From positions 757 through 64,756 of the forward strand of contig WJJI01000014.1 of assembly GCA_014729795.1 (NCBI GenBank): a DNA stretch of 64,000 bases, in the 5' to 3' direction. Shown here piece by piece: positions 1-64,000 of the stretch. The stretch is from Candidatus Moraniibacteriota bacterium (lineage in GTDB: Bacteria; Patescibacteriota; Minisyncoccia; CAIUEV01; JAHKAQ01). A model generated the notes under the pieces. That model made no database searches, was not told the origin of the DNA, and saw only the letters and a program-made list of their open reading frames with translations. Both the position numbers and the translations under genes were made by a program. Position 1 is the first letter of the stretch. Each line of letters starts with the position of its first letter.

Positions 1-820
1 ACTTATGCGCCACGACATCACCTTTCCTTTATATGTAGAAGTGGACCAAATATACAACCTGGCTTGTCCGGCCGCTCCCGTGCATTATCAATTTGACCCG
101 GTGCAAACCACCAAAACTTCAGTGCATGGCTCCATAAACATGTTAGGCCTGGCTAAAAGAACCCGAGCCAGAATTCTACAAGCCTCAACCTCGGAAATCT
201 ATGGGGATCCGGAGATTCACCCACAAAAAGAAAGCTACTTGGGTCGGGTAAATCCAATCGGACCTCGAGCCTGTTACGACGAAGGCAAGCGCTGCGCTGA
301 AACCCTTTTTTTTGATTATTATCGTCAATACCGAGTTGATATTCGAGTGGCTAGAATTTTTAACACGTATGGTCCGAACATGGACTTCAATGATGGCAGG
401 GTGGTTTCCAATTTTGTGACCAAAGCGCTACAGAATCAAGATTTAGAGATTTACGGAGATGGTTCCCAGACCAGGAGTTTTCAATATATTGACGATCTTA
501 TCAAGGGTCTTGTAAGCTTAATGGAAAACAAGCAAGACTTTATCGGCCCGGTTAACCTAGGCAATGATCAAGAGATAACCGTAAAGCAGCTAGCCGGCAA
601 GGTTTTAGAATTGGCGCCGGAAAGCCAAAGTCGGTTGGTTTATAAAGACCTACCTCAAGATGATCCGATTAGAAGAAAACCCGATATTAGCCTAGCCAAA
701 AACAAGCTCAACTGGCAACCCCAAATAGACCTTGAAACCGGTTTGCAAAAAACTATCAGTTATTTTAAAAACATATTAAAACATGAATCTAACCATAACC
801 CAAGCTTTACAAAAGCTTAA
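1..820 (+). CDS. UDP-glucuronate decarboxylase-like NAD-dependent sugar epimerase/dehydratase. Only the C-terminal ~272 aa are present; the gene is 5'-truncated by the window edge.
   Basis: The translation ([36 protein letters not shown]...[10 protein letters not shown]...[11 protein letters not shown]) matches the catalytic core of UXS/dTDP-glucose-dehydratase-family enzymes. The reading frame stays open to base 1, and the N-terminal GxxGxxG Rossmann motif is absent, so the gene starts upstream of the window. Confidence 0.75.
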
Positions 821-2270
821 AAAACAAGAATTGACATCAGTGGCGCTAACTCGCAAATGTTTGGCCCGGATTGAAAAATACGAAAAAGCCCCGTATAAAG
901 TTAATGCAATCATTACCGTAAACAAAGAACAGGCGCTTGAACAGGCTCGAAAAAGCGACCAAAAAAGGAAAAACAACCAGAAACTTGGAGAGCTGGAAGG
1001 CATTCCTATTGCCGTGAAAGACGTAATCGCCACTCGGGGCTTAAGAACCACGGCCGCGTCCAAAATTTTGGATAATTTTATCCCAACTTACGATGCCACT
1101 GTGGTTAAAAATTTAAAAAAACAAGGCGCTGTCATTATTGCTAAAACCAATTGTGATGAGTTTGCTCACGGCGCTAGCGGGGAAAACTCTGCTTACGGGC
1201 CAACCAAAAATCCTTATGACCTGGAACGAGTCGCGGGCGGTAGCTCTTCGGGATCGGGCGCGATCGTGGTTTACGGTGGCGCTCTGGGCGCCGTGGGAAC
1301 CGATACCGGCGGCTCGGTCCGAGCTCCGGCCAGCTTCATGAATCTTGTCGGCGTTAAACCAAATTACGGTCGTACCTCCAGATACGGATTGCTAGCCATG
1401 AGTTCTTCAACCGACGTGGTTTCTCCTATTGCTCAAAACTGTTCGGACGCAGCTTTAATGCTTAAAGCCATGAGCGCCAAAGATCCCAAAGACTCAACCT
1501 CAGCCGGATTTGCCGGCAAAAGTTTTGATCGAGAATTTAACAAACCGCTGAAAAATTATAAATTCGCCTATCCAAAACAAGTTTATCAAAAAGGTCTTGA
1601 TCCCGAGATAAAAACTATTTTTATGCAAGGCTTAGAGCTTTTAAAATCACAAGGCGCTCAAATCCAGGAAATCGATATTCAAACCTTTGGCGAGCCGGCC
1701 GTGGCTGCCTATTATATTTTAGTTCCAAGCGAGATTAGCTCCAACCTAGCTCGCTACGATGGTATTAAATACGGCATGACCGCGAAACAAGCAAAAAATC
1801 TGGAACAGGTTTACACTCAAAGTCGCAGTCAATACCTTGGCCAAGAAACCAAACGCCGGGTCATGCTGGGCAATTTTGCCTTAAGTGCCGGTTATTATGA
1901 TGCCTATTACAAAAAAGCTCAGCAGGTTAGAGCTAAAATTAAACATAATGCCGGTAAAATATTTGCCAAATACGACCTTATTTTAACCCCAACCATGGCC
2001 TCAGCCGCTTTTAAAATGGGCGCTAAAAACGATCCGCTGAGCATGTATTTAGCCGATGTTTATGTGAATTACGCCAGCTTAGCCGGATTACCGGCTCTTT
2101 CCATTAATGCTGGTTGGCTAAAAAACAACCCCAAACAAGCCATTGTTGATCAAAAAGCTTTACCGGTCGGACTACAAATGGTAAGTAATTGGTGGGATGA
2201 GGAAAACTTATTGGGCGCGGCTTATCAATTTGAAAAGCTTATCGCGCTTCAGCAAACAGTTGCTCGCTAA
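783..2270 (+). CDS. gatA: Glutamyl-tRNA(Gln) amidotransferase subunit A
   Basis: Amidase signature [11 protein letters not shown]...[14 protein letters not shown], and an N-terminus typical of GatA. Overlaps the upstream gene by 38 bp. Confidence 0.9.
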
Positions 2271-2310
2271 AATTTAAACTTTAAGATCAGCGGAGCTGCT
2301 CTTATTTGGC

Positions 2311-2339
2311 TTTACTAAAATCCGGGTTTTTGTTATAAT
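2311..2339 (+). promoter_or_regulatory. Putative sigma70-type promoter for the dacA-like/mraY transcription unit
   Basis: TTTACT (2311-2316), a 17-nt spacer, then TATAAT (2334-2339), about 150 bp upstream of the ORF at 2491. Confidence 0.3.
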
Positions 2340-2490
2340 TTTAAGACAATCAAGGCTAATTTAGCCTACCGCATTAATATGGATTACTAAGTGAATAAAT
2401 CCTAGATTAAGTTATAGATCAATGATTCATCCAAGCAAAATAATCATTTGGCTAATAAAGCCGGTTTTAAAATAACTAAACAAAAAAACA

Positions 2491-3453
2491 ATGCTTATTT
2501 TAATTTTGGTAATTCTTTTATTTCTGGGCAATCAGCCGGAAAAACCGGCGCAAAATCAGGAGTTAGGCGGAGGGCCTATTCAGGAGCAAGCTTCTTTGCA
2601 AGAGATCGTCCAAGAAGAACAAACCCTTGAATTGCCTAAATTTGAAAAAACCCCTCAATTGGTTGAAAATCCCCAAGCCGATCCGGTTTTGCCTTTTACC
2701 CACGCGGCTCTCGTTATGGAAGCAGATTCGGGCAAAATTTTGTTTAGCAAAAACGAAACCCGGAAAATGCCTATTGCTAGTTTAACCAAAATCATGACCG
2801 CTATTGTGGTTGCTGAAAATGTTCAAGACTGGAAAGCCGATGTTAACATTAGTAAAAAAGCCGCCTTTGCCGGCGGCGCCGCGGTGCGGTTAAAATGGGA
2901 TGAATACGTGGACGCCGATCAATTATTCAAAGCCATGCTTATGAATTCGGACAATGGCGCCGCCATCGCTCTGGCCGAACACGTGACCGGCTCCACCGAG
3001 GAATTCGCCAAGTTAATGAATCAACGGGCTAAAGAGTTGGGCGCTAACGATACTTTATTTACCGAACCTTCTGGTTTAGAGGATCAAAGAGCCTATTCAA
3101 CCGCTTATGATATCGCTTTAATTGCCAGAGAGGCTATCAAAAATCCCTTAATTACTCAACCCATGTTGATTAAAGGTCCGGTACAAATAAATTCTTGTGA
3201 CGGAGCCATTACTCATCGGGTTGGCAACACTAATTTATTTGTCAAAGACGAGGAATTCCTACGGCTTGCTCATCGAGTCGTTGGCGGCAAAACCGGCTTT
3301 ACATACGAAGCCGGATACTGTTTAATGGAAGCCATGGAAGATCAAGCCGGTCAACGAAAAGCCATCGGCATCATCTTAAACAGCGACAAAACCATGCGTT
3401 GGTACGAAATGGAGGAGATGATTGAATGGAGTTTTAACAACTACGAATGGTAA
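2491..3453 (+). CDS. D-alanyl-D-alanine carboxypeptidase (serine-type, low-MW PBP, S11 family)
   Basis: N-terminal signal/TM segment. SxxK (SLTKIMTA), SxN (MNSDNGAA) and KTG (GGKTGFT) motifs are in the correct order. Confidence 0.8.
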   Translation: MLILILVILLFLGNQPEKPAQNQELGGGPIQEQASLQEIVQEEQTLELPKFEKTPQLVENPQADPVLPFTHAALVMEADSGKILFSKNETRKMPIASLTKIMTAIVVAENVQDWKADVNISKKAAFAGGAAVRLKWDEYVDADQLFKAMLMNSDNGAAIALAEHVTGSTEEFAKLMNQRAKELGANDTLFTEPSGLEDQRAYSTAYDIALIAREAIKNPLITQPMLIKGPVQINSCDGAITHRVGNTNLFVKDEEFLRLAHRVVGGKTGFTYEAGYCLMEAMEDQAGQRKAIGIILNSDKTMRWYEMEEMIEWSFNNYEW

Positions 3454-4555
3454 TCGGTTAATCTCTTTGACCATGCAATTTGCTCAAATTTTTACAGTTC
3501 CCCTGTACGTGGATATTTTCAAAGTGCTTTTACTGGGCTTAATCGCTTTTTTGACCGCGCTTTTATGGACTCCTTTCTTGGCCGATTTCCTCTACAAGCA
3601 TTTTAAAACCAAAACCAAAACCCAAACCATCAGTGGCGAAAAGGCGCCGATTACCAAATCCTTAACCAAAGGCAAAGAAGGCACGCCGCTTATGGGCGGA
3701 TTGTTAGTGTGGGTAACCGCTCTTTTTCTGGGTTTGTTAATCTTAGGCTTAGCCAAGCTTTTTCCTCAAAGTTTTTTAAACGAACTCACCTTTTTTTCTC
3801 GCTCTCAAACCTGGCTGCCTTTTTTTGCTTTAACAGCAACCGGCATAATTGGTTTATTCGATGACTACTATTCAACCAGAGGCTTAGGCCGGAACAAGGG
3901 CGGGGGCATTAGTTTTAAATTCCGCTTGGCTTGGCTTTTTGTCATCGCGTTAGCCGGTGGACTATGGTTTCATTTTAAGCTAGACTATACCGACATTCAC
4001 ATCCCTGGCTTTGGCGATCTGGAAGTTGGTTTTTTATACATTTTGTATTTTATTTTGGTAATCGTGGCCACGGCTTTTTCTTCCAACGAAACTGATGGCC
4101 TGGATGGTTTAAACGGAGGGGTTTTATTGTTTGCCTTTGGCGCCATGAGCGTAATAGCTTTTTTTACCCAAAGAATTGATTTAGCCGCTTTTTGCTCGGT
4201 TTTATGCGGCGGTCTGTTGGCTTTTTTGTGGTTTAATATTCCGCCGGCTCGTTTTTTTATGGGCGACACCGGCGCTTTTTCCCTGGGAACCACCTTGGGA
4301 GTGGTAGCAATGCTTACCAACGCATCCTTGGTTTTACCTATCATTGCTTTTATTTACGTTGTTGAATCTGCTTCGGTTTTAATTCAAATGGCCTCTAAAA
4401 AGTGGCGCGGTAAAAAAGTTTTCTTAGCCGCCCCTATTCATTATCACTTTCGAGCCAAGGGCTGGAGCGAAGCCAAAGTGGTTATGCGTTTTTGGATCGT
4501 CTCGGCCGTTATGAGCGTAATTGGTATTATTATCGGTATTTTTGGCAGCGGTTAA
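3422..4555 (+). CDS. mraY: Phospho-N-acetylmuramoyl-pentapeptide transferase
   Basis: Polytopic membrane protein with DDYYSTRGL, NETDGLDGL and MGDTGAFSLG motifs. The true start is probably the internal Met at about 3473, which would remove the 32-bp overlap with the upstream gene. Confidence 0.88.
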   Translation: MNGVLTTTNGNRLISLTMQFAQIFTVPLYVDIFKVLLLGLIAFLTALLWTPFLADFLYKHFKTKTKTQTISGEKAPITKSLTKGKEGTPLMGGLLVWVTALFLGLLILGLAKLFPQSFLNELTFFSRSQTWLPFFALTATGIIGLFDDYYSTRGLGRNKGGGISFKFRLAWLFVIALAGGLWFHFKLDYTDIHIPGFGDLEVGFLYILYFILVIVATAFSSNETDGLDGLNGGVLLFAFGAMSVIAFFTQRIDLAAFCSVLCGGLLAFLWFNIPPARFFMGDTGAFSLGTTLGVVAMLTNASLVLPIIAFIYVVESASVLIQMASKKWRGKKVFLAAPIHYHFRAKGWSEAKVVMRFWIVSAVMSVIGIIIGIFGSG

Positions 4556-4577
4556 GTCTTAATAATTTATTTTTAGC

Positions 4578-5171
4578 ATGGAATTAAAAATTCTGATCAA
4601 GGTAATTAAAAAAAATCGCAAAAAAACCTTGATCATAGCGAGTTTGATCACAATAATCGCGACTGTTGGGTATCTGATTCGACCCAAGCAATATCAAGCC
4701 ATGTTCGCTGTAACGGTGTTGCAAAAAGGGAGCGATCAAAGTTCGGACTATCAATTTGACAACTATTATTCTCAAGAAGCTATTGATACGTTTACCGATT
4801 CTTTAGAACAATGGCCCGGTAATCCCGGGTTAATCCAGACGGTTTACAAAAAAGCCGGGATTAATATAAATAATCAAGATCCTTCAAAATTAATAAAAGC
4901 CAGGAAGCTGGGCCCAGACTATCTGGAATTCCGCTTTAAGGCAAAAAGCCCCAAAAACGCTCAAGCCATAGCAAAATCATTAACCGAACAGCTCGCTTCA
5001 GAGCTAGAAAAAAGAAAAACCAACAAAAAAGTTTGGTTTTCCTTGGATGCCGGCGAACCTTATATAGAAGAAGCCCAACTCCCCATAGTAATTTTTATTC
5101 CCATTGCTGCGTTAACCGGTTTATTATTAGGCGCGACCTGGTCTATGCTTGTGTTTTATTGGCAGGACTAA
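4578..5171 (+). CDS. Small bitopic membrane protein, Wzz/PCP (polysaccharide co-polymerase)-like topology
   Basis: An N-terminal TM helix, a ~140-aa hydrophilic domain and a C-terminal TM helix (IVIFIPIAALTGLLLGATWSMLVFYW). It lies between cell-wall and glycosyltransferase genes. Confidence 0.3.
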   Translation: MELKILIKVIKKNRKKTLIIASLITIIATVGYLIRPKQYQAMFAVTVLQKGSDQSSDYQFDNYYSQEAIDTFTDSLEQWPGNPGLIQTVYKKAGININNQDPSKLIKARKLGPDYLEFRFKAKSPKNAQAIAKSLTEQLASELEKRKTNKKVWFSLDAGEPYIEEAQLPIVIFIPIAALTGLLLGATWSMLVFYWQD

Positions 5172-5274
5172 AGACATTGGTTTTTTATCGTTCAGCTAAT
5201 ACCGACCAGTTTTTCGTTTGCCTTACCAAAGAAATAATGATAAATTTTTTATTTTGTAATCCATAGTAATATTT

Positions 5275-6456
5275 ATGAGAATCGGCATTGATGCTCGGCT
5301 TTTGGATGCCAAGCTGCACAGCGGGGTAGAGGAGTATACAATTAATCTTTTAGAGTCAATCTTTAAACAGGATCGAGCAAACACGTATATCTTATTTTAT
5401 AATGCCTTTAACAAAGAGTTACCTGATTTTATCACGGCAATGGAAAAATACCCCAATGTGTTTGTAAGAAGGTTATTTTGGCCTAATAAAATTTTAAACT
5501 TTCTTTTGTTTCTGTTTAAATATCCTAAAATCGATAGACTTTTAGATGTTCCGGTTTTGTTTACTCCCAATCTTAACTTTACAGCGTGGAGCCGCGCTTG
5601 CAAGCACTTGCTTACAATTCATGATTTTTCCTTTAAGATTTTTCCTGAATTTTTTGATTTAAAACGCAAAATTTGGCATTGGTTGGTCGCTCCCAAAAAA
5701 TTAATCGAAAAAAGCGATTTGATTTTTACGGTTTCCAAAACCGGCCAACGCGACATTTTAAATTTTTTTACCAAAACCAGGCAAAAAGTATTAAAAAGCA
5801 AATTTCGAATTCTTTATCCAATTGTAGATCAGCAGCTCAAACCGGTTCAAAAACCAGGCAAACTAAAACGCGTTTTAGCCAAATATCAACTTAACCCCGG
5901 TTATTTATTGGTCTTAGGCACCTTTGAACCCCGAAAAAACCTCGGCGCTTTAATTACAGCTTACGCTTACTTGAGAAAAAAGGGACACACCCATACTAAA
6001 TTGGTAATCACCGGTAAACAAGGCTGGTTATTTAAAAAAACCCTGGATCTTATCCGGGCTTCTAAATTTAGAAATAGCATAGTGTTTACTGGCCCTATCC
6101 ATCGACAAGACCGTTCCGCTATCTATTCTGGAGCAAAATTATTTATTTTTCCTTCAATCTACGAAGGTTTTGGTTATCCTCCGCTTGAGGCTATGGCTTG
6201 CTCCACCCCGGTTATTTCTTCCCAAGCAGGCTCCTTGCCCGAAATTCTTGGCAAAAGCGCGCTTTATTTTAACCCTTTTTTTAGCAGAGAGCTGGCTCAA
6301 GCAATTATTGTGCTGCAAAAAGAAAAAGCTTACGCCAAACTTCTAATCCAAGCAGGCAAAAAAAGAGTCGCAAAATTTCAAAATAATAAATCAGGGCGGA
6401 AATTTTTAAAATTCGTCAACCAAGCCATCAACAACAGGCCCGGTCATGCTGCCTGA
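5275..6456 (+). CDS. Glycosyltransferase family 4 (GT-B fold)
   Basis: C-terminal EGFGYPPLEAMACSTPVISS motif (the E-x7-E GT4 signature) and overall GT4 layout. Confidence 0.75.
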   Translation: MRIGIDARLLDAKLHSGVEEYTINLLESIFKQDRANTYILFYNAFNKELPDFITAMEKYPNVFVRRLFWPNKILNFLLFLFKYPKIDRLLDVPVLFTPNLNFTAWSRACKHLLTIHDFSFKIFPEFFDLKRKIWHWLVAPKKLIEKSDLIFTVSKTGQRDILNFFTKTRQKVLKSKFRILYPIVDQQLKPVQKPGKLKRVLAKYQLNPGYLLVLGTFEPRKNLGALITAYAYLRKKGHTHTKLVITGKQGWLFKKTLDLIRASKFRNSIVFTGPIHRQDRSAIYSGAKLFIFPSIYEGFGYPPLEAMACSTPVISSQAGSLPEILGKSALYFNPFFSRELAQAIIVLQKEKAYAKLLIQAGKKRVAKFQNNKSGRKFLKFVNQAINNRPGHAA

Positions 6457-6464
6457 AATCCGTC

Positions 6465-6818
6465 TTAGTTTGCCTTTTTTAGCGTTACTTTGTATTGAGG
6501 CTCGTATTGAGTGTTGTTTTTATCTTTAACTTCGATATTTTTACCTTGCATTAAATTATTGATGGCCAAGTCGCTGATCATTTGTTCCATGTCTTTAATT
6601 TCCTGATTAAGCTGTTCTAGTTTTTCATAGCGCTTACCCATGTTTTGCTGAACCATGGCCTCAAATTGCTTTTTTTTGTCTCGCAAATCTTTAATTTGTT
6701 CTTCGATTTCCTGATATTCCTGCTCTTGTTTAAGGCTGTCGGTATACTCTCTCCTAATCTCCTTTTTTTCTTGCTTGAGCTCTTGTAATTCATTAAAAAC
6801 GTCCTGGATGTTTTGCAT
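6465..6818 (-). CDS. Hypothetical coiled-coil protein (E/K/Q-rich)
   Basis: 117-aa ORF with strong heptad-like charged composition. It is the last gene of the minus-strand T4SS-like operon. Confidence 0.4.
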   Translation of the reverse strand: MQNIQDVFNELQELKQEKKEIRREYTDSLKQEQEYQEIEEQIKDLRDKKKQFEAMVQQNMGKRYEKLEQLNQEIKDMEQMISDLAINNLMQGKNIEVKDKNNTQYEPQYKVTLKKAN

Positions 6819-6924
6819 AGTTTGTGATTAATAATAGAAAAATAGCGTAAAGCTTTAATAACTAGACCAAATCAATCTCAAAAAATTAAGCCGATTCGGT
6901 TTTTATCCAACGTGTTAAGATTTT

Positions 6925-7398
6925 TTATCTAAAAATCATTAAAATATTATCTAACAAATACTTAACAGCTAAATTAACCGTTACGGATGTTTTGGTTTCA
7001 GGCTTAGTTAACTCAACCAGTTCTTTATTGATTATTCGCAACAGCAAATAACCGGTCACCAAAATTATAATGCCAATTAAAGCAGAAAAAATCGTGGTTT
7101 TTGCCTCCCCGGTTTTTGAGGTGTTCCCCGCTGCTGTTAAATACTGAAACCCGCCAATCATAAACATGGCCAAACCCAAAACACCGGCCACATAAACTAC
7201 GAATTTATAGATCGCATTAATGTATTCAACCGGATCATCGATTTTATCTGTAGCGCCGCCCAAGCCAAATTCAAAAGGAACTTCCAATTTCCAACCGCTT
7301 GCTTTCGCTTGCTCGGGAGTCAAAGGAAAACAGAAAAATAGAATTATTGTTAAAAAAGACAAACAACCCCTAATTAATAAATTCAAGCTCCGTTTCAT
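6925..7398 (-). CDS. VirB2/TrbC-like pilin candidate
   Basis: Signal peptide (…TPEQAKA), then two adjacent hydrophobic helices (FVVYVAGVLGLAMFMIGGFQYL and TIFSALIGIIILVTGYLLL) separated by a short polar loop. That is the hallmark layout of T4SS pilins. It sits immediately downstream of virB4. Confidence 0.4.
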   Translation of the reverse strand: MKRSLNLLIRGCLSFLTIILFFCFPLTPEQAKASGWKLEVPFEFGLGGATDKIDDPVEYINAIYKFVVYVAGVLGLAMFMIGGFQYLTAAGNTSKTGEAKTTIFSALIGIIILVTGYLLLRIINKELVELTKPETKTSVTVNLAVKYLLDNILMIFR

Positions 7399-7404
7399 GT
7401 TTTC

Positions 7405-9231
7405 TTATTTATAGTTTCTTTGTTCGCGCATTTCTTCTTTGGCTTTGGCAATTTCAATCAGCTGCTCGGGGTTAGAAGTGATAATTTGGTCTTCGGTATA
7501 AGATGCCACCACCTTAATAGCCGCGTGTTTTAAGCCGGCGAAGAAAATTCCTTCCCCAACGCTGCTTTCCAGCAAAAGAAACTTTTCCTGATCGGTTAAA
7601 TAAAAAGTTTCTGAAATAATATCAATCGAGGAAGGGGATTGCTTCAAGAGTAACTGTAAAGATGAATTAGAAATAATCGGTTTGCCGTAGCGGGAATTTA
7701 TAAAATCGCTAACATCCTGAGTAATCGTAGTAAGTCCAGTATAATATTTTCTACACCTTTTCGCAATCTGAAACATAAAATTTCCCGCATCTTCATGCAC
7801 CATCATGATCCAAGCCTCATCTACTACCAGCAATCTTTTTTTTAGTTCGCTTCTGATTTCATTCCAAATATATTGCAAAATTAAATACATTGCCACGGGT
7901 CTCAAGATTTCTTCCATGTCACGAATATTAAACACTATTAACTGATTATTTAAACGCACGTTGGTTTTTTTGTTTAAAAAACCGGCAAAAGTGCCCTGAG
8001 TGTATTTTTCCAAACGGATAGCCAGGTCTTCTCCACCGCTCATATTGCGCAACACATCATACAAAATCGATAAAGTGGGCGGATCCTTAATCGCGTTTTC
8101 AAAATTGGCGGAATCCGGGTAAATATCTTTAACCGCGTAAGCTTCGTGAATTGCTTTGTCTAAAATCGAATCTTCTTCAGGCGTGATATTACCCAAGACG
8201 ATTTTCATTAAACCCAAAATATTTGCGACATTGCCTCTTAAAACCTCTTCCGGATCGTCTCCCGGATCAAGTTTAGGCAGGTCGAACGGGTTGATATTGT
8301 TTGCCGAGTTCAGTGAAATTTTTACAAAAGTACCGCCCACGGCATCGCACAAGTGCTTATATTCGTTTTCCGGATCAATAACAATTACTTGGATGCCAAA
8401 CATCATGGAACGCAGAACTTCCAATTTGCAAGCATAAGACTTCCCTGAACCCGATTTAGCAAAAACCACCATGTTGGCGTTTTCCATTTTAAATCGATCA
8501 AAAAGAATTAAACTGTTGTTGTGTCTGTTTATTCCGTAAAGAATGCCTTCGCTGGAGCTTAAATTAGAAGAGACAAACGGAAAAGAGGTGGAAAGCGGCG
8601 ATGTGTTTAAGTTGGTAGACGCGTCAATCTCATCATTGGCCAATGGCAAGTTGGAGGCAAAAGCTTGCTCCATCCGAAAAGCCGCTGGTTTTAAATAGAT
8701 GAGCCGCGATTCCATCAAAGCTTCAATGTTGGATTCCAGCTCGTCAATTTCTTGACGGCTTGCCCCGTAAATAGTCAAATAAACCCCAAAACGGAAAAAT
8801 CTTTCCGTGCCCTGTTGTAATCGATCCCGCAATGCTTCAATGTCCTGGATTGAGGTTTCTAACAAAGGATCTCTGATCTTACCGGCTTGAGTCTCTAAAG
8901 ACATTCTTGATTGCACTTGAGTCGCGGTTTTACGAAGCGCTTTCATAATAACATGAGTTTCAATCGGATGAATAAACATGGTGATATCCATCATTTTATC
9001 CATATTTATAATTGGAGTGAGCCAGCCCGTTTGCAGGTAACGAGGAAAGGTCACCACGAAAAGGGTTTTAACGTATCGATCCCCAACCCTTAAAAAAGTG
9101 GGCGAAACCGTGAAAGAGGCCGGCGCGATTAAATCTTTGACCGTGGCCAGGCCTTTTTGGTAAAGTTGATCAGCTGTCATCTGTTTAGGGTCTTGCTTTT
9201 TTTTCTTTTTACTTTTGAAAATCGGCAACAT
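7405..9231 (-). CDS. VirB4/TrbE/CagE-family T4SS ATPase, C-terminal ATPase part
   Basis: Walker A FAKSGSGKSY, Walker B LLVVDEAW, and conserved VirB4 C-terminal blocks. Confidence 0.85.
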   Translation of the reverse strand: MLPIFKSKKKKKQDPKQMTADQLYQKGLATVKDLIAPASFTVSPTFLRVGDRYVKTLFVVTFPRYLQTGWLTPIINMDKMMDITMFIHPIETHVIMKALRKTATQVQSRMSLETQAGKIRDPLLETSIQDIEALRDRLQQGTERFFRFGVYLTIYGASRQEIDELESNIEALMESRLIYLKPAAFRMEQAFASNLPLANDEIDASTNLNTSPLSTSFPFVSSNLSSSEGILYGINRHNNSLILFDRFKMENANMVVFAKSGSGKSYACKLEVLRSMMFGIQVIVIDPENEYKHLCDAVGGTFVKISLNSANNINPFDLPKLDPGDDPEEVLRGNVANILGLMKIVLGNITPEEDSILDKAIHEAYAVKDIYPDSANFENAIKDPPTLSILYDVLRNMSGGEDLAIRLEKYTQGTFAGFLNKKTNVRLNNQLIVFNIRDMEEILRPVAMYLILQYIWNEIRSELKKRLLVVDEAWIMMVHEDAGNFMFQIAKRCRKYYTGLTTITQDVSDFINSRYGKPIISNSSLQLLLKQSPSSIDIISETFYLTDQEKFLLLESSVGEGIFFAGLKHAAIKVVASYTEDQIITSNPEQLIEIAKAKEEMREQRNYK

Positions 9232-9241
9232 GCTTTTTTAT

Positions 9242-9952
9242 TTATCCATATAAAGAGGTATTAACCGCTAATGATTCGACCGGAGCCATGCCCGTTCTTT
9301 CCACCGGATCTGGATTATAAAGAGAATAATACAACTCGATTAATTCCTGGGTGTTAAGGGGAATCATGCGCACGCCCGCACCGTTTAAACCGTATTGAAC
9401 ATGCTGGGCTCGTTGATAAATTTGTTCTTTGTAAACTTCAAAATTTTTCTTGGCTTGCTTTTGAACCGCTTGTCTGGGGCTTATAATCGCGTAAATTTTT
9501 TCAGTAATCGTGCTTTTTTGATTTTCGCTTGGAGAAAAAGGCACCACAATGTAAAAGTTCTTATTCACAATATCGCTCATAGTGCTAATATTGGTGATGT
9601 ATTTAATATAGTCTTGCATTTGCAATCGCAGTAATTCGTTAGGCTGTTCACGCGATAAGGTTTTTAAACTATTAACATAATTTGTTAAATTGACTTTTCG
9701 AGAACTGATGAAAATTTGAACCGGAAAATCAAGCGAATTAAGAAAATTTTGATAATAAGCCACAATCGCGTCTTGCTCTTCGCTTGATTTAAGATCAAAA
9801 TTAATCGAGGAAACCATCAAAACCATTCGCATACTGCCGTTTTTTAAGATCACTACCCCGTCTTTGATTTCTTCAATATCTAAAAATTGCTGGGTGCTTG
9901 CAGCTTTATTTTTCTGCTTAATAAGTTTTTTAGAATGAAGACTTTCCGGCAT
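9242..9952 (-). CDS. VirB4 N-terminal domain encoded as a separate ORF (split or frameshifted virB4)
   Basis: FLDIEEIKDGVVILKNGSMRMVLMVSSINFDLKSSEEQDAIVAYYQNFLNSLDFPVQIF matches the conserved N-terminal block of VirB4/TrsE/PrgJ-type proteins. The ORF stops 11 bp upstream of the ATPase ORF start and is in a different frame. Confidence 0.6.
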   Translation of the reverse strand: MPESLHSKKLIKQKNKAASTQQFLDIEEIKDGVVILKNGSMRMVLMVSSINFDLKSSEEQDAIVAYYQNFLNSLDFPVQIFISSRKVNLTNYVNSLKTLSREQPNELLRLQMQDYIKYITNISTMSDIVNKNFYIVVPFSPSENQKSTITEKIYAIISPRQAVQKQAKKNFEVYKEQIYQRAQHVQYGLNGAGVRMIPLNTQELIELYYSLYNPDPVERTGMAPVESLAVNTSLYG

Positions 9953-9976
9953 TTGTGTTTGTGTTTATTTTAGCAA

Positions 9977-10669
9977 TTAAACCAAAGCGCTAAAATCTAT
10001 ATTTTGATTGGTATTATAGCTTTTATTGGCAATTTGTTGGGGATCGGACCCGGGTTTTTTATTGGGATTGGCTGGTTGAGCGGCGTTTGGGGCGTTTGGC
10101 TGGGGTGATTGTTTCTGGCCGACTTGGTTTTTTTTGTTGGATGTTGGTTGCGCGACAACGCCTCTTATTAAAGGAGCATCAATCGACTGGCGTTGGTTGA
10201 AATCTTTAGGCAGATTGCTTTGCACCGGCCGGGTTTGTTTAACGGAAGTAAGCGGATTAGCTGGAAATCCTTGCTTTCCATTCGTGTCTAGCACCCGGGA
10301 AAGCCGCCTTACCTGATCCTCCGGAAATTGTTTTTTTACCAGCACCATCTCTTTTTTTTCTTTCTTGGGCTGATGTTTTTTAAATTGACTCTTGCCTCGT
10401 TTCCAAACATAGGTTCTGTTTTTTGTTAAATAGAGACCTAAATTGGCTAAAAAAACAATCATCGGTTGTCCATAAGGTCTGACAAAAGCAAGAATCGCCG
10501 ACAATCCAAGCACAATCACCGCGATAGCGACAAACAAAGCCATCTCTACAAATTGATAAACCACAAACAATATTCCGCAACCGCCCAATATCCAAAGAAA
10601 CTGCTTCCATGTTAGTGGCCCGACAATAGTATCCTCGATATCGACATTTTGGGGAACTTTAAAACGCAT
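9977..10669 (-). CDS. PrgI/VirB3-like small T4SS membrane protein with a Q/P/N-rich C-terminal tail
   Basis: The N-terminus MRFKVPQNVDIEDTIVGPLTWKQFLWILGG, followed by two TM helices, resembles PrgI-family proteins found upstream of VirB4 in monoderm T4SSs. The C-terminal ~100 aa are low-complexity. Confidence 0.45.
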   Translation of the reverse strand: MRFKVPQNVDIEDTIVGPLTWKQFLWILGGCGILFVVYQFVEMALFVAIAVIVLGLSAILAFVRPYGQPMIVFLANLGLYLTKNRTYVWKRGKSQFKKHQPKKEKKEMVLVKKQFPEDQVRRLSRVLDTNGKQGFPANPLTSVKQTRPVQSNLPKDFNQRQSIDAPLIRGVVAQPTSNKKNQVGQKQSPQPNAPNAAQPANPNKKPGSDPQQIANKSYNTNQNIDFSALV

Positions 10670-10830
10670 AGATTATCATTAGTTTAAATTACGAAATTCA
10701 AGGTTTTTCCTTTAAAACCCTGCCAAAAATGGAAACGTCCTTAGTCGCAAACCCTGTATCCTAATATCATAACCTTAAATTTAAACACTTAAGCTCTTAT
10801 ATTGTAACCGATAAACAAGAACTTTCAAAA

Positions 10831-12165
10831 TTATTCCCGGATGTCTTTTTCAAATATTACTTCGCCCCGGCTTTGAGATATGGTCAAAGGCGCGTTTTCA
10901 TCATAAGAAAGCACAATTTGAGCTAATTTGTTTAAATCCTCTTGGTCAATAGTTTGGACATTGGATGATTTGTGCAAAAAGTCTCGTTGATCTTCTTCGG
11001 TATGGTGAGAAACCCCGTAACGATTACGATAATCCAAAATCCAGTTTTGAATGGTTGGCGGGACTGTGCCGGGTTGGCCTAACCGGTAAAGTGGTTTTTT
11101 GGTGATAAGTTGATCAGCCACCTTGGGAATGGTTTTTAAAGCGTCCTTAATTGGCATCTTGACCAGGTCTTTTTCATTTGCTGGAGGAGCTTGCGCGACA
11201 GCGGGTTGGTTCAAGTCTTTTTTGGCTTGTTCTAAAGTCGGACTTTTTTTAACAACTGGTTTTGATTGAGCAACAGCAGATTCCGGACCGGGTTGCTGTT
11301 GTTGGGTCTGGACGCTTTGATTCTTTGAGTACCGGGGTTGAGCTGCTGGAGTTTGGGTTTGGGCAGGCGTCGGCGCTTGATCTTGTATTATACCCTGTAC
11401 CTCCTGTTGAACCGGCATTTTAAATTTCGGTTTGGCCGGAGGCTGGGGCTGAGGCACTGGTTTTGGCTGCCAAGCCGGTTTAATATCTTGAGGTTGGATT
11501 TCGGCTCTTTCCTCCTCTTGTTCTTCTGAGTCAATTTCTTGAGCAATCCTGGATAAGTTTTTAGCCAACTGCAGCGCTTCCTTAAGGGAGGGTAACTTAA
11601 GGTATTCAAATGCCAAAAAAAGTTTTTTCAAGGCTTGCTTATAGTCATCGCTTATTCCTTGAGCGTTGGGGCTGTTAGCTAAAAAACGAACAATCGCCAT
11701 TTCATCATCTTGTTTTTCCATGCCATAAGCTTCGGTGTAATGTCTTAACCAATTACCAATGGTAGCGTTTTTTTGAGCGCCATTCTTAAAAATCAATTGA
11801 TTATCAGCCAATTTTTGTTCATTTTCCAACAAAGCCCGCAATATTAATTGTAAATAGTTAAGCCAAGGAGCGCTTGGAATGCTCATGCGTAAGCGTTCCA
11901 ACAGCTTTTCCAAATCAGAGCTTTTATCCACCAAAGGCAACAAAAAATGATCGCGCAACATTTCCAGTTGCTCATTCTGGGTCAAAGTGGGTAATAAAAC
12001 CCATCTGATTTTCAGTTTAGCCTCTTCTATCCAGTCTGGATCCAAGTCTTTTAAATTTTCCGGATTTGAAAAAAACTCCTCCAGTTCCTGAGCCTCATCA
12101 AGGTTTTGACCCGACCAGGCTCGATATAACTTTAATTTTAATTGGTTAAAATCTTGTTTGTTCAT
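10831..12165 (-). CDS. Hypothetical protein with a central P/Q-rich linker (T4SS operon member)
   Basis: 444-aa ORF with an ordered N-terminal ~220 aa, a PQPQPPAKPK…QTQTPAAQP linker and an ordered C-terminal ~120 aa. No motif recognised. Confidence 0.5.
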   Translation of the reverse strand: MNKQDFNQLKLKLYRAWSGQNLDEAQELEEFFSNPENLKDLDPDWIEEAKLKIRWVLLPTLTQNEQLEMLRDHFLLPLVDKSSDLEKLLERLRMSIPSAPWLNYLQLILRALLENEQKLADNQLIFKNGAQKNATIGNWLRHYTEAYGMEKQDDEMAIVRFLANSPNAQGISDDYKQALKKLFLAFEYLKLPSLKEALQLAKNLSRIAQEIDSEEQEEERAEIQPQDIKPAWQPKPVPQPQPPAKPKFKMPVQQEVQGIIQDQAPTPAQTQTPAAQPRYSKNQSVQTQQQQPGPESAVAQSKPVVKKSPTLEQAKKDLNQPAVAQAPPANEKDLVKMPIKDALKTIPKVADQLITKKPLYRLGQPGTVPPTIQNWILDYRNRYGVSHHTEEDQRDFLHKSSNVQTIDQEDLNKLAQIVLSYDENAPLTISQSRGEVIFEKDIRE

Positions 12166-12196
12166 ATCAAATAATTGTTTATTGAAAAACTAATCA

Positions 12197-14734
12197 TCAA
12201 AATGGCCCGCTTCCGGATTTCTGCCGGCTTATTAAAACTTGATTAATGGTTTCGGTTATTTTCTTCACTTGATCCCTATCCAAATTGTTATCACTCTTCA
12301 AATCCCTGACTTTTTGCTTCATGGCGTTTGCCACCGCGTCAGAAATATTAAAAGCGCTGTTTTGAAAGCCTTGAGTATCCATTCTCTTAATAAGATGCTC
12401 AAAAACCACTCTATCATTTATATGTTGGGGTTTTAAGCTTCTGGCCAAACCTCGGTTGTTCATGCTTTGTATTTCACTTATTACAAACTCTTGTTGTTCT
12501 TTCGGCTCAGCCAAACGCAACTCTTTTGTTATAGGGTCAATTCGAGTTAACCCGGCATGATAAAAATCGTCATTGGCCATAGCCGTAGCGCTTAAATCGC
12601 TGGCAAGTCTTCTTTGCTGACGACTATCGCTAAATTCTGTTTCCAAAAATTTCTTTATGCCATCGGCGTCGTCTTTGCGGCCGAGAGCGCTTAAAAATGG
12701 CTTGATCGCGCCCATGCTCCAAGCCATACGCGTTAAGGCTTCCTTCTGATTTTCGTTGGTTGTGCCTTGATAAGCTTGAATCAATTGTTCAGGGGTGCGA
12801 ACCCCGCTTTGCTTGTATTTTTCTGTTTCGTTGGCCACCTCGACTTCTCTTGGTCGGTCGTAATTAACAGCTTCTCTAAAATGATTTTTCCAAACAGCTT
12901 TTCTGGCGTTTTTAATTGCTTCTTTGTCTTTGTTTTCATTAAGCTCGCCAGCTTCACTAAGTTTTTCCTTTAAAACTTGGTTGGCATGTTCTTTGTCAGT
13001 AATTCTAAGTTCGTTTCCTTGTTTTTGGCTTTTTTTGTCAGCAATTCTAAGTTCGTTTCCTTGTTTTTGGCTTTCGAGCTCTTGAATTTGTTTTTCAAGA
13101 GCTTCTCTGTCATTATTAGCTTTTTTTCTTGCTTTTTCATCTTCGATCTCCTTTATTTCTTTTTCCAGTTGTTCGTTTTCACCTTCGATCTCCTTTATTT
13201 CTTCCTCGTTGTTTTTTATTTCCTTATTCGCATTGTCTCTTTTTTGGTTTCTTTGGTTTTGTTCTATTTCCTCGGCTCTTTTTTTGGCGCCTCTATCAAA
13301 AAAGGCACTGGCTCCGGTAAGGGTCTTTTCAATAGCCTCCGTATCTTCTTCTCTCATCGCATGTTTGGTGCGATTTATTTTTTCCTTCACAAGCCTACCA
13401 GTATTAACGGGATCTAAAAAAGCCGAAGCTAATTTTAGGCCTCCGCCAACTTTTTGCAATCCTTTTCCCGCCAAATTTCTTACCTTTTTTTCACTTTCAG
13501 ACATTTTTTTGCCTTTATTCTCAATCACGCCTCCAAGTTTTCTCGCGGCTACTTTTGTCAGACCGGCCACTCCAAGTCCGGTCAACGCCGCTGCTCCCGC
13601 TGTTGAGAGCTTCATGGCCATGCCAGCGCCGGCTGCGCCCATAACCCCGGCCATGTAAACCGAGCCAATCAAAAGCACCATAGCGAATATTAAATAAATC
13701 CAGGTATTATAAGAATTAATATGATTTTCGGCTTTAGAAGTATGCTCTGCCCCATCAATTTGGCTGGCAATATTCGAGATGCTATCGCCTCCCTCCGAAG
13801 GAATGATGGTAAGAACCTCAGCGCTAAACCAAAGGAAAAAAAGCATCAAAGGGCCCATAAAAGCATATTTCAAAAAAGCGCTCCACCATTTACTGGCCAT
13901 GCCTTGGGTGTCGGGCAATATCATGCCCACGTAAGCCAAAGGAGAAACAACAATCAAAACCCAAATAGCCACGGTTCTAACAATTAAAAGCATGGCCACA
14001 GAACCAATTACAAAGGTGGCTAAAAACACAAACGCCACAGTTAAAACCGGGCCGATTGCTGTCGCAACAATTTCAACTAAATCGTCAGCGCTCAAAATTT
14101 TTAATATAATATCTGCCGTTGCCTTCCATTTCAAAGCCAATAAATTCCAGATCGTTTCTCTGAGTTTTGCTATGGGGTTTCCAAAAATGTTACCAAACAT
14201 GATAACATGGGTAAAATCCAAAACTATACCGGCAAACACCCGGCTAAAATTGGTTAAAAAAGCCAAGATCACCAATCGCACCAACAGCTTCTTGTAACTA
14301 TATTTTTCCACGCGAAAAATCGTACCCACTCCAATAAACAATAAAGCCACGATAAAGCCCATATCCGCGATTAAAGTCACTATGTTATGAGCCTTGATAA
14401 TGGTTTCATTGCTGGCAAAACCGCCGAGTTCCATATAAAAATCCGGATTGAAAAAGTCTTCAATCATATTAGAAGCAACAAGAAAGAAAATCCAAGCGAC
14501 AAACTGAAGCATTGTTGCTATAACTATCATAAAGCCCACCGGAAGCTTAATAAAAATAAAAGAAAAGAATTCCCAACCCGCATTGGTTAACCCTTTTAAA
14601 AGCTGATCTATCCAACCTGCTTGAGTCGGTTCTGGCGCCATCAGAAAAAAAACAACTGCAATTATTAACCCCAGCAAAGTTAAATATTTCCAATTATTTT
14701 TATTGCTTATTTTGTTTTTGATTTTTTCAATCAT
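12197..14734 (-). CDS. VirB6/TrbL-like polytopic T4SS membrane protein with a long C-terminal coiled-coil tail
   Basis: The N-terminal ~480 aa hold at least 8 TM helices. The C-terminal ~350 aa are charged coiled-coil with in-frame tandem duplications. Position and topology match VirB6-like proteins such as TcpH and PrgH. Confidence 0.4.
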   Translation of the reverse strand: MIEKIKNKISNKNNWKYLTLLGLIIAVVFFLMAPEPTQAGWIDQLLKGLTNAGWEFFSFIFIKLPVGFMIVIATMLQFVAWIFFLVASNMIEDFFNPDFYMELGGFASNETIIKAHNIVTLIADMGFIVALLFIGVGTIFRVEKYSYKKLLVRLVILAFLTNFSRVFAGIVLDFTHVIMFGNIFGNPIAKLRETIWNLLALKWKATADIILKILSADDLVEIVATAIGPVLTVAFVFLATFVIGSVAMLLIVRTVAIWVLIVVSPLAYVGMILPDTQGMASKWWSAFLKYAFMGPLMLFFLWFSAEVLTIIPSEGGDSISNIASQIDGAEHTSKAENHINSYNTWIYLIFAMVLLIGSVYMAGVMGAAGAGMAMKLSTAGAAALTGLGVAGLTKVAARKLGGVIENKGKKMSESEKKVRNLAGKGLQKVGGGLKLASAFLDPVNTGRLVKEKINRTKHAMREEDTEAIEKTLTGASAFFDRGAKKRAEEIEQNQRNQKRDNANKEIKNNEEEIKEIEGENEQLEKEIKEIEDEKARKKANNDREALEKQIQELESQKQGNELRIADKKSQKQGNELRITDKEHANQVLKEKLSEAGELNENKDKEAIKNARKAVWKNHFREAVNYDRPREVEVANETEKYKQSGVRTPEQLIQAYQGTTNENQKEALTRMAWSMGAIKPFLSALGRKDDADGIKKFLETEFSDSRQQRRLASDLSATAMANDDFYHAGLTRIDPITKELRLAEPKEQQEFVISEIQSMNNRGLARSLKPQHINDRVVFEHLIKRMDTQGFQNSAFNISDAVANAMKQKVRDLKSDNNLDRDQVKKITETINQVLISRQKSGSGPF
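12993..13202. repeat. Two pairs of in-frame 42-bp tandem duplications inside the VirB6-like gene
   Basis: The 40-nt unit ttgtcag(t/c)aattctaagttcgtttccttgtttttggcttt occurs at 12993-13032 and 13035-13074. The 20-nt unit cttcgatctcctttatttct occurs at 13141-13160 and 13183-13202. Both have a 42-bp period (14 aa). Confidence 0.8.
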
Positions 14735-14735
14735 T

Positions 14736-15236
14736 TTAATTGGCTTGTTTTAATTTGGCTCTTAAGCGTTGAATCTGGGCGGTTAATTTTTGCGACTTTT
14801 CCACAATTTCTTGAGACCGTTCAAGGTTTTTTTCAGATTGTTTTTTTGAAGAGCGCCAGGCAAGTAAAACCATAATTGTTGTAATCGGAGTAATGCCATC
14901 CAAAAAAGGAATAAAAGCCGCGATTAAATCTATTATTATGGGAAGAATTATCCTTAAAAATTTTTTCCAAAGATGCCTTCTCCAACCCATTTGCCACCAT
15001 ATCGGTATAGCAACAAACAGAAATTTTATTATCGGGGAAATACCCACATCCAAGGGGGGAGGCAAAAGGTCGGTAAATTCTGACATAACTGCGAACATCA
15101 AGGCGATTATAAAGATAGTATCGTTATACTGTTGGGCCTTGTCGAATAGTTTTTTCGCTTTTGCTTCAAGTTTCTTTTGAACCGATTGGTTACGCAATAT
15201 CAATTTCAGAATTCTTTGGTTTGTTGGGACAGCCAT
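14736..15236 (-). CDS. Small integral membrane protein (3 predicted TM helices), T4SS operon member
   Basis: 166-aa ORF with hydrophobic segments IFIIALMFAVM, ISPIIKFLFVAIPIWW and ILPIIIDLIAAFIPFL. Its stop abuts the VirB6-like start. Confidence 0.5.
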   Translation of the reverse strand: MAVPTNQRILKLILRNQSVQKKLEAKAKKLFDKAQQYNDTIFIIALMFAVMSEFTDLLPPPLDVGISPIIKFLFVAIPIWWQMGWRRHLWKKFLRIILPIIIDLIAAFIPFLDGITPITTIMVLLAWRSSKKQSEKNLERSQEIVEKSQKLTAQIQRLRAKLKQAN

Positions 15237-15261
15237 TTTTAAAATCAGCGCTTACTTTATT

Positions 15262-17292
15262 TTAAAAAATACTATTATTATCAACTTTTTGCCAGTTTCG
15301 CCCGTTTTGTGAAGTGGCTGAAAAAATTGTCCACACCGCTCCGTCAAAACCCGCGTACCACATTCGATATGGCCCTCCGGCTTCGCCGGCTAAACCGTCT
15401 TGGTCTTCAGTTACAACCATTGGGCCTACTACCTGAACATTATCCCCATCTCCTCTTTCGCCTACATCCAGTACGACCTCGCCCGGAGGAAAGGAACTCG
15501 GTGTTGGAGATTGGGTGTAAAAAATACGCCACGTTGCTCCATCATACCCACTATACCACATATGATACATTTTATAAATCGGTTGACAACGTTCAATGCA
15601 GCACTGTTCATTAAACTTTCTTTCTAAAATAACCGAAGGAGCGGATACATACACGCTGTCCTTGGCGTCTTTATTGGAGTTGGGTTCTAGCGCGATTTGA
15701 TGGCTGGAGCTGTCTGACCACCACAAAGGATCAACGCTCTTGGCGTGGTATATTCTCCAGGTCGCCCCATCAAATCCACTGTACCACATATGATACATTC
15801 GAAATGTTTCAAAACAAATCTCTACATATTGGTTGCAAATACATTGCGAATCAATATCTGCCACCATAGCCGGGCTGTCAACATGAACATGGGGCTTAGA
15901 AGCTTGATTTTCGCCACTTACGTCAATTTGCAAGCGCCCTCGACTTTTGTCCCAGGTATAAGTGTCCATGCTGGTGGCTCCAAAAATGCGCCAAGCTGCC
16001 CCCGCTTGCAGAGTATAACCGCTGTAATACATAATATAATCATTTTGAACCTCTGTCTCTCCTTGCTGCTGTCGCACTTCTCTTTGAGTAAAAACCCAGG
16101 GATTAGCTGTGTGGATAAAATCCAAGAATCCTTTCGGCGAATTGGGTACGCGGCCATTGGTGCCGACCAAACTCCGCTCGGGTACGCTGTTATCAACTTT
16201 GCTTAAATTATCGGCATTGCTTGCTTCAGCCATGTAAATCCTCCAGTTTGCGGAGTTATAACCGGGATACCAAAGCTTATACTGGTTGGAGTTTTGAGGA
16301 TATATAGCAGCCGGACCATCGGGGGAATTTACGTGTTCTCCGGCGGCCAAGCCGGTTGAGCCACCCCCTACATAGGTTTGGTCGCCTTTGCCTTTTGTTC
16401 CAAGCACGATCCTCCCGCCACCGGAACTGCTGTCGCTCCGATTGATGCCGCCATCGCCTGTTTCTTCTAAATCGCCGCCATTATCCAAGCCATCAAAAGG
16501 AGATTCGGAATAATCGGCCAAAAAATCAGAAGTATCGAGCTGATTTAAATCAACCTGATTGTCCTTATCCTGCCTGTCTGCGTCCGAATCATCAAAAACA
16601 CTGTCGGTTTCGCCTGAATCATTAGCTTGGTTTGTTTCCGGCTCGGTTTCGAGAGTGTCGGAATCACCGGATTCCCGGTTTTGTCCCAATTCCGGACTCG
16701 GCTGATTGCCGGTATCTTCAGTTTGGTTTGTTTTAAGCCCGGCAAGTTCTTCAACCGCCTGTTCTTTGATTTCCCGCGCCTGGGTCAAACAAAAGACATA
16801 TTGTTCATGATCGCCCAAGTTTTCTTCGATATAATCTTGTTGAATTAGCTGTTGATCTCCGTTTTTACGATTCTCGTAATCTTCGCACCAAGATTTTGCT
16901 TCAGGATTAAGCTCGCCCAAATATTTATTGACCACCGGAGCGCCGTTTACACAAGTAACCGTCAGTCGATCTCCTTGGGAATTACAGTACATTTCTCCCG
17001 GACTTTGACTGGAGCATTCTTGGCCATGACTCATCAAAATCCAATCGCCTTCTGGTCTCATGGCGACACAATCCGGTGTAAAATCAAGGGTTTGAGCTTG
17101 ATCTTGGTTTTCTAAACCGGTTGATTCGGCTTGAGATTTTTGCGTTAATCGGGTTTGCCGCCGCGCGGTTTCAGAAACTTGAGCCAGTCCAATTAACAAA
17201 GAACCCAAAATCACTAAAATTGAGGCTACGATAAAGAAATTTTTTCTTTTATAAATAAAATTAATCAAACGATCTGAAATATTTTGGCGCAT
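15262..17292 (-). CDS. Membrane-anchored or secreted large protein with an acidic low-complexity region and five tandem beta-propeller-like (Asp-box) repeats
   Basis: N-terminal TM/signal, then a D/E/S/N/G-rich stretch, then five repeats of about 55-70 aa sharing (Y/F)xM(W)YSG(F/Y)DGAxWRI(F/Y)xAxS followed by SxDxxxW-like Asp-boxes. Repeats 3 and 4 are nearly identical. Confidence 0.6.
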   Translation of the reverse strand: MRQNISDRLINFIYKRKNFFIVASILVILGSLLIGLAQVSETARRQTRLTQKSQAESTGLENQDQAQTLDFTPDCVAMRPEGDWILMSHGQECSSQSPGEMYCNSQGDRLTVTCVNGAPVVNKYLGELNPEAKSWCEDYENRKNGDQQLIQQDYIEENLGDHEQYVFCLTQAREIKEQAVEELAGLKTNQTEDTGNQPSPELGQNRESGDSDTLETEPETNQANDSGETDSVFDDSDADRQDKDNQVDLNQLDTSDFLADYSESPFDGLDNGGDLEETGDGGINRSDSSSGGGRIVLGTKGKGDQTYVGGGSTGLAAGEHVNSPDGPAAIYPQNSNQYKLWYPGYNSANWRIYMAEASNADNLSKVDNSVPERSLVGTNGRVPNSPKGFLDFIHTANPWVFTQREVRQQQGETEVQNDYIMYYSGYTLQAGAAWRIFGATSMDTYTWDKSRGRLQIDVSGENQASKPHVHVDSPAMVADIDSQCICNQYVEICFETFRMYHMWYSGFDGATWRIYHAKSVDPLWWSDSSSHQIALEPNSNKDAKDSVYVSAPSVILERKFNEQCCIERCQPIYKMYHMWYSGYDGATWRIFYTQSPTPSSFPPGEVVLDVGERGDGDNVQVVGPMVVTEDQDGLAGEAGGPYRMWYAGFDGAVWTIFSATSQNGRNWQKVDNNSIF

Positions 17293-17614
17293 TTTGTTTT
17301 ATTGATGTTTTGTTATTTTATTTATAGCAAATTTATATCCTAGATGTAAAGGCGTTGAGTCTGAAGCCTTTATTTTTTCTTTACTTTTATGAAAAACAAT
17401 TAAAACAACCTCTTTCCCGCTTTCTTTTAAAATTTTTATCATCTCGTCTCTCTCTGTTTCACGATTTTCATTTTCAGCATTATTTGTTTTAATTTTTAAA
17501 AAAAACAACCCAAATGAACAATTCGAAACAAGGGTTTTTAAAAATATTGCATTGTTTGTTATTTATATTATCCGGATTTTTTACTATTTTATACTTTATA
17601 AGCGCGGTAACAAT

Positions 17615-18925
17615 TCAATATCTTATAAACAATGTCAAAGATAATATTATTAACAGAAAGGCTGTTGTTAATGGAATGTATTTTAAAAAAATATATTTAG
17701 CGATATTTGCTTTTTGATTTAAATAAACAAAAATAATAAATAATGGGATTAAAGTAAATAGAATATATCTAAAATCACCAACGCAAGAATAAGGATTAAA
17801 AATTCTCATTATAATTATTGAGAATAAAAATAAACAAATAAAAATTAAAAGACTTTTAATTTTATTAATACAAATTTTTTTAGATATGAATATATACAAT
17901 AAGGTTATCATATAAATTAATAATGCCAAGAAGTTAATTATTGAAATTATGGTGTGGTTTATTTTATCTCCTGGATTAAACCACTCAATACTTATGCTTG
18001 TTTTTATTAAAAAATTCCAAAAAAGTTTTGATTGTTCATTAGTATCCAAACCATTAGCTATTGGATGTTTTATAAAATTACGGAAATCAAAAACCAAATA
18101 ATTTATCGGTTCGTTTTTAAATTTTAATTCGTGAACGTTTTCTAATTCGTGAATATTTTCAATTAATGTTGTAAATTTTTTATTATCCGGGCGTATATAG
18201 TTTGGGATATAAAATAATAAAAATATCAAGAATATAATAAAAAGCGCTTTAATATTTTTTAAAACGAAAATATGTTTTTTGTTTTTCATAATAAAAATAA
18301 CTCCGATGAAAACAAAACTGACTAACCCGCTAAGTTTTGTTATTAGCGCTAAACCGGCAAACAATGAAGCTAAATATAAATATTGATTTTTTGAAAATTT
18401 ATTCCATAAAAGGGTTAAGTGTAAAGATACAATAACGAAAAAATATAATAAAAGATCATTACCAATTCTACCTGAATGTATTATTAAAGATGGCCAAAAA
18501 GAAATTAAAGCCAAAAATAGAATTAAATATTTTTTTGAGACTATGTATTGTTTTGCAATCTTTAAAGAGAAAAAAAGAACCCCAAGCATAAATAAGAGAG
18601 ATTGACATTGCAAACTCTTTAAAGCAATATCTTTATTATTATATATTAATAAGAACATTTTATATGTGATCGCAGAAATAATATAATATAGTGGAGGATG
18701 CCAACACTCCCAACATGCTTGTTTTTGTGGTAATTTATAATATTTTGAAATATATTCAATATATTCAATATGACCCCCAACGTCATGGGTATTAATTTGA
18801 TAAGGTGTCTGATTAATATAATGAATTCTGATTAAGATTGCCGATATAAAAATTAATAAAATAATTATTTTTTCTTTATAGGTAATAATTTTTTTAAGTT
18901 TGTTTATAAGTTTTGTTCGTATCAT
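17615..18925 (-). CDS. GT-C fold membrane glycosyltransferase (PMT_2/ArnT/GT39-83-like)
   Basis: Polytopic protein of 11 or more TM helices. The first extracytoplasmic loop carries DVGGHIEYIEYI…CWHPPLYY, typical of ArnT/PMT-family lipid-linked sugar transferases. The segment is extremely AT-rich. Confidence 0.5.
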   Translation of the reverse strand: MIRTKLINKLKKIITYKEKIIILLIFISAILIRIHYINQTPYQINTHDVGGHIEYIEYISKYYKLPQKQACWECWHPPLYYIISAITYKMFLLIYNNKDIALKSLQCQSLLFMLGVLFFSLKIAKQYIVSKKYLILFLALISFWPSLIIHSGRIGNDLLLYFFVIVSLHLTLLWNKFSKNQYLYLASLFAGLALITKLSGLVSFVFIGVIFIMKNKKHIFVLKNIKALFIIFLIFLLFYIPNYIRPDNKKFTTLIENIHELENVHELKFKNEPINYLVFDFRNFIKHPIANGLDTNEQSKLFWNFLIKTSISIEWFNPGDKINHTIISIINFLALLIYMITLLYIFISKKICINKIKSLLIFICLFLFSIIIMRIFNPYSCVGDFRYILFTLIPLFIIFVYLNQKANIAKYIFLKYIPLTTAFLLIILSLTLFIRY

Positions 18926-19114
18926 TTGTTTTAATAAACTAAAGAGTATCTACTAAAAAAGATAATTCAAAATGATGTTGACAAAGACGCAACAACAATT
19001 TTTACAAAAAAGCAAAAAGTGTTCAAATTTGAGTCGGGTTGCTTGTTTGTAAAGTTTTTTCCCGGGGGTAAGTATGCTTTGTCTTTTTTAACCGGCTTCT
19101 ACCTACTTTAAAAT

Positions 19115-19408
19115 TTAATAATTGTGGGTTTGAGCGTAATTCAAAGAAGCGACCACGGCTTGAGCGATTTTTTGACTAGAATAGTTTTGATCAATATCTG
19201 ACCTTAATTTAAATTTTTTTATGGCTTTAATATCTACTTTTTGCTTGGTTAGCAAAGCGGCAATTTCCTTTAAAAGCCGGGTGGATAAATCACGTTTATC
19301 CTTCCAAACCGATCGGGCTTCAAGCTTGCCCTTATTAAGTAGCTCTAAAACGACCTCGGAATTTTTTATTTTTATGATTAAGTCCATGATATTCTTGCTT
19401 TTAATCAA
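19115..19408 (-). CDS. Small protein resembling the N-terminal half of TsaB/YeaZ (97 aa); otherwise hypothetical
   Basis: MDLIIKIKNSEVVLELL…RDLSTRLLKEIAALLTKQKVDIKAI loosely parallels the TsaB N-terminal pattern (ILAIDTS…VALL…HS..LLP.I..LL). The GPGSFTG motif is missing. Confidence 0.3.
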   Translation of the reverse strand: MIKSKNIMDLIIKIKNSEVVLELLNKGKLEARSVWKDKRDLSTRLLKEIAALLTKQKVDIKAIKKFKLRSDIDQNYSSQKIAQAVVASLNYAQTHNY

Positions 19409-19559
19409 ATTTTAGTTATTATACAATAAAAGTAAAGTAGCTTTTGGAAAATAATGCATGGTTGCGAAAATTTCATTTTTTGATGATTTTTGGCTAATGT
19501 TGGCAAAAAATCTTACAATATACTTTAAAATGGAATTTGCGGTAGTCGATTTATTTTTC

Positions 19560-19725
19560 AGAGGTTCCCAAACAAAATAGAAGCGATTGAAAATGGCCTC
19601 ACCAGCCGTTTGAGCTTCCGGAAACGCTGATCCGAATAAGCCGGCGAAAAAGAGTCCAATAATTTGGAAAGCTAAGTGGAACCGCCCAATCCGGGTCTTA
19701 GCGTTTATTTAAATTACTGGATTTT
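19560..19725 (+). promoter_or_regulatory. Candidate T-box leader/attenuator upstream of thrS
   Basis: AAGUGGAACCGCC resembles the T-box core AGGGUGGNACCGCG in 9 of 13 positions. It is embedded in a GCUAAG…CUUAGC hairpin followed by GUUUAUUU. The upstream CUCACCAGCC contains the Thr codon ACC followed by A, and an AGAGG element lies further upstream. Confidence 0.25.
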
Positions 19726-19790
19726 TTTATTTTCGTAAACCTTTAGCGGCTATCTTGTTAACAAGTTCAAATAATGATTAAACTTATAAA

Positions 19791-21569
19791 ATGAATCAAA
19801 AAACCGGCAAAACTAAAAAATCAGAGTCAAATCGGGAGACTTTGCGTCATTCTACCGCTCATGTTTTAGCCAAAGCAATATTGGAATTATTTCCTAAAAC
19901 CAAAGTTGCCATTGGCCCTGCCATTGATCATGGTTTTTATTATGACTTTGAGTTTGTAAAGCCGATAGCTCAAAAGGACTTGCCCAAAATAGAAAAAAGA
20001 ATGAAAAAGATCATTAATCAGAATTTGAAGTTTAAAAAAAAGCAAATCTCCGTTCAAGCGGCGTTAAAGCTTTTTAAAAAATTGAATCAGCCCTACAAAG
20101 TGGAACTAATCAAAGAGCTTAAGCGTCACGAAAAGGTCGAAAAAGTAACCGTCTACCAATTAGGCGATTTTCAAGATTTATGTCGAGGCCCTCATCTGGA
20201 ATCAACCGGTAAAATTAATGCTCAAGCTATCAAATTAACCGAATTAGCCGGCGCTTATTGGCAAGGAGATGAAAAAAACAAGATGCTTACCCGAATTTAT
20301 GGCGTGGTTTTTGCAACCAAAGCGGCTTTAAAAAAACATCTAGAAATGTTGGAGCAAGCAAAAAAGCGCAATCACCGCAAGCTTGGCAAAGAACTGGAAT
20401 TATTTGCGATCTTCCCGGAAATCGGCCAGGGCTTACCGGTTTGGCTGCCTAACGGGTACACAATCAGACGTGTTTTAGAGGATTATATGTTAAAACTGGA
20501 AAAAAGTTATGGCTATGAACATATCTTAACACCCGTGATTAATCGCAAAGAACTATTTGAAACCTCGGGTCACCTCGAGTTTTATCAAGATTCTATGTAC
20601 ACTCCGTTGGAAATTGACCGGCAAACCTTTTATCTCAAGCCCATGAACTGCCCGGCCGGTATGATGGTTTACAAAATGAAGCCTAGAAGCTACAAGGATT
20701 TACCGGTGAAAATGGGAGAACTCGGCACGGTTTATCGTTATGAACAATCGGGAGAACTGCACGGTTTACAAAGAGTTAGGGGCTTTACCCAAAATGATGC
20801 CCATATATTTTGTACTCCGGAACAGCTGGAACAAGAATTTATGGAAGTAATCGAATTATTTGAAATCTTTTTTAAAAATGTTGGTTTTCATGAATATAAG
20901 TACCGTTTATCGCTTCGAGATGAAGACAGCTCCAAGTACGTGGGCGATAAAGACCGCTGGGAATGGGCGCAAAACGTGATGAGAAAAGTGCTTAAAAAAA
21001 ACAAAGTAGACTTTTATGAAGAACCGGGAGAAGCCGCTTTTTACGGACCCAAAATTGATGTTCAGGCCGTCAATGTTTTTGGTAAAGAAGATTCAATCGG
21101 TACCAACCAGATCGATTTTAATTTGCCTGAAAGGTTTAACCTTCATTACATTGATGAAACCGGCTCCAAAAAACAGCCTTTTGTGATTCACCGGGCTTTG
21201 ATCGGATCTTTTGAAAGATTTTTTGCTTTTTTTATCGAACACCACGCCGGCGCGTTTCCGATCTGGCTATCAGCTTTACAAGTCATGATCATTCCGGTCT
21301 CGGATAAATATTTAAGTTATGCCCAAAAAGTGGCCAAAAAGCTAAAACAAGAAGACATCAGAGTAAAAATTGACTCTTCAGCCGAGTCCCTGGGCAAAAA
21401 AATCAGAACCAATCAAAAGCAAAAAATCCCTTACATGCTAATTGTTGGAGATAAAGAAGCCGATCAAGAAAAGGTAGCGGTTAGAACGCGAGATCAGGGT
21501 GATATGGGCGCGATAAAATTGGCTAAATTTATTCGGGAAATAAAAGCCAAGCTGGCAAAATTTCAATAA
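19791..21569 (+). CDS. thrS: Threonyl-tRNA synthetase (lacks the N-terminal TGS domain)
   Basis: Class II motifs. HSTAHV zinc/editing-domain motif near the N-terminus. RNHRKLGKELELF. A C-terminal anticodon-binding domain. At 592 aa it is shorter than the usual ~640 aa. Confidence 0.9.
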   Translation: MNQKTGKTKKSESNRETLRHSTAHVLAKAILELFPKTKVAIGPAIDHGFYYDFEFVKPIAQKDLPKIEKRMKKIINQNLKFKKKQISVQAALKLFKKLNQPYKVELIKELKRHEKVEKVTVYQLGDFQDLCRGPHLESTGKINAQAIKLTELAGAYWQGDEKNKMLTRIYGVVFATKAALKKHLEMLEQAKKRNHRKLGKELELFAIFPEIGQGLPVWLPNGYTIRRVLEDYMLKLEKSYGYEHILTPVINRKELFETSGHLEFYQDSMYTPLEIDRQTFYLKPMNCPAGMMVYKMKPRSYKDLPVKMGELGTVYRYEQSGELHGLQRVRGFTQNDAHIFCTPEQLEQEFMEVIELFEIFFKNVGFHEYKYRLSLRDEDSSKYVGDKDRWEWAQNVMRKVLKKNKVDFYEEPGEAAFYGPKIDVQAVNVFGKEDSIGTNQIDFNLPERFNLHYIDETGSKKQPFVIHRALIGSFERFFAFFIEHHAGAFPIWLSALQVMIIPVSDKYLSYAQKVAKKLKQEDIRVKIDSSAESLGKKIRTNQKQKIPYMLIVGDKEADQEKVAVRTRDQGDMGAIKLAKFIREIKAKLAKFQ

Positions 21570-22663
21570 TGAAAAACGTTTTTCTTAAAACTTTTGGTTG
21601 TCAAATGAATTTTTCAGACACCGAAAGAATTACCAATCAATTAATACAATCCGATTATCAATTAAAGTCGGATTTTGAATCAGCCGATCTCGTTATTATT
21701 AATACCTGTGGTGTTAGAGAAACTGCTGAGAATCGGGCCATGAGCCTAGCTCACAAAATTCGCCGTCAAAAACCCAAAGTCAAAATAATCATTACCGGTT
21801 GTCTAGCTAATCGTCCCGACATTCAAAAAAAGATTGGAGCCAAGGCTGATTTGTTTTTAGGCATTCAACAATTGTTTTTTTATCTAAAGCCGGCTAAACA
21901 ATGTCCCGAGAGCCAAACAGGCCAATCAAACAATTCTGATTCGTATCTAGCAATTCAACCCAAATATCAGCATAACCGGCAAATTTTAGTCCCGATTATG
22001 ACTGGCTGTAATAACTTTTGCAGTTACTGTGTGGTGCCTTATGCTCGCGGTCGAGAGTTTTCAAGAAGCAAAGCGCAAATTTCAGCGGAAATTGCTCAAG
22101 CCGTCAAACAGCAAGATCTCCAAAGCGTGGTTTTATTAGGCCAAAATGTTAATAGCTACCGCGACCCAAACAACGAAACTGGTTTTGGTTTTCCGGAGCT
22201 TTTAGCCAAGCTCGCCCGGACTTATCCTAAAATCAAATTCAGTTTCTTAACTTCTCACCCAAAAGATTTTTCTCAAAACCTTATTCGGGTAATTAAAAGC
22301 AATCCCAATGTTTCTCGATCCATTCACTTGCCGGTTCAGGCCGGTAGCGACAAAATTCTAAAAGCCATGAATCGTCCTTATACTAAAAAACAGTATTTGT
22401 CTTTAGTGGCCGAAATCAAAAAGCAACTGCCGGATGTGATTCTCTCAACCGATGTCATTGTGGGATTTCCGGGTGAGACTCGAGCCGATTTTTCTCAAAC
22501 AATCGATATTTTTAAGCGGGCCGGTTTTCATTCAGCTTATATCAACAAGTACTCGCCCAGACCGGGCACTGCCGCATATAAATTGCAAGACCCGATTTCG
22601 CAAAAAGAAAAAAGACGCCGAGAGCAAGTTTTAAAACAAACCCTTGAACGCATAAAGGCTTAA
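21569..22663 (+). CDS. MiaB-family radical SAM methylthiotransferase (short form; no obvious C-terminal TRAM extension)
   Basis: N-terminal MTTase domain (FGCQMNFSDTE, INTCGVRE) and radical SAM CNNFCSYCVVPYARGRE. The start overlaps the thrS stop by 1 nt. Confidence 0.8.
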   Translation: MKNVFLKTFGCQMNFSDTERITNQLIQSDYQLKSDFESADLVIINTCGVRETAENRAMSLAHKIRRQKPKVKIIITGCLANRPDIQKKIGAKADLFLGIQQLFFYLKPAKQCPESQTGQSNNSDSYLAIQPKYQHNRQILVPIMTGCNNFCSYCVVPYARGREFSRSKAQISAEIAQAVKQQDLQSVVLLGQNVNSYRDPNNETGFGFPELLAKLARTYPKIKFSFLTSHPKDFSQNLIRVIKSNPNVSRSIHLPVQAGSDKILKAMNRPYTKKQYLSLVAEIKKQLPDVILSTDVIVGFPGETRADFSQTIDIFKRAGFHSAYINKYSPRPGTAAYKLQDPISQKEKRRREQVLKQTLERIKA

Positions 22664-22676
22664 AATTAAAATCAGC

Positions 22677-23792
22677 TTATTTTAAATCGCGAGCGTGTTT
22701 TTGAATAAAGTTTAAAATGTGTTTTTTAAAATTTTTTTGACTAAATGATTGAGCGTGGTTCGCGATTATTTTAGGATTAAAATTTATTTTCTCGAATTCA
22801 TGCACAGCCTTTATAATGCCTGCCGGGCTCTGATCATGAAAAAAAATACCGGTTTTGCCCGAAACAACCGTTTCGGTTGCTCCTCCCTGGCCATAAGCGA
22901 TAACGGGTCGCCCGCAAGCCATGGCTTCAAGCGGCACCAAACCAAAATCTTCCTCTTGAGGGTAAATTAAAGCTTTGGCTTTTTGATAAACTCGAGTCAA
23001 ATCCGCTCCGGAGCTGCTTAAGCGACCCAGAAATTCGATGTTTGGACCTGCAATTTTTTTTAATTTTTTTAATTCCGGCCCGCTACCGACAATCTTTAGT
23101 TTTTTCTTAAGTCGGTTAAAAGCTTGAATTCCAAGATCAAATTTTTTGTATGGTACTAGTCGACCAACCATTAAATAATAACCTTGATCCGAATCGGGTT
23201 GTTTTTTTAGCGGTTGAAAATTTTCCAAAAAAACCGGCGGATGAATCACCGTGGAATCGGTTTTGTAGTATTTTTTGATTCTTTTTTGCACCAGTCTTGA
23301 GTTGGCGATAAAGTGATCCACTCTTTTTGCCGCCATTTGATCCCAAAGACGAATGTAATTCATTCCCACCGGTACTAATTTTTTGATGATTTTGGGATAA
23401 AGATGAAATTCTCGAGTGTATTTATGGCAATCATCCCAGGCGTAACGCATCGGAGTATGACAGTAGCAAATGTGCAAAGCGTTGGGTTTGGTTATCACTC
23501 CCTTGGCGTAACTGGATGAATCGGAAAGCACCACGTCGTAGTAGGATAAATCAAATTGTTCAATAGCCATAGGCATGAGAACCGGAAAGAAGTGATGCTC
23601 GCTGCGAGAAAAGGGGATTTTTTGTAAAAAAGAAGTGATAATTTCTTTTTTTTGAAAAGCTTTACTTAAAGCCGATTGATTGTGTACCAGGGTATAAATT
23701 GGCGCGTTAGGAAATAACTCGCAAAAACTTTCCAAGACCCTTTCCGCTCCTCCGTATTGAATTAAATAATCATGAACCAAGGCAATTCTCAT
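22677..23792 (-). CDS. Glycosyltransferase family 4
   Basis: GLVPLEAMACGRPVIAYGQGG motif and GT-B architecture. Confidence 0.75.
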   Translation of the reverse strand: MRIALVHDYLIQYGGAERVLESFCELFPNAPIYTLVHNQSALSKAFQKKEIITSFLQKIPFSRSEHHFFPVLMPMAIEQFDLSYYDVVLSDSSSYAKGVITKPNALHICYCHTPMRYAWDDCHKYTREFHLYPKIIKKLVPVGMNYIRLWDQMAAKRVDHFIANSRLVQKRIKKYYKTDSTVIHPPVFLENFQPLKKQPDSDQGYYLMVGRLVPYKKFDLGIQAFNRLKKKLKIVGSGPELKKLKKIAGPNIEFLGRLSSSGADLTRVYQKAKALIYPQEEDFGLVPLEAMACGRPVIAYGQGGATETVVSGKTGIFFHDQSPAGIIKAVHEFEKINFNPKIIANHAQSFSQKNFKKHILNFIQKHARDLK

Positions 23793-23804
23793 ATATATAT
23801 TTAT

Positions 23805-25268
23805 TTATTCAACTTTTCTTTTCCTAAAAATCGCTAAAGGGGTTTTTAAAATAATAGCGATATCCATCCAAAGCGACCAGTTTTCCATATAATAAACGTC
23901 TAAACTCACCTCCGCGTCAAAATCCAGGTCGCTTCGTCCCGAAATCTGCGCCAAGCCGGTAATACCAGGCTTTATGTAAAACATTCTTTGCTGGTCATAA
24001 CTGTATTTCTCAACCTCATAGCTCATGTGTGGTCGATAACCCACCACGCTCATGTCGCCTTTTAAAACATTAAAAAATTCAGGCAGCTCATCAAGCGAAT
24101 AACGGCGTAAAGTTTTACCCAAACGAGTTACGCGAGGATCGTTTTTTATTTTATGCAAAGGGCTGCCGCGGCGAGTGTTTTTGTTTTTATCCCGCTCAAG
24201 TTTTTTCAGGACTTGATTCCCGGCTTTTGTGCCAAATTCGCCATCGCAAAGATCGGCGCGCATAGTTCTAAATTTATAAAAAACAAATTTTTGCTTGCGA
24301 TAACCACAACGATAATCTTTGTAAATTATTGGACCGGGTGAATCAAGTTTAATTAAAATAGCAATCATAATATACAGCGGAGCAAACACTAAAACAAACA
24401 AACTAGCGAAAATAATATCAAAAGCTTTTTTCAATACGCGCCCCCAACCATCAAGCGCGGTTCGATTAAGCTCGATTAATGGAAATCCCGCCAACTCTCG
24501 AATATTGATATTGGTAGCATGAGCCTGAAACAAATTAGGCACGTATTTAAAATCGATTTTAAAAATGTCGCTGAAACGCACCAGCATATTGATCTTTTGT
24601 TTATGTAAATTAGGATCGCAATTGATAATCTCATCAACGCCCTTTTTGTCTTTAATTTTTTTCAGCTTTTCCCAACTTATGTTTTCGTTATAATAACCAA
24701 TCACTGAATATCCTAAACCCGGTCTTCTCTCAAACAATTGTTTAATTGTTTCTCCGATTGGATTGTGACCTATCAATAGGACGCGATGAACCCCGACGCC
24801 TTTAGTGCGAGCTAAATGGTTTTGAAAAAGCCTAATCACGGTTCGGATAAAAGAAGCCGCGAAAATTGTCAACAACCAAGCCGATAAAATGATAAATCGA
24901 GAGGACAATAATTCTCGATTAAAAAAGAGAGTGATAATTAAAACCATTAAAGCCGTGGAAGTAGCCATAAAAATTTTTCTTATTTCTCTCAGTTTCGGTC
25001 GATTAGCTTTCATGGAGTATAAACCCTCCAGAGTGAAAATAAAAACCACAAAAAGCGCGATCCACCAAGAAGCAACAAAATAGTTTTGAAAACCGGCTTC
25101 AACCACGGTAGTGCGGCTAAAAACTTGACCAAAGTAAGGATGAGATCGAATGTAATAACTTAAAATAATCGAGCCCACGATTAGCAAATAATCGATAGGA
25201 ACCAAAATTACGTTAAAAAAAATTTCTGATTTTTTCATAAATTTAATTAGGAAGTTGTAAAAAATCAA
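23805..25268 (-). CDS. Polyprenyl-phosphate hexose-1-phosphate transferase (WbaP/CpsE-like initiating sugar transferase)
   Basis: Four N-terminal TM helices, then a C-terminal bacterial sugar-transferase domain containing YIKPGITGLAQISGRSDL. Confidence 0.85.
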   Translation of the reverse strand: MIFYNFLIKFMKKSEIFFNVILVPIDYLLIVGSIILSYYIRSHPYFGQVFSRTTVVEAGFQNYFVASWWIALFVVFIFTLEGLYSMKANRPKLREIRKIFMATSTALMVLIITLFFNRELLSSRFIILSAWLLTIFAASFIRTVIRLFQNHLARTKGVGVHRVLLIGHNPIGETIKQLFERRPGLGYSVIGYYNENISWEKLKKIKDKKGVDEIINCDPNLHKQKINMLVRFSDIFKIDFKYVPNLFQAHATNINIRELAGFPLIELNRTALDGWGRVLKKAFDIIFASLFVLVFAPLYIMIAILIKLDSPGPIIYKDYRCGYRKQKFVFYKFRTMRADLCDGEFGTKAGNQVLKKLERDKNKNTRRGSPLHKIKNDPRVTRLGKTLRRYSLDELPEFFNVLKGDMSVVGYRPHMSYEVEKYSYDQQRMFYIKPGITGLAQISGRSDLDFDAEVSLDVYYMENWSLWMDIAIILKTPLAIFRKRKVE

Positions 25269-25591
25269 TATTTCTAATCTCGGTTTTCCGGTAAAACAAT
25301 ATTTTGCTAAACAATTGGGTTTTCTCTGAAAATTCTTGCTAAAAAAAGAAATTCTTGTAAAATATTAATAGGATTTTTAAGCATAAGCAAAATCTCAACT
25401 AGATTATCTTAAAAATTCGTCAAAAAAACAAGCTATTTTTTATAGTGTCGCCAACATCTGCCAAAACGCGTGGCTGCTAGGCTGTCCAAATGTGCTTTTC
25501 AACGACTACAACCCTTTATTGTTTTAAGTTAATTTAGTTAATGACTGGAACACAATTATTATTATAAATCAATAAATTTTGTTTTAAAAGC

Positions 25592-25998
25592 ATTTTCGGC
25601 CGGCCTAGAGGAAAGTCCGGACATAATTAAGGGGTAGTGGGTAACGCCCACCTCTTTTGAGGGCAACTTTAAAAGACGGGAAAGTGCCGCAGAGACTATA
25701 CTATCCAGTCGGCTTAAGCTGACTGGAAAAAGGTGAAAAGTAAACCGGTGTTTTAGTGGTTATTACCTTAAAGCTACGGTTTTCGCCCGCCGGCAACGGT
25801 GACGCGTGGCAAACCCTACCTTATGCAAGGCCGTGTCCGGTTCCAAGCCTGGTTAAACAGTAACGCTTTTTAACCAAGCTGTTTAGCTGGGCTGGGACCG
25901 GAAGAGCCGCTTTGAGCTTTGTGGCAACGCAAAGCCTAGATAAATAGCCACGATTCAATTTTTGAATACAGAATCCGGCTTATAGTTTTGGCCGATGT
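25592..25998 (+). ncRNA. rnpB: RNase P RNA (bacterial type A)
   Basis: P4 strands GAGGAAAGUCCGGAC and ACAGAAUCCGGCUUAU are present. P1 pairs UCGGCC at the 5' end with GGCCGA at the 3' end. GGUAACGCC (P10/11-like) and other conserved blocks are also present. Confidence 0.85.
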
Positions 25999-26196
25999 TG
26001 GTGACAAATTTAAAAGCAACTATTTCCCGACAAGGCAGGGTAATTTAACTTCATTTTTTGAGGAAATGTACCAACACTAGACTCTACTATGATTGTTTTA
26101 TTTACCACCGATCTCTAAAAATCAAGTTAATTAAATAAAATCCGATAAATATTTAAATAAGTAAAAACCCTGATTAAACCTTAAAAACTGCGCCTT

Positions 26197-26224
26197 TTGG
26201 AAAAATAATGCTTTATGATATAAT
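26197..26224 (+). promoter_or_regulatory. Putative promoter with an extended -10 for the surface-protein operon
   Basis: TTGGAA (26197-26202), a 16-nt spacer, then TGATATAAT (26216-26224), about 58 bp upstream of the ORF at 26282. Confidence 0.25.
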
Positions 26225-26281
26225 ATTCTTGACATAAACAATTAATACAATCAAAAGAAGCAGACAAAATAAAAACAAATC

Positions 26282-28570
26282 GTGAATATAGAAAAAATAA
26301 AAACAATCGCTACTTCAGCAACCCTGATTATTATAGGAATTTTTTTTGTATTACCTGCTTCCGCCTCGGCTCTGACCTCTTTTTCTTTTGATGTGCCGGA
26401 AGGGCAGGGCGCCTCCAATAATGAATTTTATACCGGACGCTGCGTGCGAGCCGATGTATTACTAGATACAGATGGACACGATGCTGGTGGAGCCGATTTG
26501 ATAATCAACTATTCGAATACTGACATTCAAATCGTGGAAAGCGACTGCGCGACTCCGGCAACCACCATTTACGAAGGAGCCTCGGAAGCCTCAGGTGATG
26601 AACTTTTTGATAACCATATTTTTAATAATGTTAATCCCTCAAGCATAACCTTGGGAGCCTATAATAATTTTGGCAATGTTTATAATGGCTCTGGAGTTTA
26701 CGCTCATTTTTACTTTTTAGTTTTATCTCAATCTGGTAGTTATGATCTGGATTTTGATTTTACTCTCGGCAACACCCTGGATTGCAACCTATCCGAAGCT
26801 GGAACAGGCGCTGACATCCTTGAGCAGGCAAATGACTATACTTTAAATTTAGTTCCTGATCCGATTGGGGACCTGCCCTACATAACCGATCAAACACCAG
26901 CCGACGGAGCGACAGATGTTGCTGTAACTTCCAATGTTTCTTTAAGAATCAATGATGATGCTTCAGGCGTAGATATCGCTAATACAACCATCACCTTAGA
27001 TGGGATTAATTATACAAGCAGTGGCCCGAATTCTTTTAGTTATACCTGTCATACTACTAATTTTAATCGAGTAGATTATTGTGACATTACTATAAACCCC
27101 TCAAGTAATTTCAATTACGGCGCTCTTTATCTGGTTGATGTGGACACCTACGACCTTGGGGAACCCACGGCAAATCATCTAAGCGTGAGCTATTCTTTTA
27201 CCACTGAAACAGATAACGACTCGCCATATATTTATAACCTTAATCCCGGGTCCGGGGCAACAAATGTTGCTACAAACAGCAATATAAGTTTCAATATTGG
27301 CGATATCGCTAACCCTGGTGGTTATCCCGGTTTAGGAGTTGATTTGTCTAGTATTCAAGTGGTTGTTTCCGCTCCAGGCTGGGGCAGTCAAACCTATATC
27401 AACGGAGATTCCGAATTTAACGCTATTGCTAACAGCGCCAACGACTATGGAGATGTATATGATTATAGTATTGAAATTAATCCGGAAAGCGATTTTCCTC
27501 AAAACACCATAGTAAGCATTCAGGTCGTTGCGGATGATTTGAGTTCACCCGCCAATGTTTTAAACACTTCCTATTCTTTCACCACCACTGATACCGATCA
27601 ACCAATTTGTTCTAACTTCTCCCCGGTAAAAAACTCCGCCGCTATGAGTTCCAATGGTAATATAATCTTTGAATGCACCGACAGCGGCAGCGGCATCAAT
27701 ATTGATAGCTTATCCGTGCTCTTAGACGGTAATGTTTACACCTCTAACGGAGCAAATACTTTTGATTACTCCGGGGATGCTTCTGCCTATACAATTACCA
27801 TAGATCCCGTAAACGAAATAGTCAGTCAGTATGCTTTTGAAGTAGTGATTGACGTTAATGATTTTAACAACAATTCGGCGCGTTATTCATATGGTCTAGC
27901 TGCCGGCACCGGAGCTGCAACTTGCGAAGAGTGCGAAGAATGCGAAGAATGCGATGATTGCGATCAAGAATGCGAGCCAGAAACCGAAACGATCATTAAG
28001 TACATTGAAAAAGAATCAACTGATTATAAAGATGGAAATTGCCAAGACTTAGAATCATCAGACACCAGCCCAAGCCAAAACCTTACAGAGTCCGCATCCG
28101 AAAAATCCATTTTTATAAAAACAACCGATCCAACATCATTTACTTTAGAAAAAATCAATGAGATGTTAGTTGGCGGTGAAAATATCGAGGTTAATTCAAC
28201 GGAAGATCAAGTAATTTTTACTGGCACAGCATCGCCTGACAGCTCTTTTACACTAATGATAGAATCTCTGGCAACAAAAAAACAGGGGATTGGTTCTACC
28301 TTGATTTTAAACGGTATGGCCGATCAAACCGGCAACTGGAAGATAGCTATAAAAAACGTATTCACCCAAGGCATGCATGATGTTTCTTTGATTTTAAACA
28401 ACCGGGAAGATGGCAGTCAATTAGATAAAAAAAGGCTTAGTCAATTTGAAGTCAAAACAAAAAAAGAAATATGCTGGCTTTGTATCGTTATTATTTTTCT
28501 AGTTCTTTTAAACATTATTCAGTTTTTAACCAGAAACTCAAAAAAAAATAAAAATGTCGCAAATCAATAA
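26282..28570 (+). CDS. Large cell-surface protein with SbsA/Ig-like repeat domains, a CEECEEC cysteine-acidic repeat and a C-terminal TM anchor
   Basis: Signal peptide. Several ~90-aa repeats of the form ITDQTPADGATDVAVTSNVSLRINDDASGVDIANTTITLDGINYTSSG, which are SbsA-type Ig-like domains. CEECEECEECDDCDQECE at residues ~548-565. A hydrophobic C-terminal anchor (ICWLCIVIIFLVLLNIIQFL). Confidence 0.6.
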   Translation: MNIEKIKTIATSATLIIIGIFFVLPASASALTSFSFDVPEGQGASNNEFYTGRCVRADVLLDTDGHDAGGADLIINYSNTDIQIVESDCATPATTIYEGASEASGDELFDNHIFNNVNPSSITLGAYNNFGNVYNGSGVYAHFYFLVLSQSGSYDLDFDFTLGNTLDCNLSEAGTGADILEQANDYTLNLVPDPIGDLPYITDQTPADGATDVAVTSNVSLRINDDASGVDIANTTITLDGINYTSSGPNSFSYTCHTTNFNRVDYCDITINPSSNFNYGALYLVDVDTYDLGEPTANHLSVSYSFTTETDNDSPYIYNLNPGSGATNVATNSNISFNIGDIANPGGYPGLGVDLSSIQVVVSAPGWGSQTYINGDSEFNAIANSANDYGDVYDYSIEINPESDFPQNTIVSIQVVADDLSSPANVLNTSYSFTTTDTDQPICSNFSPVKNSAAMSSNGNIIFECTDSGSGINIDSLSVLLDGNVYTSNGANTFDYSGDASAYTITIDPVNEIVSQYAFEVVIDVNDFNNNSARYSYGLAAGTGAATCEECEECEECDDCDQECEPETETIIKYIEKESTDYKDGNCQDLESSDTSPSQNLTESASEKSIFIKTTDPTSFTLEKINEMLVGGENIEVNSTEDQVIFTGTASPDSSFTLMIESLATKKQGIGSTLILNGMADQTGNWKIAIKNVFTQGMHDVSLILNNREDGSQLDKKRLSQFEVKTKKEICWLCIVIIFLVLLNIIQFLTRNSKKNKNVANQ
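27923..27976 (+). repeat. 9-bp tandem repeat (tgcgaagar x3 plus degenerate copies) encoding the Cys-Glu-Glu repeat
   Basis: tgcgaagag tgcgaagaa tgcgaagaa tgcgatgat tgcgatcaagaa tgcgag, read directly from the sequence. Confidence 0.85.
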
Positions 28571-28572
28571 AC

Positions 28573-29259
28573 ATGTTATTCATAAAAAATAACCCGGTAA
28601 AAAAAATTTTTATATTTTTTTTGTTAATCATTACCTTTTTAGGTGTCTTTTACTATCTTTACACTTTTAAAAAAGACCAAAATCAAAAACAAACAAATAA
28701 AACCCAAGCAAAAATTATTATCAAAGGCTCAATTATTGATTTGCTAAATCAAAAACCATTAGAAAACGTTAGAGTTCAGAGCAAAAAAATTAATTTTTTA
28801 ACCTCTCAAACAGATAAAAATGGAGAATTCGAGATAAAAACCTACCCTAACGATATTTTATTGATTTCCGGATTAGATTTTTATGAACAAATCGAAATTC
28901 CAATTGAAAACAGAAAAAATATCCAAATAGCGCTAAACTCAAAAGCGCTGGCTTTTTTTAGAAAAATTGAAAAAGCCGAGGAGCAGCGGCAATATCGAAA
29001 AATATATCCTTTTATAGTAAATTCAATAGATGAAAATCATTATTTAGCCAAAAAGAATAACTGGCGTGATAACATAGTGCAAAAAGGTTTCTTAGGACCA
29101 AAAACAGTTAAAATAGATCGAGAAGTTCAAATAAAAGAAAATCAATACCAAACAAGCATTCGGTATGTTTTTCAGAAAGAGAATCAAGATTTAATCAAAA
29201 AATATTCTTTTGTTTTTAATAACGATCTAAAATATTTAGATCAAACTATTGATAACTAA
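28573..29259 (+). CDS. Membrane-anchored hypothetical protein with a CarboxypepD_reg-like beta-sandwich segment
   Basis: N-terminal TM helix. The segment IIKGSIIDLLNQKPLENVRVQS…TDKNGEFEI resembles carboxypeptidase-regulatory-like domains. The start lies 3 nt after the upstream stop. Confidence 0.4.
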   Translation: MLFIKNNPVKKIFIFFLLIITFLGVFYYLYTFKKDQNQKQTNKTQAKIIIKGSIIDLLNQKPLENVRVQSKKINFLTSQTDKNGEFEIKTYPNDILLISGLDFYEQIEIPIENRKNIQIALNSKALAFFRKIEKAEEQRQYRKIYPFIVNSIDENHYLAKKNNWRDNIVQKGFLGPKTVKIDREVQIKENQYQTSIRYVFQKENQDLIKKYSFVFNNDLKYLDQTIDN

Positions 29260-29876
29260 TCGCCTACTTTACCATAATTAGCGTTAGCTTTTGTTACGTC
29301 CATAGAGTTAACTTGATGATTTTCATCAACATCGGCTCTGTTGTCGGAAACTCCTGAGTCAATCACACCCCATTGTGATTGAATATAGGAAATGTCTAAA
29401 GAGTTAACCATATTATCGCCGGTTCCATAAGCATCACCAACCAGTAGGGGATTGGTCCCGGCATCGGTAAAGTCAATGTTGTTTAGTCCGCTTACCAGAG
29501 TCACGGTCTTCTTTAATTTTAAATGGGAATAACCATTGACTGCTACATCATAAGTGCCCGGGGTTATACCTGTTAATGGCAAGGCTGAGCTATAAATTCC
29601 ATTATTATCGGTATCAATAGGACCGAATGTGTCTATAGGAGTAGTGCTGCCTACGTTTCTGACTTCAATATAGGCTTGAGTTGAATTGTTGCCGGTTAAA
29701 GGCACTCGTTTTTCCGGAATAGCGGTAAAGTTAATGGTAACGTTAGCTAACACCTCCGCGGTTATAGTAACGGTTTCATCAAGTGGATTTGCTTTGGTTT
29801 GATTATAAACAAAAAAAGCCATGAAAATGGTAAAAATCAAAAAAAGAGTTAAAAATAATATTTTTATTTTTTTCAT
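29256..29876 (-). CDS. Secreted protein with an N-terminal Ig-like/CarboxypepD_reg-like domain and a C-terminal dockerin-like repeat
   Basis: Signal peptide. C-terminal LDISYIQSQWG…DNRADVDENHQVNSMDVTKANANYG fits the dockerin calcium-binding repeat pattern (D-x-N/D-x-D-x-x-V-N-x-x-D). Confidence 0.4.
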   Translation of the reverse strand: MKKIKILFLTLFLIFTIFMAFFVYNQTKANPLDETVTITAEVLANVTINFTAIPEKRVPLTGNNSTQAYIEVRNVGSTTPIDTFGPIDTDNNGIYSSALPLTGITPGTYDVAVNGYSHLKLKKTVTLVSGLNNIDFTDAGTNPLLVGDAYGTGDNMVNSLDISYIQSQWGVIDSGVSDNRADVDENHQVNSMDVTKANANYGKVGD

Positions 29877-30040
29877 TTGTGTGGTTAAATTATCAGCAAC
29901 TACAACCAGCCCCCAAGGCCATCTGTTTATTTAATAATATTATAATTTATTTTATAATTATTGTCCAAATCCATAGGCCTGTTCCTAAAAACAATTATCG
30001 GTTATAATGCAAACAATCATTAAGCCAACAAACAAAAAAA

Positions 30041-31597
30041 ATGCAAACGCTATCCAATACTACAATTTATTTGATTTTATCGGTAATACTAGGCTTTTCT
30101 TTGTTTTTGCCAAAAACCAGCCAAGCGGCTGAAATTGGCAACGCCAGCGATAAAATGACAAGTCAACATGGCAATCATGCCTCCGGAGCAATTAGTGTTG
30201 GAACTCAGTGGGACCTAACTGATGGTTTGGCCGCCCTTGCCAATACCGATTATTTAATTATTCATGATGGAGACAGCCCAGCCGGCACGACTGATTCGCT
30301 TTGTGTTTGGTTTGATGTCAGCGGTTCAGACGCGGCGCCGGCAGCCTGTGTTTCCGGTTCGGATCAGCAAGCAGAAGCAACCCTCAATGGCCTAGCCAAC
30401 AACGGAGAAGCTGCCGCTTCCATAGAAGCGGCCATCAATAGCGCTAATCCTGAATTTCATGTCACCGCTGAGATCCACACTCTTAACGATAACCGCGTGC
30501 AGTTAACCAATGATCAAGCGGGCGCGAATGGCAACGTTACCATTACCGAGGTTATTGATAGCCAAGATATTGTCATTCAAGGCTTGGATGGCGGAGGTTC
30601 CAGGGCCGATCATGATATCCGGTTTTCAACGCCCTCGGGAGTAGACTCTCCCGCGGATAATATTGTTATCGCTTTTCCAACAGGCTGGGACCTTTCAAGC
30701 TTAACCGCAGCTGATGTTGCTTTGGCTCAAGGCGATTTAGGTGATTGTAATAATCCTAGCATTGTTTTTAATGATAAAATTTTGCAATCCGGAGCTCCTG
30801 GGGCAGGAATTTGGGGGGTTTCGTTTTCAGGGCAACGAATCACCCTCTCCGCTCCCATAGACACGTCAACCGGAGAAATTATCACGGGTAGATGTGTTCA
30901 AATTAGAATTGGACTCAATGCCGGCGGAGCGGCCCAAATCGTTAACGCTAACGCTCAAGGCCCGGCTGGAGCCGACCAAGGTGATAGTGAATTAATTAAT
31001 ATAGGCGGCACCTTTGGCGATAAAGGCAATATCGCGGTCGCCCTTACCAACCGAGATATTATTTTTATTCAGGGTCGAGTAGAGCCAATTTTTAACTTTG
31101 ATGTTTTGCAAAATTTATGCGATTTAGGAGTTCTTGACGTGGCTTCTACTAAAACTTGTTCGGTAATATTTAATGTGGATACTAATGCGGGTAGCGGAGT
31201 CTCGGTTGAATATTCAGCGCCCAACTTATTAACCAATGGCGCCAGTCAGGAAATTGATCCAATCTCCAACGGCGACGGCAACGAAACTCCAGCCAACCCC
31301 GGAACCGAACAGTTTGGCATGAGAGCCTATGTATCCAACACTCCTGTCAATCCGATTTCGATTAACGATGGAGCGGCAACCGGAGACTATAACGGCGCCG
31401 GCTATGCCATGTATGTTAGCGGTGGAGCAGCTTACGTGCCGGACACAGCTCAAGATATGGCCGATATCTTAGCGACCAGCGTTGGTGGAATTGACAACAA
31501 TGAAGTCACTATTGAATTTATGGCTGACATTCAACCCTTAACTCCGGCTGGTGTTTACACAACAGATTACACTATAATTGCGACCGCGACTTATTAA
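30041..31597 (+). CDS. Secreted Gly/Ala/Asp/Thr-rich surface protein (hypothetical; possibly S-layer-like)
   Basis: Signal peptide (…KTSQAAEI). Low hydrophobicity and beta-rich composition. No catalytic motif. Confidence 0.45.
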   Translation: MQTLSNTTIYLILSVILGFSLFLPKTSQAAEIGNASDKMTSQHGNHASGAISVGTQWDLTDGLAALANTDYLIIHDGDSPAGTTDSLCVWFDVSGSDAAPAACVSGSDQQAEATLNGLANNGEAAASIEAAINSANPEFHVTAEIHTLNDNRVQLTNDQAGANGNVTITEVIDSQDIVIQGLDGGGSRADHDIRFSTPSGVDSPADNIVIAFPTGWDLSSLTAADVALAQGDLGDCNNPSIVFNDKILQSGAPGAGIWGVSFSGQRITLSAPIDTSTGEIITGRCVQIRIGLNAGGAAQIVNANAQGPAGADQGDSELINIGGTFGDKGNIAVALTNRDIIFIQGRVEPIFNFDVLQNLCDLGVLDVASTKTCSVIFNVDTNAGSGVSVEYSAPNLLTNGASQEIDPISNGDGNETPANPGTEQFGMRAYVSNTPVNPISINDGAATGDYNGAGYAMYVSGGAAYVPDTAQDMADILATSVGGIDNNEVTIEFMADIQPLTPAGVYTTDYTIIATATY

Positions 31598-31606
31598 ATA
31601 TTTTAG

Positions 31607-32560
31607 ATGATCAACAAAAGCCTGAGCCTATTGTTTTTAGCGGTTTTCATTTGGATTGGATCCGCTACCTTGGTCAAAGCTATCGGATTCACCCCGGTTT
31701 CAGTTGATATCAAAGCGGCTCCGGGACAATCCTACCAAGATTCAATTAAAGTCATTAACAGAAGCGAGAAAGTTATTTATTACCATATAATCCTAAAAGC
31801 TTTTCGCGCCAGTCAAGCCAAGGCTGGCTCGCCAAAATTTTCAGGCAACGAGCTGAGCGATCAAGAAAAAGAGTTTTTAAATTGGATTAAAGTTCAAGAT
31901 CAAGTAATTCAGTTACAACCAAAACAAGTCAAACGAGTTAAATATCAAATTACTGTTCCGGAAGAGGCTCAAGCGGGGGGTTATTATTTTGGAATTTTAT
32001 TTTCAAAAACCGGACAAGATGTTAACAAACAAGCCTTAGGCATGAGAGGCTTAAGCGGCCCGATTTTTTTAATGACTGTAACCGGAAATTTAATTTATGA
32101 TTTTCAATTAAAAGAATTCCGGTTATCGCTTGACCCAGAGCATCAAAACTTAACCTGCTCGGTAAATCTTGAAAACAAAGGCAATGTTCATGTCAAACCT
32201 CAAGGAAAAATTCAATTTAAACAAAACGGTCTATTTTTAAACAACCAGCAGTTAATTGAAAGCAGAGATTTTAATATTCTATCAGGCGACCACTCCGGCA
32301 GCATTTTACCCAAAACCAATCGAAAATGGGTTTTTGACTTTGCAGTAAAAAGCTTGCCTTTATTTTGGACAAAATATCAATGCCAGCTTGATATTGTTTA
32401 TCAAGATATCCACATCAATCAAAAACGCGATACTACCTATATTAATTGGCGATCCATCATCGCTATTTTAACAATAATCGCAATTCTTTCTCTGGTAATC
32501 CTGACCATTAAATGGCTAGCAATGATCAAAGCCGGAAAGGAAATCTCATCTCAAAGGTAA
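31607..32560 (+). CDS. Secreted protein with a C-terminal TM anchor (weak DUF916-like cell-surface protein resemblance)
   Basis: Signal peptide, FTPVSVDIKAAPGQSYQDSIKVIN block, GGYYFGILFS, and a C-terminal TM helix (IIAILTIIAILSLVILTI). Confidence 0.4.
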   Translation: MINKSLSLLFLAVFIWIGSATLVKAIGFTPVSVDIKAAPGQSYQDSIKVINRSEKVIYYHIILKAFRASQAKAGSPKFSGNELSDQEKEFLNWIKVQDQVIQLQPKQVKRVKYQITVPEEAQAGGYYFGILFSKTGQDVNKQALGMRGLSGPIFLMTVTGNLIYDFQLKEFRLSLDPEHQNLTCSVNLENKGNVHVKPQGKIQFKQNGLFLNNQQLIESRDFNILSGDHSGSILPKTNRKWVFDFAVKSLPLFWTKYQCQLDIVYQDIHINQKRDTTYINWRSIIAILTIIAILSLVILTIKWLAMIKAGKEISSQR

Positions 32561-32668
32561 AATAATTAAAACCCTTGATTTATTTTTAGTTTTATTGTAT
32601 TATCAGTTATCAATTTAAAAAAAAATCATTAATCAAATTAATCAATAAGAGATTTATATTATTTAAAC

Positions 32669-33694
32669 ATGAACAAGCTTAATTTTTGGCAAAAACAGCC
32701 TGAAGGTTCGTCAAAAAACGCGCTTTTCAATGCTGATGATTTAAATATCAGCCCACAAGCTTTTCAAAAAGCCGAGCAAGAAGCTAGAAAAAAAAGAAAA
32801 AAACGAGGACTAATCAAAACCTCTGTTAGATGGCTACTTGCTATTGTTATTATGGGGATTTTAATAATGTTTGGCTTTTTTTACTACCAGCAAAATCAAA
32901 AAGCTCAAGCTCTGGATAAGGAGCTTTATCTAAAATCTCGAGATTTCGCGGTTTTTGTTGAATTGGTAAATGATCTGGCCACTGAAAAAACCCCAAAAAC
33001 TAACGGAGAAAGCAAAGATTTATACATCAAAAGAATGGAAAAAGAAAAACAAGATATTGAGCAAACCCTAACCAAGCTCGAAGAAATTAAGAGTAAAGAC
33101 CAAGAAAACCAGTGGTATTATTTAGAATCGCATAGCAAACTAAAAGATTTTTATAATCAAGCCCAGCAACTTTTAACCGAGTATTACCAATTATATACTT
33201 ACGAAATCAAATCTGAGCAACACGCGGTCAATTTGGAAGCGCAAAAAAACAAATTTGAAATTTTACACAAAACAACCGAAAACGTCAACGAACTTAAAGG
33301 ACCAACCGATGAATTTATGCAAGCGGTTGACCAATCTATTCAAGAATTGCAAAAGCTTCAGCCACCGACCGAGCTGCAAGCATATCATAATAAATCCATA
33401 ACTTTTATGGAGTCTTATTCTCTGATTCTGCATCGAATATCTCAAGGGTTAGAAAAGAAAATAAATGGAGCCAACGAATTAGAGTATTTAAAAGCGGTTC
33501 AGGTTTATAATGAATTTGTGGAAGACGGCTCCACCGTTAAAAATCTGGAAAAAATTAGAGAATACTATTACCAAGAAATTCAAGATAAATTCAAAAATTT
33601 ACGAAGACAAGCGGATGAAACCAAAGAACTGCTTATCCGAGAAAGCGAGAAAACAGACGCTGAAATAGCCAGAATTAATATTGAACACTGGTAA
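32669..33694 (+). CDS. Membrane-anchored coiled-coil hypothetical protein
   Basis: One N-terminal TM helix (LLAIVIMGILIMFGFFYY), then a long helical E/K/Q-rich ectodomain. Confidence 0.45.
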   Translation: MNKLNFWQKQPEGSSKNALFNADDLNISPQAFQKAEQEARKKRKKRGLIKTSVRWLLAIVIMGILIMFGFFYYQQNQKAQALDKELYLKSRDFAVFVELVNDLATEKTPKTNGESKDLYIKRMEKEKQDIEQTLTKLEEIKSKDQENQWYYLESHSKLKDFYNQAQQLLTEYYQLYTYEIKSEQHAVNLEAQKNKFEILHKTTENVNELKGPTDEFMQAVDQSIQELQKLQPPTELQAYHNKSITFMESYSLILHRISQGLEKKINGANELEYLKAVQVYNEFVEDGSTVKNLEKIREYYYQEIQDKFKNLRRQADETKELLIRESEKTDAEIARINIEHW

Positions 33695-34598
33695 AATGGC
33701 TGAAGTCAAAGAGGCAAAACCTAAAATTATAGCAGTTGTTGGTCCAACCGCTTGCGGTAAAACTCAACTTGCCGTTAAACTGGCTAAAAAATTTCAAGGA
33801 GAAATTGTCTCGGCCGATTCAAGGCAAATTTATAAAGGCCTGGATATTGGCACCGGCAAAGACTTGGCTCTTTATGGCGACACCCCTTATCATTTAATTG
33901 ATATTGTTAAGCCCACTCGAAAATTTAGCTTAGCGCAATATCAAAAAAAAGCCTATAAGGCTATCAGTACAATTTTAAGCAACAATAAGCTTCCAATTAT
34001 GTGTGGCGGCGCCGGTTTATATGTTAAGGCCGTGGTCCGGGGGTTGCAACTACCTCAAGTCAAGCCGGATCAAAAACTCCGTAAGAAATTGGAAAAAGCT
34101 ACGCCTGAACAAAGAACCGCAATTCTTGAAAAATATCAAGCCGCCGACCAAATTGATTTAAAAAATCCACATCGAGTTATCCGAGCAATAGAAATCTGCA
34201 AAGCAGCCGGAGCAAATTTTTTTAAAACTAAAACACGAAAAAATCCCCAATATCGAACTTTGCAAATAGGCATCAAGTATTCAATTGATCAAATTAGAGC
34301 CAGAATTAAAACAAGAGTTAATCAATGGCTGGAGCAGGGTTTGATTAGCGAAGTCAAACAACTCCATGATCATGGCTTAAGTTTCAAGCGGCTTGAAGAG
34401 CTTGGTTTGGAATATCGATATGTAAGCTATTTTCTTGACAATAAGTTTGATTATCAAACCATGGTTGATAAATTAATTACCGGCACTGGCCAGTATGCCA
34501 AAAAGCAAATTACCTGGTTTAAAAAACAAAAAGGCATTTACTGGATAAAAAGTCCCGACAAGGCTGAAGAGTTAGTCGAGCAATTTTTACAAAAGTAG
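33681..34598 (+). CDS. miaA: tRNA dimethylallyltransferase
   Basis: P-loop IIAVVGPTACGKT and SADSRQIYKGLDIGTGK. Overlaps the upstream ORF by 14 bp. Confidence 0.9.
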   Translation: MNTGKMAEVKEAKPKIIAVVGPTACGKTQLAVKLAKKFQGEIVSADSRQIYKGLDIGTGKDLALYGDTPYHLIDIVKPTRKFSLAQYQKKAYKAISTILSNNKLPIMCGGAGLYVKAVVRGLQLPQVKPDQKLRKKLEKATPEQRTAILEKYQAADQIDLKNPHRVIRAIEICKAAGANFFKTKTRKNPQYRTLQIGIKYSIDQIRARIKTRVNQWLEQGLISEVKQLHDHGLSFKRLEELGLEYRYVSYFLDNKFDYQTMVDKLITGTGQYAKKQITWFKKQKGIYWIKSPDKAEELVEQFLQK

Positions 34599-34617
34599 AA
34601 TAAGCCTTCACTCAAGG

Positions 34618-34691
34618 AGCCAAGAATGGGGTTCGAACCCATGACCTGCGCGTTACGAATGCGCTGCTCTAGCCAGCTGAGCTATCTTGGC
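34618..34691 (-). tRNA. tRNA-Thr(CGU), CCA not encoded
   Basis: The reverse complement folds as a cloverleaf. Acceptor stem GCCAAGA/UCUUGGC. D stem GCUC/GAGC. Anticodon loop UUCGUAA, giving anticodon CGU. T arm AUGGG-UUCGAAC-CCCAU. Discriminator U. Position 31-39 is an A·C mismatch. Confidence 0.8.
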
Positions 34692-34785
34692 CAAAGTATG
34701 AGTAAATAATCAAATCAATTAAAAAACCACGACCAACTGCTTTTTGATATTCAACCAATTCCATTTATAGCTATCAAATTTAAAC

Positions 34786-35616
34786 TTAGTTTTTATTATA
34801 AACAGTCTGTTCATATTCATTTAGATTGGTGTTTTTAAAATAAAGCCGACCCGTTTTTTGATCCCAAATATATTGATCCGGCAATACAATTATCTCGTGT
34901 TTTTTAAGCTCTTGGTTTAACCAACAGTTAAATTCGCATTGGTCAGCGGCTCCCGCCTGTTCAACAATTAAGCCCTGATCAATTAAACTTTGCTTTAAAA
35001 ACTCTCGCTGGACATATTTTTTTACTATTTGATTTTGAAATCGATCAAAGTCCATATCATAAATTTGTTCTAGCTTTTGTTCTGTTTTGATTTGGCCAGA
35101 GTTTAAATTAGCGATTTTTTCGGCCTCAGCTTGAATTTCTTTCCTGGAAGGTTGGTAGTTATACCGTTCTTGATTGATTTTTTCAATAATCTTATCTTCA
35201 ATCATTGTTTTAAGAATATTTTTTTTAGTCACTTGAAAAAAATCAACTCCGGTTTGTCCGCTTAAATCATATTCGGGTATATTTGTGATTACTGATTGTA
35301 AATTATGATAGCGCCGTAAGGTTTCAATTTGATTTTGATAATCCTTGTAGTTAATATTTGTTTTTCTATCAATAATCACTACCGGATAACTAAAAAAGCC
35401 GCTTATGTTTTGAGTAAAAGCATTATTCCAACCCCAGAAATAAATGCCAAAAGCCACAATTAAGTTTAAAATTATAAAACCACCAATTATCAGCATTAAA
35501 AGATTTATCAAGGTAATGGCAGGAAATTTAATTTTTTTTATCCCACCCCAGGTTTTTTCAACATAATTCTTTTTTTTACTCGCTTTTTTAGCGGTTTTAG
35601 TTTTCTTTTTGGTCAT
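34786..35616 (-). CDS. Membrane-anchored hypothetical protein (possible SurA/PrsA-N-domain-like chaperone fold)
   Basis: Lysine-rich N-terminus, one TM helix, and a helical extracytoplasmic domain. No catalytic motif. Confidence 0.4.
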   Translation of the reverse strand: MTKKKTKTAKKASKKKNYVEKTWGGIKKIKFPAITLINLLMLIIGGFIILNLIVAFGIYFWGWNNAFTQNISGFFSYPVVIIDRKTNINYKDYQNQIETLRRYHNLQSVITNIPEYDLSGQTGVDFFQVTKKNILKTMIEDKIIEKINQERYNYQPSRKEIQAEAEKIANLNSGQIKTEQKLEQIYDMDFDRFQNQIVKKYVQREFLKQSLIDQGLIVEQAGAADQCEFNCWLNQELKKHEIIVLPDQYIWDQKTGRLYFKNTNLNEYEQTVYNKN

Positions 35617-35629
35617 ATTCTTGCCTTGA

Positions 35630-36100
35630 TTAATTATTATACCTTGAACTGAAAAAATAATCCCACCATTTAATTGGATTGGGTTTTTGAATTTTTACCG
35701 GTTCTTGATTTTGACTTTTATCGGTCTGGTTTGTTTGCTCCGCTCCTTTCTGTTCTTCGGTCTCTGCTTCTTTTGCCGGCTTTACCTTAACAATCGCTAC
35801 CTTCTCTCCGTTTTTACGAACATTTAATTTTTCTTTGGCTTCTTTTTCAATAAAATTACGAGTTTTAAAATATTCTAACTCGCCGCGTAATTTTTGGTTG
35901 TTTCTTTCAAATTCTTGAGCTTTGGTTTTTTCCTCCTGAACAATTTTTTTAATTTGGTATTTACGGTAAACTACCTTTACCATCCAGTATGACCAAACTG
36001 CTAAAAAGGCAAGTAAAATAAGCATAAAAAATTTATTCCAAAAGTTTCCCTTCCGGGGACTAAGAGATACCGGTTCTTCATTTTCCATGTTTTTGCTCAT
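35630..36100 (-). CDS. Septum formation initiator FtsB/DivIC-like protein
   Basis: Single TM helix, then a coiled coil (…QEFERNNQKLRGELEYFKTRNFIEKEAKEKLNVRKNGEKVAIV), which is the typical FtsB/DivIC pattern. Acidic/Q-rich tail. Confidence 0.55.
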   Translation of the reverse strand: MSKNMENEEPVSLSPRKGNFWNKFFMLILLAFLAVWSYWMVKVVYRKYQIKKIVQEEKTKAQEFERNNQKLRGELEYFKTRNFIEKEAKEKLNVRKNGEKVAIVKVKPAKEAETEEQKGAEQTNQTDKSQNQEPVKIQKPNPIKWWDYFFSSRYNN

Positions 36101-36578
36101 TGGTTCTTTTTTTTAACTTATTCAGATTGGCCATTAGCATTTCCGGATCTCTAATATTGAAGGCCACTATTTTCCCGCCCTCTTTAACGTCAATAACCAA
36201 GGCGCCAAAATTAAAAAAGTTTTGAACAAACCCTTGTTTGAAAGCGGATATGTTAGCGATATCAGAAATTAACACCTCGGTAACCACCCTTTTGGAAAGA
36301 TTGTGTTGGTTTACATCAATAATTTTTTGATCGGTAATTACCAAGCTGATTGCGTACCAAATAATAAATTTATAAACAAGGTAGGCAAAACTAAACATCA
36401 AAATCAACACCAAAATAATGGTTCTAGCAATATGAGCCGGTAAAAAATAATAAATGCTGGCAACCACTCCAAGTAAAACCAAAAGTTGAAAAATCAATCC
36501 GGCCAATGTTAAAAAATGCTGTCTTTCAATTGCCAACAGCTCTTCGTCTTTAAATAAACTAATGGTAAATAATGACAT
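36078..36578 (-). CDS. Bacterial PH-domain (bPH_2/YdbT-like) membrane protein
   Basis: Two TM helices, then a ~90-aa domain with the YdbS/YdbT-like pattern. Overlaps the downstream gene by 23 bp. Confidence 0.45.
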   Translation of the reverse strand: MSLFTISLFKDEELLAIERQHFLTLAGLIFQLLVLLGVVASIYYFLPAHIARTIILVLILMFSFAYLVYKFIIWYAISLVITDQKIIDVNQHNLSKRVVTEVLISDIANISAFKQGFVQNFFNFGALVIDVKEGGKIVAFNIRDPEMLMANLNKLKKRTNEQKHGK

Positions 36579-36661
36579 TAATTATTTTAAATACTATAGC
36601 AAATTATGTTTTATCACTAGGCTTGGCTGCTGTATTGATTTGCTCGCATTTCTTGTTAATT

Positions 36662-36760
36662 TTACCGAAAAAGTGGAATAATAGTAAACACAATCATGCC
36701 AATCAGCAACAAAACCGCGATCATGATCTTAATAGTTTTTAAAATTTTTTTCTTCTTCAT
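36662..36760 (-). CDS. Possible 32-aa hydrophobic micropeptide (MKKKKILKTIKIMIAVLLLIGMIVFTIIPLFR)
   Basis: My own translation of the minus strand. It is below the ORF-track size cut-off. Lys-rich N-terminus followed by one TM helix. Confidence 0.2.
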   Translation of the reverse strand: MKKKKILKTIKIMIAVLLLIGMIVFTIIPLFR

Positions 36761-36954
36761 AGTCAATATTATAATACATTTTTCTCGCAAGAGCTAATTT
36801 TAGTATTAGTAATTAGCTCAAATTTAATTGACCGATAGCGGTTTTTTAAAAAAGAGCCTTTCTCCGCCTATTTTAAAATGTCGATGTTAAAATAAGTACT
36901 TTCCCTTAAAACGACCTTAATCTATTTTGTATTTTAGGGTATTTAGCCTTAACA

Positions 36955-36991
36955 TCAAAAAAACACTCACTACATAGCAAGTGTTTTTTGA
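36955..36991. terminator. Bidirectional rho-independent terminator
   Basis: Stem AACACU/AGUGUU with a 12-nt loop, flanked by an A7 run upstream and a U6 run downstream. It lies about 70 bp 3' of the minus-strand gene at 37064-37570. Confidence 0.45.
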
Positions 36992-37063
36992 TTGTGTTTT
37001 ATTTTTATAAAACCAATGAAATACGTTTTTTTATAAAGCTATTCGTTTTAAGCCAAGCTCCTG

Positions 37064-37570
37064 CTACTTTTTACTCGACTGTTGAGCCGAAGCCTGAGCT
37101 TTACCTTTACCGCTAAAAGCGAAAATCGCTGGAATAATTATGTTGCCCAAGGGCAGGATCACAAATAGCCCCACCCACGTCGGGTAACCCAATTTTTCGC
37201 CCACTTTCATAAAGCAGTAAGCTAAAAGAATAATAGCTCCAATTCCCACAATAAAATTAACAATAGGAATTATTAGGGCCAAAAAACCCAAAGCTATCCA
37301 GGGAGAAAGATTTGCGCCTTTAAGCAAGACCACAAATTGAGCTATCGGGATCCAAGCTATCCAGGGCTTGTCCTGATTTAACTTCTTAGCTATTTTGTAT
37401 AAACAAAAGCTGTAAAATACATATATAACTACAGTAATCATCAGCATGGGAACCATAAAACCAATCGCCCAAGTAATTAAATTCTCGGTAGGTATTTCAC
37501 TCGTACTTGAAAATTCCACCATGGTATCGAAATCGGATTGTGAATCCATTTCGTAAGTATTTTCATTCAT
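37064..37570 (-). CDS. Hypothetical integral membrane protein (4 predicted TM helices)
   Basis: Hydrophobicity pattern only. Confidence 0.45.
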   Translation of the reverse strand: MNENTYEMDSQSDFDTMVEFSSTSEIPTENLITWAIGFMVPMLMITVVIYVFYSFCLYKIAKKLNQDKPWIAWIPIAQFVVLLKGANLSPWIALGFLALIIPIVNFIVGIGAIILLAYCFMKVGEKLGYPTWVGLFVILPLGNIIIPAIFAFSGKGKAQASAQQSSKK

Positions 37571-37871
37571 TATTTTTCACCCCCTTTCTTTATAGATTTA
37601 GATAGCGTTTTAAACCTTAACGCTTTTATAGTAATAAGAAGCTTAGCGCCAACATAAAAAAAAGGATTATTAATCCGTATATTATTTATTGGTTATTCTT
37701 TGACATTTGTTTTTTTGAAAAGCCTCTTATTCTTTCCAATTATTATAATAAAAAGCCAAGATAAGTAAAGAGGGCTTCAAATCTTAAATGCTAATTATTC
37801 TTGCTTCATTCATTCCGATTTTCTGGCATTGTTATTTTTGTCTTATTTTCTTTGAGATCAGCTTGTTCAAG

Positions 37872-38855
37872 CTATTTATCAAAATGTTCCTTTGCTTTAG
37901 CCATGCCAACTTCACAGCGATTATTCCAACCATCAAGAAATTTATGATTTTTTAAAACACAGATTATTTCGCAATTGTTTGGACAACCCTTACATTCAAA
38001 TCCTTGAGTTCTAAATTCTACATCCTGAATTGAAAAATCAAACAATTTTTTTGTACCCTGTTCTTGAGCGATAACCGCTATCCCAAAAGCGCCCATTAGA
38101 TGACCATTTTTATCCACAATTATTTGGCTGTTCAGGCTCTTTTCAAAAGCCTTGACAACTCCGATGTTTTTACTAACTCCGCCTTGGAAAATAATAGGCG
38201 CTAGAATTTTTTTACCCTTACCCACGTTGTTTAAATAGTTATCTACCACCGCGTTGCATAATCCGGCAATAATATCATGCTTAGGGTAACCCATTTGAGC
38301 TTTATGCACCAAGTCGGATTCGGCAAAAACCGTACATCGCCCGGCAATTTTAGCTGGATTTTTGGATTTGAGAGCCAGGGAGCCAAAATCTTTAATATTA
38401 ATTTCCAGGCGTTTTGATTGAGAGGTAAGAAAAGAACCGGTACCCGCAGCGCAAAGCGTGTTCATGGCGTAGTCCGCCACAATGCCTTTATCGATTATAA
38501 TTATTTTACTGTCTTGTCCTCCAATTTCCAAAACGGTTCTAATTTTAGGGTATAGAGTCAAAGCTCCAATTGCGTGCGCGGTAATTTCATTTTTAACAAT
38601 CTCTGCCTGTAGAATAGAGCCAATCAAATTTCTCGCGGATCCTGTCGCTCCAACCCAAGTAATTCTTCCCGGTCTCTCTTGCAATTGCTCCCGAACAGTT
38701 TTTAGGACATTTTTCATGGCCTGAATCGGATCTCCTTGGGTCCAAAGATAAGCCCGGGCTAATATTTTTTTATTTTGATCAATTACCACCGCTTTGGTTG
38801 AAATCGAACCGATATCAACTCCCAAAGAATAATATTGTTTATTTTTTTGTGGCAT
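37872..38855 (-). CDS. BadF/BadG/BcrA/BcrD-type ATPase (2-hydroxyacyl-CoA dehydratase activator, HgdC/YjiL-like)
   Basis: N-terminal YSLGVDIGSISTKAVVID (ASKHA phosphate-1 motif), the CTVFAESDLVHKAQMGYPKHDIIAGLCNAVVDNYLN block, and a C-terminal CxxC pair (CKGCPNNCEIIC), as in [4Fe-4S]-bridging activases. Confidence 0.8.
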   Translation of the reverse strand: MPQKNKQYYSLGVDIGSISTKAVVIDQNKKILARAYLWTQGDPIQAMKNVLKTVREQLQERPGRITWVGATGSARNLIGSILQAEIVKNEITAHAIGALTLYPKIRTVLEIGGQDSKIIIIDKGIVADYAMNTLCAAGTGSFLTSQSKRLEINIKDFGSLALKSKNPAKIAGRCTVFAESDLVHKAQMGYPKHDIIAGLCNAVVDNYLNNVGKGKKILAPIIFQGGVSKNIGVVKAFEKSLNSQIIVDKNGHLMGAFGIAVIAQEQGTKKLFDFSIQDVEFRTQGFECKGCPNNCEIICVLKNHKFLDGWNNRCEVGMAKAKEHFDK

Positions 38856-39942
38856 TTTTTTTCATAGTTAACATGTCATAAAAAGCTTCTAATCTGGTTT
38901 GCATTCCTGTGTCTGATGTTTGGGCGTCAAAAGATAAATAAATAATCGGAAAATTGTATTTTTTGGAAATGTTTTGTAAAGCCGGCATAGCGTTAACCTC
39001 GGGGATGCAACCAAATGGTTTAATGTGGATCGCTCCATCAAAACCTTTTTTCGCCAGTTCGTTTGCCTTGCCAACGCTATCGGTACCATGTCCGCCAATA
39101 TGATATTTCAAAAAAGGTTTAGCGTGACGTAAATATTGGTTGACTTCATGATTAGGAATAATGCCGTTAAAAATTGAATGGTTCAGTAGGCCGGTTAGGG
39201 TAATAAATCGGTGCACCTCTACTCCCTTTGAAGCCAAAAATTTTTCAATATTATAATTTGAAAAAGGCTCTAACACTACGTAAAATTCTCCGACCACGCC
39301 GACTCTGAGCAAATTTTTCGGTTTCAGAATCGGTATATTTTCAAAAATTCGTAAATATTTTTTAGTAAGTTGCCGGGCTTGAGTAAAGGTTTCAGCCTGA
39401 TCTAATTTACTCAAAAAAAATTTAAATTGTTTTTCCAGTTGTCCCTTTTTTTTCTCAAAACCGATATTTTTGCGTAAAAAATCTTCAGCTTTTTCAATGC
39501 AACGACCCTTAAAATAAGCCAATAAAAAGGCCTTTAAAACTCTATAAAACGGTATTTTTGGATTGATTTTGTGAATATCCCCGATAATGTTTATTGGATT
39601 GCGTTTATTACGTAATTTAAAAAATTCAAAATCATAGCCAAGGTTTTCTAAAATGTGTTTTTGCGCCTCCCCGTAATACCCATATCGACAACCTCCACCG
39701 GCTTGTAGTAGTAGGTTAGCGCCCCGATCCAAAGCTTGAATATAGTTGCCTAAATTATACTTAAAAGGCACACAAACACTTTCGGGACTGTACCTAGATC
39801 CTAATTCAATAGTTTGCTTGGATATTGGCGGCGGAATAACAATTTCCAAATCAAGCGCTTTAAAAAAAGTCTTAAAAGTAATGTGGTAATTACCCATATG
39901 CGGAAAAGAAAGCCTGTATTGCTTGGTTTTTTTACGTTTCAT
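38839..39942 (-). CDS. DUF2229 / 2-hydroxyglutaryl-CoA dehydratase D-component (HgdB/YjiM)-like protein
   Basis: N-terminal …LGSRYSPESVCVPFKYNLGNYIQALDRGANLLLQAGGGCRYGYY matches the activase-associated HGD-D/DUF2229 pattern. The start overlaps the stop of the gene at 39957-40901 region downstream by 17 bp. Confidence 0.6.
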   Translation of the reverse strand: MKRKKTKQYRLSFPHMGNYHITFKTFFKALDLEIVIPPPISKQTIELGSRYSPESVCVPFKYNLGNYIQALDRGANLLLQAGGGCRYGYYGEAQKHILENLGYDFEFFKLRNKRNPINIIGDIHKINPKIPFYRVLKAFLLAYFKGRCIEKAEDFLRKNIGFEKKKGQLEKQFKFFLSKLDQAETFTQARQLTKKYLRIFENIPILKPKNLLRVGVVGEFYVVLEPFSNYNIEKFLASKGVEVHRFITLTGLLNHSIFNGIIPNHEVNQYLRHAKPFLKYHIGGHGTDSVGKANELAKKGFDGAIHIKPFGCIPEVNAMPALQNISKKYNFPIIYLSFDAQTSDTGMQTRLEAFYDMLTMKKNATKK

Positions 39943-39956
39943 TAATTGAGGAATCG

Positions 39957-40901
39957 TTAAGACTTATAATTCTTGGCTGATTTTTGCTGATATTCAAGGA
40001 TATCAATAAAGCTTTCAAGTCTTGTAATTAAACCCGCCTCTCCCTGGAGTTCATCAATAATTATATTAATGGATGGTATGTTTTTAATCTTTTTCTGGCA
40101 AATTTCAACCACCAAAGAGTCGGGCCCGCATGGAAAAGCCGAAACATAGATTATCCCATCAACCTTGTTTTTATATAAATCAATGGCACCAACCAGTTCT
40201 TTATTATAAGTCCAATATAAATCTTGAGATATTTTTTGCGATAGCTTCTTAACCAATTTTTTTTGAGCAATATCAGCATCAATAATAGCAATATTTTGTG
40301 ATTTCAGGTAGTCTAAAATTGTTTTGCCTGTAAAACCATCAAATAAAATATAGGGGTGAGCTACTATTAGAATTTTCTTTAATTTTTTATTCTTCAACAG
40401 TCTGGCTTGGCGCCGAATTTTTTTCTTTTGGAGATGTTTTTGTTTAAACTTTCCTTTTCGGTAAGCTCTAAATATTTTAATTGGATTTTTACAAACAGTT
40501 AAGCCCATACGTAAAAACTCCAAGGATTCTCGTCTGAATTCATTAACATCAACATTATAGTGCAGAATATTCAAATCGGGAAAAGTATTAACTGTTATGT
40601 CATATAAACCTTGAAATTTACAGCACAATTCTTCGTTTTTTTTAAAAGAGGCAATTCTTGGAATAAAAATATAATCAGCCTTGTTTTTTAAGTAATCAAC
40701 ATGGCCTAAGAAAATTTTTACCGGCAGACAACTTTCGTCAACAGCGAGGCTTGCTCCCTGCTGCAAAATTTTTTTATTAGTGGCCGGGCTGGTAACAATT
40801 TTAAAACCCAACTCCTTAAAAAAAGTATGCCATAAAACATTATATTTATAATAAAGCAATGCTCTGGGGATCCCAATCCGTTTTTCTTTGTTCATATTCA
40901 A
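39957..40901 (-). CDS. Second DUF2229/HgdB-like protein
   Basis: RIGIPRALLYYKYNVLWHTFFKELGFKIVTSPATNKKILQQGASLAVDESCLPVKIFLGHVDYL resembles the same family: conserved Cys in CLPVK, PRAL…YY. Confidence 0.55.
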   Translation of the reverse strand: MNMNKEKRIGIPRALLYYKYNVLWHTFFKELGFKIVTSPATNKKILQQGASLAVDESCLPVKIFLGHVDYLKNKADYIFIPRIASFKKNEELCCKFQGLYDITVNTFPDLNILHYNVDVNEFRRESLEFLRMGLTVCKNPIKIFRAYRKGKFKQKHLQKKKIRRQARLLKNKKLKKILIVAHPYILFDGFTGKTILDYLKSQNIAIIDADIAQKKLVKKLSQKISQDLYWTYNKELVGAIDLYKNKVDGIIYVSAFPCGPDSLVVEICQKKIKNIPSINIIIDELQGEAGLITRLESFIDILEYQQKSAKNYKS

Positions 40902-40919
40902 AATTATTTGACTCTTTAA

Positions 40920-41594
40920 TTATTCTTTTTCCCGCATTTGCCAAATTTTACGTTGAGTTCGCCAAACCACAACTATCAAACCGGCTAAAGAAGCGATTAG
41001 CACAAACGGCAAAGCACCGCCCAAATAGGTTTTACCAAAAATTATCAACAAAGTATTGATTATAATAAGCAAAATCCTGATTTCGGTTGGACCGACTTTA
41101 AAATAAGTAATTCTAAATTGATTGGTAATAGAAAATGACAAATATGAATTAACCATGTAGCCGCCAAAAATAGCCAAGATGCAAAAAAGGTAAAAATCAA
41201 AATTTCTGGGAGTAATAAAAGAATAACCAATCAAGACACTACAGATAAAAACATAGTCCAAAAAGTGATCCATGTAGTGACCCCATTTTGCTAGCCCCAT
41301 TTTTCGATATTTACCCAAAGCTCCGTCCAGAGAATCGGAAAAATACTGAAACACAATCATCAAAGAAACCCCCCATAACCAATCCAAATTTTTTCGCGAA
41401 AAAAAACTAAAAAGAATCACCAACGCGCTCCAAAGCAAAGTCAACAAAGTTAAATGGTACGACTCTAATTTTTTAGGGATTTTAGGTATTAGAAATTCAA
41501 TCAAGCGCCTTTCATGATGGCCCAAGATGGATAAACTTACCTTTTTGTCTCCATTAAACCGCTTAATATTCTTTTGTTTTATTGATTGGGCCAT
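40920..41594 (-). CDS. CDP-alcohol phosphatidyltransferase family protein
   Basis: DSLDGALGKYRKMGLAKWGHYMDHFLDYVF fits D-x2-D-G-x2-A-R…G-x3-D-x3-D. Five to six TM helices. Confidence 0.7.
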   Translation of the reverse strand: MAQSIKQKNIKRFNGDKKVSLSILGHHERRLIEFLIPKIPKKLESYHLTLLTLLWSALVILFSFFSRKNLDWLWGVSLMIVFQYFSDSLDGALGKYRKMGLAKWGHYMDHFLDYVFICSVLIGYSFITPRNFDFYLFCILAIFGGYMVNSYLSFSITNQFRITYFKVGPTEIRILLIIINTLLIIFGKTYLGGALPFVLIASLAGLIVVVWRTQRKIWQMREKE

Positions 41595-41652
41595 GTTGAT
41601 GGTTGTTTTAAAGCTTTAAGCACCACCCTTCATTTTGTTAGCGGATTTTCAC

Positions 41653-41738
41653 TGGTGCCGCGGGTGGGAGTCGAACCCACACGGGAAAATCCCACCAGCT
41701 CCTAAGGCTGGCGTGTCTGCCAGTTCCACCACCGCGGC
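41653..41738 (-). tRNA. tRNA-Leu(UAG), type II with long variable arm, CCA encoded
   Basis: The reverse complement is GCCGCGG…CCAGC-CUUAGGA-GCUGG…GUGGG-UUCGACU-CCCAC-CCGCGGC-ACCA. The anticodon is UAG. Confidence 0.85.
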
Positions 41739-41752
41739 TTAAAATATAAAAT

Positions 41753-42124
41753 TTATTCTCCTAATTCTTGAATGATATCTTGGTCACCGGTCAGGCATTT
41801 ACCATTATGATACAAAACCGGCACCGAAACGGTTTTAGGTTCATCCTTGCCACATTTATCAAAAGCCAGAAAGTAAAAATTTTGGTTTTCCGTTTTTTTG
41901 AATACCTCCATAATCTGAATTGCCAATTTTTCCCGCAGTTTATGCTCTAGGATGTGCTCTTCCACCTTTTGACAATGATCACAGCCTTCTCCTACAAACA
42001 AATAATAACTATTATCATCCAAAGTAACAGCTTGTGTCTTGCTTTTTTTAATATAATAAAGGCCTGTTAAAACAATAACAATAACCCCAAGAATTAAAGC
42101 TACCTGCAAAAAACGATTATTCAT
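41753..42124 (-). CDS. Membrane-anchored thioredoxin-fold protein with a CxxC motif (glutaredoxin/DsbA-like)
   Basis: N-terminal TM helix. YYLFVGEGCDHCQKVEEHI active-site-like CDHC motif. Later C…HNGKC. Confidence 0.5.
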   Translation of the reverse strand: MNNRFLQVALILGVIVIVLTGLYYIKKSKTQAVTLDDNSYYLFVGEGCDHCQKVEEHILEHKLREKLAIQIMEVFKKTENQNFYFLAFDKCGKDEPKTVSVPVLYHNGKCLTGDQDIIQELGE

Positions 42125-42158
42125 AATATTCTTTTAGTGATTAAGTAAATTTTTATCA

Positions 42159-43022
42159 TTAGTTTAAATCAAAAAGCTTAATTGTTGTTCGAACCGTTTC
42201 TTGAGCTACTTGATCTAACTTTAATGCTTTAACCTGAGCTACTTTTTCAGCCACTAACTCAACGTAATTAGGTTGATTGGTTTCATCTCGATAAGGCTCA
42301 GGTGTCAGGAAGGGCGAATCCGTTTCAATTAAGATACGTTCCATGGGTAAAAATTTTAGCAGCTTATCATAGCTTTGTGAATAGGTGATTATTCCCGTAA
42401 ACCCAAGGTAAAACCCCAGCTCCAAATAGCGTTTAGCAATTGCTATACCGCCGGTATAGCAATGAATAACTCCTCTTAAGTCAAAATCATTGTATCGAGC
42501 TTTGTATTGAGTCAGCATTTCCAGCAAATCTTGATGAGCATCATTATCAAGGTGGCTACGACAATGTAAAATTAAAGGCAAATTCAACAATCTTGCTAAA
42601 TCTAGATGATTACTAAAAACTTGCTTCTGTTTGCCTTTAATTACCTCGGGTTTTAAATTAGATTGCTTCAACTTACCGGCATGGTTAAAAATATGATAAT
42701 AATCCAAGCCGGTTTCCCCAATCGCCACAACTTTTTCGTTATTTCGAGCTAAATCAAGCAGACAATCCCGATCAAAGTCTTCATTGTATACATGAATCGG
42801 ATGTACTCCTATTGAAGCGTAAACCCCCAAAGAATAATCTTGAGCCAGCTCTACCGCTTGTCGACTTGTTTGAAAATTCGAACCAATACCAATAAACCAA
42901 ATTTTTTGTTCCAGCGCTTCATCTATTACCTCTCGACGATTTGAGCCATAAGCTTGAAAACTTAAATGGGCGTGAGAGTCGATTAGGTAAGGATTTTTGT
43001 TCGACTGATTGGGCATAAGCAA
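42159..43022 (-). CDS. TatD-family metal-dependent hydrolase/DNase
   Basis: YLIDSHAHL, IGETGLDY, LILHCRSH and ETDSPFLTP motifs. Confidence 0.85.
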   Translation of the reverse strand: MLMPNQSNKNPYLIDSHAHLSFQAYGSNRREVIDEALEQKIWFIGIGSNFQTSRQAVELAQDYSLGVYASIGVHPIHVYNEDFDRDCLLDLARNNEKVVAIGETGLDYYHIFNHAGKLKQSNLKPEVIKGKQKQVFSNHLDLARLLNLPLILHCRSHLDNDAHQDLLEMLTQYKARYNDFDLRGVIHCYTGGIAIAKRYLELGFYLGFTGIITYSQSYDKLLKFLPMERILIETDSPFLTPEPYRDETNQPNYVELVAEKVAQVKALKLDQVAQETVRTTIKLFDLN

Positions 43023-43025
43023 TGC

Positions 43026-44483
43026 TTAAATTTTTTTAAAAATAACTTGAGGCTGCTTATTCTCGAGCTGTTTTATCATTTTCGCGGAAATTTGCGGCAT
43101 GACCGGTTCAAACAAGCGAGCAATTAAAGTTAAACGATCAAAAATTTGCTTTAAAATCTCTCGACATTTAGCCGGATTCTTGTTGGCCAATTCCCATGGC
43201 TTATTAATTTCCAAATATTGATTACTCTTACTAATAAAGCCATCCAGCTGTTTAATGGCTTGATAAACTTGAATATTATCAAGTAGCTTTAAAAATAAAG
43301 GCAAATCAAAATCGCGAAAATCATAAGCTTGAGGTTTTTTGAACGGATTAACTTGCTTTAGCTTAAAGTCAAAACCATTCTTGTTAATCATCACCAAGGT
43401 TCGTTGCAATAAATTGCCTAAATTATCAGCTAATTTGTGATCATAATCCTGTTTAAGTTTTTTTAAACTTATATCCCCGTCGCTGTCTGAGGCAAATTGA
43501 GATAAAAGCAAATATCGAGCCGGATCAACTCCCCAGGTTTTTATCAAACTATTGGGTTCGATCACATTGCCTAAACTTTTGCTCATCTTCTCACCATTGA
43601 TAGTAAAATATCCGTGAACGAAAATTTTTTTACAAACTTTCATTCTCAAAGACATTAAAATAGCCGGAAAAAAAATAGCATGAAATTTAATAATCTCTTT
43701 TGCCATAAAATGAACATCCACTGGCCAATATTTTTTAAACAAATTGGCCTCAGCCCCGGCTTTTCCATAATCAAGAGCGGTAATGTAATTCATCAATGCC
43801 TCAACCCAAACATATATTTTTTGCTTTTTGTCAAAAGGCACGTCAATTCCCCAATTAACGTTTTGACTGGAGCGCGAAACCGAGAAGTCATTAATCCCTT
43901 GTTCAAACAAGCCCAAAACCTCATTTTTTCTTTCAACCGGCTGAATAATGAGTTGATCTTTTTCAATTGCTTGTTTAAGTGGTTTTAAATATTTGGACAG
44001 TTTAAAAAAATAATTTTTTTCCTTAACCAATCCTGGCTTTTTTTTATGATCCGGACACAAACCCTTTTGATCTAGTTCTTTTTCGGTTTTAAAACTTTCA
44101 CATCCGGTGCAGTAAAGCCCTTGATATTCTTTTTGATAAAGATCCCCTTTGTCCTTTAATGCACTAAACAATTTTTGCGCCCCGCTAATGTGCTTAGAGC
44201 TGGTAGTGCGGATGAATTGGTCATGGCCGAAATTATAATTTTGCCAAGTTTTCTTAAACTTCTGAGTAATTTGATCGCAAAATTCTTGAGGTTGTTTTTG
44301 ATTTTCTTTTGCTTTCCGAGCGATCTTGGTTCCATGCTCATCGGTGCCGGTTAAAAAATAAACATCCCGACCTTCAAGTCTTTTATATCTAGCGATTACA
44401 TCGGCTAAAAGAGTTGTGTAGGTATGACCAATATGCGGTTCGGCATTCACGTAGTAAATTGGAGTGGCAAGATAGTATTTCAT
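43026..44483 (-). CDS. metG: Methionyl-tRNA synthetase (short form)
   Basis: HIGH motif (EPHIGHTYT), KMSKSLGN motif, and a CxxC…C zinc knuckle (CTGCESF…CPDH). Confidence 0.9.
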   Translation of the reverse strand: MKYYLATPIYYVNAEPHIGHTYTTLLADVIARYKRLEGRDVYFLTGTDEHGTKIARKAKENQKQPQEFCDQITQKFKKTWQNYNFGHDQFIRTTSSKHISGAQKLFSALKDKGDLYQKEYQGLYCTGCESFKTEKELDQKGLCPDHKKKPGLVKEKNYFFKLSKYLKPLKQAIEKDQLIIQPVERKNEVLGLFEQGINDFSVSRSSQNVNWGIDVPFDKKQKIYVWVEALMNYITALDYGKAGAEANLFKKYWPVDVHFMAKEIIKFHAIFFPAILMSLRMKVCKKIFVHGYFTINGEKMSKSLGNVIEPNSLIKTWGVDPARYLLLSQFASDSDGDISLKKLKQDYDHKLADNLGNLLQRTLVMINKNGFDFKLKQVNPFKKPQAYDFRDFDLPLFLKLLDNIQVYQAIKQLDGFISKSNQYLEINKPWELANKNPAKCREILKQIFDRLTLIARLFEPVMPQISAKMIKQLENKQPQVIFKKI

Positions 44484-44571
44484 TTGGAAACTTTTAGCGA
44501 TTATTTTCCCGGCATCATAAAACCCTCCTATTAAATTAACAGAATGAGTTAGAGTTTCAAGCTTTAATTTT

Positions 44572-46752
44572 TTATTTTTTAAAACTTATTGTTATTGTTG
44601 TCCCTTTATCAAGCTCAGTACTTTCAATATAAATCGAGGCGCCAAAATGGGCATCAATTATTTTTTTTGCTATAAACAACCCAAGTCCGGAACCGTCGGT
44701 GTAAGCATTGACCGCATTTTTGGCTCTTATAAATTTATCAAAAAGCCTGGGTATATCTTTTTTTGGAATACCAATACCTGTGTCTTGGATTTTTATTAAA
44801 ATTTTATTATCTTTTTCCTCTAGTTTTATTTTTATATACCCCTTTTTTGTGTATTGGATAGAGTTATTAACTAGATTTAATATAGCTTGTTCTAAGTATA
44901 TGGGGTTTGTCTGTATGTGAATGTTTCTTTTTGGGAGCTCTAATTTAAATTTAAGGCCTTTTAAGCTTATTTGATTTTTTTTATTTTCATATATATTTTT
45001 TAATAGTTTATTTAAGTTTACGTTGCTTTTTTTGAAGTTAAATTTTGAAGTATCCATCTCAGAGGCGTTTAAAATATCGTGAATTATTTTTGTAAGCTTT
45101 TGTGATTTAGCAAGAATTCCATTTATTAATTTTTTTTCTTGATTGCTTAGCGATCTTTTTCTAGATAAAATATCAGCCATACCTCTAATTACTGTTACCG
45201 GAGTTCTTAGTTGGTGAGAAGCTATGTTCAAAAACTCTCCTCTCATTTTAAGCAATTTCTTTAAATTAATATTTTTTTTCTTTAATTCTGTAGCTTGCTT
45301 TTTAACTCTCTTGTTCTGTTCCTGAAGTTCTTTAGTCTGGATATTGACTTTTTTCTTTAATTCTTGATTAAAATTATTAATTTTTTTATACAATAAGGCA
45401 TTATGGATTGCTGTAGAAATTTGGAGTCTAATAAATTCTAAAAAATCAATATCTTCTTTATTAAAACTACTTTTATCCCTTTTTCCGCCCAAGAACATTA
45501 ATCCAATTGTTCTCTTGTTAGCAAATAAGGGCACTAATAACTCTATAGCCTTGTTTTTATAAGGTTTAGGCAAAAATGAAACATCAATCTCTCTTTTTGA
45601 CAAAATTCTATTTTCATTATTTATTAATTTTTGTAGCTCTTTTTTAAACCCATTCTTTAATTTACCAACCATAAAACATTTTCTCGAATCACATATTTTT
45701 TTCTTTATGACTTTATTTTCATCAAATATTTCAATGTATATTTCCTCTAAATGTAATATTTTTTTAAAAGAATCCCTAATAACAAATAAAATTTCCTGTA
45801 GAGTCACGGCTTTATTTAATCTTAGTGCCACGTCTTTGTTAACTTTTTGTGGATTTAATCCTTTAAAAAAAATCCAATCTCCAAATTTTTGTATCCATTT
45901 TATTGCGGGCAAAATAATCGAACTGAATATTAATATTAATAAAAAACTTAATACATAAGATTCAATAGTGTATAAATCCCCGGTAAATTTTTTTGTTAAA
46001 TATATAAAACAGTAGAAAAATATAAAAATCATTATAGAAATAAGCATAATTCCATGAAACTTATGGAATATAAACCTTATACCGAAAAGTCTATATCTTA
46101 CTATAGAGTAATAAATAAACAATATTAATATTAACAATCCAATTCCATTTAATCTAAAAAATTCTTTAGAAACATGATTTTGAAGAAAAAAATTAAATAT
46201 TACAATAATTACTGCGCTTAAAAAGAATCCTAAAAAAATATATTTTATTTGGAGTTTTTTTATGCCTTTCTCTTTACGGTATTTATATAAAAGAGAGATA
46301 AAGCCGACTAACAAATAAATTATTATTAGGAAATAATAAAGCAAAGCATAGCTGCCTAGTTCAAATCTTAGCTTTTCGTTTAGAAAATAGATATTATTAA
46401 TAATTTTTCCATTTATAGAAAGCGAGCTCATAATCAAAGCGGGAATAATAAAAAAAATATAAGTAAGCAAGCTTTTTTTAATAGGCACAGGGAAATTTAG
46501 CAAGAATATAAAAGCGAAATAGCTAAGCAATGGAGCTAAGAAAAAATCTAATCTGAGAAAAATTTTTATTAAATTTATATCAGTGAATAAAGTCTGTAAG
46601 TAATTGAAGGAATACCAAGTTATTAAAACCAACGAAAAAATAAAAAACAAGATATTGGTCAAGTTTTTTTTATTTTTGTATGATTTGTAGCCCAAATAAA
46701 AAATCACAAAATTTATTATAACAAGAGGAATCAAATTCAATAATTTGTTCAT
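44572..46752 (-). CDS. Sensor histidine kinase with a large polytopic N-terminal membrane domain (no adjacent response regulator)
   Basis: About 10 N-terminal TM helices, a central GAF-like region, HisKA (NIASHQLRTPVTVIRGMADIL) and HATPase_c (IKIQDTGIGIPKKD…GSGLGLFIAKKII) domains. AT-rich segment. Confidence 0.75.
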   Translation of the reverse strand: MNKLLNLIPLVIINFVIFYLGYKSYKNKKNLTNILFFIFSLVLITWYSFNYLQTLFTDINLIKIFLRLDFFLAPLLSYFAFIFLLNFPVPIKKSLLTYIFFIIPALIMSSLSINGKIINNIYFLNEKLRFELGSYALLYYFLIIIYLLVGFISLLYKYRKEKGIKKLQIKYIFLGFFLSAVIIVIFNFFLQNHVSKEFFRLNGIGLLILILFIYYSIVRYRLFGIRFIFHKFHGIMLISIMIFIFFYCFIYLTKKFTGDLYTIESYVLSFLLILIFSSIILPAIKWIQKFGDWIFFKGLNPQKVNKDVALRLNKAVTLQEILFVIRDSFKKILHLEEIYIEIFDENKVIKKKICDSRKCFMVGKLKNGFKKELQKLINNENRILSKREIDVSFLPKPYKNKAIELLVPLFANKRTIGLMFLGGKRDKSSFNKEDIDFLEFIRLQISTAIHNALLYKKINNFNQELKKKVNIQTKELQEQNKRVKKQATELKKKNINLKKLLKMRGEFLNIASHQLRTPVTVIRGMADILSRKRSLSNQEKKLINGILAKSQKLTKIIHDILNASEMDTSKFNFKKSNVNLNKLLKNIYENKKNQISLKGLKFKLELPKRNIHIQTNPIYLEQAILNLVNNSIQYTKKGYIKIKLEEKDNKILIKIQDTGIGIPKKDIPRLFDKFIRAKNAVNAYTDGSGLGLFIAKKIIDAHFGASIYIESTELDKGTTITISFKK

Positions 46753-46796
46753 AAAAAAATGATTTAATATTTCGTTTCGGATCCGAAATTAGTTTT

Positions 46797-47771
46797 TTAT
46801 TTTATTGATGTTTTTTTATAATCATTATAACAGGCACATTTATATGTTTTTTTTAAAACCCCGGTTCTTCTATAGGTCTTTAAAATTTTATAAATATCTT
46901 CTGAACACTTCTCGCAATTTTTTGGAATGTCAATAGGTTTGGGATTGTCTGTAAATTCACCCAACAACAATGGCCAATTATGTTTCTGGGCCTCTTCAAT
47001 GATTTTTATTATTGTCCATAAAAAAGGCGGTTTATAGTTTCCCTCGATATATTCTGTGTACATTTTAGTGTTTTTTTGAACAAAAGCACAAGATAGGTTT
47101 ATTTCATCAACTTTTAATGAGTTTAAATACTCTATACTTTTTATAGTCTCAATATAGGCCTCTTTTTCATTTAAACCCACTGGTTTTAAAAAAACATATA
47201 CTGAAACTTTAACTCCTTGGCTCTTTAATAATTTTACAGAGCTTTCAAATTGTTTTTTAGATATTCCTTTTCTTAGTAACTTATTCCTAATATAATTATC
47301 TTGACTTTCAAATCCTAACGCTATTTTTAATTCTTTCTTTCCCAAGTTTTTTTTTGCTGTTCTGATTTTTTTTTCGTTAATATATTCACACCTTGTTTCA
47401 ATGGTTAGAGTATCTAAAAAATCATTTTTTCTAACCTCATTGTAGATATATGTCTGGAATCGTTTTGGTATTTCATTGTCATTTAAAAAACTGCCACCAT
47501 GATAAATTATTAATTCACTAGGCTTATATCTTTTTATTCTTTTTAAAGCATATTTATACAAAAATTTAAAAAACCAATCAGGGTACATTATACCGCCAAA
47601 GTTAAATTTTTTAATGTAATCATTAAAACCGCACATACTACATCCACCTGTTTTCTTCCAGTACTCGCAGCCTGCCGCGGGCAGTAATAAAGTCCAAGAG
47701 ACAACCGGTTTCTTTTTTATCACGGAATACTTTTGACCTATAAAGAAAAATAATTTATCTAAGCTGTCCAT
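46797..47771 (-). CDS. Radical-SAM-like protein with a non-canonical Cys cluster (C-x9-C-x2-C)
   Basis: LLLPAAGCEYWKKTGGCSMCGF near the N-terminus, which is a GGCxxC variant as in YhcC/TIGR01212-type radical SAM proteins. TIM-barrel-like remainder. AT-rich. Confidence 0.4.
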   Translation of the reverse strand: MDSLDKLFFFIGQKYSVIKKKPVVSWTLLLPAAGCEYWKKTGGCSMCGFNDYIKKFNFGGIMYPDWFFKFLYKYALKRIKRYKPSELIIYHGGSFLNDNEIPKRFQTYIYNEVRKNDFLDTLTIETRCEYINEKKIRTAKKNLGKKELKIALGFESQDNYIRNKLLRKGISKKQFESSVKLLKSQGVKVSVYVFLKPVGLNEKEAYIETIKSIEYLNSLKVDEINLSCAFVQKNTKMYTEYIEGNYKPPFLWTIIKIIEEAQKHNWPLLLGEFTDNPKPIDIPKNCEKCSEDIYKILKTYRRTGVLKKTYKCACYNDYKKTSIK

Positions 47772-47775
47772 AAAG

Positions 47776-48477
47776 TTAATGAAATTTCAGATAAATCTTC
47801 TCTAGATTTACAATAAAGTTAGCTATGAGGGTCCTAAATGGCCAATTATAAAAAATATTTTTTTTAAAAACCAATACTCCATAATTCCTGCTATCCAAAT
47901 CAGGAAAGTAATTAGCAAGAGCCTTAATCGGCTGAAGACCCTGAGATTGGTAAAGCCTTAACCCTCTATCATAAAACTTTCCATCCTTTCTTTTTAATTT
48001 TATGTATTGATCTACCCTGATTTTGGGGTTTTTTTTCTTATATTCATTATAATCCGGTATTCTAGAGCCGATATACGCTCCCTTTTTATTGTTTATAATC
48101 ATATTTTTTAATCCTTCTAGCATCAATAAAGATCCAATATTTAAAAATCTCTTTGATGGTAAAATAGATAGGTTTATACCGTAAATAAAATCTCCATTTT
48201 TTTTATGACTCTTTGTTGCCATGCCATTATCTGTTATGTTAGACCAGCTAAAACTATTGTTTTTTTTAATTTCATCTACATATTCGAATGAAACATAACC
48301 AACAACTTCTTTTTTATATGTAGCTATAATATTACCCTCAGGGAAAGCTTGAATTCTTGCCGCTATTTTTTTCCTATCTGCTCCTTCTTGTCCCCATGCT
48401 TTTTTTTCTAATATAACAATACCGCCAATATTTTTTAATCGGGCTTTAGATATTATAATTTTACCAAATAAGGCCAT
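47776..48477 (-). CDS. GNAT-like acyltransferase candidate
   Basis: Size and beta/alpha pattern (…VVGYVSFEY…GINLSILPSKRFLNIGSLLMLEGL) fit a GNAT fold with a Q/RxxGxG/A-like segment. The stop lies 5 bp upstream of the radical-SAM-like start. Confidence 0.35.
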   Translation of the reverse strand: MALFGKIIISKARLKNIGGIVILEKKAWGQEGADRKKIAARIQAFPEGNIIATYKKEVVGYVSFEYVDEIKKNNSFSWSNITDNGMATKSHKKNGDFIYGINLSILPSKRFLNIGSLLMLEGLKNMIINNKKGAYIGSRIPDYNEYKKKNPKIRVDQYIKLKRKDGKFYDRGLRLYQSQGLQPIKALANYFPDLDSRNYGVLVFKKNIFYNWPFRTLIANFIVNLEKIYLKFH

Positions 48478-49003
48478 TTTTTTTCATTGTAATAAATTAT
48501 TTCACCTTGATACTCAAGCAATAGACTTACTATCTTTATAATAAAAGAATAACGCCTACCCAAAGCGTATAAGTATTTAAACCAATTACATTTAATAGCT
48601 CAAAAAAAGAATTATTAGCAAAGCCATTGATATAAGCATTAAAACAAAAAATCTGTAATTATTCAACAATATCAAGAATTTACGAATCTAGTGGATTTTT
48701 AGTTACAATAATAAGGTTTTTTTTGACCACGTATTTTAAATAAGCCCTATAAAAACCTTACATATCGTCTTAGATTTTCCTAAGTTCGTAAATCTTAAGA
48801 TAAATAAGAACCAGTAAAATTTTTTTAATAGCCATTGATCAATTCCATAATTCTTAAATTGATATCCAGCCGCTCCCAAGCTAAGTATTTCCTCTCTCCG
48901 GGTAACTTTTTTGGTTTATAAGCAGTCTTGAACTAAAAAATTAATTATGTTTTAATAACTAGCTTTGCTGAATAAACTCTAATTTGGCTAGAACTCTAAT
49001 ATT

Positions 49004-50107
49004 ATGCTTATTATTATCAAAATATTAAAATATATGATTCTTGCCGGCATTTTTGGCGCTGGCGTTGCCTTTACTATTGCCTCAGTTCGTTCTCCCAAGT
49101 ACCAATCCGACTTTACCGCCATGGTAGTCCAGAAAAATTGGGACAAAGACGCGGCTTTAAACCAACAAATTATAGAAAGAGCGCTCAACATTAGTCAACC
49201 TTTAATAAAAAGCGATTATTTTATTCAGGCGGTTGAAAAAAATAATCAAGAAAATCCTAAATTCGATTTAAACAACATCAACCAAAAACAATGGCGTCAA
49301 GCAATTTTTGTAATTCCCAATTCTCAACAAAAAACTATAAAAGTGGTGGCAAGCGATAATCAACCGGAAAGAGCCCTATGGATTGCTGGAGAAATTGCCT
49401 TTAACCTCAAACACATTTTAACCGAGTTTACCGACCCGGAAAAAATTGAACTAAAAATTATCCAACAGCCGGAACAAGGCAAGGCTTTTGATTATTTAAA
49501 TTTAATCGAGCCCACCTCAATGGGCGGTATTTTAGGCGCGGCGCTTGGATTGGTAATTTTTCTTTTATTTGGCCCCGGTTTAGAAAAAATTATCAATACT
49601 CAAACAATGAGCATAAATTCAGCTCAACGTTTGGACAAAAATTTAAATTTACCCAAAGAGCGGCTTAATGCTTATCCCGTTGCTGACTCTCGTGGCTATC
49701 AGAGTCATCCAACCCAAGCCCAGGCAGTAAAAAAACAACAAACTCCAATCTCCCAACCTCCTGCCCAAAACCTTCAAAATTCTGGTTTCAAATCATCAAT
49801 GCCTTCATCCCAAAATTACAGACAGCGATTTCAACAAGAAGCCGATCAAATCAATGCCGGCTATGTTAAAAGTTTTAAACAAAGCAAGCAGCGAGCCGCT
49901 CAACAAATGGCGCAAAAAGGCCGGTTAACCCCGCTGAATCAACCTTATAAAACAACCAGTTCAAATGATTACCCCTCGGTTAATCAAAAACCCAACCAAG
50001 AGCCAATCGCTACTTCTGATTCCAACCAATCTTTTAAATCTCGGGAGCCTAGCGAAGCTGACGAAGAAGAAATAAAAGCTCGACTCAATCGTTTAATTCA
50101 TGGCTAG
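49004..50107 (+). CDS. Wzz/PCP-like bitopic membrane protein with a Q/N/S-rich disordered C-terminal tail
   Basis: TM1 (ILAGIFGAGVAFTIA), a ~150-aa periplasmic-type domain, TM2 (MGGILGAALGLVIFLLFGPG), then a ~170-aa low-complexity tail. Confidence 0.35.
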   Translation: MLIIIKILKYMILAGIFGAGVAFTIASVRSPKYQSDFTAMVVQKNWDKDAALNQQIIERALNISQPLIKSDYFIQAVEKNNQENPKFDLNNINQKQWRQAIFVIPNSQQKTIKVVASDNQPERALWIAGEIAFNLKHILTEFTDPEKIELKIIQQPEQGKAFDYLNLIEPTSMGGILGAALGLVIFLLFGPGLEKIINTQTMSINSAQRLDKNLNLPKERLNAYPVADSRGYQSHPTQAQAVKKQQTPISQPPAQNLQNSGFKSSMPSSQNYRQRFQQEADQINAGYVKSFKQSKQRAAQQMAQKGRLTPLNQPYKTTSSNDYPSVNQKPNQEPIATSDSNQSFKSREPSEADEEEIKARLNRLIHG

Positions 50108-50186
50108 CAATTCTTTCAACTCATTGCGTAGATTATAATAAGCCCTTATAATATCCACAGTCTTTACTTAGAATAAACAAGCATTT

Positions 50187-51632
50187 ATGGAAAAAATGGT
50201 TTTAAAAAATAGCGTTAAGCTAGGCATTTTCTTGGTGACTTTAATGACCGTTTTATCTGTTGTTAATTATTATTTTCGAGATCAAGCATTAAGTTTTTTG
50301 GATTCATTTTTTAACAGTAATAAAAACGACAATCAACAGGTTATTAACGACCCCGAGCATATTCAACAACCGGATCAAGAATCAACCCAACAAGACTTAA
50401 ACATTATTTCTTTTGGTCAAGAACTTTTAGGCTCCAAAGCAGAAAAGCAATATTTAGTGCTGTTTCAAAATTCCATGGAGTTGCGTCCAGGAGGGGGTTT
50501 TATCGGATCATTTGCTGAAATAAAAGTAGCCGATCAACAAATTCAAGAGAAAACCGTGCACAACACGGCTGTTTTTGATCGAATGGTGCAAAAAAAGCCG
50601 GTTCCTCCTTATGTGGTTGAAACTTACTTAAAAGTGGATCGGCTTGGCATTAAAGATTGTAATTGGCACCTAGATTTTTCCAGTAATGCCCGGCAATTTA
50701 TTGAGCTTTATAAAACCACTGACCGGGCCAAGCCAATTGATGGGGTTATTGGTCTAACCACGGAAATTCTGCCATTCATACTGGAATTAACCGGACCCGT
50801 AACCATTGATCAAGTTTCTGGTGAATTTACCAAGGAAAATGCTTTGGAAAAACTTGAGTATGAGGTAGAGGTTGGCTATAAGGATCGTGGCGCTAGCAAA
50901 GATGAGCGTAAAAGCATTATGGAACCGTTACTAAGCGCCATAATTAACAAAGTCCAAGCCATGAACAAGCTGGATCAATTATTTATGATCAGTAAAATTC
51001 AGGAATTAATGGATAAAAAGGTTATCCAATTTTATTTTTTAGACAATCGAATGCAAAATTATGTTGAAAAACATAATTGGGCCGGTCAGTTAGTTAAAGC
51101 TGAAGACACGGATTACCTAGCCATAGTCGAGGCTAATTTAGGCGCGCTCAAAACTGATCGTTGCATGGAAAGAAGACTGAGCTACATCGTGGATTATACC
51201 CGGCCACAACCCATTGCTAACTTAAAAATAAATTACAACCATACTTGTCAAGAAAAAGACTTCATGACCGGTGATTATCAAAGCTTTTTAAGGATCTATA
51301 CCCAACAGGACTCGCGTTTAATTACCACTCAAGGCTTTGCTCAAGGCTTAATTAAACCGGCCACCGACCCGCAAGATCGCGCCGTGATAGATTCGGAAGC
51401 GGATAAGAAAACTTTTGGTAACATGACCTATATTGAGTTAGGTTCTGGCAAAGAGTATGAATTTACCTACCTAATTAATTCAGGTCTTGTTGAAAATTAT
51501 CAGCTTTATTTTCAAAAACAACCAGGCTTGAAACCGCCCTGGCTGGAAGTTGTTTTAAAAACCTCGACCGGCCAAACAACTTTATACAACAATCAGGTCA
51601 CTCAAGACGTTGTGATTCAGAATACACCTTAA
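50187..51632 (+). CDS. DUF4012-like extracytoplasmic protein (polysaccharide-locus associated)
   Basis: N-terminal TM helix. The LVLFQNSMELRPGGGFIGSFAEIKV block resembles the DUF4012 core (LxxxQNxxExRPxGGFxGS). Confidence 0.35.
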   Translation: MEKMVLKNSVKLGIFLVTLMTVLSVVNYYFRDQALSFLDSFFNSNKNDNQQVINDPEHIQQPDQESTQQDLNIISFGQELLGSKAEKQYLVLFQNSMELRPGGGFIGSFAEIKVADQQIQEKTVHNTAVFDRMVQKKPVPPYVVETYLKVDRLGIKDCNWHLDFSSNARQFIELYKTTDRAKPIDGVIGLTTEILPFILELTGPVTIDQVSGEFTKENALEKLEYEVEVGYKDRGASKDERKSIMEPLLSAIINKVQAMNKLDQLFMISKIQELMDKKVIQFYFLDNRMQNYVEKHNWAGQLVKAEDTDYLAIVEANLGALKTDRCMERRLSYIVDYTRPQPIANLKINYNHTCQEKDFMTGDYQSFLRIYTQQDSRLITTQGFAQGLIKPATDPQDRAVIDSEADKKTFGNMTYIELGSGKEYEFTYLINSGLVENYQLYFQKQPGLKPPWLEVVLKTSTGQTTLYNNQVTQDVVIQNTP

Positions 51633-51642
51633 TATTCAAAAC

Positions 51643-53628
51643 ATGTTAAAAAAAATACAAAAAACCAAACTCAGCAAAATCTTTTTAGCTACCTTGGTTT
51701 CGATACTGTTAATTGGCATTGCTTTAAGAATTTACCGGCATAGCGATTTTCTTCACTTTGAGCTAGATCAAGCCCGCGACGCTATAGTTATCAGTTCGGC
51801 TTACGAACAAGGTCCGGGACAACTGCCGCTCTTAGGGCCAAGGGCAGCCGGCACCATGCTTAGATTGGGGCCATTTTTTTATTACACCGGTTATCTAAGC
51901 GCTTTACTCTTTGGTAATCATCCAGCTGGGATGAACGGCATCAACCTAATCCTCAGCGTGGCTGCCATTTTACTTGTTTATTGTTTATTGCGTTATTATT
52001 TCTCTAGATTTATTAGCTTGGCAACCACAAGTATTTTTTCAGCCTCAATTTTTATCGTAGTTTACGCTCGCTTTGCCTGGAACCCCAACATGCTCATCTT
52101 TTTTATTCCGCTTCTGCTTTTAAATATCTTAGCTATTTTAAAACAAACCTATAAAAACAAAAAAACTCAACCTTGGCTTTTTTATAGCTTGTCATTCTTA
52201 ACCGCGGTTTGCATGCAGCTTCATTTTCTGGCCTTTTTAGCTGTGCCATTTTTTCTTTTAATGTTTGCAATAATATATTTTTATCTATTGCCGGTGCTTT
52301 TCAAATTAAAAAATTTTCAAATTAAGTCAATCTCGATCGCTTTCAAACAGGTTTTTAAGCAAAACATCAAGGGGCTTGGTCGGTTAATTAAAAAAGCCTG
52401 GCGACAAATCGCTTTGGCTCTTTTGATTTTTATGCTTATGTTTGCCCCGTTGTTTCTAAATGAATACTTAACCGGAGCTGATAACACCAAAGAGTTTTTT
52501 AAGGCCATCAGTGAAAAATCAGAAAAAAGCCAAGACCATGATTTGCTTGAAAAACTAGTTAGAAATTATCAGGAATACTCCAGAGGTTATTTTTTAATTA
52601 TTACCGGCTTACAAAAAACCGATAATATCAGCTTTGATTTTTGGGAGAAGAAAACCGGCATCATAGATTTTTCTTGCGATAGAAAGTGTCGTCAAAGGCT
52701 AAATGGCAGCATTGGCGCTTTCTTATTTATGACTCTGGGGTTCTCTTTGTTTTTATATAATATTTTTAAGTCTTTTCAAAAAGTCAAAAAAATCGTTAAC
52801 CGGAAATCAAACCGCAAATATAAATATGAACAAAGAAAAGCAATTTTACAATTCCATTTTTTAATTTTGATTTTTTTACTGTTTCTAGCCGCTTTTCTTG
52901 GGTTTTTACCGGTTGCTTACAAATTTCCACCAAGGTTTTTGTTATTCACCCAAATTGTTGCTTTTGTACTTTTAGGACTCATACTCAAGTTTATAAGTCG
53001 AACGATCCTCAGCCAAGCTCGCAAATTTAAAAAATATTCAACTAATCAATTCAAGTTAATTAGTAAAATTTGTATCATAATGTTAACCGCATTTTTATTC
53101 GGTTTAAATATTTTTTACAATCTGGAACGTTTTCAAGAACAGGCAAGCGCTCACACTACTAACCCAATTGAATTCGAAAGAGACACCATCCTTAAAGAAG
53201 ATATTCGTTTCACCAGAATCCAACAAACAAAGATAATTGATTGGATTAGAAACAACAGCGATCATCATATTGTTTATGTTTGGGGACCTCCAAAATATTA
53301 CCGGGCTTTTGTTTATGAGTTAATCTATCGGGAAAATTTTGATGGAAGAAGGTTGCGTTATAGCGCCGAATGCGGGAATGCCGATTATTTTGCCGTGGTA
53401 GGCGCCGATTCAGATGATGATTTTTTTCCTAAAGCACGGAAAATTTTTTCTTCTGTCGCTAATGAAAGCTTTGGCACTCTTAAAGTTCATAAACTTAATA
53501 TTAATAACCCTGATTTAATTGAGAAAAAAAATTGCGGTCCGGAAAAAGAAAAAAAGCCCAACAGTTATGCCAGAAGATATACCTGGGCTGAGGCATGGAA
53601 AAAACTATGGCGAGATTCAACCGATTAA
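51643..53628 (+). CDS. GT-C fold membrane glycosyltransferase (ArnT/PMT-like) with a C-terminal soluble domain
   Basis: About 12 TM helices. ELDQARDAIVISSAY…GPFFYY in the first loop. A C-terminal ~170-aa soluble domain. Confidence 0.5.
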   Translation: MLKKIQKTKLSKIFLATLVSILLIGIALRIYRHSDFLHFELDQARDAIVISSAYEQGPGQLPLLGPRAAGTMLRLGPFFYYTGYLSALLFGNHPAGMNGINLILSVAAILLVYCLLRYYFSRFISLATTSIFSASIFIVVYARFAWNPNMLIFFIPLLLLNILAILKQTYKNKKTQPWLFYSLSFLTAVCMQLHFLAFLAVPFFLLMFAIIYFYLLPVLFKLKNFQIKSISIAFKQVFKQNIKGLGRLIKKAWRQIALALLIFMLMFAPLFLNEYLTGADNTKEFFKAISEKSEKSQDHDLLEKLVRNYQEYSRGYFLIITGLQKTDNISFDFWEKKTGIIDFSCDRKCRQRLNGSIGAFLFMTLGFSLFLYNIFKSFQKVKKIVNRKSNRKYKYEQRKAILQFHFLILIFLLFLAAFLGFLPVAYKFPPRFLLFTQIVAFVLLGLILKFISRTILSQARKFKKYSTNQFKLISKICIIMLTAFLFGLNIFYNLERFQEQASAHTTNPIEFERDTILKEDIRFTRIQQTKIIDWIRNNSDHHIVYVWGPPKYYRAFVYELIYRENFDGRRLRYSAECGNADYFAVVGADSDDDFFPKARKIFSSVANESFGTLKVHKLNINNPDLIEKKNCGPEKEKKPNSYARRYTWAEAWKKLWRDSTD

Positions 53629-53636
53629 GACTAATA

Positions 53637-54194
53637 TTAAAATGAGCGGAATTTTTTTCTAATCATTGGATAATCAGGAATGGTTTTAGCAACCAATTGC
53701 CAAAATTTCAGCGAATGATTCATTTGTTTCAAATGACACAATTCATGAACAATTAAATAATCGGCGCATTTATTGGGCAAAAAAACAATTCGATAATTAA
53801 AATTCAAGTTACGTTTGCCTGAGCAGCTTCCCCAACGAGTGCGTTGATTTCGAATTGAAATGCGATTAAACCTAAATTTATAAAACCGATTATAATATTG
53901 CAGCCGGTCTAAAACAAAATTATAAGCCCTGTGTTTATATTTTAAATAATCTTTTCTGTTTCCCTGTCGCAACAGCCCGACTTTTTGTTGTTTTGCTTGT
54001 TGAATTTTATCAATAATCCAACCTTTTTTACTGACCATGAAAGTTTCAAGCGCGCCAACGCTCATAAAAAAAGGCAAAGTGGCCGACAGCTCCCCTTTAT
54101 GATTTACGGTCAAGCGGATGTTTTTAGCTTTAAAACTTTTTTTTAAATAATATCCAAAATTTTGTTTATTTAACTGAATGAAGCGCTGATTCAT
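53637..54194 (-). CDS. YgjP/DUF45-like (M48/WLM-type) zinc metallohydrolase
   Basis: HELCHLKQMNHSLKFWQLV, that is HExxH plus a downstream His. Size and layout are typical of DUF45. Confidence 0.7.
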   Translation of the reverse strand: MNQRFIQLNKQNFGYYLKKSFKAKNIRLTVNHKGELSATLPFFMSVGALETFMVSKKGWIIDKIQQAKQQKVGLLRQGNRKDYLKYKHRAYNFVLDRLQYYNRFYKFRFNRISIRNQRTRWGSCSGKRNLNFNYRIVFLPNKCADYLIVHELCHLKQMNHSLKFWQLVAKTIPDYPMIRKKFRSF

Positions 54195-54221
54195 ATAGGT
54201 TTAGCTTATTTGAGTTTTGAA

Positions 54222-55670
54222 TTATTTTGCAACCCATTTCTTGGTCCAATTCAGGAAAAATGTTTTTATCCTATAATTTTTATGGCTCATTTCTGAACCA
54301 TAAGTAAAACTTGCATAAATAAAAAAACTAGCAATTAGAGGAACTAACACCGCTAAATAAACTGTGTAGAATAATTTTTTTGACTTTAATTTATTTAGCC
54401 AGTGAGCACAAACCAGCATAAAGAGGATAATCGAAATTGTCAAAGCATTCATATATGAATATAAAAACAAAGGTCTTTTTATTAAAATAAAAGGTAAAAA
54501 ACTACAAACATATCCTAATAAAAAAGAGCCTTTTAAGCTAAATGATTGCTTAATTTTTGGAAAAAAGACAATCGCGCCTAAGATGCCCAAAATACCAGCC
54601 AACCAAACAATCGGATTGCCCTGAAAGGTTATATTGCGTCGACCCTGGTCATTGTGTTCAGAAAAGTACAAAACCGGTTTTTGCATTATCGGCCAAGTAT
54701 AAGATCGGCTGGAATAAGGATGATCAGCTCTGATACGTGAATTAGAAATAAACATTTGTTTATTCAAATAATAAACGTATTTTAATTTTACCCATTGATC
54801 CGGTAAAAATTGGTTTTTAAATTCCGGTTCTTTTCCGGGCGTATTAACAGTATCGTAATGATCATCTGGCATCAGACTAAAATGCAGAAAAAAGATAGAA
54901 ATATAAAATAATAAAAAACTAAAAATTAGCAATAAATACCTACCTACCAACATCGGCGCTGTCTTTAATGCTATACTCGACATTTTTTTAAGTTTGAACC
55001 TTACTTTGAGAACTTTGGTTCCATAATCAAAAAATAAAATCAAAAAAACAATGGCTAAGTAACATAAACCGGTCCACTTTGTTGAAACGCTGGCGCTTAA
55101 AAATATGCCGGCTAAAAATAATTTTTTCCAACTGTAATTGTTATTCCTTGCATTTAGAAAGACAAGTAAACCCAAAAGACCAAAAAGCACCAAAAAACTA
55201 TCAAGTAGGATGAAACGAGCTTGAACAACAAAAGAGTTCTCCAAAAGCAACAAACAACCACCCAGAAACGCAAGGCTGGGCCGCAGTTTAATTTGCCGCA
55301 GTAAATAATAAAAAATCAACGGTATTAAACTGCCCGCCAAAGCCGGTCCATAGCGAAAAATTAAGTATGGAGTCGCGCCGTAATCATCCGCATGCGCGAA
55401 TTTAAAATCGCCAAAATGCTTTACAAAATCGCCATATCCGCCTAGATAAGTGAATAAATAAATTATTAACTTGCCCAGTGGCGGATGAATGTCAAAATAA
55501 GATTTTTGAATAAAATACGAATTCACAAAACCACCGAAGTGGGTTTCGTCAAAAACCACAATCGCTGGATAATCTAAAAAAGCCAGCCTGGAAACCAAAC
55601 CAAAAACTATCAGCAAGCCCGGAAATATTAAGTTTTTGTCATTAATTTTTTTAAAAAAAATTTTTTTCAC
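54222..55670 (-). CDS. GT39/PMT_2-family membrane glycosyltransferase
   Basis: FDETHFGGF (the DE motif of protein O-mannosyl/ArnT-like transferases) in loop 1, HPPLGK, and 10 or more TM helices. Confidence 0.65.
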   Translation of the reverse strand: MKKIFFKKINDKNLIFPGLLIVFGLVSRLAFLDYPAIVVFDETHFGGFVNSYFIQKSYFDIHPPLGKLIIYLFTYLGGYGDFVKHFGDFKFAHADDYGATPYLIFRYGPALAGSLIPLIFYYLLRQIKLRPSLAFLGGCLLLLENSFVVQARFILLDSFLVLFGLLGLLVFLNARNNNYSWKKLFLAGIFLSASVSTKWTGLCYLAIVFLILFFDYGTKVLKVRFKLKKMSSIALKTAPMLVGRYLLLIFSFLLFYISIFFLHFSLMPDDHYDTVNTPGKEPEFKNQFLPDQWVKLKYVYYLNKQMFISNSRIRADHPYSSRSYTWPIMQKPVLYFSEHNDQGRRNITFQGNPIVWLAGILGILGAIVFFPKIKQSFSLKGSFLLGYVCSFLPFILIKRPLFLYSYMNALTISIILFMLVCAHWLNKLKSKKLFYTVYLAVLVPLIASFFIYASFTYGSEMSHKNYRIKTFFLNWTKKWVAK

Positions 55671-55712
55671 GATTGCTTTTAAATTACCTTAAATTTATTT
55701 TAATTTGAGTTC

Positions 55713-57572
55713 TTATTTAATATATTTTTGTCTCAATTTAAAAACTTCTCCGTGTTCAATAAATTTATCCTCAATAGCTTGAATTTCAACTTTTTTATTA
55801 AGCCCCCTTTCTGTTAATTGGTTCAAAAAAAAGCTGCCAAAACCCCCGATTTTACTGTTTTCTTCTACCACGGTTATTTTTTTAGCCTTTTTCGCGTACT
55901 GAAAAATTTCCGGATCCAAGGGCTTTAAGAATCTAGGATTTATTATCGTAGGCAATGATTTTAAAATTCGCTTTTTTCTTAACCTTTCGATCAAAGCCAA
56001 CACCCTTGGCAATTGATTGCCCACTGCTATATATAATTGCTGATTTCCTTGATGAATTAATTCCAGCTTAAATTTTTTAACCAGTGGATTTTTGGGAGTT
56101 TTTTTAAAAATCTCAGGACAATTTTTGGGATTAAGTCTCAATGCTTCTTTGGGGTAACGAATGGCTACCGGCCCGTTAATTTCAGTTATCGCCAACTCCA
56201 GCATTCGACCCAGGTCTGCGGGACTGCGCGGCGCCAAAACGGTTAAGTTTGGTATCGGCAATAAATAGCTTAAATCAAAAACGCCATGATGAGTAGGACC
56301 GTCTTCGCCCACTAATCCAGCCCGATCAATCGTTAAAACCACCGGCAGCTTTTGCAAGCACACATCATGTAGTATTTGATCATAAGCTCGTTGCAAAAAA
56401 GTTGAATAAATTGCCACCACCGGTCGCAATCCGGCCTTAGCCAAACCAGCGGCAAAAGTAACCGCGTGACTTTCGCAAATCCCTACGTCATAAAATTGCT
56501 TTGGCCTCTGATTCGCCAGATATCCCAAACCGGTACCCGTCGCCATAGCCGCTGTGATTCCAATTATTTTAGGATTTTTCTTAGCCAGTTTTAATAATTT
56601 ATCGCTCAGGGCCTGAGTATAATTTTCTGTTGCCGGTTTTTTGTTTTTCGGCAATGAGCAGCCATTGGTAACATCAAAAGCCGAGACCCCGTGGTATTGA
56701 TCGGCGCTTTTTTCCGCCGGCTTATAGCCATGGCCTTTTTGGGTACGCGCGTGAATCAAAACCGGTCCTTTAAGTTTGTCCGCTTTTTTTAACGCTTGAC
56801 TTATTTCCGTAACAATATGACCATCAACCGGCCCCAGGTAATTAATTCCCAGCTTTTCAAAAAAAAGTCCCGGGGTCCCCACTCTTTTAATTGCTTTTTT
56901 TAAAGATTTTAATCGCCTATATGATCGTTCCTCAATACAAGACCCCAATAGGTAGTTAAGATCATTTTTAACTCTCTGATAAATTTGAGTTTTTTCAATT
57001 CTTTTAGTGTATTGAGCCAAAGCTCCAACATTTTGACTAATCGACATGCGATTATCATTGAGAACAATAATCACTTGGCTGCCCAAGTAGCCAATTTGAT
57101 TAATTGCCTCCAAAGCCAATCCGCTAGTCAAGGAACCATCTCCAATAACCGCAACCACTCGCTGAATCGTCTTTTGTTTTTTAAAAGCCTCGGCCATTCC
57201 GATAGCCGCGGAAATAGAGGTGCTGCTATGACCGGTGGCGAAAGCGTCATAAATACTTTCTTCCGGCCGAGGAAAACCGCTCAATCCCCCAATTTGTCTC
57301 AATGTGGAAAATTTTTCTCTACGTCCGGTAATTATTTTATGCACGTACGATTGATGCCCTACGTCCCAAATTAACTTATCCTTTGGACAGTCCAAAAATC
57401 GGTGCAAAGCCAAAGTAAGCTCCACCACCCCCAGGTTGGAAGCCAAATGACCCCCGGTTTGAGATATGTTATTTAATAAAAAAATCCGAATCTCTTTAGC
57501 TAATTGCTTGAGCTTTTGAGGTTTAAGCTTTTTAAGATCTTGCGGACTTTGAATTTTTTTTAACAAGGCCAT
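55713..57572 (-). CDS. dxs: 1-deoxy-D-xylulose-5-phosphate synthase
   Basis: GHQSYVHKIITGRR, the ThDP motif GDGSLTSG…NDN, and a transketolase-like C-terminus. Confidence 0.9.
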   Translation of the reverse strand: MALLKKIQSPQDLKKLKPQKLKQLAKEIRIFLLNNISQTGGHLASNLGVVELTLALHRFLDCPKDKLIWDVGHQSYVHKIITGRREKFSTLRQIGGLSGFPRPEESIYDAFATGHSSTSISAAIGMAEAFKKQKTIQRVVAVIGDGSLTSGLALEAINQIGYLGSQVIIVLNDNRMSISQNVGALAQYTKRIEKTQIYQRVKNDLNYLLGSCIEERSYRRLKSLKKAIKRVGTPGLFFEKLGINYLGPVDGHIVTEISQALKKADKLKGPVLIHARTQKGHGYKPAEKSADQYHGVSAFDVTNGCSLPKNKKPATENYTQALSDKLLKLAKKNPKIIGITAAMATGTGLGYLANQRPKQFYDVGICESHAVTFAAGLAKAGLRPVVAIYSTFLQRAYDQILHDVCLQKLPVVLTIDRAGLVGEDGPTHHGVFDLSYLLPIPNLTVLAPRSPADLGRMLELAITEINGPVAIRYPKEALRLNPKNCPEIFKKTPKNPLVKKFKLELIHQGNQQLYIAVGNQLPRVLALIERLRKKRILKSLPTIINPRFLKPLDPEIFQYAKKAKKITVVEENSKIGGFGSFFLNQLTERGLNKKVEIQAIEDKFIEHGEVFKLRQKYIK

Positions 57573-57625
57573 TTCGATTATTTAGCAATATTTCTTACGG
57601 TTTCTAAAAGCTTTTTATAGCTGCG

Positions 57626-58330
57626 CTACTGTTGAGTATTCAAAACAGCTTCAGCTATCTTTAAATCCCGAGCAAAAGTAATTTTAAAATTTAAACTACC
57701 GGTGGGCACCAGTTTTATTGGCTGGTTATTACACTTTAGCAACTCAAGCTCGTCAGTTAATTCCTGACCAAGTCGTTGAGCTCGCTCCATAGCTTTTTTT
57801 AGTTCACCAAAACGAGCGGCTTGAGGGGTTTGTGTGCGCCAAATATAATCTCTATCCAATCGCTTAATCACTGTTAAATTTTGATCCACCACGCGCAAAG
57901 TGTCAACCGATGGTTGGGCTAAGGCGCAACCATAGCCTAGCTTAACCTCTCGAATCAAAATTTTCAGTTCCTTTATTTGGAAAAAAGGATTGGCTGCGTT
58001 GTGAACCAGTACAATTTCTTGGTTGGGGATTTTTATCTCATGCAAATAATTCAAGGCATTTGCAACCGAATTCTGTCGAGTATTCCCGCCCACAATCATT
58101 GCCTTGATTTTTTGTTGAACTTTCTTGTTCAAGTGTTGCTCAATGCTGCTTTTAAACTCTTGCTTATAGTTCGGCGGAACTAAAATAATAATTTGCTTTA
58201 TGCCGGTTAAAGGCAATTTTGCCAATGAATGCACAAACAAAGGCTTACCCGCCAATTCAATCAAAGCTTTAGGCTTTTTGGCCCCCAAGCGACTTCCCTT
58301 ACCGGCAGCGCATAAAATAAAAATTGCCAT
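57626..58330 (-). CDS. ispD: 2-C-methyl-D-erythritol 4-phosphate cytidylyltransferase
   Basis: AIFILCAAGKGSRLG nucleotide-binding motif. 234 aa. Confidence 0.85.
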   Translation of the reverse strand: MAIFILCAAGKGSRLGAKKPKALIELAGKPLFVHSLAKLPLTGIKQIIILVPPNYKQEFKSSIEQHLNKKVQQKIKAMIVGGNTRQNSVANALNYLHEIKIPNQEIVLVHNAANPFFQIKELKILIREVKLGYGCALAQPSVDTLRVVDQNLTVIKRLDRDYIWRTQTPQAARFGELKKAMERAQRLGQELTDELELLKCNNQPIKLVPTGSLNFKITFARDLKIAEAVLNTQQ

Positions 58331-58409
58331 AAGAATATTTAATTAATATATAAATTACGCATTCAGAAAAATTTTATATAAAATACCAAGCGCCCAATTT
58401 AAATAATAG

Positions 58410-59015
58410 CTATTTTAGACCGGCAATCTCACGATCAGTTTGCCGTAAACGTAATTCATAAAGCATTTTTTCCAAGTTTTTCAGATTGTGCTTGGCTTGA
58501 TCAAATTTATGACGGTCAGAGCCGCGCAAATTTAATTCCAATAAAGCGTTAATAATTTGTTCGCTGATTTCGTGAAAATCCTGCAATTGATCAAGCTTTT
58601 TCAAGCTCGCCAAACGAACCGCTCTTCGATTAAGCTCGCCGGTTAAATCAGCCAAACCGCCGATCAATATTTCCGGATTACCCCGCAAAAAATCTAAAAG
58701 TTTTCTCGGGATTTCAAGCTCGCCGTTCTCAATGTAATTACAATAAAGCTCGGCTTCTACATACTCTTCCAAGGCTTCGTTGCAAAAACCTTCATATCTT
58801 AATCTTGGATTTTCTTGCGTGATGTTAATAATTTTGTTCAATAATTCTTGATTTTCCCGCAACCTTTTTCGAGCCTGTCTCGGTTTTTGATTATGCGTAA
58901 GGCTAATAGCTTTTTTTGAGTTTTTTAAAATAAGACGCGAGGCGTCAAAAACCTGATTATTTTTTCCCTCATAAGTTTGATGGTCTTTTATTAAATTAGC
59001 CAAAAGATTGATCAT
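58410..59015 (-). CDS. Hypothetical all-alpha protein with a Translin-like C-terminus
   Basis: The C-terminal …GELNRRAVRLA…HKFDQAKHNLKNLEKMLYELRLRQ parallels the Translin family C-terminal pattern (RxKYDxLKYxxKKxExVxYDLxIRG). Confidence 0.3.
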   Translation of the reverse strand: MINLLANLIKDHQTYEGKNNQVFDASRLILKNSKKAISLTHNQKPRQARKRLRENQELLNKIINITQENPRLRYEGFCNEALEEYVEAELYCNYIENGELEIPRKLLDFLRGNPEILIGGLADLTGELNRRAVRLASLKKLDQLQDFHEISEQIINALLELNLRGSDRHKFDQAKHNLKNLEKMLYELRLRQTDREIAGLK

Positions 59016-59062
59016 TTTTGTTATTTATAGATATTAATTTCTTGCTAAGGCATTTAAGTGGA

Positions 59063-59917
59063 TCATTTTTCTATTTTAGCTTGTAAAGCCTGAACAACTT
59101 TATGAATAACCGGATCCGGGATTGAAGCCCCGGTACAGACCCAAATTTTTTGATTTGGTTTGATGTTTAAGTCTTGCACCTGTTCTGGTTTGTCAATAAA
59201 ATAAGTAGCCGGGTTGTTTTTTTTACAAATTTTATATAATTCCTTGGAATTAGCGCTGAATGGCGAGCCGATCACCACCACTTGATCAGCTTGACCCGCC
59301 TTTTCTCTGGCCTGTCTTTGTCTGTGATAGGTGGCTGAACAAATAGTATTATAAATTTTTAAATCAGAAAAGTTTTGTCTTAGGAATTTTTTTATTTCTT
59401 TAAACTCAGTGATATTTCGGGTGGTTTGCGACACAAGGCCCAGTCGGGTCTCTTTATTAATGTCTTGAGCCAACTCACTAAGTTCTTTTACACTAGCAAA
59501 CACCAAAGCTTTTTTATTGATCGAGCCGTTGATAGCTCGCACCTCTGAATGAGTTTTATCTCCAAATATTAAAACCGTTCGACCCTTAAGAGCCAAAAAG
59601 CGAGCCTTGGCAATCACCCTAGAAACTTTTGGGCAAATCGCGTTTAAAACTTTTATTTTTTTTGCCTTAAGCCGCTGAATAACTTTAGGGTCAACCCCAT
59701 GAGCTGTGATTATGACCGTTCCTTGCCAAGCTTGATCAATATTATCAATTTTTTTAATACCCCATTTCTTTGTTTCTTGTATTACATGTGTATTGTGCAC
59801 CAAGTCTCCTAAAATCTGTACCGGTTTTGGATATGATTTGTAGTTTTTCTTGACCAACTGATAAGCTCGACGCACTCCGGAGCAAAAACCAATTTTACTA
59901 GAAAGTTCTATAGCCAT
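59063..59917 (-). CDS. ispH: 4-hydroxy-3-methylbut-2-enyl diphosphate reductase
   Basis: GFCSGVRRA motif and conserved Cys/His positions for the [4Fe-4S] cluster (C12, C96, C194 region). Confidence 0.85.
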   Translation of the reverse strand: MAIELSSKIGFCSGVRRAYQLVKKNYKSYPKPVQILGDLVHNTHVIQETKKWGIKKIDNIDQAWQGTVIITAHGVDPKVIQRLKAKKIKVLNAICPKVSRVIAKARFLALKGRTVLIFGDKTHSEVRAINGSINKKALVFASVKELSELAQDINKETRLGLVSQTTRNITEFKEIKKFLRQNFSDLKIYNTICSATYHRQRQAREKAGQADQVVVIGSPFSANSKELYKICKKNNPATYFIDKPEQVQDLNIKPNQKIWVCTGASIPDPVIHKVVQALQAKIEK

Positions 59918-59983
59918 AAATATTTTTGTTAAGATCTTTAATCTTTTTATTAGCGTTAATCCGTAAGATAAATATTTTTGTTA

Positions 59984-61054
59984 TCAGTATTTTCTATTCA
60001 ATACATAATCAGCCAAAGCTAATAAAAATTCTTGGGTTTTGGTTGGCAGTTTTAGAGCCTTAAGTTCTAGCTTAGCCTGCTTTATTAATGCTTGGCTTTT
60101 TGCTTCACAATCATGAAGCGCCTTGGTCGAATGCGCCAACTGCTTATAGAAATCCAACTCCTTTTGATCGGGGGTCTGTTTTCGCTGTATCATTTGCTCT
60201 AGTTTTCTTTTTTCCGCCGGCTTAGACGCGATTAACATTTTCCTGGTCAGTAAAGTTTGTTTACCTTCTTGAATATCTGATCCGATATCTTTACCCAATT
60301 CTTTTTTAGAGCTAAAAATTCCAATCAAGTCATCTTTGATCTGATAAGCCACGCCTAAATTCATAGCATAATTAGCAAGCCCTCTTTCTAGTTGTTTCTT
60401 GCTTTGTCCCAACGCCAAGCCAATCAAAAGTGGATTTTCAAACGTGTATTTAGCTGTTTTTAGCATGTAGATATTAAGGATTTGCGTTTGAGTCAGGTTT
60501 TGATCATTGACGTTTAGATCCAAAGACTCGCCAGCCAGGGTATGAAATAAAGAATCATTCATTTGTTCCAAAATCCGTTGCTTCTTGTTTGCCTCTATAT
60601 GAGCTTGGTTTACAAGTTTAATGCTTAAATTAAAAGCCAAATCCGACGAGATAAAAGCCTGAGCTTGGCCAATTCTTTCAGCGTTCAGAGCGTTTAACCT
60701 CAATCGGCTTTGGTTTTGAGCGAAAAGCCGATATAAAGTTGGCCGCCCCCTTCTTGTTTGGTCTCGATCAAACACATCATCTTGGATTATCAAAAATGCG
60801 TGAATCAATTCTATGGCCGCGGCTAAGTCATAAACTATTTCTCTTTTTACCCGGCTTTGCGCTGCTTGGGCTCCTTGCATCACTAAAGCAGCTCTAAGTC
60901 TTTTGCCGCCGTTTAAAACAAAATGGCTAAAAGCCTGGTATTGTTTTTGAAAAGCCGGATTAATTTGAGCCGCTTTCTCGCTTTCTTGGTCAAGAATATT
61001 TCCAAGGTGGTCTTCGATTTGTTTTTTTACTTGATCAAGTTTTTTTCTGAGCAT
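59984..61054 (-). CDS. Polyprenyl diphosphate synthase (trans-IPPS; FPP/GGPP/longer)
   Basis: First DDxxD motif (LIIQDDVFD). The expected second Asp-rich motif is not a clean DDxxD: the region reads YQIKDDLIG. Overlaps folD by 20 bp. Confidence 0.85.
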   Translation of the reverse strand: MLRKKLDQVKKQIEDHLGNILDQESEKAAQINPAFQKQYQAFSHFVLNGGKRLRAALVMQGAQAAQSRVKREIVYDLAAAIELIHAFLIIQDDVFDRDQTRRGRPTLYRLFAQNQSRLRLNALNAERIGQAQAFISSDLAFNLSIKLVNQAHIEANKKQRILEQMNDSLFHTLAGESLDLNVNDQNLTQTQILNIYMLKTAKYTFENPLLIGLALGQSKKQLERGLANYAMNLGVAYQIKDDLIGIFSSKKELGKDIGSDIQEGKQTLLTRKMLIASKPAEKRKLEQMIQRKQTPDQKELDFYKQLAHSTKALHDCEAKSQALIKQAKLELKALKLPTKTQEFLLALADYVLNRKY

Positions 61055-61910
61055 GAGCTAGCTGATAGCAAATTAATAAATTTTCCAATAACATAGCAAT
61101 GGTCATTGGCCCGACCCCACCCGGCACCGGCGTAATAGCTCCGGCTTTTTGGGCCGCTGAGTCAAAATCAAAATCTCCCTGAAGCTTTTTACCCATTCTA
61201 GAGATTCCCACATCAATTAAAATTGAATCGGCTTTAATCATATCCGCTTTTATAAAACCAGGTTTACCAATAGCGGAAACCAGTAACTCGGCTTTTTGAG
61301 TATGATTTTTTAAATTTCGAGTTTGGCTATGACAAATAGTAACCGTACAATCTTGGTTCAACAATAATTGAGCCATGGGTTTGCCCACAATGTTGCTTCT
61401 GCCGATCACTACTGCCTGTAAGCCCTTTAAATCCAGTTTTAAACTTTGAATTAATCGCAAACAGCCCTTAGGAGTGCAAGGAGTCAAATCTTGGTCGCTG
61501 CCGGAGCTAAAGAATCGTCCCAAGTTTCTAGAAGTCAAACAGTCAACATCCTTAATCGGATCGATTAAATCGAGAACCGGTCCTGGTTCAATCGGTTCAG
61601 GCAAAGGCAGTTGCACTAAAATCCCGGTTGTTTTTGGATCATTGTTTAATTTTCTTATAGTCTGCTTAATTAAACAATTTCCTGATTTGTAAGCTTGAAT
61701 CGCCTGCTTTGCGTTAATCTTAATAACCTGAGAGATTACGCCGGCTTCATCGCAAGCTTTTTGTTTCATGCCAACGTAAACCCGGGACGCTTGATCTTCC
61801 CCAACCAAAATCACACTCAACTTAGCTTCAGCCTTTAAAGCAAGTAAGCGTTTTTTTACATCAGCTCTGATTCTTTTAGCTTGATTAGCTCCGTCAATAA
61901 TTTTTGTCAT
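61035..61910 (-). CDS. folD: Bifunctional methylenetetrahydrofolate dehydrogenase/cyclohydrolase
   Basis: VILVGEDQASRVYVGMKQKACDEAG and a C-terminal Rossmann block (GxSNIVGKPMAQLL). Confidence 0.9.
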   Translation of the reverse strand: MTKIIDGANQAKRIRADVKKRLLALKAEAKLSVILVGEDQASRVYVGMKQKACDEAGVISQVIKINAKQAIQAYKSGNCLIKQTIRKLNNDPKTTGILVQLPLPEPIEPGPVLDLIDPIKDVDCLTSRNLGRFFSSGSDQDLTPCTPKGCLRLIQSLKLDLKGLQAVVIGRSNIVGKPMAQLLLNQDCTVTICHSQTRNLKNHTQKAELLVSAIGKPGFIKADMIKADSILIDVGISRMGKKLQGDFDFDSAAQKAGAITPVPGGVGPMTIAMLLENLLICYQLAHAQKKT

Positions 61911-62546
61911 CTGGCTTGTTTATTTTATTTAAAAAAATTCTTAACCCTTATTTTGCTCTTTTTATATCATCTTAGCCTTTAAATGACAATTTGTCCTTAT
62001 TCTGCAACGCTGAGGTTTTTTGTGAAAAACAGAGAAATTATCTACTTGTTTTTTTTGGAATTTGACCACCTGTTTTACCACTGCAGCGATTAGAACAATT
62101 TTTAGGCTTGGAAGTAAAATGAAATTAAGAAACAGTCGAGCTAAATTAAGTAGCTATGAAAAAGGAATATTAGACAAATGTATTTTCCTCAAAACGCAAC
62201 CTTAAATCTGCAACGGCATTGGTTGACTTTAATTTACAAGCCTTATACTATTTTATCATACAGATACTGCAATCTTAAATTTTATTGTGACAGACCCAGA
62301 ATTATTTCATTTAGGTGATAAAGTTTTTCGTCGTAAAGAAAAAAGCACTTAGAGAACTTATAAGGTTATGTGAAAAAGCCCTTTAAGGAAAACCTGTCTA
62401 TATTTCTTTAATTTGGTCGGTGTGATTGTTAAGACAAGATTTGATACTTTAGGCATCTAGCCAGAACCTTGAGGGATATTGTGCTAGAAAAATTCAGAGA
62501 TTAATAATTTTAAAAAAAAGAATCGAAAACTTCAAATAAATATCTC

Positions 62547-64000
62547 ATGATTAAAATTAAACAGAATAATTCAAAAGTAGAAAATTATTATCAAAAAAAA
62601 AGCGGCTATAAACTGCAATATCCGCCAACCGAAAAAGCCAAACTTTTAATGCTTGATAATTTCCCGATCATGGGAAAGCTGACCGCTTTGCGTTTCATTG
62701 AATGGGTTTTGGAAAATAATGACGGAGTGGTGGCCTTGCCTACCGGAAAAACTCCGGAGCATTTTATCAAATGGAGCAAATATATTCTTCAAAACTGGAA
62801 TAAGAAAGAAATCAAGCAAATGCTTTCTGAGCATGGCCTCAAAAGCGGTAAAAAGCCCAAAATAAATCGTTTGAAATTCGTTCAAATCGACGACTTTTAT
62901 CCGATTTATCCGAAATGGAAAAACAGTTTTTATTATTATGTAAACAAATATTACTTGAAAGACTTCGGATTTTCAAAAGAAAAAGCCTTGTTAATAGACC
63001 CTTCAAGAACCGGTTTAAAAAAAGGAGAAGTTTTGGAGGATGTTTTTCCAAATTTTTTAGTGGATTTAAGCTTACGCTACCGAAAGGCTAAAACCAAGCT
63101 TGAAACAAGACAAAAGAGCGTAATTCAAGCTGTAGATGAATTTTGCCGGCAATATGAAGAGAAAATCAGAGATTTAGGCGGAATTGGTTTTTTTCTAGGC
63201 GGAATCGGTCCGGACGGCCACATCGCTTTTAATGTGTCCGGCAGCGACTTTCATTCCGACACCAGACTGACTAACATAAACTATGAAACAGCGGCGGCGG
63301 CCGCAACAGACTTGGGCGGTATTGAAGTAAGCAGAAAAAGACTGGTAATCACTATCGGACTTGAAACAATTGCTTATAATCCCGATGTCTGCGCCATTGT
63401 CATCGCCGCCGGAGAAGCCAAAAGCGAAATCGTGGCAAAAGCCGTTCAGGAAAAGGCGAGCATTAACTGTCCGGCTTCGATTCTGCAAAGAATAAAAAAC
63501 GGCGTTTTTTATTTAACCAAAGGAGCGGCCAAGCAATTGGAACAAAGAAATTTAATAGCTTTATCCCAGCGGAAAAAACTTGACGAAAAAGAAGAAAATA
63601 AAATAATTATCGATCATTCTTTAAAAAACAAGATTCAGATAAAAAACATCAAGGAAAATAAGGCAAAAAAAGATAAATTTTTAGCAATTCTGCTTCAAAA
63701 ATCAAATAAAAAATTAAACGATTTAAAAAAACAGACTAAAAAAAGCCTCACAAATTCCATTGAAAAATCGCAAAAATCGATCAAGAATGAGATCATTTTG
63801 CACACCAACCCTCATCATGACGATGAAATGCTGGGTTATTATCCTTTAATTCGCGACCTGATTAAGGAAGAATCCAATAAAAACTATTTTAATTATTTGA
63901 CTTCCGGCTTTACTTCGGTTTCAAACATTTATGTTTTAAAACAAGTAAAAACCGTTTTGGATCATATTGAAGCTTTGGATTTGGAAAAAAAATTTAAAAA
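62547..64000 (+). CDS. NagB-family (glucosamine-6-phosphate deaminase/6-phosphogluconolactonase-like) domain fused to a C-terminal LmbE/PIG-L-like deacetylase domain. 3'-truncated by the window edge and absent from the ORF track.
   Basis: My own in-frame translation from ATG 62547 to base 64000 contains no stop codon. It includes LPTGKTPEHF and GIGPDGHIAFNVSGSD (NagB signatures). After a K-rich linker comes ILHTNPHHDDEMLGYYPLI, the PIG-L/LmbE (A)HPDDE motif. The minus-strand ORFs at 62646-63488 in the track are antisense artefacts of this gene. Confidence 0.7.
   Translation, partial: MIKIKQNNSKVENYYQKKSGYKLQYPPTEKAKLLMLDNFPIMGKLTALRFIEWVLENNDGVVALPTGKTPEHFIKWSKYILQNWNKKEIKQMLSEHGLKSGKKPKINRLKFVQIDDFYPIYPKWKNSFYYYVNKYYLKDFGFSKEKALLIDPSRTGLKKGEVLEDVFPNFLVDLSLRYRKAKTKLETRQKSVIQAVDEFCRQYEEKIRDLGGIGFFLGGIGPDGHIAFNVSGSDFHSDTRLTNINYETAAAAATDLGGIEVSRKRLVITIGLETIAYNPDVCAIVIAAGEAKSEIVAKAVQEKASINCPASILQRIKNGVFYLTKGAAKQLEQRNLIALSQRKKLDEKEENKIIIDHSLKNKIQIKNIKENKAKKDKFLAILLQKSNKKLNDLKKQTKKSLTNSIEKSQKSIKNEIILHTNPHHDDEMLGYYPLIRDLIKEESNKNYFNYLTSGFTSVSNIYVLKQVKTVLDHIEALDLEKKFK

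Follow-up and report, generated by a model that had tools for sequence, protein, structure and literature searches.

A chromosomal T4SS gene cluster of the Patescibacteria type in a Candidatus Moranbacteria genome

A run of nine genes in a Candidatus Moranbacteria MAG (Patescibacteria/CPR) includes a VirB4 ATPase and a pilin gene, raising the question of whether it belongs to a conjugative element or to a resident T4SS, and what such a system would do. The ORF listing of the window, by which we mean the whole 64-kb stretch of DNA analysed, places nine intact, co-directional ORFs on the minus strand at 6465–17292, exactly as described in an earlier sequence-only reading (Table 1). NCBI proteins 100% identical to window proteins, with the locus tags GF332_01570 and GF332_01585, assign the DNA to Moranbacteria. 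From low to high coordinate the intergenic gaps measure 106, 6, 10, 24, 161, 31, 1 and 25 bp; two of them thus exceed 100 bp (the first, at 6819–6924, and the 161-bp gap), where the sequence-only reading had counted a single gap of about 160 bp. Its product list held eight entries for the nine genes, leaving out the 236-aa TrsD-like protein, but the T4SS components that it did name (VirB4, a VirB3-like protein, a VirB6-like protein and a VirB2-like pilin) were recovered by family matches, for VirB6 through orthologues. Four of the nine products had no family match. A promoter-like site, TTGAAA-16 nt-TACAAT, was observed at 10828–10801 within the 161-bp gap; it could drive internal transcription of prgI-trsD-virB4-pilin, although promoter-like sites in the region are no commoner than in shuffled sequence and the match is therefore weak evidence.

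Table 1. Genes and main intergenic gap of the cluster, with positions in the window
Feature	Position	Strand	Description
ORF	6465–6818	-	117 aa, coiled-coil protein without transmembrane segment
ORF	6925–7398	-	157 aa, VirB2-type T4SS pilin precursor
ORF	7405–9231	-	608 aa, VirB4 ATPase
ORF	9242–9952	-	236 aa, TrsD-like, separate gene
ORF	9977–10669	-	230 aa, PrgI/VirB3-like
Intergenic gap	10670–10830	-	161 bp, promoter-like site
ORF	10831–12165	-	444 aa, soluble, p444 (P/Q-linker protein of the sequence-only reading)
ORF	12197–14734	-	845 aa, extended VirB6/TrbL-like, polytopic
ORF	14736–15236	-	166 aa, membrane protein, unnamed family
ORF	15262–17292	-	676 aa, surface protein with beta-propeller

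VirB4 matched the CD1110 family NF045971 at 360 bits (cut-off 325) and PF19044 at 98.8 bits, with a Walker A motif (AKSGSGKS) at residue 258 and a Walker B motif (LLVVDE) at residue 467; judged by its family matches, it is of the Gram-positive CD1110/MPF-FATA type. It has at least 8000 homologues at E ≤ 1e-20, and the source names, where given among the 120 matches listed, were Moranbacteria, Parcubacteria, Patescibacteria or generic. The 236-aa protein matched TrsD/TraD in NCBIfam (E 2.7e-7), positions 91–248 of the Mycoplasma-ICE VirB4 (E 7.5e-8) and positions 2–121 of the CD1110 VirB4 (E 1e-6), of which the 608-aa VirB4 covers 169–728. On these alignments it corresponds to the N-terminal domain found in full-length VirB4 proteins of Gram-positives, but is encoded by a gene of its own. 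The TrsD-like and VirB6-like assignments both lie below cut-off and are supported by orthologues; the TrsD-like gene was present in 78 of 80 related loci (46–75% identical), and TrsD is the T4SS component most frequently retrieved close to virB4 (PMC12102498). Immediately 5' of trsD-virB4, in 71 of the 80 loci, lies prgI, whose product here matched PF12666 (PrgI) at 37.3 bits (cut-off 27); hydropathy and composition show an N-terminal hydrophobic hairpin followed by a Q/K/P/N-rich tail (residues 95–230). The pilin matched PF18895 (T4SS_pilin) at 35.9 bits (cut-off 26.6) and, below cut-off, the Mycoplasma-ICE pilin-like protein NF045849 (E 5e-6). Hydropathy predicts a signal peptide (hydrophobic residues 7–25, ending ...AKA/SG) and two transmembrane helices, 66–84 and 102–120, enclosing the loop QYLTAAGNTS, and orthologues with 55–61% identity follow virB4 in two of the three closest loci (L002 and L003).

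The 845-aa protein itself reached PF04610 (TrbL) with an E-value of 0.003, below the Pfam cut-off, while TrbL or TrbL_4 was matched by 8 of 35 orthologues (best E-values 1.2e-5 and 3.6e-6), with no rival family turning up among the 35. By hydropathy, about eight hydrophobic segments fall within residues 15–364, followed by an E/K-rich coiled coil (about 450–600) and a C-terminal hydrophilic domain; N162-F163-S164, D173, R253, W284 and G294 are invariant. The coiled-coil part of the gene carries a 42-nt tandem duplication at 12989–13072. The neighbouring p444 belongs to a widespread unnamed family of 715 representatives and was found in 53 of the 80 loci, always in the slot between virB6 and prgI. 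It consists of an N-terminal helical domain (residues 1–215), a disordered Q/P/A-rich linker (about 222–330) and a conserved C-terminal domain of about 105 aa (336–440) without a Pfam or PDB match, a diverged copy of which lies in the N-terminal domain as an internal duplication. The 166-aa protein, which by hydropathy spans the membrane three to four times and ends in a coiled coil, likewise had no Pfam or NCBIfam match. An iterated HMM found its family, which shares the motifs A-L-L-K-D-L-L-D and G-L-N-F-L-P-I-E-T, in 68 of the 80 loci, usually directly downstream of virB4; in the window and the three closest loci (L001–L003) the gene lies 5' of virB6.

The outermost genes are less widely conserved. 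In the 676-aa protein, a membrane anchor (residues 19–37, hydropathy) and a Cys-containing, then D/E/S-rich low-complexity linker (about 40–290) lead to a C-terminal five-bladed beta-propeller of GH130/GH43/GH32 fold (283–676). The propeller call of the sequence-only reading was upheld by homologues carrying PF04041 (GH130), by an AlphaFold2 model (pLDDT 85, pTM 0.89, 20 strands) and by Foldseek against the PDB, where GH130, GH32, GH43 and GH62 propellers were the top matches (E 2e-9, TM about 0.5); the blade repeat is also visible in the DNA as repeat family D1. The gene is confined to four genomes, the window and the three closest loci, and the propeller protein may not be part of the T4SS. 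The 117-aa protein, encoded 106 bp from the pilin gene, gave generic coiled-coil matches only (Pfam, NCBIfam) and has a conserved counterpart in L003 alone (57% identity); it too may not belong to the system.

We then asked what surrounds the cluster. A Pfam scan of the window, including the 49 ORFs outside the cluster (123–762 aa), detected no VirD4/coupling protein, relaxase, VirB11 or integrase, extending to all 64 kb an absence already claimed for the flanks. Those 49 ORFs are mostly housekeeping or cell-surface genes, six having no family, and housekeeping genes lie on both sides of the cluster, as had been proposed. The setting is chromosomal, with a GC content similar to the surroundings. 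We found no paralogues of the nine proteins elsewhere in the window (phmmer), no flanking tRNA (the tRNAs of the window are confined to 34.6 and 41.7 kb) and no att-like direct repeats around the cluster; within it, no VirB8-like (NTF2) protein or VirB1-like hydrolase was recognised. In the 80 related loci, the 10 kb on either side of virB4 contained no T4CP-like ATPase. The genome may nonetheless carry a T4CP or relaxase outside this contig. The synteny comparison suggested by the sequence-only reading showed the order virB6-p444-prgI-trsD-virB4 in 43 of 80 species-level genomes, whose housekeeping flanks differ. Together with a VirB4 identity of 63–84% across the 80, this kept order points to vertical inheritance under selection, not to a decaying element.

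The cluster adds one more instance to a published architecture and is not, as had been supposed, an under-described system: it was reported in 2023 by Wang et al. in Cell (PMC10633639), surveyed in 2025 by Quinonero-Coronel et al. in Microbial Genomics, who found it in 2,417 of 3,035 Patescibacteria genomes (PMC12102498), and reviewed since (PMC12857230). That survey places the Patescibacteria VirB4 clade within MPF-FATA, reports TrsD, PrgI, VirB6 and VirB2-like pilins in the vicinity of virB4, and finds hardly any relaxases (PMC12102498). Epibiotic growth of Southlakia epibionticum requires its T4SS genes and pilin array, while its competence gene comEC is dispensable (PMC10633639, PMC12857230). 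In another cultured member, tubular structures reaching the host were seen (bioRxiv 10.64898/2026.06.21.733656), and a PNAS perspective calls the role of the T4SS "completely unknown". The role in DNA uptake or release, or in partner-cell interaction, offered by the sequence-only reading agrees with published speculation and is not demonstrated by the sequence.

Very probably, the cluster encodes a Patescibacteria-type chromosomal T4SS, derived from MPF-FATA and no longer on a mobile element, that would serve contact-dependent exchange with a host rather than conjugation. Pilus formation, the assembly roles and any substrate or transport direction are proposed here from family roles in studied T4SSs, and the parts given to p444, the 166-aa protein and the propeller from position, conservation and fold only. 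The extended VirB6-like protein, the PrgI/VirB3-like protein and the 166-aa protein would form a membrane platform, with VirB4 and the separate TrsD docking on PrgI and supplying ATP energy for channel assembly and for pulling the VirB2-type pilin out of the membrane into a polymerised pilus or tube. The two-domain p444 could be an adaptor or scaffold on the cytoplasmic side, and in this sub-lineage only, the anchored GH130/GH43-like propeller on its long acidic stalk might bind or trim glycans of the partner envelope. Contact with the host bacterium would then allow effector export, uptake of host macromolecules, or both.

A machine importing DNA (or RNA) in the manner of Helicobacter ComB or archaeal Ced, feeding a cell unable to make nucleotides, seems unlikely. 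Like ComB, the cluster needs no T4CP or relaxase, and there is published speculation on nucleotide acquisition by the T4SS and on host-RNA feeding via tube-like structures. However, the weak similarity of VirB4 to CedB (NCBIfam, E 7.5e-13) amounts to 47.9 bits, far under the 700-bit cut-off, Pfam and NCBIfam gave no CedA or ComB7-10 homologues, and none of the cluster's products was recognised as a DNA-binding or nuclease component. Some 20 related Moranbacteria loci do encode ComM and a UvrD/PcrA helicase within a few kb downstream of virB4, which would favour import, but both are housekeeping genes of general function and neither lies beside the window's cluster. An adhesive pilus alone, with VirB4 polymerising the VirB2-like pilin and the propeller attaching to the host as a lectin without translocation, would fit the pilin gene immediately after virB4, the surface propeller of glycan-binding type in the same operon and the absence of a substrate receptor (T4CP), but is improbable given the conserved VirB6-like channel protein and cytoplasmic p444, neither obviously needed, the type IV pili that Patescibacteria already have for attachment and motility, and the four-genome range of the propeller. 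A reading of the cluster as mating-pair-formation genes belonging to an ICE or chromosomal conjugation system with relaxase, coupling protein and oriT elsewhere, or as the decaying remnant of such an element, is highly improbable: the best scores of VirB4 are indeed with families from conjugative systems (CD1110 of CTn2, Mycoplasma ICE, TraC), T4CP genes often lie far from virB4, most Patescibacteria genomes have VirD4-like matches distant from virB4 (PMC12102498) and the genome was examined over one contig only, but intact ORFs, native GC content, syntenic VirB4 among differing flanks and the lack of a T4CP, relaxase, integrase, att repeat or tRNA target in the 64 kb all argue against it, as do the mere 109 relaxases in 3,035 Patescibacteria genomes, 15 of them near virB4 (PMC12102498).

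The resident T4SS that we favour has functional precedents in Helicobacter pylori ComB (DNA uptake), Bordetella Ptl and Brucella VirB, non-conjugative systems that likewise need no coupling protein or relaxase; these three belong to the diderm MPF-T group and are built around a VirB7/9/10 outer-membrane core, of which no component occurs here. With the T4SS of Mycoplasma ICE (Mbov_0395 pilin-like, Mbov_0397 VirB4) it shares a wall-less or monoderm lineage and a small two-helix protein beside virB4. VirB4 matched the ICE family NF045975 (E 1.4e-86), as did the TrsD-like protein, yet the equivalog cut-offs were missed (26 versus 40 bits for the pilin, 291 versus 590 for VirB4), and the ICE, unlike the present cluster, is mobile and encodes a DDE transposase and transfer functions of its own. 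Closer are the Gram-positive MPF-FATA systems, namely C. difficile CTn2 (CD1110 VirB4), E. faecalis pCF10 Prg/Pcf and S. aureus pGO1 Trs: VirB4 meets the CD1110 equivalog cut-off, PrgI, TrsD and VirB6/PrgH-type components are present, and the architecture is monoderm, lacking VirB7, VirB9 and VirB10. Unlike the conjugative members, the cluster has no relaxase, T4CP, oriT, VirB1-type hydrolase or PrgB-type adhesin, sits among housekeeping genes and is vertically conserved; its VirB2-type pilin is generally missing from Gram-positive MPF-FATA systems. The closest likeness is to S. epibionticum ML1 (SEML1_0006-0019), where a VirB6-like protein, unannotated protein(s), PrgI, a TrsD-like protein and VirB4 follow in the same order, with a PF18895 VirB2-like pilin in the cluster, a chromosomal location and no relaxase or T4CP nearby. 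Unlike that locus, the present one does not adjoin dnaA in the window and has no lysozyme or peptidase beside virB4 and no recognised NTF2-like (VirB8-like) gene. It carries one pilin gene where that locus has six in an array, and the two-domain p444 fills the virB6-prgI slot that holds SEML1_0011 and SEML1_0012 in S. epibionticum. Two further features set this sub-lineage apart from the published Patescibacteria T4SS: an additional GH130/GH43-like propeller, and the position of the gene for the 166-aa membrane protein, which lies upstream of virB6.

The nine co-directional minus-strand genes that the sequence-only reading had described as a T4SS were recovered at the same coordinates in the ORF list, with products of 117, 157, 608, 236, 230, 444, 845, 166 and 676 aa. 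The intergenic gaps (106, 6, 10, 24, 161, 31, 1 and 25 bp in coordinate order) agree with the tight packing that it reported, except that two of them rather than one exceed 100 bp, and its product list named eight proteins for the nine genes, passing over the 236-aa one. Its assignment of VirB4, PrgI/VirB3-like, VirB6-like and pilin components is backed for all four by Pfam/NCBIfam matches, for the VirB6-like protein by way of its orthologues. Promoter and terminator scans of the cluster region gave nothing above shuffled expectation. The observed cluster is real and was correctly read; it is not the under-described system that had been proposed, as its architecture is already published (PMC10633639, PMC12102498), and it belongs to a known, recently described kind.

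Coordinates of the cluster genes and other features (window positions unless a related locus is named)
Position	Feature
6465-6818	117-aa coiled-coil protein
6925-7398	Pilin (157 aa)
7405-9231	VirB4 (608 aa)
9180-9231	17 codons between the start of the longest VirB4 ORF and that of the NCBI record
9242-9952	TrsD-like protein (236 aa)
9977-10669	PrgI (230 aa)
10831-12165	p444 (444 aa)
12197-14734	VirB6-like protein (845 aa)
12989-13072	Tandem duplication in the VirB6-like gene
14736-15236	166-aa membrane protein
15262-17292	676-aa propeller protein
17615-18925	AT-rich segment directly upstream of the cluster
25597-25998	RNase P RNA
26282-32560	Surface-protein cluster
34.6 kb	tRNA
37872-40901	BcrAD/BadFG-type ATPase and DUF2229/HGD-D-like genes
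41.7 kb	tRNA
~44000-48000	AT-rich segment
44572-46752	7TM histidine kinase gene
46797-47771	Radical-SAM-like gene
L006:8354-10675	Pilin-SLT protein of a related locus
L034:7736-8548	Pilin gene with two tandem pilin domains in a related locus

The 608-aa protein was identified as a VirB4 ATPase by NCBIfam (Clostridioides CTn2 'CD1110' family NF045971, 360 bits against a cut-off of 325) and Pfam (PF19044, 98.8 bits), and its Walker A (AKSGSGKS) and Walker B (LLVVDE) motifs are both intact; by profile match and motifs it is of the MPF-FATA type, as expected for a Patescibacteria-clade T4SS. Its length is that of the longest ORF; the NCBI record starts downstream and has 591 aa. Three products of the window have 100%-identical NCBI proteins labelled 'MAG: Candidatus Moranbacteria bacterium' (GF332_01570, GF332_01585). 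The homologue search returned at least 8000 VirB4 homologues, all with E<=1e-20; the best 120 of these matches are 64-100% identical, most of them without a source name, and the sources named among them are Moranbacteria, Parcubacteria, Patescibacteria and, in two cases, only 'bacterium'. Lying 10 bp upstream of virB4, the 236-aa ORF matches TrsD/TraD (NF041427) with an E-value of 2.7e-7, below the curated cut-off, and aligns with the N-terminal 120-250 positions of full-length NCBIfam VirB4 models. Since the 608-aa protein spans positions 169-728 of the same full-length model, the VirB4 N-terminal domain is a separate gene here. The 230-aa protein, with a Q/K/P/N-rich tail, is PrgI/VirB3-like (PF12666, 37.3 bits against a cut-off of 27).

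The gene of the 157-aa protein starts 6 bp after virB4 and encodes a T4SS pilin (PF18895, 35.9 bits against a cut-off of 26.6) with a signal peptide and two transmembrane helices by hydropathy. This pilin also has a sub-threshold match (E 5e-6) to the Mycoplasma ICE 'Mbov_0395 pilin-like conjugal transfer protein' (NF045849), and VirB4 and TrsD of the window match the model of its neighbour, Mbov_0397; on these matches, some MPF-FATA systems may have small pilin-like proteins beside virB4, although the literature generally states otherwise. The 845-aa protein matches TrbL/VirB6 below the Pfam cut-off (E 0.003), and 8 of its 35 orthologues match TrbL or TrbL_4 (best 1.2e-5 and 3.6e-6), a rival family being matched by none. 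Because its ~8 hydrophobic/transmembrane segments precede a long hydrophilic extension by hydropathy, we classify it as an 'extended VirB6'. Within the coiled-coil region of its gene, a 42-nt tandem duplication in perfect register (95% identical) yields two copies of KKSQKQGNELRI(A/T)D, apparently through a recent in-frame expansion.

We compared the cluster by tblastn and iterated HMM searches with 80 related virB4 loci on one-genome-per-species contigs, nearly all from Moranbacteria MAGs, with VirB4 63-84% identical. The synteny check in relatives suggested beforehand revealed a conserved virB6 - p444 - prgI - trsD - virB4 block, with trsD in 78 of the 80 loci, prgI in 71, p444 in 53 and VirB6 in 43, many loci being truncated upstream and one subgroup having two pilin genes there instead of VirB6. 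Constant in this order are VirB6, the p444 family, PrgI, TrsD, VirB4 and the 166-aa membrane family; the propeller, the pilin-SLT fusions and the number and position of pilin genes are lineage-specific. The flanks vary among loci; in L003, the closest one (84%), thrS and its neighbouring UPF0004/radical-SAM gene lie on the opposite side of the cluster. A block that stays conserved across loci with differing flanks points to vertical inheritance of a chromosomal system under selection; on gene order, the cluster would not be a mobile or decaying element.

Other arrangements were also observed among these loci. A second Moranbacteria layout places two pilin genes directly upstream of prgI-trsD-virB4 (L011, L012, L015, L017, L018, L020-L022, L024-L026, L030-L034, L038, L039, L041, L045, L046 and L049), and one of the two genes encodes a tandem pair of pilin domains (for example in L034); VirB6 and p444 were not detected within 10 kb upstream in this layout. 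In about 20 loci, largely of the two-pilin layout, virB4 is followed a few kb further downstream by genes for ComM (Mg-chelatase-like) and a UvrD/PcrA helicase. In L006-L009 and L016, proteins of 759-841 aa with an N-terminal T4SS-pilin domain are encoded downstream of virB4; the one scanned, in L006, combines the pilin domain (PF18895, E 9e-5) with a C-terminal SLT lytic transglycosylase domain (PF01464, E 7.5e-11) and is a predicted VirB2-VirB1 fusion.

The 444-, 166-, 676- and 117-aa proteins match no family in Pfam or NCBIfam. p444 has no transmembrane segment by hydropathy. It ends in a well-conserved domain of ~105 residues, in which W375 and Y379 are invariant and whose consensus is ...EPVRPSLxNWLxxYRxELGxGxH...FLFxSxNGKxLSxEER...; the N-terminal half contains a diverged copy of this domain (hhalign 96%, E 3e-9). 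The low-complexity linker limited a word-indexed homologue search with full-length p444 to 2 matches. When the C-terminal domain was searched exhaustively against 1.84 billion representatives, 715 proteins reached E<=1e-3 and 194 reached E<=1e-10, many of them matching in two stretches. With domain boundaries taken from the HMM alignment, distant orthologues carry an additional disordered tail beyond the conserved domain, and the gene of one distant member lies directly upstream of those for PrgI, a TraC-like protein and VirB4. The C-terminal domain gave no Pfam, PDB-sequence or structural match. In the AlphaFold2 model (72 sequences), both helical domains have pLDDT >90 and the Q/P-rich linker is disordered; this helical model is not a VirB8-like NTF2 fold.

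The 166-aa family, which has no Pfam match and was found by iterated HMM in 68 of the 80 loci, is marked by 3-4 transmembrane segments and by two conserved motifs, ALLKDLLD and GLNFLPIET. Drift of the iterated HMM onto pilins was considered and rejected, as the sequences and alignment show distinct motifs and no signal peptide. The gene has changed position: the window and L001-L003, the three relatives closest to it, have it upstream of virB6, and the 64 other loci with the gene have it directly after virB4. The place after virB4 where it normally sits is filled by the pilin gene in the window and L001-L003. In L036 and L048, the family forms the N-terminal part of proteins of ~950-1050 aa. 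The two unnamed families are candidates for missing functions, namely substrate recruitment and VirB8-like scaffolding. A bolder reading, which we consider unlikely, makes them unrecognised core subunits specific to Patescibacteria T4SSs, with the two-domain p444, always between virB6 and prgI, acting as a cytoplasmic substrate receptor or gate in place of the coupling protein, possibly for host nucleic-acid import or effector export. If true, it would explain how a Gram-positive-type T4SS runs without VirD4.

Gene content, conservation and the lack of mobility genes were observed directly; the cluster is probably a non-conjugative, contact-dependent host-interaction machine. The role of Patescibacteria T4SSs has been termed 'completely unknown' (PMC11665869), and the proposals include effector delivery and uptake of nucleotides or nucleic acids. 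A machine dedicated to nucleic-acid import would agree with the latter proposal and seems rather doubtful here: ComB7-10 (VirB7/9/10-like) and CedA/CedB equivalogs of the ComB/Ced import systems were not found in the cluster, whose proteins gave no Pfam/NCBIfam match to VirB9 or VirB10 and reached only 47.9 bits for CedB (cut-off 700) and 26.7 bits for CedD (cut-off 600) in NCBIfam.

Adhesion as the only function would draw on the 676-aa protein, in which an N-terminal membrane anchor is followed by an acidic low-complexity stalk and a C-terminal domain. The claim that it is a propeller protein was upheld by modelling: the AlphaFold2 model is a five-bladed propeller (pLDDT 85, pTM 0.89) with GH130, GH32, GH43 and GH62 as the best Foldseek matches (probability 1.00, E down to 2e-9, TM only ~0.5). 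Homologues of the C-terminal domain carry PF04041 (GH130); the window protein itself is under every Pfam and NCBIfam cut-off. Only L001-L003 of the 80 loci have the propeller gene, and a purely adhesive cluster appears improbable. The 117-aa coiled-coil protein, conserved in L003 only, may stand outside the T4SS.

Returning to the host-interaction machine, its non-conjugative character was examined by Pfam scans of 49 window ORFs (123-762 aa) outside the cluster, the window spanning nearly the whole 65.8-kb source contig. In the 64-kb window, these scans found no VirD4/TcpA, relaxase, VirB11, integrase or transposase, phmmer detected no paralogues of the nine cluster proteins there, and VirB4 is its sole TraG/VirB4-type P-loop protein. 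No oriT-like hairpin or inverted repeat stands out in the window, no att-like direct repeats flank the cluster, 17 kb separate it from the nearest tRNA, and its GC content is like that of the surroundings, without a break in composition. Since ORF scans, paralogue search, repeats and composition are all negative, the predicted lack of a coupling protein, relaxase, VirB11 and integrase holds within the window. A hidden T4CP was also sought among the Walker-A ORFs (>=380 aa) of the 80 loci. Representatives scanned from the four largest groups and from a single smaller one were IF-2, ComM, UvrD/PcrA, Wzy and a 936-aa family lacking a Pfam match, and none of these groups looks like a T4CP. One small group outside the scan is DnaA-like by N-terminal sequence. 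Conjugation with a distally encoded relaxase and T4CP is highly unlikely. The published survey counted only 109 relaxases in 3,035 Patescibacteria genomes and located T4CP homologues for the most part at a distance from virB4 (PMC12102498).

Outside the cluster, 6 of the 49 scanned ORFs match no family. The matched ORFs include an epimerase, an amidase (PF01425), a D-Ala-D-Ala carboxypeptidase, glycosyltransferases, a Wzz-like protein, ThrRS, MetRS, a UPF0004/radical-SAM protein (MiaB/RimO-like), an isopentenyl transferase (PF01715), a TatD-family protein, tetrahydrofolate dehydrogenase/cyclohydrolase, DXP synthase, IspD and LytB family proteins, protein O-mannosyltransferase-like proteins, a histidine kinase and several surface proteins; the window has two tRNAs. 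A bacterial class A RNase P RNA (146 bits) lies between a sugar-transferase gene and the surface-protein cluster. The predicted surface proteins of this cluster, which may be epibiont adhesins, are Big_5 Ig-like (762 aa), CarboxypepD_reg-like and dockerin-containing (opposite strand) proteins, one of 518 aa without a family and one carrying a WxL-interacting peptidoglycan-binding domain. Two segments are AT-rich (GC 0.27-0.29 vs ~0.38 for the window), one encoding a 436-aa polytopic membrane protein without a Pfam match and the other spanning the 7TM histidine kinase and radical-SAM-like genes. The BcrAD/BadFG-type ATPase gene with two adjacent DUF2229/HGD-D-like genes (2-hydroxyacyl-CoA dehydratase activator-like) is unexpected in a genome of reduced metabolism.

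For the assembly of the machine, we infer from established family roles that VirB6, PrgI and the 166-aa protein would form a membrane platform. VirB4 and TrsD would energise assembly and pilin extraction, the pilin would polymerise into a pilus or conduit, p444 might serve as a cytoplasmic adaptor, and the propeller might engage glycans of the partner cell. Tube-like structures reaching into the host have been described (2026 preprint, bioRxiv 10.64898/2026.06.21.733656).

Patescibacteria T4SSs are a recognised T4SS group (FEMS review of 2025) and the only T4SS reported essential for the growth of its carrier bacterium. VirB4 occurs in 2,417 of 3,035 Patescibacteria genomes as a clade nested in MPF-FATA, with TrsD, PrgI/VirB3, VirB6 and VirB2-like pilins near virB4 (Quinonero-Coronel et al. 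2025, PMC12102498). In S. epibionticum, the T4SS cluster (SEML1_0006-0019) is Gram-positive-like, has essential pilins, lacks recognisable coupling or relaxase proteins and is essential in Tn-seq (Wang et al. 2023, PMC10633639). There, the slot of p444 is taken by SEML1_0011 (essential) and SEML1_0012 (NTF2-like), and p444 is possibly homologous to SEML1_0011. An extra Moranbacteria example leaves the picture of Patescibacteria T4SSs unchanged; the 80-locus comparison separates constant from lineage-specific parts and highlights the two unnamed conserved families. Compared with the Gram-positive accessory set, no VirB1-type hydrolase (SLT/CHAP) or VirB8-like NTF2 protein was recognised by Pfam/NCBIfam among the nine cluster proteins. 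Of the features of conjugative T4SSs and ICEs, no relaxase, oriT, T4CP, integrase or att/tRNA insertion features were recognised in the window. With the Patescibacteria-clade T4SS, in contrast, the cluster shares the lack of a relaxase and T4CP beside virB4, the chromosomal setting, and an MPF-FATA VirB4 with TrsD-like, PrgI and VirB6-like proteins and a PF18895 pilin near virB4.

Follow-up and report, generated by a model that had tools for sequence, protein, structure and literature searches.

Genomic context of the two ORFs

The window, as we call the whole stretch of 64,000 nucleotides analysed here, carries on its minus strand a compact block of T4SS genes in the order PrgI/VirB3-like, TrsD-like, VirB4 and pilin, with spacers of 24, 10 and 6 nt. 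The block is opened by a PrgI-family (VirB3-like) membrane protein of 230 aa (9977-10669; Pfam PrgI, 37.3 bits, cut-off 27), whose residues 23-67 form a long hydrophobic stretch. Then come a TrsD-like protein of 236 aa (9242-9952, hereafter N-ORF), which stands alone and is homologous to the initial portion of the VirB4 N-terminal domain, a 10-nt spacer with the sequence ATAAAAAAGC (9232-9241), a VirB4-type ATPase of 608 aa (7405-9231, hereafter C-ORF; Pfam P-loop_TraG, 98.8 bits) and a VirB2-like T4SS pilin of 157 aa with three hydrophobic segments (6925-7398; Pfam T4SS_pilin, 35.9 bits, cut-off 26.6; NCBIfam Mbov_0395 pilin-like, E 5e-6). Upstream of this core and in the same orientation lies the gene of a polytopic membrane protein of 845 aa (12197-14734) with eight hydrophobic segments, for which no family match was obtained in Pfam or NCBIfam. 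Its position and topology make it a candidate VirB6-like channel subunit, and it is the only VirB6 candidate for a cluster in which PrgI and T4SS_pilin pass their Pfam cut-offs. All these neighbours of the ATPase gene (PrgI, pilin and membrane protein) are intact ORFs. A relaxase was not identified among the window genes examined. No Shine-Dalgarno motif precedes any gene of the operon, whose leaders, including that of the C-ORF, are all A/T-rich.

At the junction of interest the minus strand reads TAA-A-TAA-AAA-AGC-ATG. The N-ORF ends with the TAA at 9244-9242 and the C-ORF, which is in the +1 frame relative to it, starts with the ATG at 9231-9229. As seen in the sequence and its three-frame translation, another TAA (9240-9238), in frame with the C-ORF, stands 6 nt ahead of this ATG, so both frames are closed. 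The original prediction had described two adjacent ORFs of 236 and 608 aa in differing frames, and the coordinates it gave for them are borne out on the minus strand. The spacing of 11 bp that it reported is in fact 10 nt (9241-9232), and its account of the junction, accurate for the first TAA and the ATG, missed the second TAA. The A-rich patch that it had pointed out does exist and comprises an A6 run in the spacer and, just inside the C-ORF, A5 and A8 runs within a tract that encodes KSKKKKKQ (C-ORF residues 6-13); the assembly reads TAAATAAAAAAGCATG within 9190-9260. These internal runs encode a hydrophobic-then-Lys/Arg N-terminal tail, with its Lys-rich portion at window 9216-9193, of a kind with which the ATPase gene commonly begins in relatives. 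The A6 run belongs to a leader of the type usual in this operon, and the apparently slippery patch does not mark a lesion. Neither a terminator-like nor a minus-strand promoter-like site was found at the junction, and no terminator separates the four genes of the core block, in scans that were not enriched over shuffled sequences and that consequently say little.

Two complementary pieces of a VirB4 motor

The larger product shows the general traits of a VirB4, which are a Walker A motif (AKSGSGKSY, residues 258-266, window 8460-8434), a Walker B motif (LLVVDEAW, residues 467-474, window 7833-7810) and a RecA-like C-terminal domain, and ATPase activity is predicted from its sequence. Both motifs are intact, in agreement with the earlier assignment of the Walker A/B ATPase to this ORF. 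The C-ORF matches the NCBIfam profile conju_CD1110 (NF045971) at positions 169-728 of 752 (360 bits, E 2.5e-107, above the cut-off of 325) and VirB4_plasma at positions 280-893; moreover, the VirB4 C-terminal domain of PDB 4ag5 aligns to its residues 222-586 (E 1.9e-41) and residues 306-735 of TrwK align to residues 131-552. What the C-ORF does not have are the first ~170 positions of a full-length VirB4. Instead of the full-length architecture of the CD1110 family, we find a C-ORF from which profile positions 1-168 are absent and a separate N-ORF that matches positions 2-121 (E 1e-6).

The N-ORF also matches positions 91-248 of the 894 in VirB4_plasma (E 7.5e-8) and positions 10-184 of the 201 in the TrsD/TraD profile (NCBIfam NF041427; E 2.7e-7), the latter with 30.6 bits against a cut-off of 200, which makes it homologous to, but a distant relative outside of, the curated subfamily of plasmid TrsD/TraD proteins. 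The VirB4 N-terminal block that had been attributed to this ORF is therefore supported by NCBIfam profiles, although not by the local Pfam copy, where the N-ORF has no match. A profile search with the N-ORF alignment against PDB sequences gave no meaningful match, and fold comparison was needed to tie the protein to VirB4. Its homology to VirB4 and to TrsD is remote, as judged from profiles, hhalign and fold comparison. The family is large, with ~2,485 free-standing homologues, the best 120 of which all measure 221-252 aa, down to ~50% identity, and an alignment of 22 homologues contains 46 invariant columns. A database protein identical to the N-ORF carries the precomputed label PF26593, on which a literature search found nothing.

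Together, the N-ORF and the C-ORF tile the full-length VirB4 profiles conju_CD1110 and VirB4_plasma without overlap, just as expected for the complementary VirB4 pieces that had been postulated. The split does not coincide with the border between the N-terminal and C-terminal domains of VirB4 but cuts through the N-terminal one.

Conservation of the split among related loci

Related loci were retrieved by tblastn, a search blind to ORF boundaries; three came from a single-protein scan of genome contigs and the other 80 from an alignment-based metagenome scan. The ATPase start in relatives was taken as the ATG nearest to the projected residue 1, and the N-ORF bounds of one locus (L071) are unreliable. 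Wherever both parts could be located in a related locus (75 loci), they form separate ORFs that are never fused, just as in the window, and in each of these evaluable loci the TrsD-like gene directly precedes that of the ATPase (75 of 75). The geometry of the junction, on the other hand, is very variable. Frame offsets of 0, 1 and 2 occur in 18, 33 and 25 cases, respectively (75 loci plus the window), and the ORFs overlap by as much as 29 nt or lie as far as 474 nt apart, eight of the overlaps being of the 4-nt ATGA type. In 11 relatives both ORFs are in the same frame with a single stop between them, which can be any of the three stop kinds, and in two related loci a whole extra gene is inserted between the pair. 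The dN/dS values of 0.06 (N-ORF) and 0.05 (C-ORF), obtained against a 75%-identical relative for which dS is saturated, point to strong purifying selection on the two ORFs. A bona fide split gene, as outlined in the original prediction, implied two conserved proteins with an RBS each; the separate proteins are indeed conserved in related genomes, but the operon offers no Shine-Dalgarno motif for either of them.

The TrsD-VirB4 pair in Patescibacteria and Firmicutes

The literature already describes this two-gene arrangement, under the names TrsD and VirB4, for Patescibacteria, the phylum of the window (Quinonero-Coronel et al. 2025, Microb Genom, PMC12102498). T4SSs are known to be widespread in the phylum. 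That work found TrsD to be their most abundant component, usually encoded beside virB4 (1,664 of 2,272 homologues lie near it) and remotely homologous to the VirB4 N-terminus. T4SS genes were also reported as essential in Ca. Southlakia epibionticum, a TrsD homologue being listed among them. In Gracilibacteria the TrsD homologues do not adjoin virB4 (PMC12102498). The published literature gives TrsD no function (PMC12102498); TrsD is not named in the main text of Guglielmini et al. 2014, so that the statement on homology comes via PMC12102498, and the pNP40 paper holds no TrsD data. The system described there and the one in the window share the TrsD-like, VirB4, PrgI/VirB3-like and VirB2-like pilin components, with TrsD adjoining virB4. 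The N-ORF fits the broad TrsD-like sense used in that paper, as a free-standing VirB4 N-terminal homologue of ~200-250 aa next to virB4, and is a member of the same extensive family of ~230-aa proteins; no substantive difference separates the two systems. To this picture, our analysis adds the junction geometry over 75 loci, the selection estimates, the fold match and the position of the break.

The same pair is found in RefSeq Firmicutes plasmids, annotated as trsD and a VirB4-like ATPase, and homology to the window proteins was confirmed. In pLU4 of Limosilactobacillus reuteri, a trsD gene (219 aa) stands immediately upstream of a VirB4-like DUF87 ATPase (672 aa), 11 nt apart, and the two are preceded by a small conjugal transfer protein and a CagC-family pilin-like protein. 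An hhalign comparison of the N-ORF alignment with pLU4 TrsD gave a 94% probability, and the two ATPases are 27% identical (E 4e-53). This plasmid is typed as conjugative by MOB-suite, with a MobQ relaxase, in contrast with most Patescibacteria clusters, which have no relaxase. Judging from the NCBIfam name, we take TrsD/TraD and TrsE/TraE to be proteins of staphylococcal pGO1/pSK41-type and lactobacillal conjugative plasmids (MPF-FATA, pGO1 subclass). A RefSeq Pontibacillus entry also shows the split seen in the window, with a 274-aa protein overlapping a CD1110-family ATPase of 621 aa.

Lesion, recoding or bipartite gene

The original prediction left three options undecided: a sequencing or assembly indel in a homopolymer, an inactivating frameshift and a genuinely bipartite VirB4. 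An indel within an A homopolymer would have split a single virB4 gene of ~844 aa, an idea encouraged by the A-runs in the spacer and the C-ORF and by the origin of the sequence in a metagenome-assembled genome. With a stop in both frames (TAA-A-TAA), however, fusing the ORFs by one indel is impossible and at least two would be needed. The same split, moreover, recurs in independent bins and in 75 other loci with varying spacers and frames, and the Lys-rich tail encoded by the internal runs is common at the ATPase start in relatives, all of which leaves this explanation with practically no probability. A real frameshift that turned virB4 into a pseudogene within a decaying T4SS locus would suit the reduced genomes of Patescibacteria and two pieces that are out of frame. 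It is nevertheless extremely unlikely in view of the low dN/dS of both pieces, the conserved length and ends of the N-terminal piece in its homologues (lengths being those of the best 120), and the intact state of the Walker motifs and of the nearby PrgI, pilin and membrane-protein genes. It also sits badly with the occurrence of the same arrangement on a plasmid typed as conjugative and with the essential TrsD homologue reported in a cultivated relative (PMC12102498).

Two further readings were also rejected. Programmed recoding, either ribosomal frameshifting or stop read-through, could yield a fused VirB4 beside the separate products, and the A-rich junction together with the single in-frame stop of 11 relatives might be seen in this light. 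But a +1 shift before the first TAA of the window runs into the second one, and among relatives the frame offset, the spacer length (up to 474 nt) and the stop identity all vary, an extra gene separates the pair in two loci, and no conserved slippery motif appears in the upstream 25-nt listings; we regard recoding as extremely improbable too. It is also very unlikely, if slightly less remote, that the small protein arose as a paralogous copy of the VirB4 N-terminus and plays an unrelated role. The Gracilibacteria homologues located away from virB4 (PMC12102498) would favour this possibility, whereas adjacency and order are kept in 75 of 75 loci, and the ATPase is devoid of exactly what the small protein covers (CD1110 positions 1-168, VirB4_plasma positions 1-279), which makes the two proteins complementary rather than redundant. 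Altogether, the bipartite gene is the option that stands, given a split conserved in all 75 loci and dN/dS values of 0.05-0.06, while the closed frames argue against the indel and purifying selection against the inactivating frameshift. The pair is thus very probably an intact and conserved two-gene VirB4 motor of a monoderm-type (MPF-FATA-like) T4SS in Candidatus Moranbacteria (Patescibacteria).

A model for the two-gene VirB4

In fused VirB4s, it is through the N-terminal region, by way of the known VirB3-VirB4 interaction, that the ATPase hexamer is docked to VirB3 and the membrane. For the two-gene motor of the window, we propose that the PrgI/VirB3-like, TrsD-like, VirB4 and pilin genes are most likely co-transcribed, and that the 10-nt A-rich spacer most likely permits translational coupling or reinitiation. 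The upstream gene would supply the beginning of the VirB4 N-terminal domain as a separate TrsD-like polypeptide, and the downstream gene the rest of this domain with the RecA-like ATPase domain. Both products would be expected to associate non-covalently, rebuilding a VirB4 N-terminal region that would take the same docking role as in the fused proteins. A more speculative and rather unlikely extension is that the TrsD piece could be a functionally independent subunit, present at a stoichiometry of its own, for example, or serving as an interchangeable adaptor that links PrgI/VirB3 to the hexamer, and adding a regulatory step absent from fused VirB4s. This idea draws on the conservation of the split, a break inside the N-terminal domain having been kept for very long in Patescibacteria and in some Firmicutes plasmid systems.

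In practical terms, a conserved TrsD-VirB4 pair may be mistaken for a frameshifted virB4 by automated pipelines and readers alike. The T4SS locus of this genome should be read as intact, and the 236-aa "hypothetical protein" be named TrsD-like VirB4 N-terminal module, with no flag as a pseudogene fragment.

Other arrangements of VirB4

Known fused VirB4s, such as the CD1110 family of CTn2 and the Mbov_0397 family of mycoplasma ICEs among Gram-positive elements and TrwK of R388 (PDB 7o41/7o42) among Gram-negative systems, are single polypeptides, in contrast with the two of the window, where the composite reaches ~844 aa and the N-terminal piece exceeds the corresponding stretch of the fused profiles by ~50 residues. 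The SCO6880 family of actinobacterial elements (NF042935, 477 positions) gave weak collinear matches with the PrgI-like protein (positions 12-82), the N-ORF (224-289) and the C-ORF (362-476), all three with scores below the cut-off (13.8-22.9 versus 60 bits). These matches suggest that the family may represent another lineage that packages the VirB3-like and VirB4 N-terminal parts differently, with a break that would separate the N-terminal from the C-terminal domain, whereas that of the window lies within the N-terminal one.

Two adjacent ORFs encode complementary parts of a VirB4

Two ORFs of 236 aa (9242..9952) and 608 aa (7405..9231) were found on the minus strand in different frames, as the original prediction described, the second being in frame +1 relative to the first, although the spacer between them is of 10 nt (9241-9232) and not of 11 bp. 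At the junction (...GGA TAA A TAA AAA AGC ATG...), the stop of the 236-aa ORF (9244-9242) and the start of the 608-aa ORF (9231-9229) were already recognized, but a second TAA at 9240-9238, in the frame of the 608-aa ORF and two codons 5' of its ATG, had been overlooked. Both relevant frames are therefore closed and at least two indels would be needed for joining them, so that a single indel, either in the A6 run or elsewhere, cannot fuse the two ORFs.

The 608-aa protein reached 360 bits with the NCBIfam VirB4-like family CD1110 (curated cut-off 325), covering only profile positions 169-728 of 752, and positions 280-893 of 894 of the mycoplasma ICE VirB4 model (VirB4_plasma). It contains the Pfam P-loop_TraG domain and keeps both nucleotide-binding motifs intact, Walker A at residues 258-266 and Walker B at 467-474. 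Its residues 222-586 align with the crystal structure 4ag5 of a VirB4 C-terminal domain (E 1.9e-41), and its residues 131-552 align with TrwK 306-735. On the other hand, the 236-aa protein found no match in a local copy of Pfam, but covers N-terminal positions absent from the ATPase (CD1110 2-121; VirB4_plasma 91-248, both NCBIfam) and nearly the whole NCBIfam TrsD/TraD model (10-184 of 201). Because these NCBIfam scores were weak (27-31 bits), independent support was sought, and a profile of its family aligned with the annotated TrsD of the Limosilactobacillus reuteri plasmid pLU4 at 94.4% probability. Altogether, the coverage of different parts of the same two models and the pLU4 alignment indicate that the two proteins are complementary pieces of VirB4, as originally suggested. 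Since the C-terminal domain begins near residue 220 of the ATPase, the break falls inside the VirB4 N-terminal domain, away from the domain boundary.

Conservation of the split

The original prediction left three options, namely a sequencing indel, an inactivating frameshift or a genuinely bipartite VirB4, and proposed a comparison with orthologous loci. Homologues of the TrsD-like protein numbered 2,485 at E <= 0.001; the best 120 of them are all 221-252 aa long, with identities down to about 50%, and the assemblies that contain them, of many origins, belong to Moranbacteria, Parcubacteria and other Patescibacteria. Twenty-two aligned family members share 46 invariant columns, and their ends agree within a few residues with one exception. 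Moreover, among 83 related loci retrieved through pattern scans confirmed by tblastn, a procedure blind to ORF boundaries, the two parts were separate ORFs in all 75 where both could be located, and fused in none. In comparison with the closest independent relative (75% and 84% amino-acid identity for the TrsD-like protein and the ATPase), dN/dS was 0.06 and 0.05, respectively, with synonymous sites near saturation. The conserved homologue length, the 75 split loci and these ratios rule out both a sequencing indel and an inactivating frameshift of recent origin.

A conserved recoding signal is excluded by the same results together with a variable geometry: across the 75 loci and the window, frame offsets of 0, 1 and 2 occur 18, 33 and 25 times, and the upstream ORF ends in TAA (44), TGA (21) or TAG (11). 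Spacing ranges from a 29-nt overlap up to 474 nt, with eight 4-nt ATGA overlaps and frequent gaps of 1-10 nt. The split is thus not a lesion, and the genuinely bipartite VirB4 is the correct option. Consequently, the secretion operon is to be regarded as functional, and TrsD-like is the appropriate annotation for the 236-aa ORF.

The N-terminal region of fused VirB4s contacts VirB3 and the membrane. Alongside the complementarity, conservation, selection and intact motifs observed in the window pair, we infer that the PrgI/VirB3-like, TrsD-like, VirB4 and pilin genes would be co-transcribed, that the ATPase gene would be translated via coupling or reinitiation over the short A-rich spacer, and that the TrsD-like protein may bind the ATPase non-covalently, completing its N-terminal region.

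No Shine-Dalgarno motif was detected in the 30 nt upstream of any of the ten minus-strand genes of 6465-18925, whose leaders are all A/T-rich and resemble that of the ATPase gene. The A-runs inside this gene encode a hydrophobic-then-Lys/Arg N-terminal tail (MLPIFKSKKKKKQ) with the KSKKKKKQ tract at residues 6-13. Comparable tails occur in many relatives (e.g., MGLFSKKKKQKKK, MLFFKKKKKERDK, MALLDIFRKKKKEE), with a median of 4 Lys/Arg among the first 20 ATPase residues of the related loci, which supports the annotated ATG as the real start.

Known counterparts

A tblastn search of PLSDB plasmids with the TrsD-like protein gave 96 records, mostly from Firmicutes. In pLU4, which MOB-suite types as conjugative, a gene annotated as trsD (219 aa) lies directly 5' of a DUF87 ATPase gene (672 aa; 27% identity with the window ATPase, E 4e-53), as in the window, with a gap of 11 nt instead of 10. 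This trsD is preceded by genes for a small conjugal transfer protein and for a member of the CagC family. A Pontibacillus plasmid likewise encodes a small protein (274 aa) and a separate 621-aa ATPase, named CD1110 family in RefSeq (33% identity, E 2e-125), although there the genes overlap.

In this line, Quinonero-Coronel et al. (PMC12102498) reported 2,272 TrsD homologues in 2,221 assemblies of Patescibacteria, of which 1,664 occurred in association with VirB4; outside these, TrsD was limited to the pGO1 subclass of MPF-FATA. TrsD has no assigned function, and a TrsD homologue adjoining virB4 is listed there as essential in Ca. Southlakia epibionticum ML1. The gene pair of the window is therefore an already published arrangement, typical of the phylum.

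Three consecutive window genes (7405-10669) showed weak collinear matches, all below cut-off, to the actinobacterial NCBIfam SCO6880-family model of 477 positions (PrgI-like protein 12-82, TrsD-like protein 224-289, ATPase 362-476), a hint that the VirB3-like part and the entire VirB4 N-terminal domain may form one separate protein in Actinobacteria.

Neighbouring genes and junctions in relatives

The core order on the minus strand is PrgI/VirB3-like (9977-10669), TrsD-like, VirB4 and VirB2-like pilin (6925-7398). Successive genes are separated by 24, 10 and 6 nt, and no terminator-like site was found at the TrsD-like/VirB4 junction. Upstream, four consecutive minus-strand genes (10831-17292) matched no Pfam or NCBIfam family; they encode proteins of 444, 845, 166 and 676 aa with zero, 8, 3 and one (N-terminal) hydrophobic segments, and may represent divergent VirB6, VirB8 or surface components, the 845-aa protein being a plausible VirB6 analogue as judged by position and topology. 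The T4SS locus looks intact. Cell-envelope polysaccharide genes flank the block (1-6456 and 22677-25268), including GT4 glycosyltransferases, a Wzz-like protein and a Bac_transf sugar transferase, and a threonyl-tRNA synthetase gene lies at 19791-21569.

Two related loci carry a gene of 118-123 aa between trsD-like and virB4 (L010:4694-5167 and L028:1589-2023), assigned in both cases to Pfam PF05635 (23S_rRNA_IVP family; 48.6 and 92.7 bits). A 21-nt inverted repeat bounds the L010 insert, with its arms at gap positions 6-26 and 450-470, and no DNA similarity between both inserts was reported at E <= 1e-3, which suggests a small mobile cassette inserted more than once at the same junction. In another locus (L072:1525-1995), the 471-nt spacer has no ORF of note; within it, a stretch of ~210 nt (gap positions 171-381) is self-complementary, matching its reverse complement at 71% identity. 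In three more loci with a GC-richer intergenic stretch (L014, L027 and L036; 51-57% GC), the VirB4-part frame stays open about 60-100 codons further upstream; these open frames have similar starts (MDRIVFRDNKG, MGRDLIIFDRP and MSDTIVFREGE) and are N-terminal extensions of the ATPase, not a fused TrsD.

What the first reader, a model, noticed from the sequence alone, without database searches (positions are those of the whole stretch)
15262..17292. 676-aa surface protein with five tandem Asp-box/propeller-blade-like repeats and an acidic disordered spacer, encoded as the first gene of the T4SS operon
After an N-terminal TM/signal there is a ~120-aa D/E/S/N/G-rich low-complexity segment. Five repeats follow, built around (M)WYSG(F/Y)DGA(T)WRI(F/Y)xAxS plus SxDxxxW motifs: YKLWYPGYNSANWRIY, YIMYYSGYTLQAGAAWRIF, YHMWYSGFDGATWRIY, YHMWYSGYDGATWRIF and YRMWYAGFDGAVWTIF. 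The pattern resembles blades of 5-bladed beta-propellers (GH43/GH32/GH130-DUF377-like) or sialidase-type Asp-box propellers. Repeats 3 and 4 are almost identical at the protein level, suggesting recent intragenic duplication. Its position in the T4SS operon suggests a cell-contact adhesin or cell-wall-targeting module.
Basis: partly seen in the sequence, partly recalled or inferred. Interest (0 to 1): 0.6.

Follow-up and report, generated by a model that had tools for sequence, protein, structure and literature searches.

The report
Tethered enzyme-like propeller beside T4SS
This gene encodes a membrane-anchored protein with a five-bladed propeller head that looks like a sugar-cleaving enzyme but lacks that enzyme family's key catalytic residue. 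It occurs only next to the type IV secretion genes of a small group of ultra-small (Patescibacteria) bacteria, where it probably grips cell-wall sugars rather than cutting them.

Summary
A 676-aa ORF (15262-17292, minus strand) encodes an N-terminal membrane anchor, an orphan Cys-containing segment (aa 38-184), an acidic disordered linker (aa 185-295) and five significant tandem repeats (aa 296-676).

- **Catalysis.** The protein is not a regular GH130 member. The invariant catalytic Asp is Asn397, no carboxylate is conserved at the canonical positions across orthologues, and the blades are far more alike than in a real GH130 enzyme.
- **Blade 3/4 similarity.** It is old, not a recent duplication.
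- **Linkage.** In six Patescibacteria genomes, window included, the gene and a small membrane-protein gene (p166) sit directly upstream of virB6-unk444-prgI-trsD-virB4. None of 80 sister T4SS loci has them.
- **The slot.** In 20 of the 21 sister loci with enough upstream DNA, the same position holds either a LysM-CHAP wall hydrolase or a TSP3-repeat surface-protein pair.
- **Fusion.** In one homologue the propeller is fused to an NlpC/P60 peptidoglycan peptidase.

Best reading: a tethered, catalytically degenerate, glycan-binding wall-targeting or adhesin accessory of this T4SS. The fold and the linkage are shown; the binding function is inferred.

The parts
15262..17292 (-). Complete CDS of the 676-aa tethered propeller protein (stop codon 15262-15264)
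   Evidence: ORF list. It is 100% identical to NCBI MAG protein GF332_01585.
17182..17292 (-). aa 1-37: short basic cytoplasmic N-terminus (net +4) plus a hydrophobic TM anchor (aa 19-37). The predicted topology is N-in, C-out.
   Evidence: Sequence and charge. AF2 gives a helix over aa 17-57 with pLDDT about 70-83. Orthologues P0003-P0006 have a lipobox (LAGC) instead.
16741..17181 (-). aa 38-184: orphan segment with six Cys and ordinary composition, possibly a small extracytoplasmic domain; unique to this protein
   Evidence: Absent from the orthologues. No relatives were found (a weak negative). AF2 predicts weak beta/alpha structure at pLDDT 31-45.
16408..16740 (-). aa 185-295: acidic, D/E/S/T/N/G-rich disordered linker
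   Evidence: D+E 27%, net charge -24, hydrophobic residues 14%. pLDDT 22-31 with no secondary structure. Orthologues have shorter polar linkers of variable length.
15265..16407 (-). aa 296-676: five-bladed beta-propeller, GH130/GH43-like fold. By segmentation, blades are aa 296-372, 373-452, 453-534, 535-606 and 607-676.
16102..16104 (-). Codon of Asn397, the position equivalent to the invariant GH130 catalytic Asp (EDPR motif)
   Evidence: Profile-frame alignment with 9fj8 and 7fip. GH130 Asp142 is invariant and D142N is inactive (PMC4599007). Across orthologues the position reads N, S, N, N, N, N, D, E.
15691..15936 (-). Blade 3 with a long (17+17 residue) Cys-bearing beta-hairpin; carries the subfamily-specific invariants D479, I480, C484, E495 and R498
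   Evidence: DSSP strands E175-191 and E196-212 of the model. Invariant columns in all eight T4SS-linked homologues.
15475..15690 (-). Blade 4 with a long (13+13 residue) Cys-bearing hairpin (invariant C565 and H577)
   Evidence: DSSP strands E253-265 and E276-288. Invariant columns.
14736..15236 (-). p166: small membrane protein, the constant neighbour of the propeller gene (upstream or downstream of it in different genomes)
   Evidence: tblastn hits in L001-L008. BLASTP E = 2e-18 to the L009 neighbour. No Pfam hit.
12197..14734 (-). VirB6/TrbL-like polytopic membrane protein (845 aa)
   Evidence: PF04610 TrbL at E = 0.003, below threshold. Orthologues carry TrbL/TrbL_4 hits. Conserved in position.
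10831..12165 (-). Conserved unknown 444-aa T4SS-cluster protein
   Evidence: No Pfam hit and no meaningful PDB hit. Conserved in position in all arrays.
9977..10669 (-). PrgI (VirB3-like) protein
   Evidence: PF12666 at E = 4e-9.
9242..9952 (-). TraC-like/TrsD-type protein (236 aa)
   Evidence: The orthologues hit PF26593 TraC-like and are 61-75% identical.
7405..9231 (-). VirB4 ATPase
   Evidence: PF19044 at E = 3.5e-28. It is 77-84% identical in the propeller-bearing genomes.
6925..7398 (-). T4SS pilin (VirB2-like)
   Evidence: PF18895 at E = 8e-9.

Best explanation
The gene encodes an extracytoplasmic accessory protein of a narrow clade of Patescibacteria (Moranbacteria-type) type IV secretion systems.

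**Anatomy.** An N-terminal membrane anchor (a lipid anchor in some orthologues) and a long flexible acidic linker tether a five-bladed beta-propeller outside the cytoplasmic membrane. The propeller descends from the GH130/GH43 glycosidase superfamily but is catalytically degenerate by the GH130 mechanism (Asn397 replaces the invariant catalytic Asp), and it is unusually symmetric.

**Proposed mechanism.** It acts as a lectin on a leash. The former active-site face binds a cell-wall or cell-surface glycan, either the bacterium's own wall or the host cell's. The conserved Cys-stapled hairpins on the opposite face dock it to the T4SS membrane partners p166 and/or VirB6. This anchors or targets the secretion channel at the wall or host surface, in the way LysM does for the LysM-CHAP hydrolase that occupies the same genomic slot in sister systems.

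**Shown:** the ORF, the repeats, the fold, loss of the GH130 catalytic Asp, conserved synteny, slot equivalence and the NlpC/P60 fusion.

**Inferred:** extracytoplasmic topology, glycan binding, which face does what, the partner proteins, and the role in T4SS function.
For: **Fold.**
- AF2 pLDDT 82.5, pTM 0.88.
- The broad family profile hits GH117 and GH130 structures at E = 1e-26 to 1e-21.

**Degenerate catalysis.**
- The GH130 'EDPR' Asp aligns to Asn397, and to Ser or Asn in five other orthologues.
- That Asp is invariant in GH130, and D142N is inactive (PMC4599007).
- No column before the strand-A Pro holds a conserved carboxylate in any blade.
- Mean inter-blade z is 13.2, against 2.0 in the GH130 enzyme 9fj8.

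**Tethering.** The N-terminus is basic and followed by a TM helix. Orthologues have a lipobox, and two of those genomes encode LspA. The linker is disordered.

**T4SS linkage.**
- Every close homologue (L001/6, L002-5/8, L007, L009) is flanked by a p166 homologue and followed by VirB6, unk444, PrgI, TraC-like and VirB4, while the outer flanks differ.
- More distant propeller relatives have no T4SS nearby.
- The propeller is 36-44% identical across genomes whose VirB4 is 77-84% identical, as expected for an exposed component.

**Wall connection.**
- In 21 sister loci the slot upstream of virB6 holds LysM-CHAP (10) or a TSP3-repeat protein pair (10), never both.
- In L009 the propeller is fused to an NlpC/P60 peptidoglycan endopeptidase (PF00877, 36.7 bits; MepS E = 2e-9).

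**Precedents.** Inactive VirB1 homologues have been proposed as adhesins in Gram-positive T4SSs (PMC12857230). The phage phi11 receptor-binding protein uses a five-bladed propeller cavity proposed to accommodate wall-teichoic-acid GlcNAc (PMC4901313).
Against: - There is no direct evidence of glycan binding or of physical association with the T4SS. The link rests on synteny in only six genomes.
- One orthologue (L007) keeps Asp and another (L009) has Glu at the GH130 catalytic position. Activity may therefore persist in part of the clade, or a non-canonical active site may exist.
- I could not inspect the model coordinates. Assigning conserved residues to the 'top' or 'bottom' face rests on general propeller topology, not on measurement.
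- LysM-CHAP genes coexist about 9 kb upstream in three propeller-bearing genomes, so the propeller does not simply stand in for VirB1.
- The function of the Patescibacteria T4SS itself is unknown.
Confidence: 0.5

Rival explanations
1. It is an active extracytoplasmic glycoside hydrolase (or another carbohydrate-active enzyme) on the GH130/GH43 scaffold, using a non-canonical catalytic set. It would remodel the bacterium's own or the host's wall polysaccharide to let the T4SS or pilus pass, as a glycan-directed functional equivalent of VirB1.
For: - The fold and remote homology point to glycosidases and phosphorylases.
- Four of seven subfamily members give sub-threshold PF04041 hits.
- It sits in the slot where sister clusters encode a wall hydrolase.
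- L007 retains Asp and L009 has Glu at the GH130 catalytic position.
- The Patescibacteria T4SS survey notes that VirB1 is often missing and that other glycosidases might fill the role (PMC12102498).
- No LysM-CHAP gene was found in the 64-kb window or in L001.
Against: - Asn397 is equivalent to the inactive D142N mutant.
- The candidate catalytic positions vary (N/S/D/E, S/N/E/G, A/H/E/D/K) among orthologues that should share one function.
- In the profile frame, the 9fj8 residues I take from memory to be phosphate-binding (HR, YH) align to Tyr-Ser and Trp-Tyr.
- The high blade symmetry is unlike the one real GH130 enzyme compared.
- Mannoside phosphorylases of GH130 work in intracellular mannooligosaccharide metabolism (abstract of PMC7660257), whereas this protein is exported.
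Confidence: 0.2
2. It is a purely structural protein-protein scaffold of the T4SS envelope assembly, for example a wall-spanning collar or cap around the VirB6 channel or the pilus base. The propeller would serve as an interaction platform with no glycan ligand.
For: - Beta-propellers are common interaction platforms (general knowledge).
- The most subfamily-specific conserved features are the long Cys-bearing hairpins, not the former active-site positions.
- The gene is strictly co-located with p166 and VirB6.
- Monoderm T4SSs lack VirB7/9/10 and their wall-spanning parts are poorly known (PMC12102498).
Against: - It is restricted to a narrow clade. Sister T4SSs with the same core (0 of 80 loci) do without it, so it is not a core structural part.
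- The slot alternatives (LysM-CHAP, TSP3 proteins) and the NlpC/P60 fusion point to wall or surface ligands.
- A tether 45 to about 260 aa long and variable in length fits a reaching or binding head better than a fixed ring subunit.
Confidence: 0.2
3. The gene is only a neighbour. It would belong to envelope-polysaccharide metabolism, whose genes flank the T4SS clusters, and have no functional tie to the T4SS.
For: Glycosyltransferase, Wzz/Wzy, flippase and sugar-transferase genes flank the cluster in the window and in the related loci.
Against: - The outer flanks differ between genomes (a membrane protein, a flippase, or RsmA), while the p166-propeller-virB6 block is constant.
- Gaps to the following genes are very short (25 nt and 1 nt).
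- Related propellers outside this clade are never next to a T4SS, and clade members always are.
Confidence: 0.05

Closest known systems
GH130 beta-mannoside phosphorylases/hydrolases (e.g. Teth514_1788, PDB 9fj8; BT3780, PDB 5a7v; Pfam PF04041)
   Same: - The blade motif Y-x-M-W-Y-x-G...R-I-G-x-A-x-S-x-D-G-x-x-W is shared, and blades align one-for-one in a common profile.
- Sub-threshold PF04041 hits in orthologues.
   Different: - The invariant catalytic Asp is Asn397.
- Putative phosphate-site residues are not conserved.
- No Pfam hit for the window protein itself.
- It is exported and membrane-tethered rather than cytoplasmic.
- The blades are highly symmetric.
- Blades 2-4 carry long Cys-bearing hairpins.
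GH43 / GH137 / GH117 five-bladed propeller glycosidases (e.g. 3qz4, 5mt2, 4ak6)
   Different: No conserved Asp/Asp/Glu-type carboxylates at the strand-A positions across orthologues. Sequence identity is only 11-16%.
VirB1-type T4SS cell-wall hydrolases of monoderm systems (LysM-CHAP proteins; NlpC/P60 hydrolases of Tn916-like elements)
   Same: - It occupies the same genomic slot, directly upstream of virB6.
- One homologue (L009) carries an NlpC/P60 domain, so that the architecture 'wall-binding module + cysteine peptidase' parallels LysM + CHAP.
   Different: - The window protein has no peptidase or lysozyme domain.
- The propeller is unrelated in sequence and fold to LysM.
- LysM-CHAP genes coexist nearby in three propeller-bearing genomes.
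Surface adhesins of Gram-positive conjugative T4SSs (PrgB of pCF10; inactive VirB1 homologues proposed as adhesins)
   Same: It is an accessory, surface-exposed, polymer-binding protein encoded with the T4SS genes. The idea of a catalytically inactive hydrolase-like protein used for binding has a precedent (PMC12857230).
   Different: - No polymer adhesin domain.
- No LPxTG sortase signal; the C-terminus is ...VDNNSIF.
- Anchoring is by an N-terminal TM helix or lipid instead.
- There is no sequence or fold relationship.
Receptor-binding protein Gp45 of Staphylococcus phage phi11
   Same: A five-bladed propeller used non-enzymatically, with a central cavity proposed to bind GlcNAc of wall teichoic acid on a Gram-positive surface (PMC4901313).
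   Different: Gp45 is a phage baseplate trimer. No detectable sequence similarity: tblastn against phages found nothing, and the viral fold search gave only weak matches to unnamed proteins.

Membership tests
Five-bladed beta-propeller glycosidase superfamily (GH32/43/62/68/117/130/137 fold) | Closed propeller of five four-stranded blades | tested here: met
   [not shown]
GH130 (Pfam PF04041) | Sequence reaches the curated Pfam gathering score (26 bits) | tested here: not met
   The window protein has no PF04041 hit. The best scores seen for close orthologues scanned full-length are 22.7-23.9 bits. Four of seven subfamily members hit, with a best E-value of 1.2e-5.
GH130 (Pfam PF04041) | Invariant catalytic Asp of the E-D-P-R motif (BT3780 Asp142 = BF0772 Asp131 = UhgbMP Asp104) | tested here: not met
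   In a common profile frame the Asp aligns to Asn397 in 'HTANPWV'. Orthologues read S, N, N, N, N, D, E. D142N is inactive (PMC4599007).
GH130 (Pfam PF04041) | Basic phosphate-binding residues (phosphorylases) or the replacing Glu pair (hydrolases) | tested here: inconclusive
   The 9fj8 'HR' and 'YH' positions align to Tyr-Ser and Trp-Tyr. I could not confirm from a paper which 9fj8 residues bind phosphate, and no structural superposition was available.
GH43 | Asp (base), Asp (pKa modulator) and Glu (acid) on the innermost strands of three blades (established knowledge) | tested here: inconclusive
   No position next to the strand-A Pro holds a conserved carboxylate in any blade across eight orthologues. 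Residue-level structural superposition on a GH43 enzyme was not possible.
Sialidase/BNR Asp-box propellers | Six-bladed (or larger) propeller with repeated S-x-D-x-G-x-T-W Asp-boxes; BNR Pfam hits | tested here: not met
   There are five blades and no BNR Pfam hit. An S-x-D-x-x-x-W-like motif occurs in only 2-3 blades.
VirB1-type T4SS peptidoglycan hydrolase | Lytic transglycosylase, lysozyme, CHAP or NlpC/P60 catalytic domain | tested here: not met
   None in the window protein. It is present only as a C-terminal NlpC/P60 domain in the L009 homologue.
PrgB-type T4SS adhesin | Polymer adhesin domain and a C-terminal LPxTG sortase motif | tested here: not met
   No Pfam hit. The C-terminus reads ...QKVDNNSIF, with no LPxTG.
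Accessory component of the Patescibacteria MPF-FATA-like T4SS | Conserved co-location and co-orientation with virB6/prgI/virB4 across genomes whose outer flanks differ | tested here: met
   Six genomes (the window plus L001/6, L002-4/8, L005, L007 and L009) share the block. It is absent from 80 sister loci, so it is clade-specific.
Accessory component of the Patescibacteria MPF-FATA-like T4SS | Physical or functional interaction with the T4SS | not testable with these tools
   This needs co-purification, cryo-ET, genetics or multimer structure prediction.

The most novel reading that the evidence does not exclude
The position directly upstream of virB6 in Patescibacteria T4SS clusters is a swappable envelope-interaction cassette: LysM-CHAP hydrolase, a TSP3-repeat surface-protein pair, or p166 plus the propeller. 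Within it, the propeller would be a glycosidase-derived pseudoenzyme lectin that decides which cell wall or host surface the secretion machine engages. That would make it a host-specificity determinant of an epibiotic lifestyle, evolving several times faster than the core ATPase.
Probability: 0.25. Interest if true: 0.65.

Novelty: new variant of a known kind. Interest (0 to 1): 0.45.

Why it matters
The T4SS of Patescibacteria is essential for epibiotic growth in the one cultivated model, Southlakia (PMC10633639). It lacks relaxase and coupling proteins, and what it does and how it reaches across two cell walls are unknown.

The published survey of these systems left genes without Pfam or NCBIfam hits unannotated, and neither that survey nor the 2025 T4SS review mentions a propeller (PMC12102498; PMC12857230).

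This work assigns a fold and a testable role to one such grey gene. It also shows that the slot next to virB6 carries three mutually exclusive wall- or surface-directed cassettes. Together these give concrete candidates for the wall or host contact step, and another example of a glycosidase fold apparently repurposed as a non-catalytic binder.

The reach is limited, because the propeller cassette was found in only six genomes.

Tried and rejected
1. **Full-length homology search.** It returned only the protein itself, because the low-complexity half swamped the word index. I repeated it with the repeat domain alone.
2. **Sialidase/Asp-box reading.** Rejected on blade number and fold hits.
3. 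**Recent duplication of blades 3 and 4.** Rejected on codon usage and orthologue conservation.
4. **Simple replacement of VirB1.** Weakened, because LysM-CHAP genes persist about 9 kb upstream in L002, L005 and L007.
5. **The ~330-aa partner of the TSP3 protein as a divergent propeller.** hhalign probability was 0.1%.
6. **Subfamily-only profile against PDB.** Only marginal, blade-level GH130 hits (E = 4e-4).
7. **AFDB fold search.** Unavailable. The viral fold search gave only weak matches to unnamed large phage proteins.
8. **N-terminal aa 38-184.** No relatives found. This is a weak negative, because the parent protein was not returned either.
9. **unk444 against PDB.** Nothing meaningful.
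10. **tblastn of the propeller against plasmids and phages.** No match.
11. **Promoter/terminator scan of 14600-19800.** Counts were not above shuffles (24 against 18.9 +/- 4.5 promoters; 4 against 4.7 terminators). It gives no independent support for an operon start.
12. **Southlakia T4SS cluster (SEML1_0006-0019).** Checked in the supplements of PMC10633639; it holds no five-bladed propeller.
Full report
**1.

An ATG-initiated ORF of 676 aa lies at 15262..17292 on the minus strand. Its product is 100% identical to a 'hypothetical protein' (GF332_01585) of a Candidatus Moranbacteria metagenome-assembled genome.

Their cores start at aa 346, 427, 508, 584 and 650, a spacing of 81, 81, 76 and 66 aa. 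Cutting the C-terminal 381 residues into five blade-sized segments and aligning them pairwise gives z-scores of 4.9 to 29 against shuffled sequences. The repeat is therefore not a chance pattern.

The acidic spacer is aa 185-295: 27% Asp+Glu, net charge -24, only 14% hydrophobic residues. In a full-length AlphaFold2 model it has pLDDT 22-31 and no secondary structure, which is consistent with disorder.

One correction is needed. Between the membrane anchor (aa 19-37) and this spacer lies aa 38-184, which is not low-complexity and carries six cysteines.
- It is missing from all orthologues.
- It has no detectable relatives. This is a weak negative, since that search did not return the parent protein either.
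- It is predicted with low confidence.

The S-x-D-x-x-x-W motif is present in only two or three blades.

**2. Gene context in the window.**

Downstream on the same strand are:
- a 166-aa membrane protein (p166; 25-nt gap);
- a VirB6/TrbL-like protein (1-nt gap);
- an unknown 444-aa protein;
- PrgI (VirB3-like);
- a 236-aa TraC-like/TrsD-type protein;
- VirB4;
- a T4SS pilin (coordinates).

This is the monoderm-type (MPF-FATA-like) T4SS described for Patescibacteria (PMC12102498). Both sides of the cluster are flanked by envelope-polysaccharide and peptidoglycan genes. A consensus promoter/terminator scan gave nothing above shuffled controls, so operon membership rests on the short gaps and on synteny.

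**3. The fold.**

The protein has no Pfam hit and only a faint NCBIfam hit to a GH130 mannobiose phosphorylase (E = 0.078).

Searching with the repeat domain alone found five close relatives in Patescibacteria (35-42% identity). Beyond them is a long tail of proteins that carry GH130 (PF04041), GH32N or GH43 hits.

An exhaustive HMMER search found 694 relatives at E <= 1e-3. They include giant proteins with up to 30 matching stretches. In several of the relatives scanned, the PF04041 match falls mostly on the same one to two blades of the profile, so the similarity is largely blade-level.

Structure evidence:
- AlphaFold2 with a 27-sequence alignment gave a confident all-beta model (pLDDT 82.5, pTM 0.88).
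- Foldseek agrees.
- A profile of the broad family hits GH117 and GH130 structures at E = 1e-26 to 1e-21.

**4. It is not a regular enzyme of that superfamily.**

I placed two GH130 structures (9fj8, 7fip) and the T4SS-linked subfamily in one profile frame. The blades align one-for-one, and the GH130 'E-D-P-R' motif of blade 2 falls on 'A-N-P-W' (Asn397) in the window protein.

That Asp (BT3780 Asp142, BF0772 Asp131, UhgbMP Asp104) is invariant in GH130, and the D142N mutant is inactive (PMC4599007).

The table shows the residue immediately before the innermost-strand proline, for all eight T4SS-linked homologues. Sequence order is window, P0002, P0003-P0006, L007, L009.

| Blade | Residues |
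|---|---|
| 1 | G, G, G, G, G, G, S, D |
| 2 | N, S, N, N, N, N, D, E |
| 3 | S, S, N, N, N, N, E, G |
| 4 | A, H, E, E, E, E, D, K |
| 5 | G in all seven that have this blade |

No canonical catalytic position holds a conserved carboxylate. L007 (Asp) and L009 (Glu) show that the acidic residue survives in part of the clade.

The blades are also far more alike (mean pairwise z = 13.2) than those of the GH130 enzyme 9fj8 (mean z = 2.0). I read that degree of symmetry as pointing to a binding or scaffold propeller rather than an enzyme (inference).

The residues that are both invariant and specific to this subfamily lie in unusually long beta-hairpins: 13-17 residues per strand in blades 2-4. 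Those of blades 3 and 4 carry the conserved residues D479, I480, C484, E495, R498, C565 and H577. By general propeller topology, these inner-strand hairpins project from the face opposite the usual active site. I could not access the coordinates to verify this.

**5. The 'recent duplication' claim fails.**

Blades 3 and 4 are the most similar pair (27/57 identical, z = 29). However, their core is only 48/66 identical at DNA level, and only 8 of 15 identical residues use the same codon. The same blade-3/blade-4 motif pair is present in orthologues that are only 36-44% identical overall. The similarity is therefore ancient and maintained.

**6. Topology.**

The N-terminus is basic (+4) and followed by a 19-residue hydrophobic helix. 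That predicts an N-in, C-out orientation (inference from the positive-inside rule).

Four orthologues replace the anchor by a lipobox (…LAGC…), and two of their genomes encode signal peptidase II nearby.

Linker length varies from about 45 to about 260 residues. In every case the propeller is a tethered extracytoplasmic head.

**7. Linkage to the T4SS.**

Contigs encoding the three closest homologues all show the propeller immediately upstream of VirB6-like, a 400-490-aa unknown, PrgI, TraC-like and VirB4.

A scan of one genome per species found two more such loci, L007 and L009. tblastn with the window's T4SS proteins confirmed the full array in every close homologue. The 39 more distant propeller loci (L010-L048), including two from other Patescibacteria, have no T4SS gene within 10 kb.

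A p166 homologue is always adjacent, downstream of the propeller in the window and L001, and upstream in the others. The outer flanks differ (a membrane protein, a flippase, or RsmA), so the conserved unit is p166 + propeller + virB6...virB4.

Identity to the L001 orthologues shows that the exposed and membrane parts evolve fast together:

| Protein | Identity to L001 |
|---|---|
| VirB4 | 84% |
| TraC-like | 75% |
| Pilin | 61% |
| PrgI | 55% |
| Propeller | 42-45% |
| unk444 | 38% |
| VirB6 | 36% |
| p166 | 34% |

**8. The propeller is clade-specific and sits in a variable slot.**

Eighty metagenomic loci anchored on VirB4 (62-77% identical) contain no propeller or p166 homologue, although 30 or so carry VirB6 and the rest of the array.

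In the 21 of them with at least 3.5 kb upstream of virB6:
- 10 hold a LysM-CHAP peptidoglycan hydrolase (the VirB1 type of monoderm T4SSs) in that position;
- 10 hold a TSP3-repeat surface protein plus a ~330-aa unknown protein;
- none hold both, and one holds neither.

The unknown partner is not a propeller.

Three propeller-bearing genomes keep a LysM-CHAP gene about 9 kb upstream, so the propeller is an addition or alternative rather than a strict replacement. The characterised Saccharibacteria T4SS cluster has no propeller. Nothing similar is found on sequenced plasmids or phages.

**9. A Rosetta-stone fusion.**

In the most divergent T4SS-linked homologue (L009, 30% identity), the propeller is followed by a Gly/Cys-rich linker and a genuine NlpC/P60 peptidoglycan endopeptidase domain.
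- PF00877 scores 36.7 bits against a cutoff of 23.
- E. coli MepS/Spr matches at E = 2e-9, with the motifs that hold the catalytic Cys and His in NlpC/P60 enzymes ('DCS', 'H-x-GIY'; residue roles from my own knowledge) aligned.
- Weaker hits go to Tn916-type conjugative-element wall hydrolases.

The architecture 'propeller + cysteine peptidase' parallels 'LysM + CHAP'. This argues that the propeller plays the wall-binding, targeting role.

**10. Mechanism proposed.**

Steps shown:
- an exported, tethered architecture predicted from sequence;
- a GH130/GH43-type propeller;
- loss of the GH130 catalytic Asp;
- strict co-location with p166 and virB6;
- slot equivalence with wall- or surface-directed proteins;
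- fusion to a peptidoglycan peptidase in one lineage.

Steps inferred:
- the former active-site funnel binds a glycan of the cell wall or cell surface, its own or the host's;
- the conserved hairpins dock to p166 and/or VirB6;
- the flexible acidic leash lets the head reach into or beyond the wall;
- the module anchors or targets the T4SS at the envelope or host contact.

Precedents for the logic exist. Inactive VirB1 homologues have been proposed as adhesins in Gram-positive T4SSs (PMC12857230). The phage phi11 receptor-binding protein has a five-bladed propeller whose cavity could accommodate GlcNAc of wall teichoic acid (PMC4901313).

Rivals and my estimates:

| Explanation | Confidence |
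|---|---|
| Tethered glycan-binding accessory (preferred) | 0.5 |
| Active non-canonical glycosidase acting as a glycan-directed VirB1 | 0.2 |
| Pure protein-protein scaffold | 0.2 |
| Mere neighbour | 0.05 |

**11. Comparison, novelty and score.**

The protein works like a carbohydrate-binding targeting module or T4SS adhesin. By fold it belongs to the five-bladed glycosidase superfamily. It fails the membership tests for GH130 (gathering score and catalytic Asp), and it has no domain of VirB1- or PrgB-type proteins.

Neither the Patescibacteria T4SS survey nor the 2025 T4SS review mentions such a component. I rate it a new variant of a known kind.

Interest is moderate (0.45). It gives a fold and a testable role to a 'grey' T4SS gene and exposes a three-way variable cassette next to virB6. 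Against that, it is confined to six genomes and its function is inferred, not shown.

Noticed in passing
L058, L062, L067, L078, L092, L104, L114, L119, L120, L126 (TSP3 type); L083, L096, L100, L103, L110, L111, L116, L117, L123, L124 (LysM-CHAP type): the 2.5 kb upstream of virB6: In sister Patescibacteria T4SS clusters the slot directly upstream of virB6 holds one of two things. One is a LysM-CHAP peptidoglycan hydrolase. The other is a pair made of a TSP3_bac-repeat protein and a ~330-aa unknown protein with a Cys-rich C-terminus. The split is 10 : 10, with none holding both and 1 holding neither. With p166 + propeller this makes three mutually exclusive cassettes.
   Followed up: partly
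L009:4856-6859 (+): This is a 667-aa homologue in which the propeller is fused, through a repetitive Gly/Cys-rich linker (…CGSCGGTG… twice), to a C-terminal NlpC/P60 peptidoglycan endopeptidase. It appears to have only four clearly alignable blades plus an N-terminal region.
   Followed up: yes
window 14736-15236 (-): p166 is a small protein that looks by eye to have about three hydrophobic helices and charged, coiled-coil-like ends. It is always adjacent to the propeller gene, but on either side of it in different genomes. It has no Pfam family; the L009 homologue has a weak DUF4112 hit (E = 0.004). It is a candidate membrane partner of the propeller.
   Followed up: partly
window 16741-17181 (-), aa 38-184 of the protein: This is an orphan segment with six Cys and ordinary composition, inserted between the membrane anchor and the acidic linker. 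It is absent from every orthologue, and AF2 gives only a low-confidence beta/alpha prediction.
   Followed up: partly
window 17615-18925 (-): A 436-aa polytopic membrane protein with no Pfam hit lies in a 29% G+C island, while the neighbouring DNA is about 37-40% G+C. It sits immediately upstream of the propeller gene on the same strand. It may be a laterally acquired glycosyltransferase-like gene.
   Followed up: no
window 12197-14734 (-), about aa 555-590 of the VirB6-like protein: The VirB6-like protein has a long charged, coiled-coil-like C-terminal half containing a short tandem duplication (…SQKQGNELRIADKK SQKQGNELRITDKE…).
   Followed up: no
window 10831-12165 (-) and its counterparts in L001-L009 and about 30 sister loci: A 400-490-aa protein of unknown function lies between virB6 and prgI in the arrays examined here that carry virB6 (one exception, L126). 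It has no Pfam hit and no meaningful PDB hit. It is a candidate for the missing VirB8-like or wall-spanning component.
   Followed up: partly
P0076 (5844 aa) and other hits: The same blade type occurs in giant proteins, with up to 30 matched stretches in one 5844-aa protein. It also occurs in proteins combined with Laminin_G_3 or T9SS sorting domains, in many phyla including archaea. This suggests a large unannotated family of symmetric GH130-like propeller modules in surface proteins.
   Followed up: no
L051, L053, L054 (VirB4 73% identical): These loci have the TraC-like gene and virB4 but no detectable virB6 or prgI within 10 kb upstream. A weak unk444-like match lies on the opposite strand. 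This is a different cluster organisation despite a closely related VirB4.
   Followed up: no
window 1-6456 and 22677-25268; L001, L002, L005 flanks: The T4SS clusters of this clade are embedded among envelope-polysaccharide genes (GT4, GT1, GT2, Wzz/Wzy, flippase, sugar transferase). In the window there is also a D-Ala-D-Ala carboxypeptidase.
   Followed up: no
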